Positions 1 to 64,000 of a stretch of 64,000 nucleotides of DNA are shown piece by piece; within the stretch, counting starts at the first letter, position 1; each line of letters starts with the position of its first letter. This DNA is from Amphiscolops sp. MND2022. Taxonomy: Eukaryota. The DNA lies in contig OZ076415.1 of the NCBI GenBank assembly GCA_964187785.1, forward strand, positions 46,500,001 through 46,564,000, written 5' to 3'. The translations under genes and the position numbers were made by a program. The notes below the pieces were generated by a model. That model saw only the letters and a program-made list of their open reading frames with translations, was not told the origin of the DNA and made no database searches.

Positions 1-1910
1 TTCCAAATTTCTTCAAATAAAAGCAAGTAAAGCATTCACCCTTGCATCTGCGCGATGAGCCAGCTTGGTTATTTTCAAGGGAACTTCAGCAATTGCGATC
101 AAAATAAATGTATAGGGTAAAAATTATAAGATAGAAGCATTCTATCGTGCACGCATTGAATAGTAGAAGACAAACGCAACACGCTGCAAACTATGTATTA
201 TACATCTATAAACTACAGTCACTGTAGTACAGTGTAGAGTGTATGCACAGTGTATCAAAATTGGAATGAATCACACGTATAGTTATTAGCTGTGCTAATT
301 ACATGTAATTACCCACGCCGCGGTCTTTTGATCGCAATGACGATTCACATACATGTACATATGCTTGTCAAATGCAGTCAATGCATATGCAGTCAAGATT
401 TTAAAGTGTTCTCTTGTTATTAAAAGAATTTTTATAAAAAGAAAGGTTTAAAAAATGTTCTTTCGTAATGGGGAGCGGGAAATTTAATTTGACAGAAAAT
501 TAGAAGGTCTAAATCATGGCTGTCAGAAATATGCGGGTTTTTCCTCAAAATATGCAATTTAATGTCATTTAATATTGTGAAACATATGCAAACCTATGTA
601 TTCCATAATGACTAACATTATGGCTTTTCGTGTTAGCTTAGTTTTAAAACGTGTCCGTTCATTTAGTCAAGCTCAAAAACAACTGAAAAGAGGCATTTTT
701 CTTGGCTAGCTTGCATTAGATAGGTGATACAATTAGAGGTAAAAAATCAACTTTAGCGATGACAAAAACTTTGTCAAACAAAATACTTCACGCATATTCC
801 TGACAACCATGGTCTAATGCTTCAGAATCACTTCTAACGTGTAACATGGAAATTTCTGCTCCTATTTCCTTTTTTTGGAAGTTGGGCTTAATTGGGGAAG
901 TCATAAGTGAAATGAAATGTATCAAAAATCAAAAGCAGCTTTGTTAAAATGCAAATGAAAAACTCAAACAAACCGTAATTTAAAACTGCGAAGTTGGAAG
1001 TAAACAAGTGAAAGTATTGAAAAAGAGTTGATTATAAATACTGAATGAACTCGTCTGCTCCTATATTGCGGGACTTAATTGATTACGTACCAAATAACGT
1101 AAGAGCGATTAACATAAAAACGAGAACGTAAAAATGAAAAAAGTTTCAAGTAACAAAAATAAAACCAAAAATCTGGTTAAACAATCGAATTCAGAATATG
1201 TTATCTGTAATTTCCACACCTTTTTCAGTGAAACTTTTGAATTGCGAATTCTTTTGACTACTAAAACTAATTTCAATTTTATTTTGAGCGAAACTCATTT
1301 CAATTTTATGTTTTTGTTATTTGCTCTAATGTTATTTGGGAATTCACCACTTCAATTAAAATGAAATGAAAAGTCTAGCTGAATGAGAAATAGATTCAAT
1401 AAATAACACTGCTCTAGAACGAAACTCTTCTAAAATTCGAAGAGAGATATGGCTCCTAAAGCGCATTTTCGAATTTCAGCCAATCACAAGCGAGCATCAT
1501 CTAGCAAAGTTTGAATCGGTGAAATTTCATTTTTCCGTTTGAATGCCAACTTCAGTCCCGTCTAACTTTGATTGCCAATTTCCGTCCCGTCTAACTTCTG
1601 TAAATATTCACCTTTTCTTCAACCTCTTCTCCCTTCTGTACAGTTTCAACTTTTCTTCAACCTCTTCTCCCTTCTGCAAATTTTCGCTCCTCCCTCACTC
1701 TTGTAAATATCTCCCAATTCAGAATAGCATATCAGATTATTAGGTAAATTCCCAAATAAAATGAGAGCAAATGACCTAAAAACTAATTTAGTTTTAAGTT
1801 ACATGAAAATTAAATTAGTTTCTTTAAATACAAAAAATTTCGTGAGTTCGATTGCTTTCATGTTGTGTGAAACTATTCTAATTTTTATGTCTTAAGTATT
1901 TGCCCTTATG

Positions 1911-2357
1911 TTATTTGGTACGTGATCGAAGAAAATCGAATGAAAACATGAAATGCTCTTCCGTTTCCTGCGCCCGCATCTCCTCTTCGTCGTCATCGTC
2001 CTCGTCCTCCTCTTCCTCCCGCTCACGCTGCTGCTCCTCCGTCCCCGGTAACTCTCCCCCAGTCTTCAACTCTGTCTCCTGTTCTTCCCTCTCCTGCTCC
2101 TCAATATCCTCTTCCTCGTCTTCTTTCTCCTGCTCAAACTGCTCGACTGTACAAAGAAACTCTACCCCTGCTGCCTTCGTCCCAGTATATTGTTCTGCCA
2201 TCTCTTGCTCCTTCATTTCCTCCTCTTCTTCCTCGTCCCACTGCTGCTCCTCTTCATCCTTCCAAAATGTCTTGCCGCTGACTCGCCGTCCGATGTCTCG
2301 ACTACTGTCTCCTCGCCCCCTGTCCCCTCGCCCGCTGCCTCCTCCTCCCTCTCCCCT
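1911..2357 (-). CDS. Acidic (Glu/Asp-rich) low-complexity ORF with Gly/Arg-rich start; function unknown
   Basis: Minus-strand frame is open from the TGA at 2358-2360 to the stop at 1911 (RGEGGGGSGRGDRGRGD...DEEEEEEMKEQ...EEEEDEDDDDEEE). First ATG is at 2216. The block is GC-richer than its flanks; no recognisable domain. Confidence 0.35.
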   Translation of the reverse strand, partial: RGEGGGGSGRGDRGRGDSSRDIGRRVSGKTFWKDEEEQQWDEEEEEEMKEQEMAEQYTGTKAAGVEFLCTVEQFEQEKEDEEEDIEEQEREEQETELKTGGELPGTEEQQREREEEEDEDDDDEEEMRAQETEEHFMFSFDFLRSRTK

Positions 2358-2878
2358 TCACCCAACCGTAGACTAGTCAAAAACATTATTTCCCCTTACT
2401 ACAAACGCTTTTGAAACTTTTTAAAAGTTTTCTATTTAAAACTTGAATTTCATTTCGAAAAGTCGTTACAATATTGAAAACGGTCTAATTATTTAACACT
2501 ATCTTAATTTGTTCTTCGCTCATAGATATTTCCCCATTTTTAAGGTTTTTCCATCGAATTTTCCCTATACTTTTCACTAATGAGTTTTCGTTCGCATACT
2601 TTCATAATTTCGACCTCTTCAAACAATTAGAAATTTCCTAAAACAATTTTAAAATTTTAGAATTTAGGAAATCAATTAGTTAGTAAGGTAAATAGAAAAT
2701 TTTGTACAGTTTTTGCAGGGCTGTTAGAAAAACTTGGGGTGTTTAAGTCAAAGTTAAGCAGTTGTTTTTCAAATTAAAAATACACATTTGTATATTTGTA
2801 TATATCGACAGACAAATGCTGAAACTAAGAAAAAACTTACATTTTGCGCAAAAAAGCTGAGAAAATATTTTTTGTTGC

Positions 2879-3400
2879 ATGAGTTTGTTTCTGAAAAATA
2901 CTTTTTTGTTACATAAATTTGTTTTTGGAAAAGTACATTTTTCATTAGAAAAGTACATTAGAACACGTTTTAAAGGACGTTTGAAAGGAACATTCAAAAG
3001 TACTGTGCTTTGGTTGTCAGGCGAGACTGGCATCGGTAAGTCCAGAATTGCGAGACAAATACAAGAGGCAACTAGAAGTCATGCTTGGAGCTGTTACAGC
3101 AAATCAGGATCAAACAAGTGGTTTGACGGATATAGCGGAGACGAACTTGTCATTTGGGACGAACTGAATAAAGACTTCCCATTTACACTGCTACTCCAAA
3201 TACTGGACAGGTATGAACTACGAGTAGAGACGAAAGGCGGGTATAAAAACTTTAACCCAAAACTAATTATTATAACTACTAACTACTCCCCGGAAGAAAT
3301 TTACTGTGAAACTGATGAAAAACACATGAACGCTTTAAAACGTAGAATTAACCATTACATTCAATTTACAGGACCTATTTATACAGATTTAATCACTTGA
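2879..3400 (+). CDS. rep: SF3 helicase domain of a CRESS-DNA-virus (circovirus-like) Rep; HUH endonuclease half not found
   Basis: Walker A GETGIGKS, KWFDGY motif, Walker B VIWDEL, motif B (LLLQILDRYELRVETKGG), motif C IITTN and arginine finger ALKRRI, in the order typical of circovirus-like Reps. Homology begins at about 2950; the upstream sequence is AT-rich and intron-like. Confidence 0.85.
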   Translation: MSLFLKNTFLLHKFVFGKVHFSLEKYIRTRFKGRLKGTFKSTVLWLSGETGIGKSRIARQIQEATRSHAWSCYSKSGSNKWFDGYSGDELVIWDELNKDFPFTLLLQILDRYELRVETKGGYKNFNPKLIIITTNYSPEEIYCETDEKHMNALKRRINHYIQFTGPIYTDLIT

Positions 3401-3680
3401 CATTACAGTTAATCCAGTTTTTTTAATAGAATAATGATGAGACTTAGCCTCCCAATAAACTGTACCGAGAAATGTTTTGAAAATGTTTTGAAAGGTTTTT
3501 TTTGCAGCCCTGGTTCTTTGTTGCAAAATAGCTTGTAAATTTGATTTGTTTAGATTTCAAATTAGTAAAGCAGATTTCAAATTAGTTTGTAAATTACTTT
3601 GTATATTAATTAGTTTAAGTAAACAAGTTAGTTCTGTAAAAAAGTTAGTTTTTAGTTAGAAAACTTTATGTAGTTTTATA

Positions 3681-4028
3681 CCGTATTCCTTCGCATGCAG
3701 GCCGCGGAGATGCTCATATTATTTATCATGCAAGTTTTTGAGATTTCTGAAACTAGTGATGATGCTTCTGTCATACTACCTTTGATTGGTGAATACGTAA
3801 CATGACAAATGCCTATAAAATTTTCCTTGTTGGTTATACACTTTTGAATAACTCAAATACATGCTTGGGTTGCTAATCAGGGGAGGCCTACAAAAAAAAC
3901 TTTCAGGCTAAGTGCGGGCGGCTTTTCTAATTGGGTGCGGTTTTTTTCGATGGGCGGTTTTTATTCGGGGGCGGTTTTTATTCGGGGGCGGTTTTTATTC
4001 GGGGCGGTTTTTATTCGAAGTAATACGG
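3681..4028. mobile_element. Non-autonomous Tc1/mariner-superfamily (Tc2/pogo-like) MITE
   Basis: TIRs CCGTATTCCTTCG (3681) and CGAAGTAATACGG (ends 4028), 1 mismatch; TA on both sides (3679-80, 4029-30); subterminal tandem GGCGGTTTTTATTCGGG repeats at ~3950-4020. Confidence 0.8.
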
Positions 4029-4254
4029 TAACTTGATTTAGTTTGTAAATTTTGGTAAAGTAGTTAGTTTTTAGTCAGATTTTTTTGTAGTTTTGTAAAT
4101 CAATGTTGGCAAATTAATTTTTGAATCAGGTTTTGTACTTAGTTAATGTATCCACTCAGTTCTTGTATTTAATTAGTTATGTATTTAGTCCGAAATTGCT
4201 CTTAAGGACGGAAGTCAATTTTTTCCATGAAACTCAATGAGAGATAAAAATTAG

Positions 4255-4403
4255 GCCAACTTGCGAAATGTTCGACAAGTTGCACTGGATTATTTTTTGT
4301 TATTATTATTAACTTTTTAATAATTCTGCAACTTGGTTAATAATTTTTCAGGAAAGATGCAACTTGTCTTGATTATTAGCAATTTTAATGCAACTTGGCC
4401 CTG

Positions 4404-4405
<2 letters not shown>
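4255..4405. repeat. Cluster of (G)CAACTTG/CAAGTTGC motifs abutting an (ATT)n tract
   Basis: gccaacttgc, acaagttgca, tgcaacttgg, atgcaacttgtc and atgcaacttggccctgatt occur within 150 bp; the last runs into the ATT tract at 4404. Confidence 0.7.
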
Positions 4406-4466
<61 letters not shown>

Positions 4467-4470
<4 letters not shown>

Positions 4471-7093
4471 TTATACTACTCTCTATGGCAAAAAATCGAT
4501 AATTATACTACTCTCAATAGCACCACAAATACTCTCTGTGGTTCCAGCGAATTTTCGATGAAGTCAAATACTGCAAAGAAGCAATAATTAATTACTACAA
4601 AAGCCCAAAAACGCTTTCACCAATAGCAAGAACAACTTTTCATATTTTTCTGTTCGAGTCATGACGTTTTAAAACGGTTTTCAGACGCCCAAACATTTTC
4701 GATGTACCTTTTGTGAACTATCAGACTCGCTATGTCTAGCAAGCGGAACTGTCGGACGCGAATTGTAAACAAAATGGGAACACAAAATCGAACTAAACTC
4801 TCATTGGCTAATCGATATATCGTTGAAAGCAACTTCTCTCAACACTATTCCGATCGTGTGGTGGCCGTACAAGCTTGATATGCATCTACAAATATTATTA
4901 GACTCTCTGTGTAGAAAATTGAATTTAGGTTTATTATAAGACTTCCGTTGGGTAAATTGAAGTTACTATTGGAATTTTGTTGGCAAAGGTGATGAGTTTC
5001 CAACTACTCAAATCATCTTTTACTTTCAAATTGATAGCTGAAACTTCAGCGATAGCTACAAATTATTATAGCCAAATATAATTCTGCCCAAATTATAACT
5101 AAACTGTTTCAAACTTCGTAACTGACAAAGCCAACAATAGCTTCAAAGAAATTGTTTATAAAAAGTTGAACTTCAATATTTTCAATTGAGCCAAAAATTG
5201 ACATTTTATCTCTATTGTCTGCTTTTGTGAGTTCAAATTTCAATAACGCAATAATTCCCCAACCTGATTTTTTGAGTTTTCGAGAACGAGTATCGAGTTT
5301 TTTGATGAATTTCATTCTTTTTTGCGCAAAGTGACCAAACTTATCTTCTAGTTCATTTTGCGATTTCAGTCTCGTTTCGACGATATTGGGTAATTTCGTT
5401 GCATGGGGAGGTTGATACACGGTGTCTAAGTCAGTTGCCACAGCTCTAGAAGTTCGTTTTTGATTTAAGTCTATGTTTTCAGCTTTTTTCGTCTTTTTTT
5501 TATTTCTATTGAAAATGTCTTGGTTCTCCTCAGAATTCTTTGACAACAAAACAATAGGCTGCAGATCTATTGAGGCGCTTCGAGATGAATGTTTGTTGTC
5601 TCATATGCATATCTGACGCGTTTCTGCAAAAAAACACACTTTCCCGAGTTGACAAAAGTAATATAACGACGTTTTTTGTGAAATTTTGGACTATATAATT
5701 TCGGCATAAACACCAAACTGCTGATGTATTCCAGCTAGTTCGAGCAAATAAAAGCGTCAATGATGTATATAATAAAACTCCCTAATTGAGGAATTTATCA
5801 CAGCTTTCTAATCAGTAGTTTGCTTGCGACAGTTTCGAGAAATCAACCGTCAAAGTATCTTCAGATTTGTAGCTAATGCCACTGTGTGTCTCATAAATAT
5901 TGATCAGCACAAAAACCGAAAAACTGATTTTTCCTAACAATTCGAGAAAATAAAAGCGCCAATGATGTAGTATAATGAAGCTCCTCAATTGGGAAATTTA
6001 TCACAGCGTTCTATCAGTAGTTTGCTTGCGACAGTTTCTAGAAATCAACCGCAGCTACTGCCACAGTGTGTCTAATAAAAATTGATCAGCACAAAAACCG
6101 AAATGTGATTATTTTCCAACATTTCGAGAAAATAAAAGCCCCATTGATGTAGTATAATGAAGCTCCTGATTTGAGAAATTTATCACAGCGTTCGTTCAAT
6201 AGTTTGTTTGCGACAGTTTATAGAAATCGGGGGTCAAAGTTTGCTCAGATTTGTTGCTTATGCCACTGGAAGTCTGATAAAAAATTGATCATAATAAAAG
6301 TCATAAAGTGACAATACTTCATTTTGAGCCAGTCGATCAGTCTGGTTTTTTGAACAGGGTCTCACTGAGTTGTGGGAAATCATTTTCAATGATTGTTTTT
6401 TAGGATTTGTTCCGGATTCTGAGAACAAAAACAATTTTTCCTTTTTAGGTCTTTCCTCACGATTTCGATATTAAGTTTTTGAGGTTGAATTTTATTCGTT
6501 TGCTTGCTTTGTGGAAATAATTGGTGGTATCGAACGGAAAGTCATTCCAACGTTCAACTCAATGGGATAAAAGGTGTCATCTGAACCCTCTTCGTTAACG
6601 ATTTTAGTCCCAGTTTTGTCATCAGCACACCAATCTAATCGCTTTTGCCATGGGAAGTCCTATTGAAATTGATGTTGGTGTTGTGAGTAATTATGGTCGA
6701 ATCACTATTTTGATCAAATTTGTTTCAAAACGCTTGAAGAAGTTTAAATATACAACTGTTATGTGATCAGAACAATAAAAACAATTCTACAAAGTATTGA
6801 AATGACATCAGAACCCCATTGAACGAATAATCCTGGCCTGAATACTTATGACGTCACATGCCATAGAGTGTATAATTACGTAATGGTTATTCCTTTGTTA
6901 CGCTGATAGCAGCGAGCTGCGCATATGCATGCACTCTTAATTTTGGTAGGTAGTTAAATTGGTAATACTGCCGCTATCGTGGAAAATTCCTATAAAAGCA
7001 AATGTCCAAAACCACCTATGGCCAAGGGTAAATCGGCTCGCGGACTCTCTATGGTTCCAAAATTCTCGGTCGTTAATGCCATAGAAGAAATAA

Positions 7094-7096
<3 letters not shown>
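4467..7096. repeat. ~2.63 kb tandem unit, copy 1
   Basis: Starts ATATTTATACTACTCTCTATGGCA after (ATT)n 4404-4466 and ends ...TGCCATAGAAGAAATAATTG before (ATT)n. Contains three diverged ~170-200 bp subrepeats (~5745-6295) and minus-strand ORFs of 146 and 76 aa without recognisable domains. Confidence 0.95.
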
Positions 7097-7137
<41 letters not shown>

Positions 7138-7141
<4 letters not shown>

Positions 7142-9765
7142 TTATACTACTCTCTATGGCAAAAAATCGATAATTATACTACTCTCAATAGCACCACAAA
7201 TACTCTCTGTGGTTCCAGCGAATTTTCGATGAAGTCAAATACTGCAAAGAAGCAATAATTAATTACTACAAAAGCCCAAAAACGCTTTCACCAATAGCAA
7301 GAACAACTTTTCATATTTTTCTGTTCGAGTCATGACGTTTTAAAACGGTTTTCAGACGCCCAAACATTTTCGATGTACCTTTTGTGAACTATCAGACTCG
7401 CTATGTCTAGCAAGCGGAACTGTCGGACGCGAATTGTAAACAAAATGGGAACACAAAATCGAACTAAACTCTCATTGGCTAATCGATATATCGTTGAAAG
7501 CAACTTCTCTCAACACTATTCCGATCGTGTGGTGGCCGTACAAGCTTGATATGCATCTAAAAATATTATTAGACTCTCTAAGTAGAAAATTGAATTTAGG
7601 TTTATTATAAGACTTCCGTTGGGTAAATTGAAGTTACTATTGGAATTTTGTTGGCAAAGGTGATGAGTTTCCAACTACTCAAATCATCTTTTACTTTCAA
7701 ATTGATAGCTGAAACTTCAGCGATAGCTACAAATTATTATAGCCAAATATAATTCTGCCCAAATTATAACTAAACTGTTTCAAACTTCGTAACTGACAAA
7801 GCCAACAATAGCTTCAAAGAAATTGTTTATAAAAAGTTGAACTTCAATATTTTCAATTGAGCCAAAAATTGACATTTTATCTCTATTGTCTGCTTTTGTG
7901 AGTTCAAATTTCAATAACGCAATAATTCCCCAACCTGATTTTTTGAGTTTTCGAGAACGAGTATCGAGTTTTTTGATGAATTTCATTCTTTTTTGCGCAA
8001 AGTGACCAAACTTATCTTCTAGTTCATTTTGCGATTTCAGTCTCGTTTCGACGATATTGGGTAATTTCGTTGCATGGGGAGGTTGATACACGGTGTCTAA
8101 GTCAGTTGCCACAGCTCTAGAAGTTCGTTTTTGATTTAAGTCTATGTTTTCAGCTTTTTTCGTCTTTTTTTTTATTTCTATTGAAAATGTCTTGGTTCTC
8201 CTCAGAATTCTTTGACAACAAAACAATAGGCTGCAGATCTATTGAGGCGCTTCGAGATGAATGTTTGTTGTCTCAGATGCATATCTGACGCGTTTCTGCA
8301 AAAAAACACACTTTCCCGAGTTGACAAAAGTAATATAACGACGTTTTTTGTGAAATTTTGGACTATATAATTTCGGCATAAACACCAAACTGCTGATGTA
8401 TTCCAGCTAGTTCGAGCAAATAAAAGCGTCAATGATGTATATAATAAAACTCCCTAATTGAGGAATTTATCACAGCTTTCTAATCAGTAGTTTGCTTGCG
8501 ACAGTTTCGAGAAATCAACCGTCAAAGTATCTTCAGATTTGTAGCTAATGCCACTGTGTGTCTCATAAATATTGATCAGCACAAAAACCGAAAAACTGAT
8601 TTTTCCTAACAATTCGAGAAAATAAAAGCGCCAATGATGTAGTATAATGAAGCTCCTCAATTGGGAAATTTATCACAGCGTTCTATCAGTAGTTTGCTTG
8701 CGACAGTTTCTAGAAATCAACCGCAGCTACTGCCACAGTGTGTCTAATAAAAATTGATCAGCACAAAAACCGAAATGTGATTATTTTCCAACATTTCGAG
8801 AAAATAAAAGCCCCATTGATGTAGTATAATGAAGCTCCTGATTTGAGAAATTTATCACAGCGTTCGTTCAATAGTTTGTTTGCGACAGTTTATAGAAATC
8901 GGGGGTCAAAGTTTGCTCAGATTTGTTGCTTATGCCACTGGAAGTCTGATAAAAAATTGATCATAATAAAAGTCATAAAGTGACAATACTTCATTTTGAG
9001 CCAGTCGATCAGTCTGGTTTTTTGAACAGGGTCTCACTGAGTTGTGGGAAATCATTTTCAATGATTGTTTTTTAGGATTTGTTCCGGATTCTGAGAACAA
9101 AAACAATTTTTCCTTTTTAGGTCTTTCCTCACGATTTCGATATTAAGTTTTTGAGGTTGAATTTTATTCGTTTGCTTGCTTTGTGGAAATAATTGGTGGT
9201 ATCGAACGGAAAGTCATTCCAACGTTCAACTCAATGGGATAAAAGGTGTCATCTGAACCCTCTTCGTTAACGATTTTAGTCCCAGTTTTGTCATCAGCAC
9301 ACCAATCTAATCGCTTTTGCCATGGGAAGTCCTATTGAAATTGATGTTGGTGTTGTGAGTAATTATGGTCGAATCACTATTTTGATCAAATTTGTTTCAA
9401 AACGCTTGAAGAAGTTTAAATATACAACTGTTATGTGATCAGAACAATAAAAACAATTCTACAAAGTATTGAAATGACATCAGAACCCCATTGAACGAAT
9501 AATCCTGGCCTGAATACTTATGACGTCACATGCCATAGAGTGTATAATTACGTAATGGTTATTCCTTTGTTACGCTGATAGCAGCGAGCTGCGCATATGC
9601 ATGCACTCTTAATTTTGGTAGGTAGTTAAATTGGTAATACTGCCGCTATCGTGGAAAATTCCTATAAAAGCAAATGTCCAAAACCACCTATGGCCAAGGG
9701 TAAATCGGCTCGCGGACTCTCTATGGTTCCAAAATTCTCGGTCGTTAATGCCATAGAAGAAATAA

Positions 9766-9768
<3 letters not shown>
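7138..9768. repeat. ~2.63 kb tandem unit, copy 2
   Basis: Nearly identical to copy 1, with a few SNPs and a 1-bp homopolymer indel that changes the start of the ORF at 7780-8226. Bounded by (ATT)n at 7097-7137 and 9769-9800. Confidence 0.95.
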
Positions 9769-9800
<32 letters not shown>

Positions 9801-9804
<4 letters not shown>

Positions 9805-12427
9805 TTATACTACTCTCTATGGCAAAAAATCGATAATTATACTACTCTCAATAGCACCACAAATACTCTCTGTGGTTCCAGTGAACTTTCGATGAAGTCA
9901 AATACTGCAAAGAAGCAATAATTAATTACTACAAAAGCCCAAAAACGCTTTCACCAATAGCAAGAACAACTTTTCATATTTTTCCGTTCGAGTCATGACG
10001 TTTTAAAACGGTTTTCAGACGCCCAAACATTTTCGATGTACCTTTTGTGAACTATCAGACTCGCTATGTCTAGCAAGCGGAACTGTCGGACGCGAATTGT
10101 AAACAAAATGGGAACACAAAATCGAACTAAACTCTCATTGGCTAATCGATATATCGTTGAAAGCAACTTCTCTCAACACTATTCCGATCGTGTGGTGGCC
10201 GTACAAGCTTGATATGCATCTACAAATATTATTAGACTCTCAGTGTAGAAAATTGAATTTAGGTTTATTATAAGACTTCCGTTGGGTAAATTGAAGTTAC
10301 TATTGGAATTTTGTTGGCAAAGGTGATGAGTTTCCAACTACTCAAATCATCTTTTACTTTCAAATTGATAGCTGAAACTTCAGCGATAGCTACAAATTAT
10401 TATAGCCAAATATAATTCTGCCCAAATTATAACTAAACTGTTTCAAACTTCGTAACTGACAAAGCCAACAATAGCTTCAAAGAAATTGTTTATAAAAAGT
10501 TGAACTTCAATATTTTCAATTGAGCCAAAAATTGACATTTTATCTCTATTGTCTGCTTTTGTGAGTTCAAATTTCAATAACGCAATAATTCCCCAACCTG
10601 ATTTTTTGAGTTTTCCAGAACGAGTATCGAGTTTTTTGATGAATTTCATTCTTTTTTGCGCAAAGTGACCAAACTTATCTTCTAGTTCATTTTGCGATTT
10701 CAGTCTCGTTTCGACGATATTGGGTAATTTCGTTGCATGGGGAGGTTGATACACGGTGTCTAAGTCAGTTGCCACAGCTCTAGAAGTTCGTTTTTGATTT
10801 AAGTCTATGTTTTCAGCTTTTTTCGTCTTTTTTTTATTTCTATTGAAAATGTCTTGGTTCTCCTCAGAATTCTTTGACAACAAAACAATAGGCTGCAGAT
10901 CTATTGAGGCGCTTCGAGATGAATGTTTGTTGTCTCAGATGCATATCTGACGCGTTTCTGCAAAAAAACACACTTTCCCGAGTTGACAAAAGTAATATAA
11001 CGACGTTTTTTGTGAAATTTTGGACTATATAATTTCGGCATAAACACCAAACTGCTGATGTATTCCAGCTAGTTCGAGCAAATAAAAGCGTCAATGATGT
11101 ATATAATAAAACTCCCTAATTGAGGAATTTATCACAGCTTTCTAATCAGTAGTTTGCTTGCGACAGTTTCTAGAAATCAACCGTCAAAGTATCTTCAGAT
11201 TTGTAGCTAATGCCACTGTGTGTCTCATAAATATTGATCAGCACAAAAACCGAAAAACTGATTTTTCCTAACAATTCGAGAAAATAAAAGCGCCAATGAT
11301 GTAGTATAATGAAGCTCCTCAATTGGGAAATTTATCACAGCGTTCTATCAGTAGATTGCTTGCGACAGTTTCTAGAAATCAACCGCAGCTACTGCCACAG
11401 TGTGTCTAATAAAAATTGATCAGCACAAAAACCGAAATGTGATTATTTTCCAACATTTCGAGAAAATAAAAGCCCCATTGATGTAGTATAATGAAGCTCC
11501 TGATTTGAGAAATTTATCACAGCGTTCGTTCAATAGTTTGTTTGCGACAGTTTATAGAAATCGGGGGTCAAAGTTTGCTCAGATTTGTTGCTTATGCCAC
11601 TGGAAGTCTAATAAAAAATTGATCATAATAAAAGTCATAAAGTGACAATACTTCATTTTGAGCCAGTCGATCAGTCTGGTTTTTTGAACAGGGTCTCACT
11701 GAGTTGTGGGAAATCATTTTCAGTGATTGTTTTTTAGGATTTGTTCCGGATTCTGAGAACAAAAACAATTTTTCCTTTTTAGGTCTTTCCTCACGATTTC
11801 GATATTAAGTTTTTGAGGTTAAATTTTATTTGTTTGCTTGCTTTGTGGAAATAATTGGTGGTATCGAATGGAAAGTCATTTCAACGTTCAACTCAATGGG
11901 ATGAAAGGTGTCATCTGAACCCTCTTCGTTAACGATTTTAGTCCCAGTTTTGTCATCAGCACACCAATCTAAGCGCTTTTGCCATGGGAAGTCCTATTGA
12001 AATTGATGTTGGTGTTGTGAGTAATTATGGTCGAATCACTATTTTGATCAAATTTGTTTCAAAACGCTTGAAGAAGTTTAAATATACAACTGTTATGTGA
12101 TCAGAACAATAAAAACAATTCTACAAAGTATTGAAATGACATCAGAACCCCATTGAACGAATAATCCTGGCCTGAATACTTATGACGTCACATGCCATAG
12201 AGTGTATAATTACGTAATGGTTATTCCTTTGTTACGCTGATAGCAGCGAGCTGCGCATATGCATGCACTCTTAATTTTGGTAGGTAGTTAAATTGGTAAT
12301 ACTGCCGCTATCGTGGAAAATTCCTATAAAAGCAAATGTCCAAAACCACCTATGGCCAAGGGTAAATCGGCTCGCGGACTCTCTATGGTTCCAAAATTCT
12401 CGGTCGTTAATGCCATAGAAGAAATAA

Positions 12428-12430
<3 letters not shown>
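9801..12430. repeat. ~2.63 kb tandem unit, copy 3
   Basis: Nearly identical to copies 1 and 2, with private SNPs (e.g. ttttccagaacg versus ttttcgagaacg). Followed by (ATT)n 12431-12460. Confidence 0.95.
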
Positions 12431-12459
<29 letters not shown>

Positions 12460-12462
<3 letters not shown>

Positions 12463-12550
12463 ATCCGGGACAACTTGCCAGGGTGATTTCAAAATTAATC
12501 AGGACAACTTGCAAAATAAAGAGTGCAAGTTGGCATGCAAGTTGCCAACC
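12460..12550. repeat. Cluster of AATC(A/C)GG(G)ACAACTTGC / GCAAGTTG motifs; candidate left end of the YR element
   Basis: taatccgggacaacttgcc, aatcaggacaacttgc, tgcaagttggc and tgcaagttgcc immediately follow the last ATT tract. Confidence 0.65.
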
Positions 12551-13661
12551 CATCATATTTCGTTTCCTAAGGCCATCTTACTCAAAAAAAATTAATCACG
12601 TGTTTGGGGCTATAAATGGAAAAGGATGGCAATATAAAATTTTCATTTTTTTCTATTGAAAAAATTTTTGGGATAAAATTTTTTTGCCAAGTTGCTCCAG
12701 AAAAAAAATCCATTTTGCATGAAAAGATGCAATTTGGTATGATTTTTGAAAAAAATTTTCGGTGTCAAAAATTCAATTAATCCGATAAAACTCTGCTTTA
12801 TATCATAGAGTGACCTGAAAAACTGTTGTCAACCAAAAGCATCTCATGGAAAATCAGTACTAATAGTTTGAAATTCTTTTGAAAGAAATCAGCTACTTCG
12901 GACTGATTTCGACACCTGTATCAGAATATCGCATAAAACTTTTGATCTTATTTTCACAAATCAATACAGTAACATGAAGTCAAATGGTAATGAAAAAAAA
13001 TGCCCCCTTTTTGTTTTCTTGGTAATTTCCAAAAACAAAAAGCATCATGGGATTAAAAAATTCGGAGAAATTTTCGTTTCTGATGTAATTTTAGTAAAAA
13101 ACTATAAAAGTTAGTTTTTAGTTTAGAAAAACGGTAAAAATTTTAAAAAATCAATTCAGCAATTGATGGAGACTCGTTTACCTATGGAATTTGAGCACAA
13201 GGTTTTGTGAACCAATAAGATTTGAGAATTCTTTGCACATTGAAGTTTTGAAGTCTAAGATGTCGTCGCAGATAATACATCAGGTTAATTTCGACAGAAA
13301 GTTTACCAAACATATTCGTACAGGATAAAATCAGTCTATGATTCATAAATAAAAGGCCACTTATTTTACTCCCCCAACACAATTCCAAGCTGGAAACTTG
13401 TCACACTGAATTTACCTCGATGCAGAAGTCACCCCTTTCACGCAAAACGTAATAGTTGCCTGAGTAACAATACACAACCGTTATGGATAATGAGAGCCTC
13501 ATCCTTCTATTAGTAAAAATATTTTGTAAAAAATAGAAATAGTAGATGTTGATAACTGACAAAATAGAGAGAGTTCGAATAAGTTCTGTATAAACGACAG
13601 GCATAATTAGTTATTGATTTCACAATTGAATGCTTCGCTTCTGATTGGCCAAGGTTAAACC

Positions 13662-14029
13662 AATCGCAAGTTTTTGTGAGATTCACACCTTCAATTTGTG
13701 ATTTTCTGAATGTTCTGAATTTCTTTTATTAAATTCTCCATGAACAGGAAATTTACAGATGAGAGAACGATGATATTGTAAATTGGGATCAACAAATAAC
13801 AAATTCAAAAGAAGTAATATTTCCGTGGATAACGTATATAACAAAAATCGCAAGTTTTTGTGAGATTCACACGTTCAATTTGCGATTTTCTGAATGTTTT
13901 GAATTGGTTTTGGTTCTCCATACACAGGAAATATACAGATGAGAGACTTGATATTTTAAATTGGGATCAACAAGTTACCAGTTCACAAGAAGTGACATCT
14001 CCGTGGATAACTGGTATATAACAAAAATC
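13662..14029. repeat. Diverged 184-bp tandem duplication
   Basis: AATCGCAAGTTTTTGTGAGATTCACAC... begins at 13662 and again at 13846; both copies end ...CCGTGGATAAC..TATATAACAAAAATC. Confidence 0.85.
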
Positions 14030-14967
14030 TAATCCAATGAGTATAATTCAAACAACAAAAACGTGTCACGTTTCTATTCTGAACTAGTAAAGTGGAACAG
14101 CTTCTTTCCCACAGAGACTGCTAAATGATAGCTTCGATATATGTATATCAGTATATTACCCTCATGACATTTTAGAATAAATTTGACGCCAAGAAGCCAC
14201 TGATGAACAATATATGAAACTCTGAAGGAAGCTGATTAAAAGTTTCAAAATCTTAAAATTTTCTAAATTAAAATCTTTAAAAAGTACATATTCTCAAAAC
14301 TTTGTCGAAGAACTCTCTCAGTAGTTTTACTTATATGATTCATAATTATTTGAGCTAGCCACTAAAGCAGAACTAACTGAGCTAGCCACTAAAGTAATTG
14401 AGCAAAATTGCATAACAAGTAATACATGTACCTGTTTTACAAATATGAGTTTCTGATTGGCTGCAGCCTGCGTGCAGAGCGTGATTGAATGAACAATGTA
14501 CACGTACATATTGTGCTAGCAGCATTAGGTGTCAATCACATTACACGCACATGATTCATAACAACACTCAGTAAATTCATTCATACTACTGTAAATTGGA
14601 AACAGCTAACAAATTATTTTCCATTAAAGTTCACCCAAAAGTTATCGGCATGGCTAGCAAACCCCCCTATCAAGATGCCAGACCACAGTGCAACGGTGAG
14701 TAGAGTACTTAACTAACTAACTACTAACGTCACTAACTAGGGAAATTTATAAAATTATTTAAAACATTCTGAAGTATTCTGAAGTTAAGTATTCTGAAGA
14801 AATTATGAAGTGATTTTCAAAAGATAGTTTTCAGAGTATTGTTCAAAATAAATCAAATTGAAAAGATATTCTTCATGCTACTAATCTATAGAAAATATGG
14901 AGCAAATTCTATAAAAGGGGAATCAATAAGATAATCTGCATACTACGTAGTATTGAGAGACAACAAA

Positions 14968-17048
14968 ATGCCCACTCTGCATAAGCTTCCAGCTCAACGC
15001 CTTCCTCAAACCTCATCCACAAATTCACAACAACAAGCCGCGTCATCCAATTTACAACTCCAAGAAGAAGGCGACACTCGAGACGTCTCGCAACAACAGG
15101 GTGATGACACCGATTCAGAGATTCCTCAAGCTCTGATGGATATTATGAGGAACACTGAAGAAGTGAATCGGTTCTTCGACAACGTTGTCACAGACACAGA
15201 GAATACTGCGTTTGTCATGGTCATATCTGCTGACGATGTTGAGAGGGACTTATCTGGAATGAGGGAGAATTTGAAAGTGTATCACATCAAAGATGCTTTC
15301 AAATTCAAAGGATTGACCTCTACCATTCCGAAAAGGACTCTGAGCCTCAACTTCAAGGATTGTGTTCGGCAGATGGCCACCGAAAACTGCATGTCTCAAC
15401 AAGATGTCTTGGCCCGGCATTACAACGAGTCCGGTGAGGAAGAAATGAACAAGATGACTCTGGATCAGTTCATCAAAGGCATTGGGGAATCCAAATTCCC
15501 GATGAACGTCATCGATTTTTTTCCACCGGGTTGGTTGAAACCATTTTTTGTAGAAGTAGATACATAGAATATATTGAATTTATATACATACATATTTATA
15601 CATATATATAAATAATTTGTATAAATATATATGTATATATAAATATATATTTCTCGCGCTTTGAGTACCTTGTAGCCGTGTTTTTCAGATAACGCACAAC
15701 TTTGCCACTTCCAGCCGCCTGATGTAGTGAAAAAAGTTTCACTAGGACACCGCTATGAAAAAGTTTTGCCACCAGTGTTGAAGAGCTCGGACGTCAGCAA
15801 GTACATGCTGATGACAGAGGGAGGAGCCATAACACCTTGGCATGTCGACTTCTCGGGGACCAGTGTCTTCTACATTTTGTTGAAGGGCGAGAAGGAATTC
15901 TTGGTAGTCGAGCCAACTCTATTTAACAAGGAGCTTTTCGAGGACTACCTCGCGGGAAATCAGTAAGAGACTAAAATTTCTATCGAGAGTTCTCCGACAT
16001 AATATAGTTGTCATAATTTCTATAAGATGTTCTCAGCAGTCTAAGCACTCATACATATATACTTCTCTTATAGACTTATTCAATTACTTTGAATAATTAA
16101 TATAACTTCACGTTCTATTTTTACAGGACTGAGATATTTGGGACAGACCCAAGGTTGGCCGTGAGGAAAATAGTGCTAAAGGAGGACGAGGGTATGATCA
16201 TCCCCGGAGGAGTGCCTCATATGGTTCGGACTACGAAGGGTTCAATCGCGCGTGGTTCAAACTTCCTTTGGGATGTTCAAATGCGTAAGTCATCTAATGT
16301 TACCACAACATATAGCTATAGGATTGTATCTTGAAATGAAGTAATTGTTCTTCCATGAAACCAACGTTGACAAAAGATGTGATTTCTGAAATGTTTAGCT
16401 CAAATTGTGGAAACATTCAACAAAGAGAAGCAACAGGGGTTGTCATTTAACTCCTACTATCCTTCTCTCCCGGCGATTCTCTTGTTGTGGCTAATTGATC
16501 AACTCGACTCAAACCCTTCGAACGAGATGCTTCGAGTAGCAGATGTCCTGCTGAACAAAGATGCTCAAGACGAAACTCAAATTTACCTGGTATACTCAGT
16601 TTTATTTCATATTAACATCACATTACTTTTCCAAAGTATCTCCCAAAGTACTATTCTATAGAAGTTCTAGGACGAATTCCATAGGATATTCCCAACAATA
16701 CTTTTCTATAGAAATTATATCTTGAATTCTATAAGATATTCTCCAAAGCACCTTTTGTTATAGAAATTATAGAGTTAATCCCATAGATTCTACAATGTAT
16801 TATTGTTTAAATGTTATGAAGTTATGTCTATTAAAAAGTTTCATATATCATACATTAATTTTCTTCTTTAAATATGTATTCTAAAAACTTATTATCCCCA
16901 TATATCAATACAGTATACTATAAAAACACACTAATAAGAGTTTTTTTGTGTTTAGCAACAAATGATGTCAAACAATGTGACTCTGCCCAGCTGGCAAACC
17001 CTCAATAGAAAAATATTGACTGCCAGAAGAAAGCTGTTGAAAAACTGA
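14968..17048 (+). CDS. JmjC-domain histone lysine demethylase, KDM2/KDM7(PHF8)-like, 5 exons, ~425 aa
   Basis: Inferred exons 14968-15529, 15689-15962, 16127-16284, 16399-16589 and 16956-17048; all introns GT-AG, phases compatible, total 1278 nt with no internal stop. Motifs TPWHVDFSGTSVFYILLKGEKEF (Fe ligands H 15841 and D 15847; 2-OG Lys 15892) and MIIPGGVPHMVRT...GSNF (third ligand H 16218). No PHD, CXXC or F-box domain seen. Confidence 0.88.
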
Positions 17049-17491
17049 ATCATGCCCCATTCTGCATCAATGATCAAACTTCCTAAACTTTTCTTTTGCA
17101 AACATATATTTATCTTTTGTTCACTTTTCCTAGATTCAGTAAAACTTCCAACATTTTTATATTTATACCTTCGTCTTCAATATTAGTTTTAAGACCTCGT
17201 TTATCTAATCATAAAATACCATAGCGTACAACTCAGGTGTAAACATATTACTCATGTTAACAACCAGTTCAATATCAGAGGTGTAACTTTAACAACCATG
17301 TTGCATACCAGTTTGCGTTTAAAATGAGTCTAATAGAGCCTCATCGTTTGTGATTGAGTCCATCAGAGTGAGTTAACATTTGTTAGACTTCCAAGTTTTG
17401 AAAAATTTTTCATTAAACCCAGCTCCACTTTGGAAACAAGTTGAAACTTAACAGCGGTAAAAAAATCTACTGATAGCCAAATTGCTTAAAA

Positions 17492-20400
17492 ATGCCAAGC
17501 CTTCGATCACAAGCTCTTCTAACCCGCGCCACCCGGCAGCAAGTCAAGACTGCACCTGCAGCAAAACCGAAGGGATACGAGGGGAAACCAAAACCGAAAA
17601 CGAGAGGAAAGAAGACGAACTGTGACATTGAAAACGGAACAAGCATGGTTAATGCCCCTATACTTAACACCATAATCAATGGAACTGCAGTACCCACTGA
17701 AGAGCCACTTACAAAACCTGCGTCAGCTTCTCACGTTGAAATTTCTGAACCCACCCACGATGCTGAGACTTCGTCACCCACTGGCGGGTCACCCCTAGAA
17801 TCTGTGTCAGCTCCTGATACTAAAACTTTGGCACCTACTAACGATTCACCCCCAGAAGCCGTGTCAACTCCTGATGATGAAACTTCAGCGCTAACTAACG
17901 GTGCCTCCCCAGTAGCTATGTCAGCTCCTGATGGTGAAACTTCAGCACCCAGGTCCGTTTCACCTGATGCTGAAATTTTTGCCCTCACTGACGATTCACC
18001 CCCAGAATCGTGTGACGACCCAATTCCACAAACGGCGTCAGCACCTGATGCTGAAACGTCGGCACCTAGTAACGATTTACCATCAGAAGCTGTGTCAACT
18101 CTTGATGATCAAACTTCAGCGCTAAGTAACGGTTCCTCCCCAGTAGCTAGGTCAGCTCCTGATGGTGAAACTTCAGCACCCAGGGCCGTTTCACCTGATG
18201 CTGAAATTCTTGCCCTCACTGACGATTCACCCCCAGAATCGTCTGACGACCCAATTCCACAAACTGCGTCAGCACCTGATGTTGGAACTTAGGCCATCAC
18301 TGACGATTCACCCCCAGCACAAACTGACTATTCACCGCAAAAAGCTGAGTCAACTTCTGACAGAAAAACTGCAACATCCACTGACGAGGCTCTCCCAGAA
18401 ACTGTATCGCCGCAACTATTGAGACTGCCTGAAACGGAAGACGAGATGCGTCCAGACTTGGTACTTGGTGCTATTGACGCATACTGCACAAAAAGCTTCA
18501 TCGATACCGACGTACGTACTTCCCACAAGTACGTTGAGCCACCAACAAATATTTTTGCGATCATCAGCAACAATCCCCAGCACCAGAAGCTTTTCAGTCA
18601 GATGATGGAATCCTATTCTTCATCATTCGAAAGTGTCAAGTATGTCGACATTCCCGGATACCAAGGCGGGATCGAGTTTTCTGTCAGAGCTCGGAAGGCG
18701 CTCCCGAAAGGACTGAAAATTCGTGGTGTCGACGGCTACTTCGCAGATGCAGTACAAAACGCTCCTTCGTTCTCTGTCTTCGGGGCGACAGACAACAACT
18801 CAAAGGAGAGGATAATACTAGGACCAGCAAGCTTCATTAACCACAGCTGTGAACCCAATGCAGTGTTTGTCTGTGGAGGGCCAACAAAAAATCAAACTGT
18901 GTTGAGAGTGGAAACAACTCGGGGGATTGCTGAGAATGAGGAAATTTTCGTCAGTTATGGGGGAAATTATTTTGGCCAGAATAACGTTCAATGTTTGTGC
19001 CAAGTTTGCAAGGGTAATAATTCCGATGATTCCAATAGCACTGAACAGCGCAAAGCTAAATCGTACTCCAAGAAGACCAAATACGACGACGTGACCCAAT
19101 GCCCTATCTGCGAGAAGACTTCGAAGCGGATCGACAAGCACCTCTCTCAACAACATCCAGAGCTGACGAGATCTGACATCGTGATGCTGAAAGACTTCTT
19201 CAGGACTCAGCATCTTCATGCGAACACCAAAGTGTTCTTCTGTTCTGAGCATAACAGAAGATTCATAGACAGGGCCAGTCACAAAAGGAGCATGAAGTGC
19301 AATGACTCCAACATATCTGTTGTTGCTAATCATCAGAGTAGAACGTAAGTTACTACTTTAAGCAAAGTAATAGTACTAGAACTAAAACATTTGTAGTACT
19401 TGTTATAGTAAAAATCACCTCTCAAAGAATAAAGTAGTGTTTCCTAAATTATGGTATTGAAAAATGGAAGCAAAATCTACAATTTGTTTTTTTTCTGTTT
19501 AGATCATTGCCAGTAGAACTGAGATGTAAACTAAGGAATGGATGTATTCCCCGTGAGGAGCACTTGGACATTGTCACCAGCTTTGTCAACATGGAATTCC
19601 GCAAAAGAGGCAAAAATACAGATGAAAATGAGGAAGTGAAGGGGAAAGATGGCTTGAAGAACGTTCTTGCGTTGTTGTATGGACAAACAATGGGTCTAAC
19701 GCAGCCCAAAGCGCTGGCTCCAGCAATTGAAAACTTAGAACGGCGGAAGGGATGGCTTCCAACAACAACTGACATTTACCTCACTCACTTCAAGAACTTC
19801 TGTGAGTATTGCAACTGCTACGAAAGACCGAATGTGAGGAAAGATTTCAAAATCGAAGTTATGAAGAAGGCCTGCAGGGATGTGAAACGAAAAATCAGCG
19901 TGGATGTGTCAAAGTCAAAACGCGAGGGAGCTAAAGAAAGGTTCGCGCAAGTGCCTACAAAACAACAGGTGACCAAACGACAACGGCAGGTGATAGAAGC
20001 TCTGACGAACGACCTCGACGACAAAAAGTTGAGCCTAAACTTCTTGAAGGCCCTCAACTTTTTCCTGCTCCAAGTTCGACTCAATGTGAGGCCTGGGCCA
20101 CTGTTGAACATAAAATGGGATCAATTTGATTCTCATTTGAGGCATGGATTCTCAATTGAAACCAACGAGCACAAAACAGGTAACTTTTTATAGAATTTAA
20201 AGAGTGAATACTATAAAAAACGCTACATTGTATTATTCTATAGAAATTATGAAGGTTTTTCTATAAAAAAGTGTTCAACAAAAGTTTTTATTCTAACTTA
20301 ATACAATATATTGTTTGCAGGAAAATACTACACAGTGGCCGTGAAAATGGATGGGGACCAAGTCAAATTCGTGCAAGAGATGCGGGAACGGATGCTTGAT

Positions 20401-21462
20401 GAGTATGGCACCGTTCCGGACTACGTCTTCTCCAATAGTCAAAATGGGCAGGAAACGAAGATCGCCTGGTACATTAACCAGTGCTTCACAGAGTTGTTTG
20501 GGGACGATCCCACAGTGACAAGGTACAATGCCACGTCAATTCGAAAGTTCTGGGATGAGCATATTGACAAGATGAACATGCAGGACAACGATGAAGAAGC
20601 TCATTTCTCCCAGACAGGTCACTCGAGATCAACGGCGAAAAAACACTACATAAGTAAGCAAACTTTGCAAATAATTTTATACCAAACTACCAATACATTT
20701 GAAATCTTTTATGCAAATTTTTCCATTGATGTTTATATCAGCTTGTAATTTTGTTACAATCACTTATTTATTCACAATGTGGTTTCAGGAGTTACAGAGG
20801 CTGACAGAAATAAAGTGCTTGATGTGTACCGCAAAGAACTTAACACAATTCCTGAAGATGATGATGGCAATGAATCAGGAATTGAACCATTGCCTGCCGA
20901 CCATTGCCCTGATTCTGACTCTGATACAGTATCAGAAGAGGAGGAGCCTCAACCGCGAGCACCATACAGAGCGTCGCTGAATTCGACGATGGATCTGCAC
21001 TCTGGTCGAAAGCGAAGAAGAAGAGAGTCGACCTCCGATGACGATGATAATGACGAAGCCAACAACCTGCCTTCGCCAGAACACTCCGTTCGAAAGCGTA
21101 CGAGAAGAGAGCCAGCCTGTGGTGACGACGCTGATGACGAAGACAACCATCAGCCACCCTACACGCCTGGGCCAAGTTCACGTGGAACCACGAGGAACAA
21201 ACCAACGCCCAAACCCAGACAACGAAGTCCAACCCGAATGCGCTTCATCAAAAGCATGTCTGTTTTCAGAAAAACGAGAACTGGGTGGACAGAGGAGGAG
21301 AAACGAGCATGCAGCCTACTCGCTGAGACTGTCACATCATCAGTACAAATGACGGAAGTGCGGGAAATGTTGATTCAGATGGAGTTCAACTTCAATCGAG
21401 AGGCTGTCAAGAAAATCTACCAAAAGATTAAGACTGCATGGTCTCTTCTGAGAAACTGCTGA
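17492..21462 (+). CDS. SET (Suv4-20-like)-C2H2-tyrosine recombinase-Myb/SANT fusion protein, 4 exons, ~1178 codons, one in-frame TAG at 18290-18292
   Basis: Inferred exons 17492-19344, 19503-20179, 20321-20653 and 20789-21462 (GT-AG, phases 2/1/1 join in frame, 3537 nt). SET ~18665-19009 (SFSVF, LGPASFINHSCEPNAVFV, EEIFVSYGGNYFG, CLCQVC). C2H2 CPICEKTSKRIDKHLSQQH ~19100-19156. YR motifs NVRPGPLLNIKW (R 20089), EHKTG (K 20173), ATSIRK (R 20542), TGHSRSTAKKHY (H 20620, Y 20647). C-terminal GWTEEEK Myb/SANT-like helix bundle. An alternative ATG at 18446 lies just after the stop. Confidence 0.85.
17755..18330 (+). repeat. Coding minisatellite in the N-terminus of the SET-YR gene (S[A/T]PDxETSA-type repeats; 231-bp higher-order duplication)
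   Basis: Repeated tcagctcctgatggtgaaacttcagc-type units; blocks starting at 17931 and 18162 are offset by exactly 231 bp (77 aa). Confidence 0.9.
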
Positions 21463-21676
21463 AATTAAATATTGTTCTTTATTTTTGTTTTAAATTCGAA
21501 AGAATTAAAATTTTCAATTGAATGTTTCATTAACAAAATTTTACCTTTTTTCTAGTACCAGGTGAGTTACCATTCAGTTGAAATCGACATTTGCCTAACT
21601 TGTAGATAACGTTCGCTCAAAGTAACAATCTTGGAACAGTTGTTGGTAGAAAAAGTAAAAGTGTAAAAAGTGTGAA

Positions 21677-21860
21677 AAATCAGGGACATGTTGCAAAAAT
21701 GAGGACAAGTTGCATTTCTGTTAATAATGTAACAGTTGTTAGTAAAAGTGTAAAAAGTGTGAAAAAATCAGGGACATGTTGCAAATATGAGGACAAGTTG
21801 CATTTTTGTTAATAATGTCATTATTATTATTAAGTCTAATAATAATGGTGCAACATGGCA
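21677..21860. repeat. Duplicated AATCAGGGACATGTTGC...GAGGACAAGTTGC block plus short (ATT)n; candidate right end of the YR element
   Basis: Two ~85-bp copies (from ~21660 and ~21745) containing aatcagggacatgttgc and atgaggacaagttgcattt, then cattattattatt and aataataatggtgcaacatggc. Confidence 0.65.
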
Positions 21861-22702
21861 TTTTGGATAATAACAAAATCGAGGAAGTTGGTATGATTTT
21901 TGGATAAAATCACTATAAAATGCGTGTCATGCTAATATCGGTTTACATCCGATGTTTCTGTAATAGCCAGTTTGTTAGTTGTTTCTAGCACTTTCTTCCT
22001 ATTTACGCGTGACTAACGTCAACAACCTGGACAATGCAATTCGCCAACGCGAGCAATTCGCCATTACAAATCATTTGTTTGCCTGAGCTCCCAAATACAG
22101 CAGTTGGTTTCTCTATTGCATTTCTATTTTTGATTGAATGACTTCATTCATTCATTTCTATTTTTGATGTTGTTTTTAAATCTAAACTCATTTGAAATTT
22201 CTAAAACTTGAAATCCTTGATTTTTGAAACAACAATACTCAAATTGGGTCTTGCCTGTTAATTCCCCCCGGAAAAATTAATCGAATGAATTGCTTTTCTC
22301 TCTGGCTTATCTAATTTTGAAAGTTTTTAAAGCTAATTTCATTTGAAATTCCTAAAAGTTTAAATCTCTGAATTTCGAAACACAAATTTGAAATTGAGTA
22401 TTTTGTTATTTTTATACCACACCCACCCCCCCCCCCCAAAAAAAAAAACTTATTTGCAATTAATTTATATTTTAATTGCCCGCAACCAATTAAAACAATA
22501 ATAAATTAATTGCATATAAGTTTTAGTCAAATTTTTGTACTTCCCAGGGGGGGGGGTGTTAAGAAATTCAGTTGAACATTCAAAAGTAGGAAAACGCTTT
22601 TCAAATTAGTTTATAAATTTAGGGAAAATATCAATCAACTTAATGTGCAAGTTGGCAAAAATTCACTTCAAATTCTAAATAGAGAAATCAACTTTGTTAG
22701 AA

Positions 22703-23128
22703 ATGACAACAAACGTTCCTAATTACATCACCTTCCAAGGAAAGCGCAAGGAGAGCCTCTACTACCATGGTGGAGACTACTTATACCTGAAGTCAATGGA
22801 GAGAGGGGAGACTACATATCTAAAGTGCCAGGTCAAGACTTGCCAAGCGACAGCCGTGGTGCGGGACCGAATCCTAATTCAACGAAGGGCCCACAACCAT
22901 ACTCAACCATCGATGCAAGAAATCGAAGACATCAAACGGCTGGCAAGAGTCAAGGACGAAGCCGAGAGGACGTTCGACGGCCCTGGCTGCAGCCAGATCT
23001 ATGACGAGGCAGTCACGTGGTCGGAGACGTCCTCCACAGGCAGGGCCGAAGCTCGGAAGAGGCGGCAGCAGACGTTGGCGTCTATGCGTCAGCGTCGAAG
23101 CCGCCTACGAAGAGCGGAAGCCCAGTGA
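22703..23128 (+). CDS. FLYWCH-type zinc finger protein (Mutator/Phantom-associated domain), 141 aa
   Basis: LYYHGGDYLYLKSMERGETTYLKCQVKTCQATAVVRDRILIQRRAHNH fits the F/L-Y-W/L-C-x4-C-x-HxH pattern, followed by a basic helical tail; ATG at 22703. No DDE domain adjacent. Confidence 0.7.
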   Translation: MTTNVPNYITFQGKRKESLYYHGGDYLYLKSMERGETTYLKCQVKTCQATAVVRDRILIQRRAHNHTQPSMQEIEDIKRLARVKDEAERTFDGPGCSQIYDEAVTWSETSSTGRAEARKRRQQTLASMRQRRSRLRRAEAQ

Positions 23129-23733
23129 AGCCTTGACCTTGCCAAGCGACCTATATAACTATATTCTCTATACAACATTTTCATCCGAATAAGAGTCAAA
23201 TTTTCAAAAATTGATCGAGTAACTTTCTCATTCAACACTTCAATTCTCAATCGTTATCAATTGTTCATTTCTTCATGTCTTCATTCATTTTTTGAACATT
23301 TTCGGCCCATTTCATTCCCCACCTAAGCTGTCGCTTCGCAAGTCTTGGTCCTGGCAAACTTTGTTGTTTTCCCATCTCTCCATTGGTGCTTAGATTTAGT
23401 ATTTAGATTGTAGTCTCCACCATGGTATTGTTCCCCTTACGCTTTCCTTGGAAATTCACTTCTCTAGTGTTAGTTTTCGTATCCGTATGTTTGAGCGAGG
23501 TTGAGAAATAAGTTGGAAGAAGTTACAAAAAATGAGTAGATAGTGCATACTAGATAGTACATGGAAAAACAAATGAAATTAATAGTTGCTACCATTAATT
23601 AATAGTTGCTACCACAAGGATAATTTTTCATGACCTAGCTGGGAAAATAAAGACTTGGGGGTTGGCTTGGTATGAGAGAATATGCTGATGAAATACTTTC
23701 CTCCAAGGGTAACCGGGGGGGGAGTTTTAAAAT

Positions 23734-24240
23734 TTGATGGTTAAACTGCGATCGCCGAAGCTGGCTGGACGATTACGCGAATTTACAAAACTAAAACCGG
23801 TTGTCCGAAACAAGACGCGTTGGCTAAGTACAATGACAATGGTCCAGAGATACATAAAACTGAAACCAAGTTTGGAATTTCTTAGCAGTGATAGAAAGCT
23901 TGTTGATCTCCTTCCTTCTCCAGTGCAAAACTCTGACATAGACGAGTTAAGCGAGAAACTTGTGAAATTGAAGTCTGTCACAGTTGCACTTCAAGGCGAA
24001 GACATTGACCTATGTGATGCAAGAGCACTTTTTGACAAAATCCTCGAAGAATATAAGGAACCAGATTTCAAGAAGTATTTGGACAAGGAGGCACATATCG
24101 TGCACTGCAAGGTCTTTGACAATGCTGTAGTCAAATGCCTCTCTGGAAACTTGGAAACATTGTCAGCAGAAGAACTCGTTGCACTTGTTCCGCTACATAT
24201 ACAAGCGAAGCAAATTGTTGATCCTCCAATTAATTTTTGA
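23734..24240 (+). pseudogene. hAT-superfamily transposase internal fragment
   Basis: KPVVRNKTRWLSTMTMVQRYIKL matches the hAT 'TRWxS' signature, followed by LLPS...SVTVALQ...ARALFD...YL...IVH..VFDNAVVK. N- and C-terminal parts are missing. Confidence 0.7.
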
Positions 24241-24545
24241 AAAGCCCTGAATGGGTGTTAGCGTGAGAAACAGGAGTGTTTTTCGTTTTTTTCCTCAAGT
24301 CTAAAGCTTTTTAGACTTTTCAATTCAAAAGTGTTTTCTTTTAATAAATTACTGCAGGAGGGGGTACTAAATCGAAATTAACTGAAAAGATCGAGGCACG
24401 GTTGAATGAAAACTCAATTAATTACGTTGTATCATAAAACAGTTCTTCTTCTTGAATTTCACTTCTCCGGAACTGCAGTATTTATCCAAAACCAAGTAAA
24501 AAACGTAACTTCGGTAAACTTGAAGAAAACTGAACAATTTTTATT

Positions 24546-24868
24546 CATAATTGGAAATGTGCTAAAACTGAAAACGTAGTGCAGGTACCTATCCAACATT
24601 GGTTACGTGGTAATGAACTGGAGTTGTAATGCATCATAACAATATCATTAGCACTGTTGAAACTAGTTTCCCACTGCAGGGGTTTAAATGGCCCGCGGAA
24701 ATCTGTTTTACGGGTTATTCTTAAGGACAAATAGCCCCTTTGGAAGCAATCTACGTGTTCCAAATAACCCCCTTAATATCTTAATACTAACTTGGCATTG
24801 CTATTTACACAGCGGAGTTACTTGTCCTGCGCAGTTTAATATTGAGTGTAGTTTGGCATTGCGATTAC

Positions 24869-24903
<35 letters not shown>

Positions 24904-25190
24904 AATATATACCGCAGTGCCAAATAACCCCACAGTTGTATTTTAGCACTTACCAAATACCACCAGCTGAGGGGTTATTTGGTGTGTAGTTTGGCATGAC
25001 CCTGAATCTTCACTCCCACGGGTCGTAGGAAAACGAAATTTGGGAGAATAGCCCAAAACCCTAAAAAAATACCTTTCACAAAATTTGAACGGAATCGATC
25101 GCGTATTTCCCAAATTATTAAGGGTCTATTCCCAATGCCAAATAACCCCATGCCAGGTATTCTCAAGGACAAACTACACCCTTAATATTA
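24546..25190. repeat. Repeat family with TGCCAAA(TAACCCC/CTACAC) motifs in two opposed arms around an (ATT)n tract
   Basis: Left arm ends GTAGTTTGGCATTGCGATTACTT, then (ATT)n ~24869-24903, then the right arm begins AATATATACCGCAGTGCCAAATAACCCC. Further motif copies at ~24971, 24988, 25137 and 25169. Confidence 0.7.
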
Positions 25191-25920
25191 GTGCAGTATT
25201 TTGGGACGTCATAATTAGTCCAGTCCATCCGATTAACGAGCACTGCATGTAGTGGTACAGTACTAATCCTGCTTGAAGTTTTCGCCAACGCATTAATTGA
25301 CAAATTACTCTTTCTGGTACGAACTACATCTGCTCTAAAGATCAAATATAAAGTCAGTGGCGAATTGATGTTCAGTTGGGTTACCCCCACTAGATTGTAA
25401 GTTTTGTTCTTCGCCTGTGGAAGATACTTTCGTTTGAAGCGAGATAATTTATCAACTCGAGAACTGCTCTTTATTTTCGGAACAGCGTTTGCCGAGACTC
25501 AAAGGTTGGGTCTATAAGAATGTTTGTTTTATAGCTCCAACCAATTCGTTGGACACGAAAACGGCAACACACGAAAGCGCATTCTGAAATCAATGCCGTG
25601 AACTGGTTTTATTCTGAGTGCAAAAACAAATTACTTTATTTCTAATATATACTTGTTCAAATAATTGAAAATCATTTAACTGTGAATAAATATGAATTGG
25701 ATTTAATAATTTCCTCCTTTGCCTTCGAAAGTTAGAAACAAAAAGTAGAAGCCATTTCGAGATAGTTTTTTGATGTCCCTGCTAGTAATAGCAGAGTTGA
25801 CAAATCATTTTATCGCGACATGAGAAATTACAAAGGGGAGTTACTTTGACATCTTTACTGTAAGAGTATTGTGAATCGAAATAAAGGGTTCTTCCGTATT
25901 TGGGGGTTGGTTGTGCTTCG

Positions 25921-26065
25921 GGTGGAAGGGAAAAGAGGGGGAATTCGTTACAGTTTGGTAGGTACTATTGTGTCAAAGTTTGCTCAAACTTGATTGGCTG
26001 CCGCGTTCACCAATGATGATCTGACTTAATTTATCTCTAGTTTTGTTTTAGTTCACTTTGGATTT
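25921..26065 (+). repeat. Dispersed ~145-bp direct repeat, copy 1
   Basis: ttcgttaca.tttggtaggtactattgtgtcaaa.ttt...ttgattggctgccgc.ttc.ccaatgatgat is shared with 27960-28108. Confidence 0.85.
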
Positions 26066-27560
26066 TTACATAGAATTGAATTGTATCAATTGTATTTGAA
26101 TCAATTGTATCAATGAAATGAATTGTATTTTGATGAACAATATTTCGTGTAATTCCACTTTAAATCTGACACCGAAGTGCAGAAAATGGTCCAAATATTG
26201 TTCAGGTATGCAATTCGACCGGATCCTGAATCAACAGTGTCCTTGTTTTCCATAAACCTCATACCTTTTACATACTATAATATCTGATGAATTGATTAAA
26301 CTTCATTCGCTTTACAATCCCTAAAAGCCACAGGTCAGCTTTTAGTCACGCGAGTGCAGAAACATACATTCGGGTGGTAGTCTTTTTAACAATTGTTTAA
26401 CACGTCTTTTAATCTACGTTCACTGATTTCAATTTCTGGGCAATGGCTTCAAAAGTGTAACTAGATTTCTTCATTTCTTCGTTGCTGTTAAATTTCGGAT
26501 CGTTTCTGTTACTTCCCCCACATTAAGCGAGCGGGAGTTAATAAATCGGTGGAGGAAACTAACCTAAGATATCCAAACTTTCTCGTAAACAGTTTTTCTT
26601 TTATGTTATTTGAAACTATTTAGGGAACTAAAGGAATTACGGGAATTAAGGAACAAGGTGGTCGTATTAATCTGCAAAGTTTGACAAAGATAATCTCGAT
26701 TGCTGTGATCGTAATTCATTTCATCTAGGTTTTGTGGTGGTGCAGGAAACTGTTTTTATTCATGGAACCAACCACAAACGCCAATCAGAAGAGAATTTCA
26801 CAGCGAATTTAACTTCCAAATGAAGTTTTCTGAAACTATAAGACTAAAAGAAAAAATTTATTTTATAGAATTAAAGAAGTAAATCAACAAACTTAAAGTG
26901 CAGGTTTTCCAAATTTGACTTTAAATTCTAAATCAAAAAATCAACTTTGTTAGAAATGACTACTTATTTCATCACATTAAATGTGACGTTAATCACATTT
27001 TCAATTTCTTTCTTAGTCGATCAGGGGTGAACAGAGGTAATCCAATATGTTCAATGCTAATAACAAAAAATTTTTAATTCTAGTATTGATGTTGGAAAAA
27101 TTGGAGAAACAATTTTTTTTTCGATTTCTTCACTGAGCAGTCAAAATCAGTTTGGGAATAAGGTTCAGTCGAGACACTTTTCAATAAATGTAAAATAACC
27201 TTCAATATTATACCGTCAAATGAGCAAGGCCAACTAAGGCAACTTTAGCAACAAACTCAATATTGATAGCTGTTGGCAGGTTGTCATTGAAGTGCAAACA
27301 ACGCTGCGAAAGCAGAGAACCTTTTTGACGTTAGTCACGCTAGAAAGCAGAAAAATTTTGTGACGTTTATTTGTCAAGTTTCATATAGATATAAATTAGG
27401 TGGTTCATTTTCATCACTCAATAATGTTTCTCTTCCGCGTGACAAACGTAAACAATCAGTTCGTTTGGAAGTTAGAATGCCAACTTCGAAACAACGTAAA
27501 AATAAATTTTCAAGAGCTTACCGGACCATTATATCTTACATTTTTATGTACTTTGAAATT

Positions 27561-27772
27561 ACCAGGGCACAAATTAGCCCTATGTTGATGTCAGAGGACA
27601 AATAACACCCTACACGAAATACCAGAGGACACATAACTCCTATGTTTAATATCAGGGGACAAATAACCCCATACTTTAAATACCAGAGGACAAATAACTC
27701 CTATGGTTAATATCAGAGGACAAATAACTCCATACGTTAAATACCAGCGGACAAATAACTCCTATGTTTAAG
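27561..27772. repeat. ~30-bp minisatellite, about 7 copies, alternating dimer structure
   Basis: Consensus approximately AATA(C/T)CAGAGGACAAATAAC(T/C)CC(T)AT; units alternate ...ccata..ttaaatacc and ...cctatg.ttaatatc. Confidence 0.9.
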
Positions 27773-27959
27773 ATAAAAGATCTTTTCTAAATTGAGGTGT
27801 AAAATTGTACTCGCATCTAATTGGCTCAACATAAGCCAATTAATTGAACGCATTGTGGTGACACAAGAATCAAGAATCAAAATTAAAAGAACACAAAAAT
27901 CGATCATGACTAAAGATGTTTTCAAAATCAAAATCAAAATGAAGTGATCATCTATGTTG

Positions 27960-28108
27960 GGGGGAAGGGAAAGTGAAGGGGATATTCGTTACATTTTGGT
28001 AGGTACTATTGTGTCAAATTTTGTTCAAATTTGATTGGCTGCCGCATTCGCCAATGATGATGAGACTGAATTTTGCTCTAGTTTGTTTTTAGTTAATTTT
28101 GGATTTTT
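27960..28108 (+). repeat. Dispersed ~145-bp direct repeat, copy 2
   Basis: Homologous to 25921-26065. Confidence 0.85.
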
Positions 28109-28259
28109 TAAGCAGAATTAAAATGAATCAAAATCTTTTTTGGATCTTTTCTGTTGATCCCCCAGCTATGTTATAGTGAAATATGTTGTTGTAGTGAAAT
28201 ATGTTATAGTGAGATAATCTCTTGTGAGTGAAAAAATTGTATTCAAGAACAAAATGTGC

Positions 28260-28425
28260 TTTGGGGTGTTTGTGTTTGTGGGGTGGGGGGGGGGGGGGGG
28301 GTGGATTGAACACATGGTCCACAATTGTGGACCATGTGTTCAATCCCCTCCCCCCAAATACCTTGTCGCGAATTTACCACCCCCCCCCCCCCACAAACAC
28401 AAACACAAACACAAACACAAACAAA
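28260..28425. repeat. Perfect 44-bp palindrome nested in G-run/C-run and (GTGTTT)/(AAACAC) inverted arms
   Basis: GGATTGAACACATGGTCCACAA|TTGTGGACCATGTGTTCAATCC at 28303-28346; GTGTTTGTGTTTGTG and poly-G on the left, poly-C and (CACAAA)n on the right. Confidence 0.9.
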
Positions 28426-29185
28426 ATTATTGAATAATTTTGAGAAACAGAGATTGACGAATCAGTTCTTTGAGAAAAAGATTGACAGTTGATAGCAGGA
28501 AATCAGCTTGTAAATTGAATAAAAAGTTAGTGGAAGTTTTGCTGGCTGAAATAATGCAATGTGGGGTATATGTAGATTTTTAGATTTGTAAACACAAACG
28601 ACAAAATCCATTTTCTTTTTACATGTATTTTATGGTATCAACCAATCAAAAAGGTTGAACTATTTGAGAAGTAAATTAGTAAAAACAAATCAAACTTGCG
28701 AATTTGTATTTCTGAGCGTAAAGATTACTTTAGAAAAAAACTAAATTTTTTGAATTTTTTCCGTGAATTTCCACAGGGAATTATAGAAAAAAAATTCTAG
28801 AAACATGAAAAGTTCGAACATTAAACATTTGAGACTAATATCATGCCAATGGTTGTTTGCTACTAGGTAAACCATAAAAATCTAAACGCATGAACTCCAA
28901 TTTGATTGGATTTTATTAATTCGTTAATAATTCCACTAGATCGTTTAGCGGTTTTAAATCGGTGGGGGAATTATTAACAAAAGGTCCCCTTTTTCCCCAT
29001 GGCTCCTTCAAGGCACGATTTGGTACCTGATTTTAAAAAACTGAACGAGAGCTCTATTTTTTGGAATCAGTTATATCACAAAGCAATTTTCTTTCTTGAA
29101 ATTAACTTCTTGGAAACTACAGCATTACCCCAAAATTAGGGAATAAAATCTTGTAAACTTCCGTTAACTTTCACCAAATCTATCT

Positions 29186-29529
29186 CATGATTGGAAATGT
29201 GCTAGTACTGATAAATTAGTTCCTATCCAACATTAATCATGGGGTGATAAACTCGTTGTAGGGCATCATAAGAATTTCGTTAGCACTTGTGGAACTAGTG
29301 TCCCACTGCATGGGTTTAAGTGGCTGGCGGAAAACTGTTTAAGGGTTATTCTTAAGGACGAATAGCCCCTTTGGAAGCAATCTACACATGCCAAATAACC
29401 CAATTAATATCTTAATTGTAAATGTGTAATTTGGCACTGATATTTACTTAGCGGTGTTAATTGTCCTGCGCAGTGTAAAATTGAGTGTAGTTTGGCATTG
29501 CGATTACTTATTATTATTATTATTATTAT
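29186..29529. repeat. Second, diverged copy of the 24546-24900 repeat arm, also ending in (ATT)n
   Basis: Shares ttggaaatgtgcta, gggttattcttaaggac.aatagcccctttggaagcaatctac and ttgagtgtagtttggcattgcgattacttattattatt with 24546-24900. Confidence 0.85.
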
Positions 29530-29899
29530 CATGGATTTACAGATGGTTGAGGATGATTATTTTTACAACACAATACAACTCACAAAAAAATAAACAACTT
29601 TCGACCGTTCAACCAAACTGAAGGGATTGCTCCTAAACACAAAATCGCCAAGAAGGCGGCATAGGTCATTGTATTATCAAAAAGCATTTCAAAGTTTTCC
29701 ATTTTTTGGCCCGAGTTTGTTACAACACAGGGTTCAATTTACTGATCAACCAGTTCTAACTGCATTTGATATACAGGCTGAATAGAAAAGCACACGACAC
29801 GTGTTTCTTTCCAAAGCGTTCCGATTAGCATTGAAGTCCAGGCTACATCAAAGCAGGGTTGAATCGCAGTATTTGAAAGACATATAAGGCCGCGATCCA

Positions 29900-32720
29900 G
29901 AATTTCATGCCAGTCATTTTGAGAATATGGAACACGACAATGGTTATTGCTTGATTACTTGCTGAATTCATCAGAGCAACTACTGGGAAAAATTAAGCAT
30001 TATTGGGGACGAGCTGAGTTCCAGACCTCCGTAGGAAAGCCTCCACATTATAATTTTCTTTTGGTTAGAAAACAGCGTTCAAGAAGTCAACGAGAGAATA
30101 GCCTCGACAAAGAAGCATATGAAGCAAGCTTTTTTCGATTTGCTACATTCTGAAATCCAACTTAAAAAAGACTCATCTGACATGGAACATATGTACGAAA
30201 TGTGTTTGCGGCTGCATACTCATGATTGTGACCAAAATAAAAAACGTTGTTTCGTAAATAAGCGAAATTCAGCTGGAAAATCTGTTTTTGTTTGCCGATT
30301 TCCTCCATATGAGACGTCGAATACGTTATGGTTGAAAGACATTTCGATTTCGTACAGAGAGCAAACGCTTCAGATTTTAAAGAAATTGGGTTTGGCTTAC
30401 CGGGTGGACGACTTCGATCATAACTAATCAAATTTTGAAGACTGAAGAGTTCTCGTATCCAGCTGATGCCGGCCATCACATAATGCCTACGTGTCCTCGT
30501 TTGTTTCCTATCACCAATGTTCGTCTTATCACCAAGGACTTCAGTTCTCGGTATTTGAAGAAACATGCCGCAGGAAAGGAAGAACACACCACATCTGGTG
30601 TGACTCCCGGCACTAACCGACGATCATGGAAAGTTGATACTGGTGGCATTGAAAATAAAAAAAACCGGTGTTCAGCTGAGGAAGAATGATAACGATGTGA
30701 GCAAAAGAACAAGTAAAGTACTGCAAGCACTAAATGTCTCCCAGACTGGATATTTGTGGTGGACACTCCAGTTACCATCTGTTTCAACGGGATTCGATTT
30801 TGTACATGTGCCGTCTGTCCCATGGAGTTGAGAATGGGCTGTGTGAAGCATGTGACCCGTGTTCAACGTAATACAATGGATATTTTGCAACTACGAGAGG
30901 ATTTGCAGATACCATCAAAGAGAGCGTCCTTCTTCAACTGTGATCATATACATCGGTTGTCCAGTATAGTGGTTAACAATAATTACGATTCCACGCAAAC
31001 AGCAGAGGTTTCATTGAAAAGACTCCCGCAGACCTGAGCGACTTGCTTTAATCAAGAGTTTGGACTTCATTGTTTTCGAAGAAACTGGTCTAAATAGCGC
31101 AGAATTGATGTCGTCTATTGACATGATTCTTCAAAGGCTTCATGACACTGAACTACCGTTTGGCGCCCGAGTGGTCGTATGTAATAGTGACACTAACCAA
31201 TTTCCTGCAGTCAGTGGATAGGATATTTTCTTGTCTCCTCTGCTGGTTTTCAGTTTTCGGTCATATTTTCTAAACAACTTAGTTAGAATGATTGATGTTG
31301 AAGGCCAGTATGTGCTGGATCTCATGTCCGAAAAACCAATCAGTTGGGATGTAATCACTGAAATACTTCGTGTCCTGTCCAGACGCTGTAGATTCGTTGA
31401 TAGTTGAAACGACTTGACGGACAGATATGTCATGAAAGTTTTCGGAGAAAAAACGAGCGGAGCGAGAAGCTGTTGATTTATATCAGCAGGCCGTGAGACA
31501 GTCTTCTTCCTCGACATTTCTGCTCGATTTCTGACGAAATGTGTTCCGCCAGAAGCAGCACTTGGCTCCCTGCAGCAAAAGTTAGGTTATTTTTGGATCA
31601 TGAATGTCGTGAACCCAGAAATCTCCTGTTGCACGACCATTGTCTGCTTAAAATAAGGCAAAATTTTGACACCACTTCGCAGGGCCAAATTTGTATACTT
31701 GCTGAACTCCCGCGTAAAAAAACTCAATTCGAGTTCACATTCCGCTTGATGTCAACCTGCTCTCCGATGAGAACCTTTGGTCCCATCAGCTTTACTTGTC
31801 ATGGCCGGAGAAGGTTGTTCCGTTTCAAATAGGGATCTCTATCATACAAAGATTACACGGTCCGCAGAAATCAGATTCCTGCTGTGAATTATATGGGTGC
31901 AACGTGTCAAATTAATGGGAGATACATTTCCGAAAAAAGCCACAAAGTTGTCAACCGAAGAGTCAGCCTATTCACTGGATGGCATCCCAACTTTACGTTA
32001 TCGCGAGTCGAGTGAAACCTCTGGAGAACATCATATTTGTCGGTCGCAAGTTGGTATTCTTTCCACTTTCACGCTTCAAAATATAGCAAAATTTAGTTAT
32101 AAATTTCATGGTCTTGTTTCTTCGTCTTTTACAGAAAACCGGCACCTTTTATTGAACTTAATCTTTTTTAATGTATGCATGATATTGGTATTTACCTCTG
32201 TAGTCAAAATTTGTTTTGTAGGGAGCAAACTATGTCTGCTATGGGTCAAATTTTGCAACGAACCCCTCCTCATGAGATTGCTGTGTAAAAACAGTTGTTG
32301 CAGTTGCAAGCCATAAATAGAAAAGACTCTGCCCGAATTGAATTGCCAGAACTTCTCATGACACCCATTCAATTGGCCGTCCCAATAGTAGAAAACCAAT
32401 TCGTTTATGTTCTAATTAGCCGAAGACAATTCCCCAATGTAGTCAAGTTCATCGGAGAAACCGGAAATGATTTGTTGCAGGAGTGGAAGCTTCACAACAG
32501 TGGTGAAAAGTCGCAGCTAACAAATGCTTTGCATTTTCGACCCTGGTGCATAGCAGCATTTGTATATAATATCGTTTGTGAAGAAGATCGACTTTGTTTT
32601 CATCGCCGTATTCAAAGCGACACCCTTTGAAGCACAGTGGTAGAGATATGGTATTTGATGGAACACGTCATCTCCACCTGGACCGAGGGGAACGAATTCT
32701 TGAAAACACTCACAATGAAA
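29900..32720 (+). pseudogene. Decayed Helitron/Helentron-like RepHel (HUH Rep + PIF1 helicase)
   Basis: Rep motif II region LLGKIKHYWGRAEFQTSVGKPPHY (~29990-30050); HTHDC...C...CRFPPY (30119 ORF); PIF1-like DFIVFEETG and IDMILQRLHDTELPFGARVVVCNSDTNQFPAVSG (~31060-31220); SQGQIC; RRQFP (~32420). Many stops and frameshifts. Confidence 0.75.
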
Positions 32721-33462
32721 TACTGTCGTGTCCGGATTTTTTGCGTTTTCGTGGTTGAATAGTCAATATCTTGTTTTTACTCCATTTTTGTTCAAAATTG
32801 AGTTGTATAGTACTTGTATTGAATTTACCATTGTCACGATATAAATCGTATATCAATCGGTTCATTTTGTTCTTTGACAAAGATTCAAGCATCTATTTAT
32901 TTTTCACAGCTTTCTGGAGTTGAAAGACACCGAAATGTTTTCCTCTAGTTTTCCTGTTGAGGACACGCCGTCATATTGCTGATACATTATTTTACCATAC
33001 ATGTCTGCAGTTATTTGATTTGTTTCCTGTAGCTTTCGCAAATCATGCTCTTCGTTTTCATGTCAATCTGCTGTAGTAGTTGCGTTCACCAGGTTTCATC
33101 TTTTTTTTCAGACGACTGTTCTTGAAAATGCCAGCAGGGTATATAAAGGTTGAGAAGTCAATCCAAGAGGTTCAGCAAATGGTAGGAGAGAAATTCAAAG
33201 AAGTCCTGTTCAATCAGTTGGTAGACGAGGAACACAAGTTGCCTGGTAGAAACAAGTTGAAATGCGTGTTGCTGCACGCTACTGTTGTCTAAGAAGATCA
33301 ATTTCTACGAACCATTGAAGCAAGGCTCGAAACTGAGACAAGGCGAGGTATCATCCTATGATCCGATTTATTGTTCTGGGAGTTGAAGAAACGGAGCATG
33401 TTCTTTTGTCATTTACTAGAGATTCTCATGAATCGAAAAGAGTTTTGCTCTAACACGGCGAC

Positions 33463-34366
33463 TTGCTGCATGGCACGCCTGTGTGGCTTCTTTGCCCTAC
33501 ATTGGAAGGTTTGTTGAAAGAAACGCAGAATCCTTTAATTTCCACTGGAGATCCCCTGGCGATTGGCGAAAGACGGTCGTTATTTAAAATGCCACCACAG
33601 GAAATTGATGCGCCTAACTATGTCTTCTTCGATTTTGTGGCAACCAATTTCGAAGTGTACAGAGCATGCGCCAAAGATAGATTGTGCTGTGAGAAGCTTT
33701 GTGATTCCCAAGATTGTGGTCAGTCTGCATGCATCGCCACGAAACCCAATACACATTGGAGCCTCATGTTCACTGTTACCTGTGATCAACTTTCTGAACG
33801 CGTAACTGGTGAAGAATATGTTACGTTTACGTCAATGAACTTTACGAAACTTTTTGTCTCTTCATCCAAGTACACAGAGTTCTGATAACATCGATAACTT
33901 CGATATGGAAGAATGCGTTATTGAGCTGGCATCCAACATTAATGAAAATCAAAGGTTTCGTGTGATTGGGTGGTTCAAGCCGACATCGGACGATGAAGGT
34001 GTTGTTTCTGGACAAATTTCGTACCATATAAGCCACATTTCTCCACTGCAACCGTTGAGTGCTATTCAAAAGATGAAGAAGTACGGTGCTTCTTTAGAGC
34101 CGGACCTCAACCAAAACAGCCTTGTTTACAATCCGGATGTTCAGTCCACGTCGCATTTGGATATATGTGCACCAAATGTAGAAACGTCTACTCCGAATAG
34201 TTCTCCGAGGCCGCCCAAAAATTACATGTATGATTCCAATGATCTGCCGGTGAACATCAATGATACACTCAATCAAGCTAATCTGGAAACTGCCAGTGTC
34301 CTCTTGAATGATAGTAATGCCAGTGCCACCCGACAGGCAGGCGAAGGATCACCTGAACGCTCGTAA
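33463..34366 (+). pseudogene. Unknown accessory protein downstream of RepHel (split over two frames), paralog A
   Basis: ORFs 33463-33885 and 33854-34366 are collinear and clearly similar to 40614-40958 and 41051-41299 (TPVWLLC...TGDP; FDM..C...FRV.GWFK). Confidence 0.55.
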
Positions 34367-36049
34367 GATATAACTGCCGGTTCCACAGCGTGTCATCTCG
34401 ACGTTCCCCGATACCCTATGAATAATGATGATCTTTTTCTCTTATGACTAAATCACATTTCCTGTTATACCTAAATCAAAAAAGTATCATTACACTATGG
34501 ACTGTGATTAAACGCTTTTGTTTTCCAATGGATTTCTATATACTTTCAGCATTGAAAGGATCCATTGTGGTTTGACCACATTTAAAAATGAAGAAAGATA
34601 TTGCCTAGTGTTGACGATTTGTTAAGCTGTCAAGTAGAAGATGTTACCAACGCCAAAGCATCTATGGTTTTCCATCCGACAAAGTTTAATAACACTTTCT
34701 TTACGGCTCTGTCGAGTTACGGATATATTCGATCCACGTCAGTATTAACGCATTCTTTGAAAGTTAGTTGATCATATCTATTGTATTCTTCCAAACTTTA
34801 CTTTTTCTTCTATGTCGCGCCACAGTCAGTGCTCAAGAGTAAATTTTTGTCTGCCTGCTTCATGTAATAATTACTAGTTTGGGAAAAATTGCTGTACTTG
34901 TTTCTGTATTATATACGCTTCCTTCATTTTTCATTACCTCTGGTCTGTAACTCTTTACTTTTCCGAGTCAAAACAATTGTCTGATTAACGTTCCTAAGTT
35001 TGATTGTGTCGCTTCGTTACTAGTCCTTTAAAAAACGTGCCCTCTCTAAGGATGATCTGATTCCTTCCTAAAGCGTTTCGGGCGATGTTGGGGTAAACGC
35101 CTTTTTGGTGGTGCTGGAACCCAACAAACTGCCATCAAACTTTTTTGTGGCTACGATTGGTAACTGTGACAACTTTTTCAGACTGGATGACATTTAGGTT
35201 ATTGTTCCAAAAGAGACGCCTGTTAGATGAATTTTGCAGCAAAGACATTGCTGCGAAGTCGCTTCATTCGAGAACTTTCCACTAAATTAGTGAGTATTTA
35301 TAGTGATTTCTGCATGTAGTTTTTTAATCAACTTCTTGAATAACGCCTCATTTGTAACCAAAATGATGCTGTCCCTTTAGAAGACAGTTCCCCGGTCTCT
35401 CAGACTTAGTGCAAAAGAGTAGGGTTTTTGTAGAAGCATGAGCAACACAACTTGAATCATCTATACTATTTCACAGATGTGATAATTTCTGATGCAGTCA
35501 TTTTAAATTTTGGTTTTGAACGTTTTATTCTAAGTGGTGGTACAAATCCAAGATAGGCTAATACGAACTTCACAATTGATGTTTCGATATATGAGAAACG
35601 CCCACAGTCCGTAGGCATGCCTTTCGTTGACGTATGGCAAATCCGACCCCTCGGGGTCACTTTTGCGGTAGCGGCTAGGTCAAAGACTGCTATTTTGTCT
35701 TCGATTTTTGTGCTTGTTCTTTTTACTGTTTTCTGAACAATTTTGACATACGGAATAGAAAAAAAATGCAAAAAGTACACAAATACTTCGGGAGTGGTCA
35801 GTAAAGCCATTTCAGCATTTCACGCCAAAACAAACCGAGTTCTTGTGAGACACGTATAAAGAGATGCTCATTATACTGAAATTGACGGCTCTAGGGAAAT
35901 TCAGCGATTTTGATACATTATGACGTAGTTTCTACTTCTGTTAGTTTTACTTGATTCCAAAGATTTTATTCTATTCACTGTCAAGGTTCTTTAGCTATTT
36001 CAGACAAATTATTCGCTTCCCAAGATGGTCACTGACATGTCGATGAGCC

Positions 36050-37995
36050 ACTTTGTTGACCAATCCTCGCATTTGTCAAATCATCCTTACTCTGTTTCGA
36101 CATGGAATTACATACTAATTTCACAGGACGGTTGTCAGACAACGTGGCACCAAAATTTTTCTCAGAGTCCAGTCTTTTACACTGCAAGTTTCTTTCAACA
36201 TTGCTACTCCTGCTTCGGTCTTGGTAGAGTAGTAGGGCATTTCGTCGATTTCTGGCAGTTCACTTCACAGTTCTTGGTGAGGATACGGAAGTTTAACATT
36301 GACTTTAATGGCTGGCATTTCCTCGCAAGTGCTTAGATCAGATCTGATCTTGATATGGTCGCCGGACAGTTGATTGCCGCATTTAAGTGTAACGATGCAG
36401 TTGCGACATCCGGGACAATTCACAATTCCGGAAGAAGCAGATGACTCTGTGTCCGAATCCAAACATCGTATATGCGGTAGTAGCAAACGTGATCAACCAT
36501 ACTCCAAATCCTAAATTTTCCGTTTTCTGTGGCTGGTACTACGATTTGCTCCGTTTCGCAAACGTGTAATGCCGCAACGCTATCTTTGAAGTAGAGGGTC
36601 GCCAAACAGGAATCATGACCAGTTTCAGTTGCGATCATATCTAGACATACCTGATAGCGTGATGATCCCATACAGCGACTAAGATCATAATCTGTCAGAA
36701 AGGCGGTTTCTTTATTATTCTCGGAAATAGCCAGGTACGGCGCTTCCAATTTCCATTTAATTGCTGAATCTTGTTCAGGCTGGGGCATGGGCACTGCAAT
36801 AGCGCGGAAAACGGTAAACGCTGAATCTTTTGTGGCGAGTGGAATTGCAATGCGCATGATCAGTCCTTGTTCAACAACGAGAACATCCCGGAGTAATTGC
36901 GATTCATAAAAGGCAATAATTTCTTCCATTGGGATTGCCTATGAAAACCTGTCGGATTTCCGCCATTGTTCCGAAGCGACGTCATTTATTATAGCTGTAA
37001 TTGCTGCTCTGGGGACCAATGACATCGGTAAAAATTGATTCAGTATAGGTTGGATTGAATTCATCATTTTGATTTTGTAAGTGTAGAGAGCGCCTCGATA
37101 ACTTTTACTCTTTGCAAATGTTAAAGCCAGAAGGGAAGAAATAGTATCGTAGTTAAAGTTAATCTATTGTCCGGTGAATAAAAGTTGATCACAATCTCTC
37201 AATACGTGAATATTATGCTGGAAAACTTCGCAGTGTTCCGCGATAAGTTTCCAGTTACGATTTTGGACTTCAACCATTTTCTGTTGAACGGACTTTAGGG
37301 CGTCTAATTCCGTCGTAACCATAAATAACTTGTCGTTCACTTCATTTCGTAATTTGAAAACATCTTGTGTTAAGCTCTCTGTCAATTCTGCAGCTTTTCG
37401 ATATTTTCAGCATTCGCCTTGGAACGGTCGTGGCATGATCCAAAAAGACCTCGGAGTCCACATTCACCGCTTCCCAAGGCGATGCCAGATCCGAACAGTC
37501 CCACTGATGCTAGCACCATCATGGCTAGTGGCGCTGCCCTCGGTTACCGATTTCGTGCTTCAGCGGCATCGTTTTCTGCATTCAAGAATGAAGGAGTGTA
37601 AATGCGAAGAGCTTCTAGCTCTTGTTCAGCAAGCGTGACTTCGTTCTCAACTTGACGGAGCTGCCAATCGATATCGAAAGTTGAATTGTTTTTCTGAAAG
37701 TTCGAAGAATAATCAAGATGACACTGCCAGCTTGTAGAGCTCCATAGTGGAGCAAGTTTGTTAAGGTAGGTGCCCAATTCAGCACTCACGTTCAATTCAA
37801 ACTTTGAAAAGGGGACCAGAAAATCGACGTTTATAAACTTCTCAGATAACAAGATTTTCGTTACGTGATTGAATATTATTCCATTGCCAAGAATAGCTCC
37901 GGAATCTTGATCTGCAATGATGTCAGATTTCCAAGCACTCGGGTAAACTATCACTACAAGGAGTGAAAGAACTGAGAGAAAAAGGCTTTGTCAAG
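36050..37995 (-). pseudogene. env: Decayed class I viral fusion glycoprotein (LTR-retroelement env / baculovirus F-like)
   Basis: Hydrophobic signal-like start (PFLSVLSLLVVIVYP). Basic cleavage site RNR*PR with a TAA inside, followed by the fusion-peptide-like AAPLAMMVLASVGLFGSGIALGSGECGLRGLFGSC. Then heptad-repeat helices (LTQDVFKLRNEVNDKLFMVTTELDAL) and a Cys-rich ectodomain (LSRCMGSSRYQVC, SCLATLY, CPGCRNCIVTLKCG). Several stops and frameshifts. Confidence 0.75.
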
Positions 37996-38748
37996 GTCGT
38001 TAAAATATGGAATTCACTTTTTTTAACCGAAGAGAAAAACTTGAATAGGAAAAAGCACCCAAAAATTGTGTAACCGTTTGTAGTTCCTATTTTTTTGTGC
38101 ATTTTTCTGAACGTGAGGTAGAAATTTTATTCGAGTTTTTCAGAAAATCGCGTGTGAAAATGTGCTTTTACAAGAGTGTCAATGGAGAGACAGTTCTTTG
38201 CTGTCCAGAAAAAACTTGCATCAAAAGGCCTGCATCAATGACGTAATTGAGGCATATCAAACAAACGAGGATCCCGTCGTACCGCGGGGCTACACCTGGA
38301 TTATCTTGCTGCTTCCGATATTCCGCATTTTGCTCCTGATACTAGTGAAAAAGTGGCTGTAATTGTCAACAAGGGATGCTACCAATGAACAGTGTTACTT
38401 TTCGAGGAGAAAGTTTGGACTATAGAAGGTACTTTAGTTAATTTTGTTCGTTAGAGTAGAAGTAGGGCAATTCAATGTTCTCTGACCATTACGAATGTCT
38501 TCGAGTATTCCTTCGAGTATGCGTAAACCTATGAGAATTATGTTTTGTTGAAAATTGTTGATGCCATTACAGATCAAATTGGCATTGGGGCTATCATGGA
38601 AGAGAACTCGAGAAACAGCTCCCTCTCAAAAAATTCAAGGTAGGCGGTTGGTTTCGTATTATTTTTTTTGCAAAGTATCCAGTTTAAGTTTCGTGTGTGC
38701 CGAAAAATCTTACCTGAGGGTACATGATAGAGAAAACGCTGCACGATC

Positions 38749-39729
38749 TTGTTTTTCTTAAGGGAGGCGATCACAACACGATTTGGGGCAAGTTTTGACC
38801 GACAGCTTTGTTTGTCTACCTTGGCCGAGAAATATCTTACTAAACTGGGATGGCAACCCGTACCATCCTTAGATGGGACACAAAGTCGCACTTGGGGTGA
38901 TGTTATGGAAAAGTTGGAGCAGGAAGTCTCGAGTAAGTCAATTTCCGGGGATTGGAGTGATGAGCCTATTGTCATCAAAAATCAACACCTTTTCAGAGTT
39001 GATCCATTGTTTTGTGAGAAACTTAGCGCTATCACAACAATCATCAAGATTAGAAAGAACTTCATAATTTTCAAACAGCAGCTTTACGGCCGTATTGAAA
39101 GTCACGTCACTACCAATATGAACGCGAATGCATATTCCTTCAATATAGTAGGGCTTGTTGGCATGGAGACGCCCAAATGCTTGACGCTGACAATGCTTGA
39201 CGGTATCGCGTCAACGAGGACGAGCATCGCGTCGATAAGTCTCTTCACATCGAAGAAGGCTTTGGTGGATTGTCTGTCGAAACCACCTTCGAAGCTAATC
39301 CGACGGAGTGTCAAGTTTTTCTTTACTGATTGTACTTCACTAATGATACAGCCTGCTTTATGGGCGCATACGGTCATAACATTAAGTAAAGGGCCGGCAC
39401 TTGTTGTCGGGTTTGAAGGTAAAAACGAAAGGGACCTGATACGACGAGATAAAGTGTTATCATATTATTCTACTGGGATGGACCAAAATAAACGTCAAGA
39501 CTGGTTGAGTACTGCCTCAGAGGGACAGGTATTGAAAAAAATTAAGAAAAGTCGTCGGAACACCGCTGTGAAGGAACACTTGGAATGCTTGCAGTACGAT
39601 GGTCGATGTAAAAATTGTTCCAGAGCAGTTACGAAAGTACGAGTGCCAAAGCGAAGGCAAAAATTATTTGCTATACATCGGTTCCGACGAAAATGGTTAC
39701 TTAGAAACAAAGACAAAGCAGGTTTTTAG
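38749..39729 (+). CDS. Divergent cupin/JmjC-like ORF (326 aa) with basic C-terminus
   Basis: SLMIQPALWAHTVITLSKGPALVVGFE resembles the C-terminal JmjC strand pair (h-h-P-x-x-W-x-H-x-V-x-T...G). The first HxD/E motif is not recognisable (METPKCLTLTMLDG, containing an 11-bp duplication). C-terminal CLQYDGRCKNC and Lys/Arg-rich tail. Confidence 0.45.
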   Translation: MFFLREAITTRFGASFDRQLCLSTLAEKYLTKLGWQPVPSLDGTQSRTWGDVMEKLEQEVSSKSISGDWSDEPIVIKNQHLFRVDPLFCEKLSAITTIIKIRKNFIIFKQQLYGRIESHVTTNMNANAYSFNIVGLVGMETPKCLTLTMLDGIASTRTSIASISLFTSKKALVDCLSKPPSKLIRRSVKFFFTDCTSLMIQPALWAHTVITLSKGPALVVGFEGKNERDLIRRDKVLSYYSTGMDQNKRQDWLSTASEGQVLKKIKKSRRNTAVKEHLECLQYDGRCKNCSRAVTKVRVPKRRQKLFAIHRFRRKWLLRNKDKAGF

Positions 39730-40613
39730 TCTGTTTCGAGTTAGCTGCTGTTTTAGGCGGCAACCAACAAAAGCAAAACATCGGATTTTGTTTTTTTTGG
39801 TAGCCAGAGTTGCCAAATGGAAAGCGGAAATTTTGAACCAGTGATTGAACAGGTTGTGAATGCACCTAGACTCATCGAAATTGTTATGCACAGTATGTAT
39901 TGTAGCATTGAATTGCTGGTCCTGGAATCACTGCACGCACTTTCATTGAACTACTTCACAGATAATGCTATAACATTGTTGCCAAAATCGCGAGTTGAGG
40001 CGAACATGTGTTCAAATAAAGGTGAACTAAGATATCGAAAAAATGGTCGTGTTTTTTTGTGGATTAGGAAAGTATCCAAGTGTGGCCGTTGTAAGAGGTA
40101 AGAAGAAGGCAAAACCCCGTATCATGACCATTTTTTATTTTGTTGCAAGTGAAAAGAAATGTTTGAAATCCCACTCCTGTCACCATATCATATATCTCCT
40201 CTTAGCTAGAGCGGGCATTCAATATTTGGAAGTTTTCAGATGATTGTTGAAAAAACTCTATGGATGCGGGGCTCCGCGGTTTGACTTGCTCCTTGAAGTT
40301 CTCACCAAAACTGGTTAGTGCAGAATACTTTTATTTCTCTCTCTCTCTCTATCTTGCTCTCAATATTTCAAATATGTTTTTCACTTGTACACTGTCACAT
40401 CTATTTGAATTCTTCCCTTCCTTCATTTATCAGTAGTAATCAATAATAAATGACATCGGGTAGCGCCATTTAGACTTTAAGATAAGTTTTAAAGTTTACA
40501 GTTCATTAAAGGAATGTGGGGTCGTTAAATGATGAGGGGTGATTAGGAGAGAAAGAGACTAATTTATAAAGGCTATCTCACTTGGACTTTGCTTTCAGCA
40601 GTCCGATCGTGAC

Positions 40614-41299
40614 ATGGAATGCTACAAACCCATTGCACCACGTACGCCTGTTTGGTTGTTGTGTGGTGAGGCGATTGGTTTCATGAAGAATAAACAAAAT
40701 CTCCTTATGAAAACTGGAGATCCTTTCGTTCCAACTGCCAGAGGTAGCATTCTTAAGGCTCCACCAGCCGATGTTTCAATAGCTAGCTACGTGTTTTGTG
40801 TCTTCCTTGACACAAATTTAACAATTTTACGGTCGTCCAGGCGGTACCCAAAAACAGAATGTGTACCGGACAACTGTCCGATGCACAGGGTTTTTCTACC
40901 AACAATTATTGATCTAGTGCTACCCCGTAGAAACACTGGGCTTTGTCTCCAAAAATAAAACGTGAGTTGGCGGAGAAAAGAACTGGCGTAGATGCTATAA
41001 CATTCACTTTTACTCACGCTGCTTAACTGTTTGTAGCAACGATCAAACGGTTGAAGCAACTACAGAGCGATCAAATCAATACATATGACATGGACGACTG
41101 TCTCACTGCATTAGCAGATGTCGGCAGTCATCGAAAATTTAGGGTGTTCGGGTGGTTCAAAACATCGCAGGAAGAAGACGGAGTTGCTACCAAGAATTTC
41201 TCGAATCACGTTTCTCTACCGTTTCCAAACGAAGCACTAGACAATGATCAGCAGTCAATAATAATGGGGTGCCAGACCTGTGAAAACAGCCATTGCTGA
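40614..41299 (+). pseudogene. Unknown accessory protein, paralog B (split over frames)
   Basis: PRTPVWLLCGEAIGFMKNKQNLLMKTGDPF aligns with HGTPVWLLCPTLEGLLKETQNPLISTGDPL; DQINTYDMDDCL...FRVFGWFKTSQEEDGV aligns with DNIDNFDMEECV...FRVIGWFKPTSDDEGV. Confidence 0.55.
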
Positions 41300-41749
41300 T
41301 GCCAGCACCATCGTTTCACCAGATGATATCAGATGACCTGTTTCCACGAGCCTCACAACGATAAGTTGTTTCGGTGAGACACCACCTATTAAAGACTAAA
41401 ATGCACCTTGACAACTTTGACCCCGAAGAGGATGTTCCCACATATGATAAACAAGCTGCTGTTATGATAACTAGTTGGTAACTGGTGTCGAGCGCCAACA
41501 CTTTACTTCCAAAACATTCATCTTCTACCTTCTTCAACAATTCTGGAATACCCACGCATGAATACATGTGAACGGCTGCTCGTTATAATGGTTTTTGTTC
41601 TTGTTTGTTTCTATGGCAGTTTCCACTTCAAAAATTTGAGAGTTTACTTAGATTTTGTTCGTCTGAAAGCTATGTAAGGTATAGATATCCTAGATGCAAT
41701 AAACGATGAACAAGGTTGTTTGAAACTTGCTTCAAATCAATTATTGAAA

Positions 41750-43150
41750 GAGAACGACAAGATTAAAGGACTTTCTCACAAGACCTCGCATCAATCTTAG
41801 GGACTACTCAACAAAAGTTGGAACTTCATCAACAATATCAGGAGTTTGCATATCAAGCCTAGTTGCGTTTAAATATCATGACTGAAAAACTCTTTCGTAG
41901 ACCTGAGTGTAAATGACAACGCAATAGCAAATCACTTGAAGTTAGTGTTTTCAAATCTCCAAGATCCTTTGGGTGATAAAAATGTAGCAACAAAAAGAAT
42001 GTTGAACGTATTTGACATTTCAGTTTCCATCCGACTTCTCCGACACAATGTTAATGTTTTGATAACTTTTATGAGATTTGTCGAAAGAAACCCACGGGTC
42101 AACGGCGAAATAGCTCTTTTCTTTGGGGTTTTATCGGTATAAAAGATTTCATACCTCTAACGTTCAATTTCAATGAATGTAGTAAACATTCCTAATTTCA
42201 AACAGAACTCAAGCGAGCATTTGTCACCTCCATGGAGAAAAAAGGCGACGTTTTAGATGGAACCAATTACCGAGCGAAATACATCACTAACACTCTAAAT
42301 TTGTCGACAAAATTTTACATGAACAAATTACTAACTATTTGAACACACGGAAAATGTGTCAGTCTCGCTTCAGCTGCAGAAAGCAATTTTATCTACAAGA
42401 TTTCCTCTTAGTTTTCACTGAAACACTGGGGAAAGATTTTGTGCATGTACTACTGGACTTGTCTTAATCATTTGATTCCCTTTCTCAAAAATTGTTGAAG
42501 AAGAAACTTAGCGCTTTGAAAATTTCGGGATCTCCTTTGGAACTGATGGGAGATTTTTTGAATTACCGAACACTGCAGGTTAAAGTTTATGGTGAACAAA
42601 CTGAATGGATTGACCTGGCCCGAGGCGTCCCCCAAGCTACAGATTTGGGACCTTTGATATTTAATCCCTATGTAGATGATTCGAAAGACATTATTGACAG
42701 CAAATCTTGATTAGTTTACTATGAGGAAGGTTGTCTCAGTTTCTCCAGTGGCACTCATTCGTCTAAAATTTTGATTGATCTACAAAAGAATGATACAAAT
42801 ATCGAAAAATACATTAGCATCCATCAACTCAGTTTGAATGCTAGCAAAACTGAATTCATCACTTTTTCGCGTTTATAAAATAAACATTGAGCTGAATCGG
42901 AGATGGTCACCATTGGAGAAACCCACGTGAAAAAAATGAACGCCTGTAAATATTTGGGTTTAACTATTGATAAATATCTACCTTCCGCTTTGACGTTTGA
43001 AAACGTATTGCAGGAAATGGCAATGGGAGTACAAACAATTGATACTAGTATGAATCAACTTCAACAACACAGGTCATGCTTCTTTTGACTGGTTTTGAGT
43101 CACTTTTTGAAAAATGCATTAAAACAACTGAAATCAACCAACTTCCTCAT
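41750..43150 (+). pseudogene. Decayed non-LTR (CR1/L2-like) reverse transcriptase
   Basis: KKGDVLDGTNYR, LDLS*SFDS, RGVPQATDLGPLIFNPYVDD, LSLNASKTEFITF and CKYLGLTIDKYL motifs appear in order, with stops and frameshifts. Confidence 0.85.
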
Positions 43151-44027
43151 GCTGATCACGTTTCTAGACTTTCGAGTATCCTCCGACTTTGTTGACTGCA
43201 AAAAAAAACATTTTTCAAAGCCCCATTCATCTGCTTTTCAAGTAAATTAAAAGATGTTGATATAGAAGAAAGAAAAGGTACGGGATAGCTCATCAACATC
43301 TTTTAATTTACTTGAAAAGCAGCTGAATGGGGCTTTGAAATATGTTTTTTTTTGCAGTCAACAAAGTCGGAGGATACTCGAAAGTCTAGAGACGTGATCA
43401 GCATGAGGAAGTTAGTTGATTTCAAGTGCCCAAACACCGTTTTTCAACTTCTTAATCAAAACAAAACGCTAATTTACCAAATTCTAAATTTCAGTTGAAC
43501 GACAGAATGATACATCATGGAAACAGTTCATCTGCTTACATCTCTAGTTCTTTTATTTGTAAAGTTTCTATCAAGTGGAACTTATTCTCAGCATTTCTGA
43601 GGAACAACCAAAGTTCTTAACAACTTTTGAAATCAAGATGAAATTTCTGAATCTCAAAATGAACTGCCATATTACGTCGTGAATACGTGGCGCAATTTTC
43701 GTATTAACTGGATACCTGATACACGAGTAGATTCCGTTTTTCTGTTTTCCTAATTTTGTGCAGTGATCACTTTTTTAAAAAAAATCTTTCATCCATCTTT
43801 TTAAAAAAACTGAATTCGTACACTGTCAGTACTATCCTCGGTTTTTTATACGAAACTATTTCTGGTAGGATCAATTATAGTGTTTTCTCTCATTTAGGAG
43901 GTGACGCTTTCTTACGTTGACCCTGTTAAGGCTGAGGGGAGGTCTCGCTCCGACAGCCTCTGGTGGTCCACGGTTTTTAAAACGTTTCGACAAAATCCTT
44001 ACCAGCGTTTTTCTTGTCGAAAACACT

Positions 44028-44335
44028 ACTCATTGACCTATTTTCCCAATTGCTCACGTTTTTCTACGCTGACACCTTTTTTTAGGGCTTTGGAGGTCCT
44101 GCTCGGGCTGCCGCTAGGGATTCACAGTCTTTCCAAAGTTTTTGTAAGGTATTGACGAAAAAAACCAAATCACCGTTCTTCCCGCCCAATACCGAACTTA
44201 TTGACCTACTTTCCTCATTCCAGGTTTATAGGTTGACCTACGGTTTTTAGGGTCACGGATGTCCTGATCCGGCTGCCTCTAGGGAAACACAGTTTGTGCA
44301 CTTTTTGTAGGGTTCTCACGAAAGAAATTCTTGTC
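44028..44335. repeat. Two diverged ~170-bp direct repeats
   Basis: ttgaccta(t/c)ttt.c...tttttagg g...tcctg.tc.ggctgcc.ctaggga..cacagt...tttttgta.ggt occurs twice. Confidence 0.7.
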
Positions 44336-44609
44336 CTGCCACCAAAAACCGTATTCATTGGCGTAATTTCCCAATTCATGACGTAAATTCAACGCTTTTA
44401 TAAAGTTTTTGAGAATTTCCTGCTCCGTCTACCTCAACTCATTTTCCCTGGGTTTTAGCCATAACACATATTTCATCGGATTAATCGTCGAACCATTTTT
44501 TTCAGCATTTTCTAGTGCTTCCTACTCGTTTTTAGAGTCATCCTAAGAGGGCACCAGAGGCAGCCGAAGCAGAACCTTTTCTGAGATCATCATCTTTTTG
44601 CAATCTCCC

Positions 44610-45470
44610 GCCAGGACATATGCCCGCAGGCGTTTCGGATTCTTCTGGAGCCTGGGTAGAAAATTTCGCCTGACCGCTTGCTGTACTCTAATTGGACGGA
44701 CTTGCAGTGTGGGTCAAGATGCGATGTACAGCTGCGAAGAAACGATCATCGAAGAAGAATGACGACTGATCAAATGAGACGAGCAGGCAAGTACTTGATC
44801 CTTGGACGCCGCAGGGGACAAAAGATTAGAAGGTGGGTCTTCATGAGATATCCACATCATTCTTCTCAATTTCGTCAGTGTAGCCGGCTAATAGAACACA
44901 GTATTTAGCCAGCAAAATCGAGCTATATGTTCCAACACTTGTTTTGTAATGAATGAAAATGATCGAAGCAGAAACACAGAAACTTTAAGTAGGGCAATAA
45001 AAGATACAATTCTCGTAGAGTTGACTTTCGGAAGCTAGCACGTTCATGTTGCTTAGGAAAGACATTCACCCTCTCTCGTTCCTGGAAGAAAGAATTAGAT
45101 GTTCTGTCGCCTCCATCAACGAGGGGAAAGCTTGATACGGCTGCGCAAGATATTGGAAAGCCATTTTCTGAGACAATCAACTTTTTGTTAAGTCTCGCCA
45201 GGACGCAGGTGTTTTGGACTCTTCTAGAGCCTGGGTCGGTATGTGCGATGCACAGCTGCGAGAAAACGATTGAAGAAGGATGACGTACTGATCGGATGAG
45301 GCGAGTAGGACAGTACTTGTGTCTCAGTCGCCACAGCGGGGAGGAATTTGAGGAAGCTGAGTCTTCGTGAGGAATGTACATCAATCGTTTAAATTTCTTG
45401 AGTGTTACAATTGAGAGCCGGCTAATCAGGTACGAAACTTAGGTTGCAATATCGAGGTATACGTTTCAAC
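44610..45470. repeat. Diverged ~530-580-bp direct duplication
   Basis: cgcagg.gttt.gga.tcttct.gagcctgggt, gcgatg.acagctgcga..aaacgat, ctgatc..atgag.cgag.agg..agtacttg and agccggctaat each occur once at 44620-44940 and once at 45200-45470. Confidence 0.7.
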
Positions 45471-47079
45471 AATTTTTTTTTTGTAATATTTCAAAACAAT
45501 GAAACAGTAACAAGAAGTCACATGAAATTGTAACACTTTTAACCATGTTATTGACTTCGAGTAGAACAATAAACGCTACGATTCTCGGGGGCAAGTTTCA
45601 GAAACCTCCAAGTTGATATTGCTGATGAGTATTTTCTAACTTTATACTGGGGAAGATTTGGATACTTCAACGGTCTCTACCTTTCAAAGAAAAACATTGG
45701 ACTTTCGTAATTGTCCTTCATGAAGTTTCTGAACGTTGAAACACCGGCCGTTACGGTTACTACTCATGCATCTGAAAATTATAATCAGCCAATATAGAAG
45801 CAAGCAAGACGGTAATTCGACAAGTACCGAATACAAGTATCGCAGACAGCAATTAGGATAATTTTTCATGAACGCTGTGCAGTCTACACAATGTATGCTA
45901 CTATTTATAGAGTATTCTACATTTACTTTTCATTGTGCACATTTTACTTTGATTCACATCTAAGCATGAATCAAAAATTTGAAAACTTTGCAGTCTGAGA
46001 GCAGAATTGAAAAAAGCCACCCGCGGTAAAAAAAATATTATATATCACTTAGTATTGAGCAGCTCGCTCCTCACACCAAATATTCCCTCATGCTGAAAAC
46101 CAGCATTTCATTCGAATCCGACCAATCCTTCCCACTTAGATCTTCACACGCTTTCACTCAAACTCACCCGCCCAGTACCACCTGCAGAATTGTTGAACAA
46201 AAAAACTCTCATTCAGCAGAGACATAACATCGTCAACAAGCTAAATATAAGTTAAGACGAGAAGAGACAAACACACACAAACACACCCTGAAACCCTGGA
46301 AAAACGCTAGAAAGACCTGAAAGGATCCGCATAGACTCTCGAAAGCGCAATATCAACAGTGTACATCCAGAAGATGCGGATGCTACCCAATTTCGTGAAA
46401 CTCAGAAACGTTAAATTTTATACTGTGTATTGAATATTTCGCAGGTCGTAGTCTCGGTGAGGCTTTAATGCTACTAGTATACTGCTAGTATACTTTGTTG
46501 ACTAAATCGTTGAATACCACACATTATTTCCGGTATATGCAAATATTTGTTTCATATATTACGTCAATGAAATGTTATTCAGGTATTTTCTGTTTTGGAC
46601 ATGCGAAGTATGTAGGAGGGCTCTTAGAATAAGTTTTATATGCTTCAGGGACGTGTCCGGACTTCGAGTGTGGTAGCATGCCGCCTCGGGATCGAAAATG
46701 AGGAGTCTTTCGACGTTTGATAAGCCCCACCAGGAGACAACTTTTGGGTTGAAAACAGGTGTTAAGGTTTCCGTAGGACTATGGTCTCTTGCGTAGGCAA
46801 CCTAAGCATCATCCCAGGTCTAGTATGTGCTCTAGAAATGGAACTAAAATTAGATAAACAGCGATTGTTAAACACGCAATATACGTAAATACTGAATAAT
46901 GCAAAAAGCCATCAACATAACTTTTCGATCGACCAGGCTTCGAAATTTGATTTTGGACGTTATCTAAACGGCATATACAACGGTTTCACATAGAATCATT
47001 GTCGCCCGTTTTTCCTTTTCATCTTTTGTAAAGATCGCCGCTGTATTACAATAACTATCAACCGATCAAAGCACGATAT

Positions 47080-47685
47080 TCATGATTCGCATCCAGAGCG
47101 AGCAAATTTTTCTGCGCAAGAAAAGCACCAAAAAGGAGAAATGAACTGACTCACAAAATCACACTTGGAGGCGTTCTGTTGGATAGCACAGCAATGAACT
47201 AAACAGTCAATTACAAAATCAAGACAGTTGTTGCTCTCACTGTGGTAATTTCTGCACGCCCATTTTCCCTCCTGACTGTTGACATCGGAAACTAGAGTGA
47301 CGCAATATTGTAACAAGGCACATCTTACTACCTTTATGTTCAACGTAGGAATGGGCACTTTGATACAATTGGTCCACTTCTCAGCCAATGAGAGCCCTGC
47401 CGCGTGATAGTGGAGAACAATTCCGTCGTTCAGCAGTATTCCGATATGCAAGTTCCGAACGTCCCACATTTGGGTGGTAATTTCATTGTTAGGTAACTTC
47501 AGGACAACAGAGGGAAGGCAAGAGGTTGGTAAGGAGGTTGTACAGGAAACGAAATATTTTTCGAAAAAGCATCCCGGATTACAGGATGCAGTTTTCTTTC
47601 CTGTGACGTCATTAGTTCCTGTGACGTCATTACCATCGCGTGACGCCATTGGTTGCGGAAACAAACTGGCTACTGGCGACTTCAC
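47080..47685 (-). CDS. MKRN2OS: MKRN2 opposite strand protein-like (DUF4796, permuted papain-like fold); 5' part unresolved
   Basis: LHIGILLNDGIVLHY...W..CIKVPI and W...NYHSESNNCLDFV...SKCDFVSQFISP parallel the recalled MKRN2OS motifs LHVGITNTNGVVYNY, W...RY...HHNCYSY and DKGEFTEKYVVP. The frame is open to ~47750; a CVLC motif lies in another frame near 47790. Confidence 0.7.
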   Translation of the reverse strand: MKSPVASLFPQPMASRDGNDVTGTNDVTGKKTASCNPGCFFEKYFVSCTTSLPTSCLPSVVLKLPNNEITTQMWDVRNLHIGILLNDGIVLHYHAAGLSLAEKWTNCIKVPIPTLNIKVVRCALLQYCVTLVSDVNSQEGKWACRNYHSESNNCLDFVIDCLVHCCAIQQNASKCDFVSQFISPFWCFSCAEKFARSGCES

Positions 47686-49603
47686 TGCTGCTGGTGCAAT
47701 AACTGATTCAAGTCTTTTTCCTGTGACATCATAATCTAACTCCGACTCTTAAGATCGAATTCGTAAGATATGAGCAAAGTCTCGTGGAGCACAAGACACA
47801 CATATAGCGACATTTTAGCCTTCTAAGCCTGCGTACCAAATGATCATATGCATCTCTGAAAAGGATTATCAAAAGCTACAGGTAACTGAATAGAAAAGTT
47901 AACTAAACTCGACTACTTGGCAATAACAATTTGACTAGCTAATGCAAACTAATTGATATACGCAATACGCTTGTATAAAAGTTCCCATTTTAGGACCAGA
48001 AAGCTTCATATTCCGGAAGTTTCAAAACTTTCAAAAATTACACAATCGTCAAAACTATCAGTATCTGTCAATAATATCTATTCTACTGATGTGAGTGTTC
48101 AGGTATGTAAATCGTGAACATGGGGGTAATGGCTAGTGCTTTGGAAGAAATGGATTGGGCCATTTTTCTTACCCATCTCCTCAAGAGGCCGCTTTGTGAG
48201 GGATAAGAAATAATTTTCAAATATACCATAAGTCAGACATCGTAATAAGAAACAAGGCGCAAGTGGGTGGGGGAATTGAGACTTGAAGAAGTTTCGAGGT
48301 ATTGGGAGACGAAATAAAATTAGCTCGGACTGTTATAAGGCACCAGATATAACCAACATTTAGAAAGACTAGAATCCAAATGTATACCGGAAACTTGATT
48401 CGGAGAAGCATTAACAAGTATATTTAACGGGGCTGGCACAATTTAACCGTAAATGGACCATTGGTACGATTTCGTACAGGAAGAAGTTAGTTTCTGCAAA
48501 CTTCTAAACGTACCAGCTGACCTTATGGTAACGAAAACTCTTGAATAAGATTTTCAGACATCACATAGCATTGCACATCGTTTCACGCAATATTGACATG
48601 ATGTCCCCGAAATCAAGAAAACGGGACAAAAAATGAAAAAAATGAGCGCAGATTTTTAGTTTTTCCCGTTTTGGTTTGTGGCCACCTTATCCCACTGGTA
48701 TCAAGATTGGGTCAAAGTGGCCCTAGCATGGCTTGAAACATGCTGAAATGCAGTCAGACACGAGGCGTGCAAAATATTGGGGCAAAGTTCGGAGCCAGTG
48801 TGGCAAAGCCACACCTCGGCGGAGAACTTCACGTAAAAAAACTTTGCTAGCAAGGGGTTCGCGGTACTAGCAGTTCAAAAATCAATTTGAAAGCTCTGGT
48901 TGTCTTCTTTCGAACGCGCTATGAACCGTTTGTCGGACTTGAATAGTTTAGGAGATATTGCAGTTTAAAGTATAAGCACCAGATTTTTGGATGGATCCGG
49001 AAATTTCCTCGTAATTTAGGGTTAAGTTGATGTGTTTTCCCAAAAATCGGAGGTTAGCTCAAAAATCGACAGTGACTTTCGGGTAACACTTATTAGATTG
49101 TATCAGAGTTTTGATACCGCTAATAAGCGAAATTGCGGCCGCGCAGGAATTTTCAGTGATTTCGTTAGTGATTAAAAATAGGTACAACTAATATAATGTC
49201 CAAAGTCACAATTTCATCAGAGTGTACACGGAGCTTCAGAATGATTTTCGAAAACTTCAACTTGCCTTTGTAAATCCAGCATTATTTAAAATTGAGCTTT
49301 TTCGTAGCGCCCCTTTGGTTTTTTGATACTTTTAGTTATCAACACTTTTACAACCCAAAGGCTTTCACAACCCCTTTGGGCCTTTCGACACTGTGCAACT
49401 TTTTTTCAGGGAAAACATAATTACACTAAAAAGTTTTCGATGCGAAATTTGGGTTTCAGTGCGAGCAAAAAAGGGCTTTCAAGCCCATAAACAATTGAGT
49501 TTTTCGGCACTGTGAAATCGAGAATATTTAAAAAAGATTTTTTGACCCTTAAGCGGGGCACCCACTTATGCCGTTCCCAGCTTTTTCAAGGTATTTCTCA
49601 TGT

Positions 49604-50030
49604 AGCGCACAATTAATCACTGTACCAGTTTATACCGCCTTTAAATCTCGGACTAAAGCAAATATAACTACTGAGCGTAGAGGAAGTTTCGCATTCGCAT
49701 TTGAATGCAGGCGAAGCACTCGGCGAACGAATAGTTAATTAACACTCGTTCGCTTCATCTCAATAACTCAGCGTACGAAAGCATAATTATGAACAGTCGC
49801 TCGCTTCATCTCAATGACGTCAGCGTACGAATGCATAATTACCACTCGCTCGTTCCATCGGACGAGAATTGAATTGTAGTCGGCAGTTTGAGAAATTTAA
49901 TTCTCACGCTTATAGTCACTGCCGAACAAAATATCTGAATTATTCAGTATCATGCGAAGAATTTTACTGAGAAAAAAGTTGACAGCTTGAGGTTTCATTA
50001 ATATTCCTGCTATCGCAGAAATAATAAAAA
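49604..50030 (+). repeat. Dispersed ~400-bp repeat with internal hairpins, copy 1 (has an internal ~55-bp duplication)
   Basis: gcacaattaatcactgtac.agttta.accgcctttaa...gaagtttcgcattcgcatttgaatgcaggcgaagc...ctgccgaacaaaatatctgaattattcagta is shared with 63046-63408. Confidence 0.9.
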
Positions 50031-50276
50031 CAGTTCCTTAAAGATTTGAAGTACTCTTTGCTCATTTTAGCCATAAGCTTGGCGCCGGCTAATGCCGTTT
50101 TCGGTTTGTTACAGTGTATACAGGATCCTTCTGGTCTGTAGAAAAAACAATCACATATTAAATTGGATGTCGAATAACATTATACAGAACTTGAGAACCC
50201 TGATCTGAAAATTATTTTAAAATAGCAAAAAATGATGGTTGAAATGTCTCCATTGCTTGGCCTTAAAAGGAGTGAG

Positions 50277-52132
50277 TTAATAATAGAACTGACCATCAGC
50301 GAAAGCATAAAACAACCCACAACCATCCCCACGGAGGGAAACGAAATCGATAGATTCTAATGGACCGTGACAAGGTAAGTTAAATTTGATGGCTTCTGAA
50401 ATGGACCACCCGTCTCGATAAAGAGACATTATAACCAATTCCCGAAACTTGAAGTCTGAAATCAGAAGTTGGTCGAATGTTCCGTTGAAAATAACCTTGT
50501 CTATTCTAGATAAGCCGTACTCAACAGGAAGGAAAGTGACAACATTGCGTTTTTTCGTATCACAAATATGCAACCACCAATCTTTATCTACCGTTACCAC
50601 AAAATCAACTGAACAGGTAACTAATTTCGGGCGCTCCGAGACACTAAGTTCCCATCTCGGCAGTGTAACATCAAAAAGTTCGTTCAAAACTAGTGTCTCA
50701 ACAATGAGCAAGCACTTTTCTTCGTCCCATTGCACTGTGCGAAGTTCAGAGTAATCCGAAACAGAAAAACACAGTAAATCGCAAGAGAAGGAATATAAAC
50801 CAATTGGTACGCCGATTGCAAGGTCGTAAATCAGCACATAATTGTCAGTTCGTTGGAATAGAACGTAACCCGGGGATACAAAAACCGATTTTATTTTATT
50901 AAGGTCAAAAACAAACGTTTTTTCTAAAAGGTCAATTTTCCTGAGGAATTCCAACACTGATTCCTCTACAAGAGCTTCCAAATTTTTCGGAAAGATGATT
51001 GAAAAGTGTTTTTCATCAACTTTTCTTTTATTTCTGTCCACTTCTATCTTCAACGTCGAATCAACTTCCAAATTGACGTACTCTAGGAAAAAACTGCCAT
51101 CGGACATAACCAATAATTTTTTTAAACCCTGGATAATGTTGGTTGTATTAGATAACATTCGGGACATGTTCTTACTTTCGGATTGACAGATATGAAATTG
51201 ACCTAGTAAACTAACAGCGTAATTCTTCATTCGGAGCATGTCCACCCATTTCAGAGCATTTTTCCGAATAACTTGATCGTATTCGGCAACTAAAGCATCG
51301 GCGATGTTCTCGGGTTTCATGAAATCAATAGCTGATTCCATTCGCTCCGAGATTGCTTCCAAGACATCAGATCGATGATGAAACGACTTTAGAAGCTTTT
51401 CGTTTTCTTCTAACAATTCGAAAATTTCGGTTCGAGCCGTTCGTATCTAATATCTCTTTCGGTTTTTCTAGAATCTTTTCAAGGGGATGACTTGGGATAA
51501 TCAAAACGCAATCTTTTTCTAACCAAAAAACCAAATCCTTGTTGTATGAATTTGATGCAGACAATTACTTCTACTGAGCTCTATCAATTATGAAAACATT
51601 TCTAAAATTTCAAAAAAAGCCGGAGAAAATTACCGCATTTGATTGGGAAGACGGGAAAAGTATCTTCAAAATTTATCAACTGATTTTATTACTTCGAATA
51701 CTGAACCGAGAAAGATATTTCCAGTAGTACCTCTTTGCTGATAGGCATAAAATCATGCCTACAATGGATTTCAGTGCAGAGTCGACAGAATACAATTAGG
51801 CAGTCGTGGCAAAAAAAGACACAAATATTACCATGAGTCGAACATAAAGCGGGTTTGCAGCCTCTATGATCTATTACCTCATGTTCATTTCTGATATGGA
51901 GCACGAAAATGCACATATCACAGAATGTAGATTGAATGGAACTCGGTTCTGAGAGTCCCCTTGAATTTTCATTTGAACTATCTGCTTCAACTACTTTGCA
52001 TGTTGTACATCGGTACAGCTCCTCGACGCCAGCCTGTTTTTGGCAGCAAACACAGGTCTGATAACTGACCTCGGAGGTTTCCTCATCAGAACTAGAGTCC
52101 CAGAACGATACGTCCCTTTGTGTCGTAGTCAT
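50277..52132 (-). CDS. RING-less TRIM-like protein: B-box1, B-box2, coiled coil and beta-rich C-terminal (propeller-like) region; 2 exons, ~523 aa
   Basis: Exons 52132-51731 and 51446-50277 (GT-AG, phase 0: ...PISKE|IRTARTEIF...). B-box1 CVCC...CTTC...CDMCIFVLHIRNEH; B-box2 CSTHGNICVFFCHDCLIVFCRLCTEIHCRH. Confidence 0.75.
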
Positions 52133-52984
52133 TTCAAATCTTAAACAGACGTAAAATCGGAAAAGGGTTCAGAATGCATCACTCAATTCCCTATACATTT
52201 CAATGGTGATGAAAAGGTAGGAAAAATGAAAATTCGGAAACCGAACCAAAGGTCAAGTCCTGCTGAGGAACCTAAAATGCTGACTTTTGCGCAAGGTGTG
52301 AATAAATTCTAAAACGCTTTTTTAAAAGTTTTAACGTAAATTTCAAATTTTAATCTGATCATTTTTTTTTCGATTTGAATACTTCCAACAGTTGTTCAGG
52401 CCTACGTCACCGTCCGAAAGACTGAATCAAACTTTGGAAAAATATTCCCACGACGTCTGATTTTTCACCAGTTCTCCAGTATTAATCTAACTGAAAAAAA
52501 TGGAATCAAATTAATAAGTTTGCATTAAGATTAACAAAACTGTTTGAACTCTGGTACTGAAGATCTCAGAAAGAATCTGAGAGTATTCTTAAGTTCAACC
52601 ACTTTCTAAAATTATTGCAGGTTTTCAAAAATTGAGGAAGGTCGCTTTTTAACCGGTGATAGAAACGAATTGAATTCCAACTGCATTGCGAACACATCGT
52701 TCAATGCTTAAAATGAGAAAAAGAATCAATTTTGCATAAAACTGTTTGAATCACACTGTGTAAAAGGTTATCAGAATAGAATATTTCATAAAAAGACTAT
52801 ATGAAGAAAGTCCGATATGCATAACGTTTAGCGCAGAAAAAAACTGATGTAAACTGCACAATACGTGATTCTAATTATGGATCCACAATTTAAGTATTTT
52901 TTCAAACTGGTTAACCATTGTTGAAGGCGGGCAAGAGATGGCATTCCAGCAGTTAGGAATTTCGACGAAATTAATAATTTACTT

Positions 52985-54030
52985 TCATTGCGCTAAATCT
53001 TTGGCAACTTGGTGAATACTGGTATTGGTCAGAAGCGTCATTTTCTCGGCCCCTTCTACGCCATAAGTTTCACTATTTTTGATCATGGATCTGGCTACAA
53101 TTTCCGTGGATACCTGTAATAAATCTGGCTTGAAATATGTGATTGGCTTCAAAAATGCAGCTGAAACTTTCTCTCCGAAACGACCTTTCTCCCCTCGCAA
53201 AATTAATGCAGGTCTGTAGATGAACAACTGATCAAATCCCAGATCAGTTACTTCAGCTTCAACTTTCCCCTTGATCTGGGGGTAAAGGAAGGGACTGTTT
53301 TTGTTGGCACCAGTGGAAGATATGAGATGAAACTGTTTACAACCTTGATCTTTAGATATTTTGGCGACACCCATTATGTAATCGTAGTCCACCTTGACAA
53401 AACCTGAAGCCCCTGCGTCTCTTCTGGTTGTTCCCATTGCACAATAGCCTACATGACAGTCTGCGAATAAGTGGCTACTTTTATCCAAGTCGTCGAAATC
53501 AATTATCTCCTGAAACAAATCTGACTAGTTACGTGAACTAAAAAGATTTCATGAACAAATACCGATGCATGAAGTAGTAATTCGAGAGCAATTTCCGGTT
53601 TTCCAGATAATTAGCTCAAGATAAAATGGGTTTTTTCCATCAACAAAAAACTACCCTTTTCAGAAAAGCCACAAATTCTCCGAAGCAAATGGCAACAAGT
53701 TTTTTGTCTAAAAAATAAAGGCAATCCACTGAAAGAATGATTTTTGTAAAAATTTAATCGCAAAAAGCACTAATCTGCTGATATTAGGCCCCATAAAATC
53801 CTAAATATTGCCATTTTCTAGTGACCCACAGAGGCGTACAGAGCAGAGAGGAATCCAGTTACCTGCTTCAATTTTGAGCGGGCGTCATCTTCAGGAAAAT
53901 CGACCTTTCGGCGGCCAAGAAGAACAACTTCCTTGAATGTTGCACGATCTGCAAGTTGCTTTACTAACTGCTCGCCACATGCTCCGGTCCATCCTACCAC
54001 AAACGCTCTCAAGTCTTTCAGATGGGCCAT
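52985..54030 (-). CDS. HTATIP2: Oxidoreductase HTATIP2/TIP30 (atypical SDR), 2 exons, 230 aa
   Basis: Exons 54030-53863 and 53509-52985 (phase 0). Motifs AFVVGWTGACG, YCAMGTTRRDAGASGFVKVDYDY, FHLISSTGANKNSPFLYPQIKGKVE, IYRPAL. Confidence 0.93.
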
Positions 54031-54850
54031 AAAAATCTTAAGCAAAAAATGACGACTCACAATAGCATCGAAAAAATTTTAGAAAACAGGGTCACAAAAT
54101 CTTACGCGAATTCATTTTACTTTGACAGCTGATCAAAAACTTCGAACGAAGTGATGCAAGCAGAAGCATAACAGTGGTAAACGTTGGTGGGATATTCGCA
54201 CATTTTCGTTTCTCCCTATTTTTTTTCCAAAAAATTGTGCCTCTTTTGCAAAATTAACCTTGAACTTTACAAATTCGAGGGTAATCATGGTACATTTGGA
54301 GACAGATTTACACGATCCAATAGAAATGATCAAATACCTTCCAGATTATTGGGCATGAAATAAATTGACTAATTGATTAAACTGGAACAATTCGAGAAAA
54401 AGATTTTAAAAGATTTAGAAGAATAGTCAATACTGGTCCAAAAATTAACCTTAAAATTCATATTTTACTTCCTTTGCATACATATCAGAATACGCACCTA
54501 TCGACTCATTCTTTCAAAATAAATAGACCTCAATGGATTAATCACAAGATTTAATTCATAACCCAACAACGCAGCTAGTATAAATAGTTCACGCTGCTTT
54601 TAGAACAGTAGCCGCATTGGGAAAGTACTTAAGCAGCTTCCATAGAGCCACTGAATATCCTATATCTCGTTAGAAGCCCAGCTACTACTTGAAATTGTGA
54701 ATATATTATGATTCGATTTGATGAATCTGGTCACAGAGACGTTTCTTCGTAAGGTAGTTTGTAAATTTTGTAATAAATTTATAAGAATATATTACAAAAA
54801 TCCGGATAGAAAACATTTCAATCAAAAACAATGGATGACGTCACAGCCGT

Positions 54851-57696
54851 CTACTCCTGCTTGAGTTCGCCACAGTCGTCGATGATGACGTCAGCAGAAG
54901 GAGTACCATGTCGGGTGCCAACTGCCTCCATCTGCTTCACATGTTTCATGCCCTCGACGACCTCACCGAAAACGACGTGCTTTCCGTCCAGCCAAGGGGT
55001 CGCTGCAAATAAAGGGGGTGAAGAAGAAACATGCAAATGTATCTTCAAATAAACGCGGTGACTAATCATGAGAAAGGTGTAAACCTCTTTTCTTGATCAG
55101 CATCATATCATAACATTTGTCAACTCAAAACGGGTCACACTTTCTCAAAAACTTATGGATCAAGGTGCCTAAGTGATCAGAGAAAATCGGACTGATTAAT
55201 AGTGCTGAAGATCGAATAATGAACAGCGAAAATCACGATTACGAATGTACACCCATTCAAACATACACTATGGTACCAAAAAGCTACGTACACCAACATT
55301 TTTTTTAAAAAAACACAGAACAGAGTAAAATTTGAAACAACTGTTGAAAACAACAAATAATAAATCAATATCCCGTCAAACTACCATGGATTTTGTTTAC
55401 CTTCACGAGACGATTCTCATACGATGAGTACAAGTTGCGAACAACATCAGGGTTTATGTTGTTCCACACTTCCATAACCTTTTCTTCTAAATTCTCCCAG
55501 GTAACAATCTGACCTCGCAAGCTTTTTTTAAAATGGCCCAAATATTTTAAATAGGATTCAGGTCAGGACTGTAAGCTGGCCAATCCAGCACCTCCCATTG
55601 CTTTCGGGCCAGAAAATTGCGAACAACTTCACTTTTGTGTACTAGGGCGTTGTCTTGCTGGAACACCAAATCCGGTATATTCAAATGTCGATCGTATTGC
55701 TTTAAAATCTCCAAATATCCGTAACTGTTGAGTGTTGCGGGACATTTAATCAGCATTTTTCTACCATCTGATCTGATGGCCCCCCAAAACATCATAGATC
55801 TTTTGTCTGTGCGTATTCCCTGTATGTTTTTCGGGCAAAAGCGACGACCAGTTTTCCTGAACACCCGCACAACGCCATCACTATTCAAGCGCACACGGGT
55901 TTCGTCTGAGAATACGAACGACGTTTTCCCAGAAACCTAGTTTCCATCCAGCCAAAATTCAGAACAAAAATGCAAAAGTTCGAGTGAAACAAAATCAACC
56001 TTCTTCAAGCTTACAATACCACCCAAATCTGGCCGGCGAAAATGCATCTAAGGTAGTGCAGAAGGTCCCCTCTCGCATTTTCTCTCTTTTTTAGCGTAAC
56101 ATACAAAACCGAACAAAACTAAAAGGTCCCCTTTCAAACGTTATAATCTTTTGGTGTTTTTTGTCTTTTCATAAAAATCCTGAGCAGAGTTTCTATACTT
56201 TGCGCTTTTTGAGCCTTAGGTTTAGCGCCGACTTTAGATGTTCTCGTCTTGTATCATTGAGCGCACCATCGAAAGCGCTATTAGTTCACTCTACGAAAGT
56301 GATTGATTTGATAAAATTTTTTATTTCGTTCTGGTTTTTTCGGCACTTTGAGATTTTTCTCAAATATTTTTTCTTTCAAAAAAATTCCATAACTTTTTCC
56401 CATTTTCGGTGAAAATTGACGCTGGATAAAAGCCAAGGGGCTTTTTCAACATTCTCGAGCACCAGCGTTTTCTGACCAGCCTTTGTTTTTTGTTCAAGTT
56501 GAACTTTTTTGCGGCTTTTCTAGAAACAATTCCGTACTTCTTCAGGATTCTTCGAATAGTACATTTAGAAACTGTCTGTGACGTTGAAAAAGAGTTTTGC
56601 AGTACTCTTACTCGTTCTAATGTTGTTTTTAGGTCTTTTTCCACTCTTCGAACTATTAGTCTTTGCTCTTTTTCGCTGAGTTTTTCTGGCCGGCCTGGGT
56701 GTTTTTTCGCCACATAAGAGTTCGTTCTCAAAAAACGCTGATAAGCTGTTTGAGCTGTCGATCGAGATTTAAGACCCAACTTTTCTTTAAATCCTTTGTA
56801 TGATAAACCCATTTCGCGAAGTGTAACGATTTTGCAAACAACGTATGAATCCAAAGGTTTGACCATTTTCAACAATGTTTAATTCAAGAGTGATTGATTT
56901 CACTTCCGGTTGAGAATGAAAATGAAAAGTTCTTCACAAACTGAATAAGATTTAATTTTCAGCTGTACGTCGCTTTTTGCTACCATAGTGTATACCCAAA
57001 CAACAACTCAGGAGCGTTCTGTTCCGTTCATGGTCAAAGCGTCTATGATAATTCGCCAGCTGTTTCTGAGATGCCAACTTCTGGAAACTTTATTAAAAAT
57101 TCAATAGAAAAGGACTTGTGAAACTCGCGAAACTAAGTGACTAAAACAGAGATTCTAGGTAAAATTTGGAGGATTCGAGCCTTACCAACCCCGAACGTTT
57201 GCTTTTCCGGACCTAATTCTTTTATGGGATAGCGGAAAATTAAATTTCTCAGCGTATTTTTCGATAATATTTGCTATATTCTATCTTCATACTCAAACAG
57301 GGCTAAAACCCACACACCTTCGACTGTTATAAAAAATTGGCTGCCATTGGTATTGGGTCCAGCATTGGCCATAGACAACAATCCTGGTTTCGTGTGTTTC
57401 TTGACGAAGTTCTCATCCTCAAACTTCTGTCCGTAAATGCTTTTTCCTCCAGTCCCATTCCCAACAGTGAAGTCGCCTCCTTGGCACATGAACTGAGGAA
57501 TGATTCTGTGGAACCGACTCCCTTTGAACCCGAACCCCTTCTCACCGGTGCAGAGAGCTCGAAAGTTCTCGGCTGTTTTTGGGGTGTGGTCAGCATACAA
57601 CTCGAACACAATTCGTCCGCCAGAGGGCGCGTTCTTAGCAGACGAGATGACCACATCCATGAAAACTTTAGGATTCATCAACTTCTTTGCAGCCAT
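54851..57696 (-). CDS. PPIA: Cyclophilin A-type peptidyl-prolyl cis-trans isomerase, 2 exons, 176 aa
   Basis: Exons 57696-57318 and 55002-54851 (GT-AG, phase 1 giving ...[19 protein letters not shown]). Motifs [50 protein letters not shown]. Confidence 0.95.
55266..56990 (-). mobile_element. Tc1 (DD34E) DNA transposon, inactive, in the cyclophilin intron
   Basis: 27-bp TIRs CACTATGGTA(C/G)CAAAAAGC(T/G)ACGTACA with TA on both sides. Paired-like HTH N-terminus with GRP motif (56360-56875). Catalytic FSDET...QQDNA-x-SPDLNPI*, where the Glu codon (34 residues after D2) is TAA at 55547-55549. Confidence 0.93.
55946..56427. mobile_element. ~480-bp insertion with imperfect terminal inverted repeats nested in the Tc1 transposase
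   Basis: Ends ATCCAGCCAAAATTCAGAACAAAAATG and (reverse complement) ATCCAGCGTCAATTTTCACCGAAAATG. Removing it rejoins ...[16 protein letters not shown]. No clear TSD. Confidence 0.6.
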
Positions 57697-60600
57697 TCAG
57701 ATCTGAAGAAAATATACATCGATATAAATCGAGTTTTCATGACAATAACTCAGCAAGACGTTCGAATTTAACAAAGTGTTTTACAATAATTAAACAATCA
57801 GAAGCAATGAATCCTCAAAGATCAGAAAAACTTCAGGAAACTCTCTAGACTCCGGATAAAAACTGACTTCACATTTTCGCCTTGATTATGGATTTTCACT
57901 GCGGTTGTTTTGGCAAGTAACTCCCATTCCTACGTTGAACGTCAACAAAAAAGCCAAGTTCAAAGAGCTCAAAATGTCAGTCAGAATTGAAACTGTAACT
58001 CGAAACCACAAATAAGTGACTTGAAAGGGTCAATGATGGGACATCATTTGGTTTTTGAGCATTTTCTTTCCACTGGCACCAAAAACCCTTCATAAACTTT
58101 TTTTGAAAATCGGCTAAGTGAATTCAAAGCAAATTTCGAATCATCCGCTGTTGCTCCTACTACATGCATTAGTAGCCAAGCACAAATATGCGGATCTGTG
58201 TAATCACTTCGCCAAATACGAGCCACGTTTCACTGAACGAAGTCTGCACTTCAAATTTAACCAACGCCAAATAAGCAAATAATGAAAACAACATATGGAA
58301 AAGTTGGTAGCATAAAGTAAAAACAGCTTTTTAAGCGGATTGGATTCAGATAGATATCATCTTTTGCAACCATTTTTTAGTTGCATGAATTTAATCTACA
58401 AATAATATTGTGAACAAATTTGCTGAAAAAGGAATCAATTATATCCCAGAAAATTATTCAATCGCATCAAAATGTTGCAAAAGCTGGCGGAAAGACTATT
58501 AGTCTGTTTCAGTGGCTACAAATTGGTTTCTTCATCCATGAATGAAAATTGTTAAATAAATCTTATTTGAAAAATTGAATGATTCTTGATTTATTCGGAA
58601 TAAAATCGGTAAAGTATGAATTTACTATAATTGCCGTTTTAACTCTTCATGACTAACGCAAAAAATACTTCACAAAAAACTTCTTGAAGCAAATGACATC
58701 TTATAACTTGTGCATAAATTTGGGTATAACGTTGCTATAAATTTGTTGAATATATTCGCATCTCATGTCACAGGAGCGATTTTTTCCAAATCCACAGAAA
58801 AATGCCAGAGAACTTAGTAATGAAAAACTTGGTATATTTTGGCGCTTCTGAAATTTATTTAATTTAATTATCGAATAGCTCAATCAATGAATAGTTAAAT
58901 TATTAAGGCTTAAAAATTCCTTCACAACCTCGCCATATATTTATTCTGATAGAAAACCAACGCAGATAAATTGAGTTGTGCAGGTTTCATTTGTTGCTCC
59001 AGCAACGACAGGTTTCCGCAGTATAAAAAGCAATCAACATTATGACAGCAAATAATTTTGAATATGGGCAAATATTTTTGCAAAAGAAGCGGTTTTTGAG
59101 ACGAACCATTTGAAACTGGTAGTCATCTTGAAAATAGAGACTTTTCTCTCCCTCTCCGCGAAGGATTTCAATTCATTTTGAACTAGACATGTTTATACTG
59201 CGAACATCAAACAAACGGATTATAGCGCATCCTTTCAAAAACACGGCCTAGTACAAAGTTGTCTCCTCGCTGCAAAATATTGCAATCGAAAAACTTAAAC
59301 TCGATTAAAAATGATATTTTCAGCTTCAAATTCATCGTTGTAACGTATGTTCCTTGCTAAACTGCCTGTACGCAAAAATTACTGGGAAACATTTCAAGGT
59401 TACAAAACAAAACATTTCTAAATGATTAAAAGTAAGTACAGGAAAAAGGCAAATTTGCAGCGCGTCAAGTTACAAATTTGTGACAATTTCAGTACATTAA
59501 CATTGTACACAACTTGTCGAATCATTGTTGAGAGGATATAGTTAGCGCCTTACCTAAAAGTTAGCACCTTACCTTATTAAATTATTTCCATTTTATAGTA
59601 ATCAGAAACCAGCTAGTGACGAAACATTCAACTTTTTTGAAGCGCGGTGTCACTCGGCGACTATTTCTTAAATTCATTCTTTCAATATGTGTCGAAGAGA
59701 TGTAAAACGTCACAACGTGCGCTAAACTTTTGCACAAACATAGGATTCAAAAGCCGTCTGTGATTTTAATGATTCATAATTGCGACCGGTGACAGATCTC
59801 GAATGAGGCAGAAGAGTCGAGACTACAAGAAGAGATTAGAGGATGAAGATTCTACAATGGGCCCTTTTTCAAGTGCTTGAGTAGAGTTTCACACTTGACA
59901 AAATAAATTTACCTTCCAGTGGATTGAAGGTTTAAGCCAACACATACGCAAGTCAGGTGGTTGGATAATTTATTAGCAACATTTGTTAAGAATACAGATT
60001 AAAATTTGACGGAAATCTGTCATTTCAGGCTCTGCGATAGGAACAATTCAACATTATATCTTCAACTCCGCAGTTAACAACTTGATCACAGCAGACAACC
60101 TTTTATACTAGCTAGTAATTGCAATTATAACCTTTGCACCACGACTGGTTATTATTACGTTTGTTATTTTGCTCATTAACATTTTTATTTGAGTTCATCT
60201 TCTTGTCGAAAACCCATTTTCCAACGAAATTTTTGAAACATCGTGGAATCTTTGTCTGGTTGGATCTTCTATATCCTTTCCATTGAATTTATCTTCAAGT
60301 TAGCTCCCGATTTCTCAATCTCGATTTAAGTAAGTCATTATAAACTATAACAAATAACATACCGGTTAATCAGGGTGGTTTATTGGATCGAACAAACTAA
60401 CCATATTGATTCATTGATTCAGTGATGACGCTATGGTTTTCAACACGTGATTGTGATTTTTGACATAGTGAGATTATTTTTCGTTTTCTTGAAAAAGGGA
60501 TTTTTTACCTGGAGTTTTTCAAATTCTTTCCTTCCACAGTTTTGCCACGAGCTTCTAGGAGCGCTGGTAAGTACTTTCCACTTTGCCTGAAGGTTAAAGC

Positions 60601-63045
60601 GAGTTTCTCTGCGTGGTCAGTTTCTATTCGTTTAATTTTAGTAGAATAAAAGCGTTTTACGAGCAGAGAGGGCCCCCATAGAGCATTTTTTTGGCACTAT
60701 GTGATTTACCAATTTTTTCTTGAAAAATTGGCCTTTTTTTCTAAAAACTCAATTTGTTTTTTTGAGGTTTTTTGCAAGAGGCATAAAGGCGATCTTTTTG
60801 GTTTTTTTCCGGGTCTGTTTGGGAAAAAAATCTTATATTCGTATGTTTTGTGAAACTTTCAGTTTTTTACAGTAATATTTTTTACATGGGAAGAATGGGT
60901 CATCCTATGGCTAATTCCAATGAAAACAGATTCCATGTCAAACGTGCGTCCTAATTTATCAACCGTGACAGATAACCGTGCTCGATGCTCTTAAGTCTTT
61001 CGGTAATGAGAAACGTATGTTTTTAATCCATAACCGCGAGGCATCAAGGTTCCATTCATCAGTAACTGAGCTCGGATATCATCATTTGCATAGCAAAAGG
61101 TAACAAGAGGGGCCGATACTTGGCAAAATAAGACGTACTTGTCTTTTTAAACACATTAGCTGGACAATAAATTCAAATTATATGGCACGAACTTGATCCA
61201 ATTTGGATGCTATTGTATTGTATAGAACTGATGGTACAGTACGCGTATTGGGTTACTATGAAGAGACTAACATGATAGCTTTGAAGAGCAAGCAACGTTG
61301 CAACAGTGCTGATGAAAAGGAAGCGAAGATAGCACTAGAGAAACATGGCAGCAAACACTAGGGGCTAAGCCGAGAAAAGTAAAATCTGGGTTAGAGTGAA
61401 AAAAATCTGAACTATAGGGTGGTAGTAACTGAAAGGGTTACGTAACTATTGCGCAGTCCTAACCATTCGCGGGTTAGGTTACCATGTTCTTATATCTACG
61501 CTAAGTAACGCATTAATAGCACTATAACCGGCGGGTGCTTTTTTATTATTACCCTTATTATAGTGGGCGGACAAGGTTATGTAATAAATAATTATATTCA
61601 AAACACTCGGCGTATCTACTTTTGAGATTCAAATTCGACACTTGCAGTTCTCACAAGGCCATCTAGCAGAAGACATCTGTCGACTCTTATCCACACTTCA
61701 AGATAGTGCAAGACAGTTTCTCTCCCGATGTCGAAAAACCCGAATTAACTGTCACCCTATAAACATTGACACCTTCACACATAATTTTCATTCCAAAGAT
61801 GCCAAAAAATGGAACACTGTTAATTGTATTCAATTTTTTTGAAGCCTGGACACCGCCGCAGAAATGTAAGTCACTCGAATTAATTCACTAATAGCATTTA
61901 AAAGTTACTTTTCCCAAAAAAAATCTGCTCAGCATTTACTTGAATAAATGCAATGGTCTTCGTTTTTAAATAAGACTAAAGACGGCTGTTGATGAAAGCT
62001 AGCTTTTCACAGACCTTTTAAAAAATCTTCTGAAAGGATCCCACGCTACGGATCCAGGTTTGTTGGCAATAAGTTGTTTGCCATTCAGTTAACGAGAGGG
62101 TCAATCTGAAAATGAATATTGGAAGTGGCGTCGTTACGCTGCAAGCTGCAGAGCCTACCTGCAGTGTCATCAACTGTCCAGTAAAATTAAATGGGAAAAA
62201 TTTCAGCAAGTGGAGGACCAATTTTAAAAATAAAACACCGAAAAGAAAATCAAAGGATTGATCGTCAAGATTAGCACCAGGACACTTTGAACATCTGGAA
62301 CGGAAGCCAATTTTTAGCTACCTCAGATGTCAAAAATTCGAATACGAAATTTCTAACTTACTGTTTTTTTCAAAACTCAACTTTTGAAAAAATGTAGCTA
62401 CGATTCACGAAAAATAAATGGTGAATGGCAAATCCAATCAGTGAAACATTTAGAAATCTTGCTAGCGGTTAAAGAGGATTCAATCGAACGAACAGATATC
62501 ACTTCTGAAAGGATTGACATCAAGGTCTAACGATGAAAAACAACCTGACATTTTAATAAATTTTGATTGTTCCGAAATGGATTAAAATATTTATTCATAA
62601 GTACTTAATTCAAGTAGTCTGCCAAAATGTCTCATTCGGAAGCAAGAAGAAGCGAATTTAGTTTTTAACAATGATCCGGTTGAGCTCAGAACATCTCATT
62701 TAGTTCTTACGTAGCTGAAAAGGTATTTACTTTTATAATTTTTAGTGTTTCGATTTCGATTTTCAAAAGCAAACAAGATAACGCAAAATCAATAGACAAA
62801 AAGAAGTGGAATCGGCCGTAGTCTCAAAGGCTGCTTAAAAAACTAATAAAATGGTAACTTAATTTCGCGCAGGCCATTTTCTAAGTAGAGTTCAGACGCA
62901 GATAGAAAAGCGCTTTTGATAGAAAATAGGCCCCTCCGGGGCTCAGTACTATTTCTGCTTTAATCTTTATTTTTTTAAAACAAAAAATCATTAATAAAAG
63001 AATCATATCTGGAATACCAATACACTCCTGTTTAATCATTACTTA

Positions 63046-63408
63046 GAGCACAATTAATCACTGTACAAGTTTACACCGCCTTTAATTCTTCTCGGACTAA
63101 AGAAAATATAACTAAGCGTAGACGAAGTTTCGCATTCGCATTTGAATGCAGGCGAAGCTCTCAACGAACGAATAATTAACACTCATTCGCTTCATCTCAA
63201 TGACGTCAGCATACGAATGGATAATTACCACTCGCTCGTTCTATCGCACTAGAATTGAATTGTTGTCGGCAGCTTTCCCACGCTTACACTCACTGCCGAA
63301 CAAAATATCTGAATTATTCAGTAGGACGAAATTTGACGACTGAAAAAAAAAAAAGGACCAACTTTGAGGTTACAATAACATTCCTGCTAAAGCAGAAATA
63401 TTAAAAAC
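63046..63408 (+). repeat. Dispersed ~360-bp repeat, copy 2
   Basis: Homologous to 49604-50030 throughout. Confidence 0.9.
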
Positions 63409-63575
63409 GCAGACTGCAGACTATAAAAGCTGCTTTTTGAGCCCCGCGAGCTGACAGACCAAATTTCAAGAAGTAGTTAATTTCTAACAACCCGGTGAGC
63501 ATGAAATGAAAAGTACAACACCCTCTAATCGTGTTGAGAATATTGAAAACCTGACGTTACCTTCTTTCATTACAG

Positions 63576-63785
63576 GTCATGCAACAACAGGGTACGGACG
63601 ATAAAAGCGACAAGTGGAGAAAAGGGGGAGGGGTGAACGGAGAAGTCTCCTCTACTACGCCTTCTCTCTTGCTCAACAACCCAGCCTGCCCCGATATACC
63701 ATCCATTGTGATTAGAGACATCGATGCTCCCAGTATGACCTCTTCTCAAAATTTATCCAAGCTCCCATCCATGGAAGATCTCAGG
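63576..63785 (+). CDS. Possible internal exon of an unidentified gene
   Basis: GC-richer open frame preceded by ttcattacag (acceptor-like) and followed by ctcag|gttag (donor-like); no domain recognised. Confidence 0.25.
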
Positions 63786-64000
63786 TTAGAACTCAAATTC
63801 AAAATAAGCGATTCGTTTCATTATTATCAAAGCTTATATAAACCTGTATAGCTTTTGAATAACCAGAATCAAAAATAGGACCCTTCGGGGCATGGAAATT
63901 TGTAATTGCAAAAATTTGCAATTAAAAAAAATTCGGAATGATAGAATTTCATCATAGAACTCATTTCCAAACGAGTTTTTGAGAAATGCGGGTAGAAGTT

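Follow-up and report, generated by a model that had tools for sequence, protein, structure and literature searches.

The locus studied here raises the question of why a gene resembling a histone methylation writer fused to a tyrosine recombinase (YR) and a gene resembling a histone methylation eraser lie side by side. The window, by which we mean the whole stretch of 64,000 nt that was analyzed (Amphiscolops sp. MND2022, assembly GCA_964187785.1, contig OZ076415.1, positions 46,500,001 to 46,564,000, forward strand), had been described preliminarily as carrying two spliced, co-oriented genes at 14968 to 21462, separated by 444 bp, amid transposon debris and as parts of a tyrosine-recombinase mobile element. 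These points hold: with GT/AG sites and the absence of internal stops as constraints, exactly one model remains for the JmjC gene (five exons) and one for the SET-YR gene (four exons), the gap from the JmjC stop at 17048 to the ATG at 17492 is 443 bp, and the surroundings consist of repeats and transposon remnants. The two genes are parts of one mobile element, which exceeds the interval originally flagged and spans about 12460 to 21910. To the reading as a whole, namely that this interval is a recent, lightly damaged copy of a two-gene YR transposon that would integrate at ATT repeats as proposed below and be served by its own chromatin enzymes, we assign a probability of about 0.7. The features of the locus, all on the + strand, are as follows.

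4254 to 12426, +: left neighbors, a motif cluster resembling the right end (4254 to 4400) and then three head-to-tail 2.63-kb units
12427 to 12461, +: left-junction (ATT)n tract (TRF); the sequence shared by the window, L003, and L004 begins immediately downstream
12462 to 12520, +: left terminus, ATAATCC, then GGGACAACTTGCC (motif at 12468 to 12478) and a second motif, GGACAACTTGC (12502 to 12512), both from the motif scan; terminus also present in L003 to L007
12462 to 14952, +: left noncoding arm, no open reading frame (ORF) of at least 70 aa, 99.3% identical to L003/L004
14968 to 17048, +: JmjC gene, open in the window copy, 425 aa; exons 14968 to 15529, 15689 to 15962, 16127 to 16284, 16399 to 16589, and 16956 to 17048
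17492 to 19344, +: SET-YR exon 1, low-complexity repetitive N terminus, predicted Suv4-20-like SET domain (from about 18446), and C2H2-type finger
18290 to 18292, +: in-frame TAG interrupting SET-YR exon 1 in the window copy only, a sense codon in L003/L004
19503 to 20179, +: SET-YR exon 2, predicted YR core-binding domain followed by the initial half of the catalytic domain, with Arg I and the Lys of HKTG
20321 to 20653, +: SET-YR exon 3, remaining half of the predicted YR catalytic domain, with Arg II (SIRKFW) and the His and nucleophilic Tyr of GHSRSTAKKHY
20789 to 21462, +: SET-YR exon 4, with an acidic/basic linker and, at the C terminus, a conserved helical domain (WTEEEK...IYxKIK)
21463 to 21910, +: right subterminal region, with an 88-bp tandem repeat (21654 to 21818) carrying four GGACA(A/T)GTTGC motifs
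21910 to 24900, +: right neighbor, the 3' part of another family; it has a FLYWCH-finger ORF, terminates in (ATT)n (24871 to 24900), and is 98.9% identical to L002, positions 9154 to 6154

Extent, copies, and damage of the element

The full form of the element is about 10.3 kb long and carries two genes. Two loci of the public assembly, L003 and L004, match the window from 12424 to 21910 with 96.4 to 99.8% identity depending on the region, and three older copies (L005, L006, and L007; 84 to 94% identity) retain the gene order and have suffered an LTR-element insertion, an internal deletion, and truncation. A sharp left end is common to the window and L003 to L007, that is, to at least six copies, and lies behind unrelated left flanks, three different ones in the window, L003, and L004 alone. 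The right flanks of L003, L004, and L006 are not independent, since all three adjoin the same neighbor (element B). Together with two further subfamilies (L008 and L009), these copies bear out the expectation that the JmjC and SET-YR genes recur together in multiple copies with variable flanks, and the fixed left end supports the assignment to a mobile element.

Every copy examined carries lesions. In the window copy these are the in-frame TAG at 18290, a deletion of 889 bp upstream of the JmjC gene, and truncation on the right. In all four sequencing runs, the contigs have another letter at position 18291, and the codon is a sense one there. The left arm, which holds a 184-bp tandem duplication (13662 to 14029), stops at the breakpoint at 14953, where the 889 bp of L003/L004 are missing. 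Likewise, the last right-hand motif and the (ATT)n tract of L003/L004 are missing in the window copy because it is truncated at 21910. The complete layout reads flank-(ATT)n-ATAATCC-GGGACAACTTGCC ... GCAACTTGTCCC-TGATTTTT-(ATT)n-flank. All ORFs of at least 70 aa on the element are accounted for by the two genes, none of the genes called within the L003/L004 copies has a recorded reverse transcriptase (RT) family, and the element's ends lack LTRs, carrying just 12-bp motifs and the 88-bp subterminal tandem repeat. Rfam gave zero RNA families in the window. A giant element or virus was considered for the window copy and rejected, since its two defined ends lie about 10 kb from each other.

Could these be two host genes, domesticated from a recombinase or simply ordinary genes for chromatin proteins, spread by segmental duplication rather than by transposition? 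The introns and ordinary GT-AG structure of both genes would fit such an origin, as would the right-hand neighbor common to L003, L004, and L006, but the at least six copies share one sharp left end behind unrelated left flanks, and copies have acquired stops, frameshifts, deletions, and a retroelement insertion independently of one another. Moreover, the catalytic residues of the YR are kept, unlike in domesticated DUF3504 genes (PMC3212892), relatives occur in a marine and another metagenome, and the locus lies among repeats and transposon remnants. We reject the host-gene origin on the structure of the copies and regard it as very improbable.

The SET-YR protein

The predicted SET-YR product consists of a low-complexity N terminus, a Suv4-20-type SET domain, a C2H2-type finger, a two-domain YR, and a C-terminal helical domain. 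The N-terminal part of exon 1 is built of 57/231-bp repeats (17789 to 18317); the exon 1 stretch forms one open ORF of 618 aa in L003/L004, and its start, MP(S/R)xRSQ, is common to the relatives P0106 and P0070. In the window copy, the stop-free model begins at ATG 18446 and has exons to 19344 and then at 19503 to 20179, 20321 to 20653, and 20789 to 21462. We infer splicing from intron-less relatives, which align straight over the predicted junctions: exon 3 runs on from exon 2 in P0004, P0005, and L008, P0005 has the YR and the C-terminal domain in one ORF, and the distant relative P0048 encodes SET, finger, and YR in one uninterrupted ORF, where a single tblastn segment spans all three predicted junctions. 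Contigs of the four runs keep all three introns and show no joints, so that these runs behave as DNA.

The SET domain was recognized by Pfam (E 8e-10), its ten best PDB sequence matches are all KMT5B/C (E 1e-11 to 2e-10), and its 15 best Foldseek matches are all SUV4-20H1/H2 over about 230 aligned columns. TM scores by target were 0.49 to 0.64 (0.61 to 0.64 for full-length matches), for a structure model with a mean pLDDT of just 64 and a core of 80 to 95. The predicted fold includes the Suv4-20-specific N-terminal helical domain, placing the domain within KMT5/Suv4-20, and with KMT5B/KMT5C (SUV4-20H1/H2) it has in common NH(S/D)C, the catalytic Tyr, and the C-x-C-x2-C zinc cluster. By sequence and modeled fold, then, the domain is KMT5B/C-like, as had been suggested, and P0048 agrees with the further claim that it shares its reading frame and protein with the recombinase. 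It differs from these enzymes in sitting in a recombinase protein and in its sequence, with only 17 to 28% identity to solved SUV4-20 structures in the fold alignments. Over 12 relatives with 25 to 88% identity, NHSC, Tyr, and C-x-C-x2-C are invariant or nearly so (N132, H133, C135, and Y171 invariant; C183, C185, and C188 at least 90%), and this family-wide conservation of catalytic, cofactor, and zinc-binding motifs argues for retained catalysis.

The recombinase was missed by Pfam on single exons, and a family profile found no recombinase among PDB sequences. Its identification thus rests on motifs, on a Phage_integrase Pfam match in one relative (4.3e-5; 32 family members searched), and on the predicted fold, which matches Xer, Cre, and integrases over both domains with Z scores of 10 to 12.7. 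Arg I is present in 29 of 29 family sequences, the Lys in 24 of 26, Arg II in 22 of 24, the second His in 24 of 24, and the Tyr in 18 of 23; at the position of the first His in the classical R-H-R-Y tetrad, the family has N or T. The dN/dS between L004 and L007 is 0.31 for the YR and 0.38 for SET plus finger. The preliminary description of a four-exon SET-C2H2-YR-Myb gene stands for SET and YR, with the TAG in exon 1 noted above. For the finger we find a C-x2-C-x12-H-x4-H pattern and weak ROS/MucR-type matches in relatives. The Myb label has to be dropped, and no other family replaces it, since the C-terminal domain matched zero Pfam families even at E 5.

With a predicted YR, no RT, and no LTRs, the element is classed with YR (Crypton-type) transposons, so that the earlier name Crypton applies in a structural sense only. 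DUF3504, the Pfam family derived from Crypton YRs, is matched at E 0.01 or better by none of the 32 members of the family searched, and by this measure the YR does not group with CryptonF/S/A/I recombinases or with the Crypton-derived domain.

The JmjC gene and possible roles of the chromatin enzymes

In L003/L004 an ORF continues upstream of the JmjC ATG, and the possibility that this part is also coding is countered by the MPTL start of the protein, which is conserved in L008 and L009, so that 14968 is taken as the true start. Exon 2 matches PHF8 (1e-10), PHF2 (4e-10), KDM2A (7e-10), and KDM7 (1e-8) in the PDB with HVD, T, and K aligned, and exon 3 matches Caenorhabditis elegans KDM7 (ceKDM7) with the second His aligned. 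The H-x-D...H triad and the 2-oxoglutarate (2-OG) Lys had been reported as intact; these alignments agree, and the whole Fe(II)/2-OG site (H-x-D, second His, Thr, and Lys) is present. The product is, as predicted from sequence, a KDM7/PHF8/KDM2-like dioxygenase with an intact active site, sharing also the NFL motif of PHF8/KDM7A/KDM2A. On single exons, Pfam gave weak JmjC matches and no domain in the first exon (186 aa) or elsewhere outside the JmjC core, and the PDB matches are confined to the catalytic core. The known enzymes carry targeting modules, PHD in KDM7/PHF8 and CXXC, F-box, and LRR in KDM2; here, in contrast, the PHD, CXXC, and F-box parts are missing from the protein by Pfam.

In at least five copies the JmjC gene falls within the boundaries common to them, and its assignment as the element's own gene is supported. 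Possibly, the SET domain, tethered to the recombinase, docks the latter on nucleosomes via the H4 tail and/or methylates H4K20 at donor or target sites, and the JmjC enzyme might strip repressive marks of the H3K9me2, H3K27me2, or H4K20me1 type and thereby keep the element expressible. These roles are the weakest step of our explanation, and the substrates are guesses from homology alone. Conceivably, the enzymes do not serve the chromatin of the element at all: the SET domain could be a non-catalytic nucleosome-docking module or a methylator of non-histone substrates, and the JmjC gene a captured host gene drifting to loss. Such a reading would fit the JmjC dN/dS, which is mildly below 1 (0.58 to 0.82 for L004 versus L005, L006, and L007), the loss of the Asp of H-x-D from one JmjC copy in L009, the stops in the L008 copy, the absence of a JmjC gene within reach of the most distant SET-YR loci (L001 and L002, with L010 too short to be counted on this point), and the lack of PHF8/KDM7 reader domains. 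It accords poorly with the pairing of JmjC and SET-YR over subfamilies that are 45 to 60% alike, with conserved intron positions, start, and active-site motifs, and with the near-invariance of the SET motifs and zinc cluster, and we consider it rather doubtful that neither enzyme acts on the element's chromatin.

To our knowledge, transposons with chromatin enzymes of their own are rare. Among cut-and-paste transposons, SET domains are encoded by HarbingerS and MuDR families of Phytophthora (Repbase Reports 2014, as cited in PMC12730594); TET/JBP-encoding fungal transposons are another type with an enzyme for epigenetic marks, and the VANC proteins of plant VANDAL elements provide a further example. 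The first two resemble the present element in carrying such an enzyme, presumably to counter or steer silencing, but are DDE transposons of oomycetes and fungi in which, in the account cited there, SET is described as an incorporated gene. In contrast to HarbingerS and MuDR, SET is here fused to a YR, in an animal host, is of the H4K20 (KMT5) type by homology, and is accompanied by a demethylase-like gene. None of the examples found pairs a writer with an eraser. A search of published papers turned up no YR element described with SET or JmjC, and the 2011 Crypton survey (PMC3212892) lists neither, in line with the earlier remark that a described Crypton family with both cargoes is not known. 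With a methyltransferase-like domain in the recombinase, a co-inherited demethylase-like gene, and young copies that are 99% alike, the family offers a natural experiment on how mobile elements may manipulate histone methylation. Given a compact element with defined parts, the steps of motif binding, circle formation, H4K20 methylation, and demethylation are directly testable.

ATT tracts and proposed integration

Wherever a boundary of a young copy could be resolved, it consists of an (ATT)n tract beside inverted GGGACAA(C/G)TTGC motifs. The motif scan yielded 11 occurrences versus 1.67 expected, clustered at the element ends, and 0 of 100 shuffles reached 11; those of the left terminus are candidate recombinase-binding sites. 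All six (ATT)6+ tracts in the window have one orientation and lie at repeat-unit boundaries. Together, this suggests YR-mediated integration into ATT microsatellites and the growth of co-oriented element chains. We propose that the recombinase would excise the element as a circle, in which two inverted motif sites flank a single ATT-repeat crossover region, and that the circle would integrate by strand exchange inside a genomic (ATT)n microsatellite, leaving an ATT tract on each side. Each integration would recreate targets, and different elements would thus line up in co-oriented chains with nothing but (ATT)n between them, here and at related loci.

The tracts between two motifs measure 27 to 150 bp, and classical YR sites have far shorter spacers of 6 to 8 bp. 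In older copies (L006 and L007) the tract is degenerate or absent, and L008 has no (ATT)5+ tract. L008 and L009 are related to the window copy with 45 to 60% aa identity in SET-YR and 28 to 54% in JmjC, which is on the opposite strand there. The L009 element sits exactly between two 2.39-kb units that are 99.1% identical, with (ATT)n at each boundary and a matching motif layout; blastn gave no similarity of the 2.63-kb unit of the window to this flanking unit.

Among the copies examined, we encountered no instance of an empty site, an excised circle, or a polymorphic insertion, so that (ATT)n could be part of the element rather than its target. The termini might seed the microsatellite or carry it along, or the element might spread when microsatellites undergo homologous recombination or unequal crossing-over, and integration specificity would then lie elsewhere or be absent. 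The variable tract length, the degeneration in older copies, and the several unrelated repeat units in the window and at related loci that likewise end in (ATT)n would all be compatible with this. Integration into (ATT)n, in contrast, would account for tracts on both sides of full copies, for their uniform orientation, for the precise position of the L009 element between near-identical units of a kind that elsewhere abut via a single (ATT)n, and for a similar microsatellite association in a relative of about 30% identity (27 to 32%), a YR-only element whose contigs begin at a (TAA)n tract. We therefore think an element-borne origin of the tracts unlikely.

Crypton DNA transposons (Goodwin 2003) are the closest comparison. 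They comprise CryptonA/I of animals and CryptonF/S (Kojima and Jurka 2011, PMC3212892), and share with our element the lack of RT and LTRs, intron-bearing genes in some cases, and a proposed circular intermediate. In described Cryptons, short identical end sequences (4 to 6 bp) are taken as crossover substrate (PMC3212892). The (ATT)n tracts at both ends of full copies are analogous to these and much longer, their use in crossover being putative. Animal Cryptons are described without an extra C-terminal domain and without terminal repeats, and other groups carry GCR1_C or C48 peptidase domains (PMC3212892), whereas here the YR shares its protein with a Suv4-20-type SET, a zinc finger, and a C-terminal domain and is accompanied by a JmjC gene, the ends bear inverted 12-bp motifs, the shared end sequence is a microsatellite, DUF3504 is unmatched, and the first His of R-H-R-Y is replaced. 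Insertion into a simple repeat is also reminiscent of endogenous nimaviruses, whose telomere-repeat/rDNA-specific tyrosine recombinases insert into (TAACC)n as a "sequence niche" (PMC10871703), a likeness that is putative for the (ATT)n element. These are giant viral genomes rather than a 10-kb two-gene transposon, use another target repeat, and have no SET or JmjC reported there.

More broadly, the element might represent an undescribed superfamily of animal YR transposons, with relatives in marine metagenomes and (as unaligned Atlas leads) in chordates and molluscs, in which an integrase tethered to an H4K20 methyltransferase, together with a KDM7-type demethylase, would write and erase marks at donor and target sites and integrate in an oriented manner into (ATT)n to form chains; we put this forward tentatively, as a real possibility that we do not favor. 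As a site-specific integrase competent in chromatin, its recombinase might also attract interest. If true, a eukaryotic YR with a simple, abundant, and oriented (ATT)n target would explain the build-up of chains of unrelated repeats at microsatellites. The 2.63-kb, 3-kb, and 4.6-kb units neighboring the element in the window contain no second SET-YR or recombinase remnants, and the three 2.63-kb units are each bounded by co-oriented (ATT)n tracts, at 4404, 7099, 9771, and 12433.

Gene structure and domains of the SET-recombinase protein

Two split genes lie in the same orientation on the + strand at 14968-21462 of the window. With exon boundaries set by a GT/AG search that required the absence of internal stops, the models recover both genes of the preliminary description, a five-exon JmjC gene and a four-exon gene for a SET-finger-tyrosine recombinase protein (SET-YR).

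Predicted genes of the window copy (one single predicted model each)
JmjC gene, + strand: exons 14968-15529, 15689-15962, 16127-16284, 16399-16589 and 16956-17048; 425 aa
SET-YR gene, + strand: exon 1 ending at 19344, then exons 19503-20179, 20321-20653 and 20789-21462

An ORF at 17492-18292 is in frame with the SET exon, from which it is separated solely by a TAG at 18290-18292. The same 1857 bases form one open 618-aa ORF in L003 and L004, the youngest related copies, and the N-terminus MP(S/R)xRSQ is found again in the distant relatives P0106 and P0070. The SET-YR gene therefore starts at 17492, as first proposed, 443 bp downstream of the JmjC stop, and is interrupted prematurely by the TAG in the window copy.

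In the contigs of four sequencing runs, the introns were retained and no joints were present. The proposed fusion of SET and recombinase in one protein is nevertheless supported by comparison with relatives. P0048, encoded on a JGI metagenome contig (L001), contains SET, finger, and YR in a single uninterrupted 895-aa ORF, and one tblastn segment between this locus and residues 218-665 of the spliced window protein crosses all three predicted junctions. Likewise, P0004 joins exons 2-3 and P0005 exons 2-4 in one ORF, and the SET-finger-YR order is repeated in four further related loci (L002, L008, L009, and L010).

The SET domain (Pfam SET, E 8e-10) resembles Suv4-20 enzymes, as had been suggested: the best ten PDB sequence matches are all KMT5B/KMT5C (E about 1e-11), and the best 15 Foldseek matches of its AlphaFold model (mean pLDDT 64, core 80-95) are SUV4-20H1/H2, over about 230 aligned columns that include the N-terminal helical domain. 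N132, H133, C135, and Y171 do not vary among 12 relatives at 25-88% identity, and the C-x-C-x2-C cluster hardly does. Exon 2 of the JmjC gene matches PHF8, PHF2, KDM2A, and KDM7 (E 1e-10 to 1e-8) with the T, H-x-D, and K aligned, and for exon 3 the match is C. elegans KDM7, where the second His aligns, consistent with the intact catalytic triad and 2-OG Lys originally described.

Exon 2 of the SET-YR gene, searched against 1.84 billion representative proteins, returned only 71 relatives. Their alignment shows conservation of Arg I, the HKTG Lys, Arg II, the second His, and the Tyr, with N or T at the first His position of R-H-R-Y. The model of the intron-less P0005 (pLDDT 79) matches tyrosine recombinases and type IB topoisomerases only, with Z of 10-12.7 across both domains, in agreement with the initial recombinase call. 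A C-x2-C-x12-H-x4-H pattern forms a putative zinc finger, for which relatives give weak ROS/MucR-type matches. The C-terminal domain, previously labeled Myb, is conserved among relatives but matches no Pfam family, and that label is therefore unsupported.

Copies, lesions, and selection

The view of this locus as a mobile element is supported by the related copies, and the element extends beyond the 14968-21462 first noted. L003 and L004, on two contigs of one public assembly, are 96.4-99.8% identical by region to window 12424-21910; the three copies share a common left end, and their left flanks are mutually unrelated. Three older copies (L005-L007; 84-94%) retain the order left arm, JmjC, SET-YR and carry independent damage in the form of an LTR-retroelement insertion, an internal deletion, and a truncation. 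The JmjC gene is paired with SET-YR throughout L003-L009, so that both the multicopy nature with variable left flanks and the co-occurrence of the two genes expected from the initial reading are found. In L008 and L009, two divergent subfamilies with SET-YR at 45-60% protein identity, the JmjC gene (28-54% identity) is found on the opposite strand some 5 kb upstream and has the MPTL start, intron positions, and active-site motifs of the window gene. JmjC has thus long belonged to the element and is no accidental neighbor.

Lesions of the window copy and the youngest relatives
Window copy: in-frame TAG at 18290-18292; loss of 889 bp up to a point 15 bp before the JmjC ATG; right end truncated at 21910
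L003: JmjC frameshift; one SET-YR stop; 54-base in-frame deletion
L004: 54-base in-frame deletion as sole lesion; both ORFs open; every GT-AG site kept

The 54-base deletion takes out 18 residues of a helix conserved among relatives. The 889 bases absent from the window (L003 4543-5432; L004 4475-5412) open with a 123-bp palindrome, an inverted duplication of window 14817-14939, which may have triggered the deletion; in L003 and L004 the roughly 100 codons that precede the JmjC ATG are free of stops. The window copy abuts part of another element family at 21910. Between the window and L003/L004, the JmjC region (14968-17048) is 96.4% identical, compared with 99.3-99.8% for the remainder of the element, and its codon differences comprise 28 non-synonymous and 5-6 synonymous changes. 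This suggests either that the window copy is a mosaic between subfamilies or that constraint on its JmjC gene has been relaxed. The dN/dS values of L004 against the decayed L007 (0.38 for SET plus finger, 0.31 for YR) and those of JmjC against L005, L006, and L007 (0.58-0.82) point to purifying selection in the active lineage that is clearly weaker on JmjC.

Element ends and neighboring units

This analysis adds the (ATT)n structure of the ends. Full copies read flank-(ATT)n-ATAATCC-GGGACAACTTGCC ... AAAATGCAACTTGTCCC-TGATTTTT-(ATT)n-flank, and the 12-mers at the two termini form an inverted repeat with 11 of 12 positions identical; additional motif copies are located subterminally. The window holds 11 motif matches (1.67 expected), 10 of which cluster at element ends. 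L009 has the same layout with its own variant, GGCCAAGTTGC, and sits exactly between two 2.39-kb units (99.1% identical), where each boundary carries (ATT)n. The six (ATT)6+ tracts of the window all share one orientation, and each marks the boundary of a repeat unit, the units being three of 2.63 kb, the element, a 3-kb part of a different family, and one of 4.6 kb. The right neighbor across the ATT tract in L003, L004, and L006, whose right flanks are not independent, is another element ("element B"), and contigs of a YR-only relative from several metagenomes (27-32% identity) begin at a (TAA)n tract. In older copies the tracts are degenerate. Neither an empty insertion site nor a circular form was seen here.

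In the favored reading, the element would move as a circle carrying a single ATT tract between inverted candidate binding sites, in the order GCAACTTGTCCC-TGATTTTT-(ATT)n-ATAATCC-GGGACAACTTGCC, this tract being much longer than the classical YR spacer. Strand exchange inside a genomic ATT microsatellite would then leave an ATT tract on each side, and the targets recreated in this way would give rise to co-oriented chains of elements.

Other features of the window
2879-3400: 173-aa ORF, superfamily-3 helicase domain (RNA_helicase 2.2e-15, Parvo_NS1 1e-4)
4254-4400: four CAA(C/G)TTGC-type motifs (two +, two -) directly before the (ATT)n at 4404; 78% similar to the L003/L004 right end
4404-12460: three head-to-tail 2.63-kb units, 96-100% alike, variable (ATT)n between them; inverted CTCTATGGC / GCCATAGAG motifs near both ends; each with a 146-148-aa ORF, minus strand, without Pfam family
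21910-24900: 3-kb segment holding two ORFs, one with a FLYWCH finger (22694-23128) and one of 168 aa (23734-24240); 98.9% identical to L002 6154-9154
24900-29532: 4.6-kb unit with 61-bp tandem repeats (27584-27774), a G-run/C-run inverted repeat (28266-28412), and an (ATT)n terminus; last ~190 bases 88-91% similar to the end of the 3-kb segment
47080-47685 and 56360-56875: transposon remnants, a DUF4796_C ORF and a Tc1/mariner-type HTH ORF

The latter remnants fit the transposon debris originally reported around the genes. The 2.63-kb unit is possibly a non-autonomous partner that has multiplied at the same microsatellite, and 4254-4400 resembles a right end belonging to another related element. 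In L002, the counterpart of the 3-kb segment adjoins a divergent SET-YR gene (about 37% aa identity, opposite strand), the whole being bracketed by (AAT)n; this is a second family of SET-YR elements, whose cargo differs and includes no JmjC.

Element B (L003 12383-15842, L004 12311-15791, L006 14290-17677) lies directly right of the SET-YR element across (ATT)n, ends in ...GGGCCTCCCGTT(A/G)TC-(ATT)n, and encodes a 639-aa YR-like protein without SET, 22-24% identical to the recombinase part. P0074, a 747-aa YR-only relative, is identical on 15 ENA metagenome contigs from several samples (L011-L015); three contigs start at a (TAA)n tract located 1.86 kb before the gene, and at their ends the contigs carry tandem repeats of roughly 55-110 bp.

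Possible roles of the chromatin enzymes and relation to known elements

KMT5-type enzymes methylate H4K20, and KDM7/PHF8-type enzymes remove H3K9me1/2, H3K27me2, and H4K20me1. From homology, the most economical reading would be that SET, being tethered to the recombinase, guides it to nucleosomes and/or methylates H4K20 where the element leaves or inserts, and that JmjC counters repressive methylation of the element. Because the catalytic motifs are retained across the family, we favor a real enzyme activity of SET; the case for JmjC appears weaker.

Having a YR and neither a reverse transcriptase nor long terminal repeats, the element is structurally of the Crypton type, although no family member matches DUF3504. 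Animal Cryptons have been described without extra domains or terminal repeats, the extra domains of other Crypton groups being GCR1_C and C48 peptidase (PMC3212892). Endogenous nimaviruses have microsatellite-specific YRs with a C2H2 domain that target (TAACC)n (PMC10871703), and Phytophthora Harbinger and MuDR elements carry SET genes, according to work cited in PMC12730594. No description of a YR element with SET or JmjC was found in the literature searched.

Every sequence relative looked up derives from an assembly without annotation (ENA, Logan, or JGI; a TARA Oceans scaffold is among them), and none bears a name other than "hypothetical protein." Atlas feature searches gave, as leads only, chordate and mollusc clusters of SET proteins 969-1342 aa long. 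For P0116, a 530-aa recombinase relative, 71 nearly identical member sequences are spread over many large ENA contigs; at least one genome appears to contain a highly amplified set of this recombinase superfamily.
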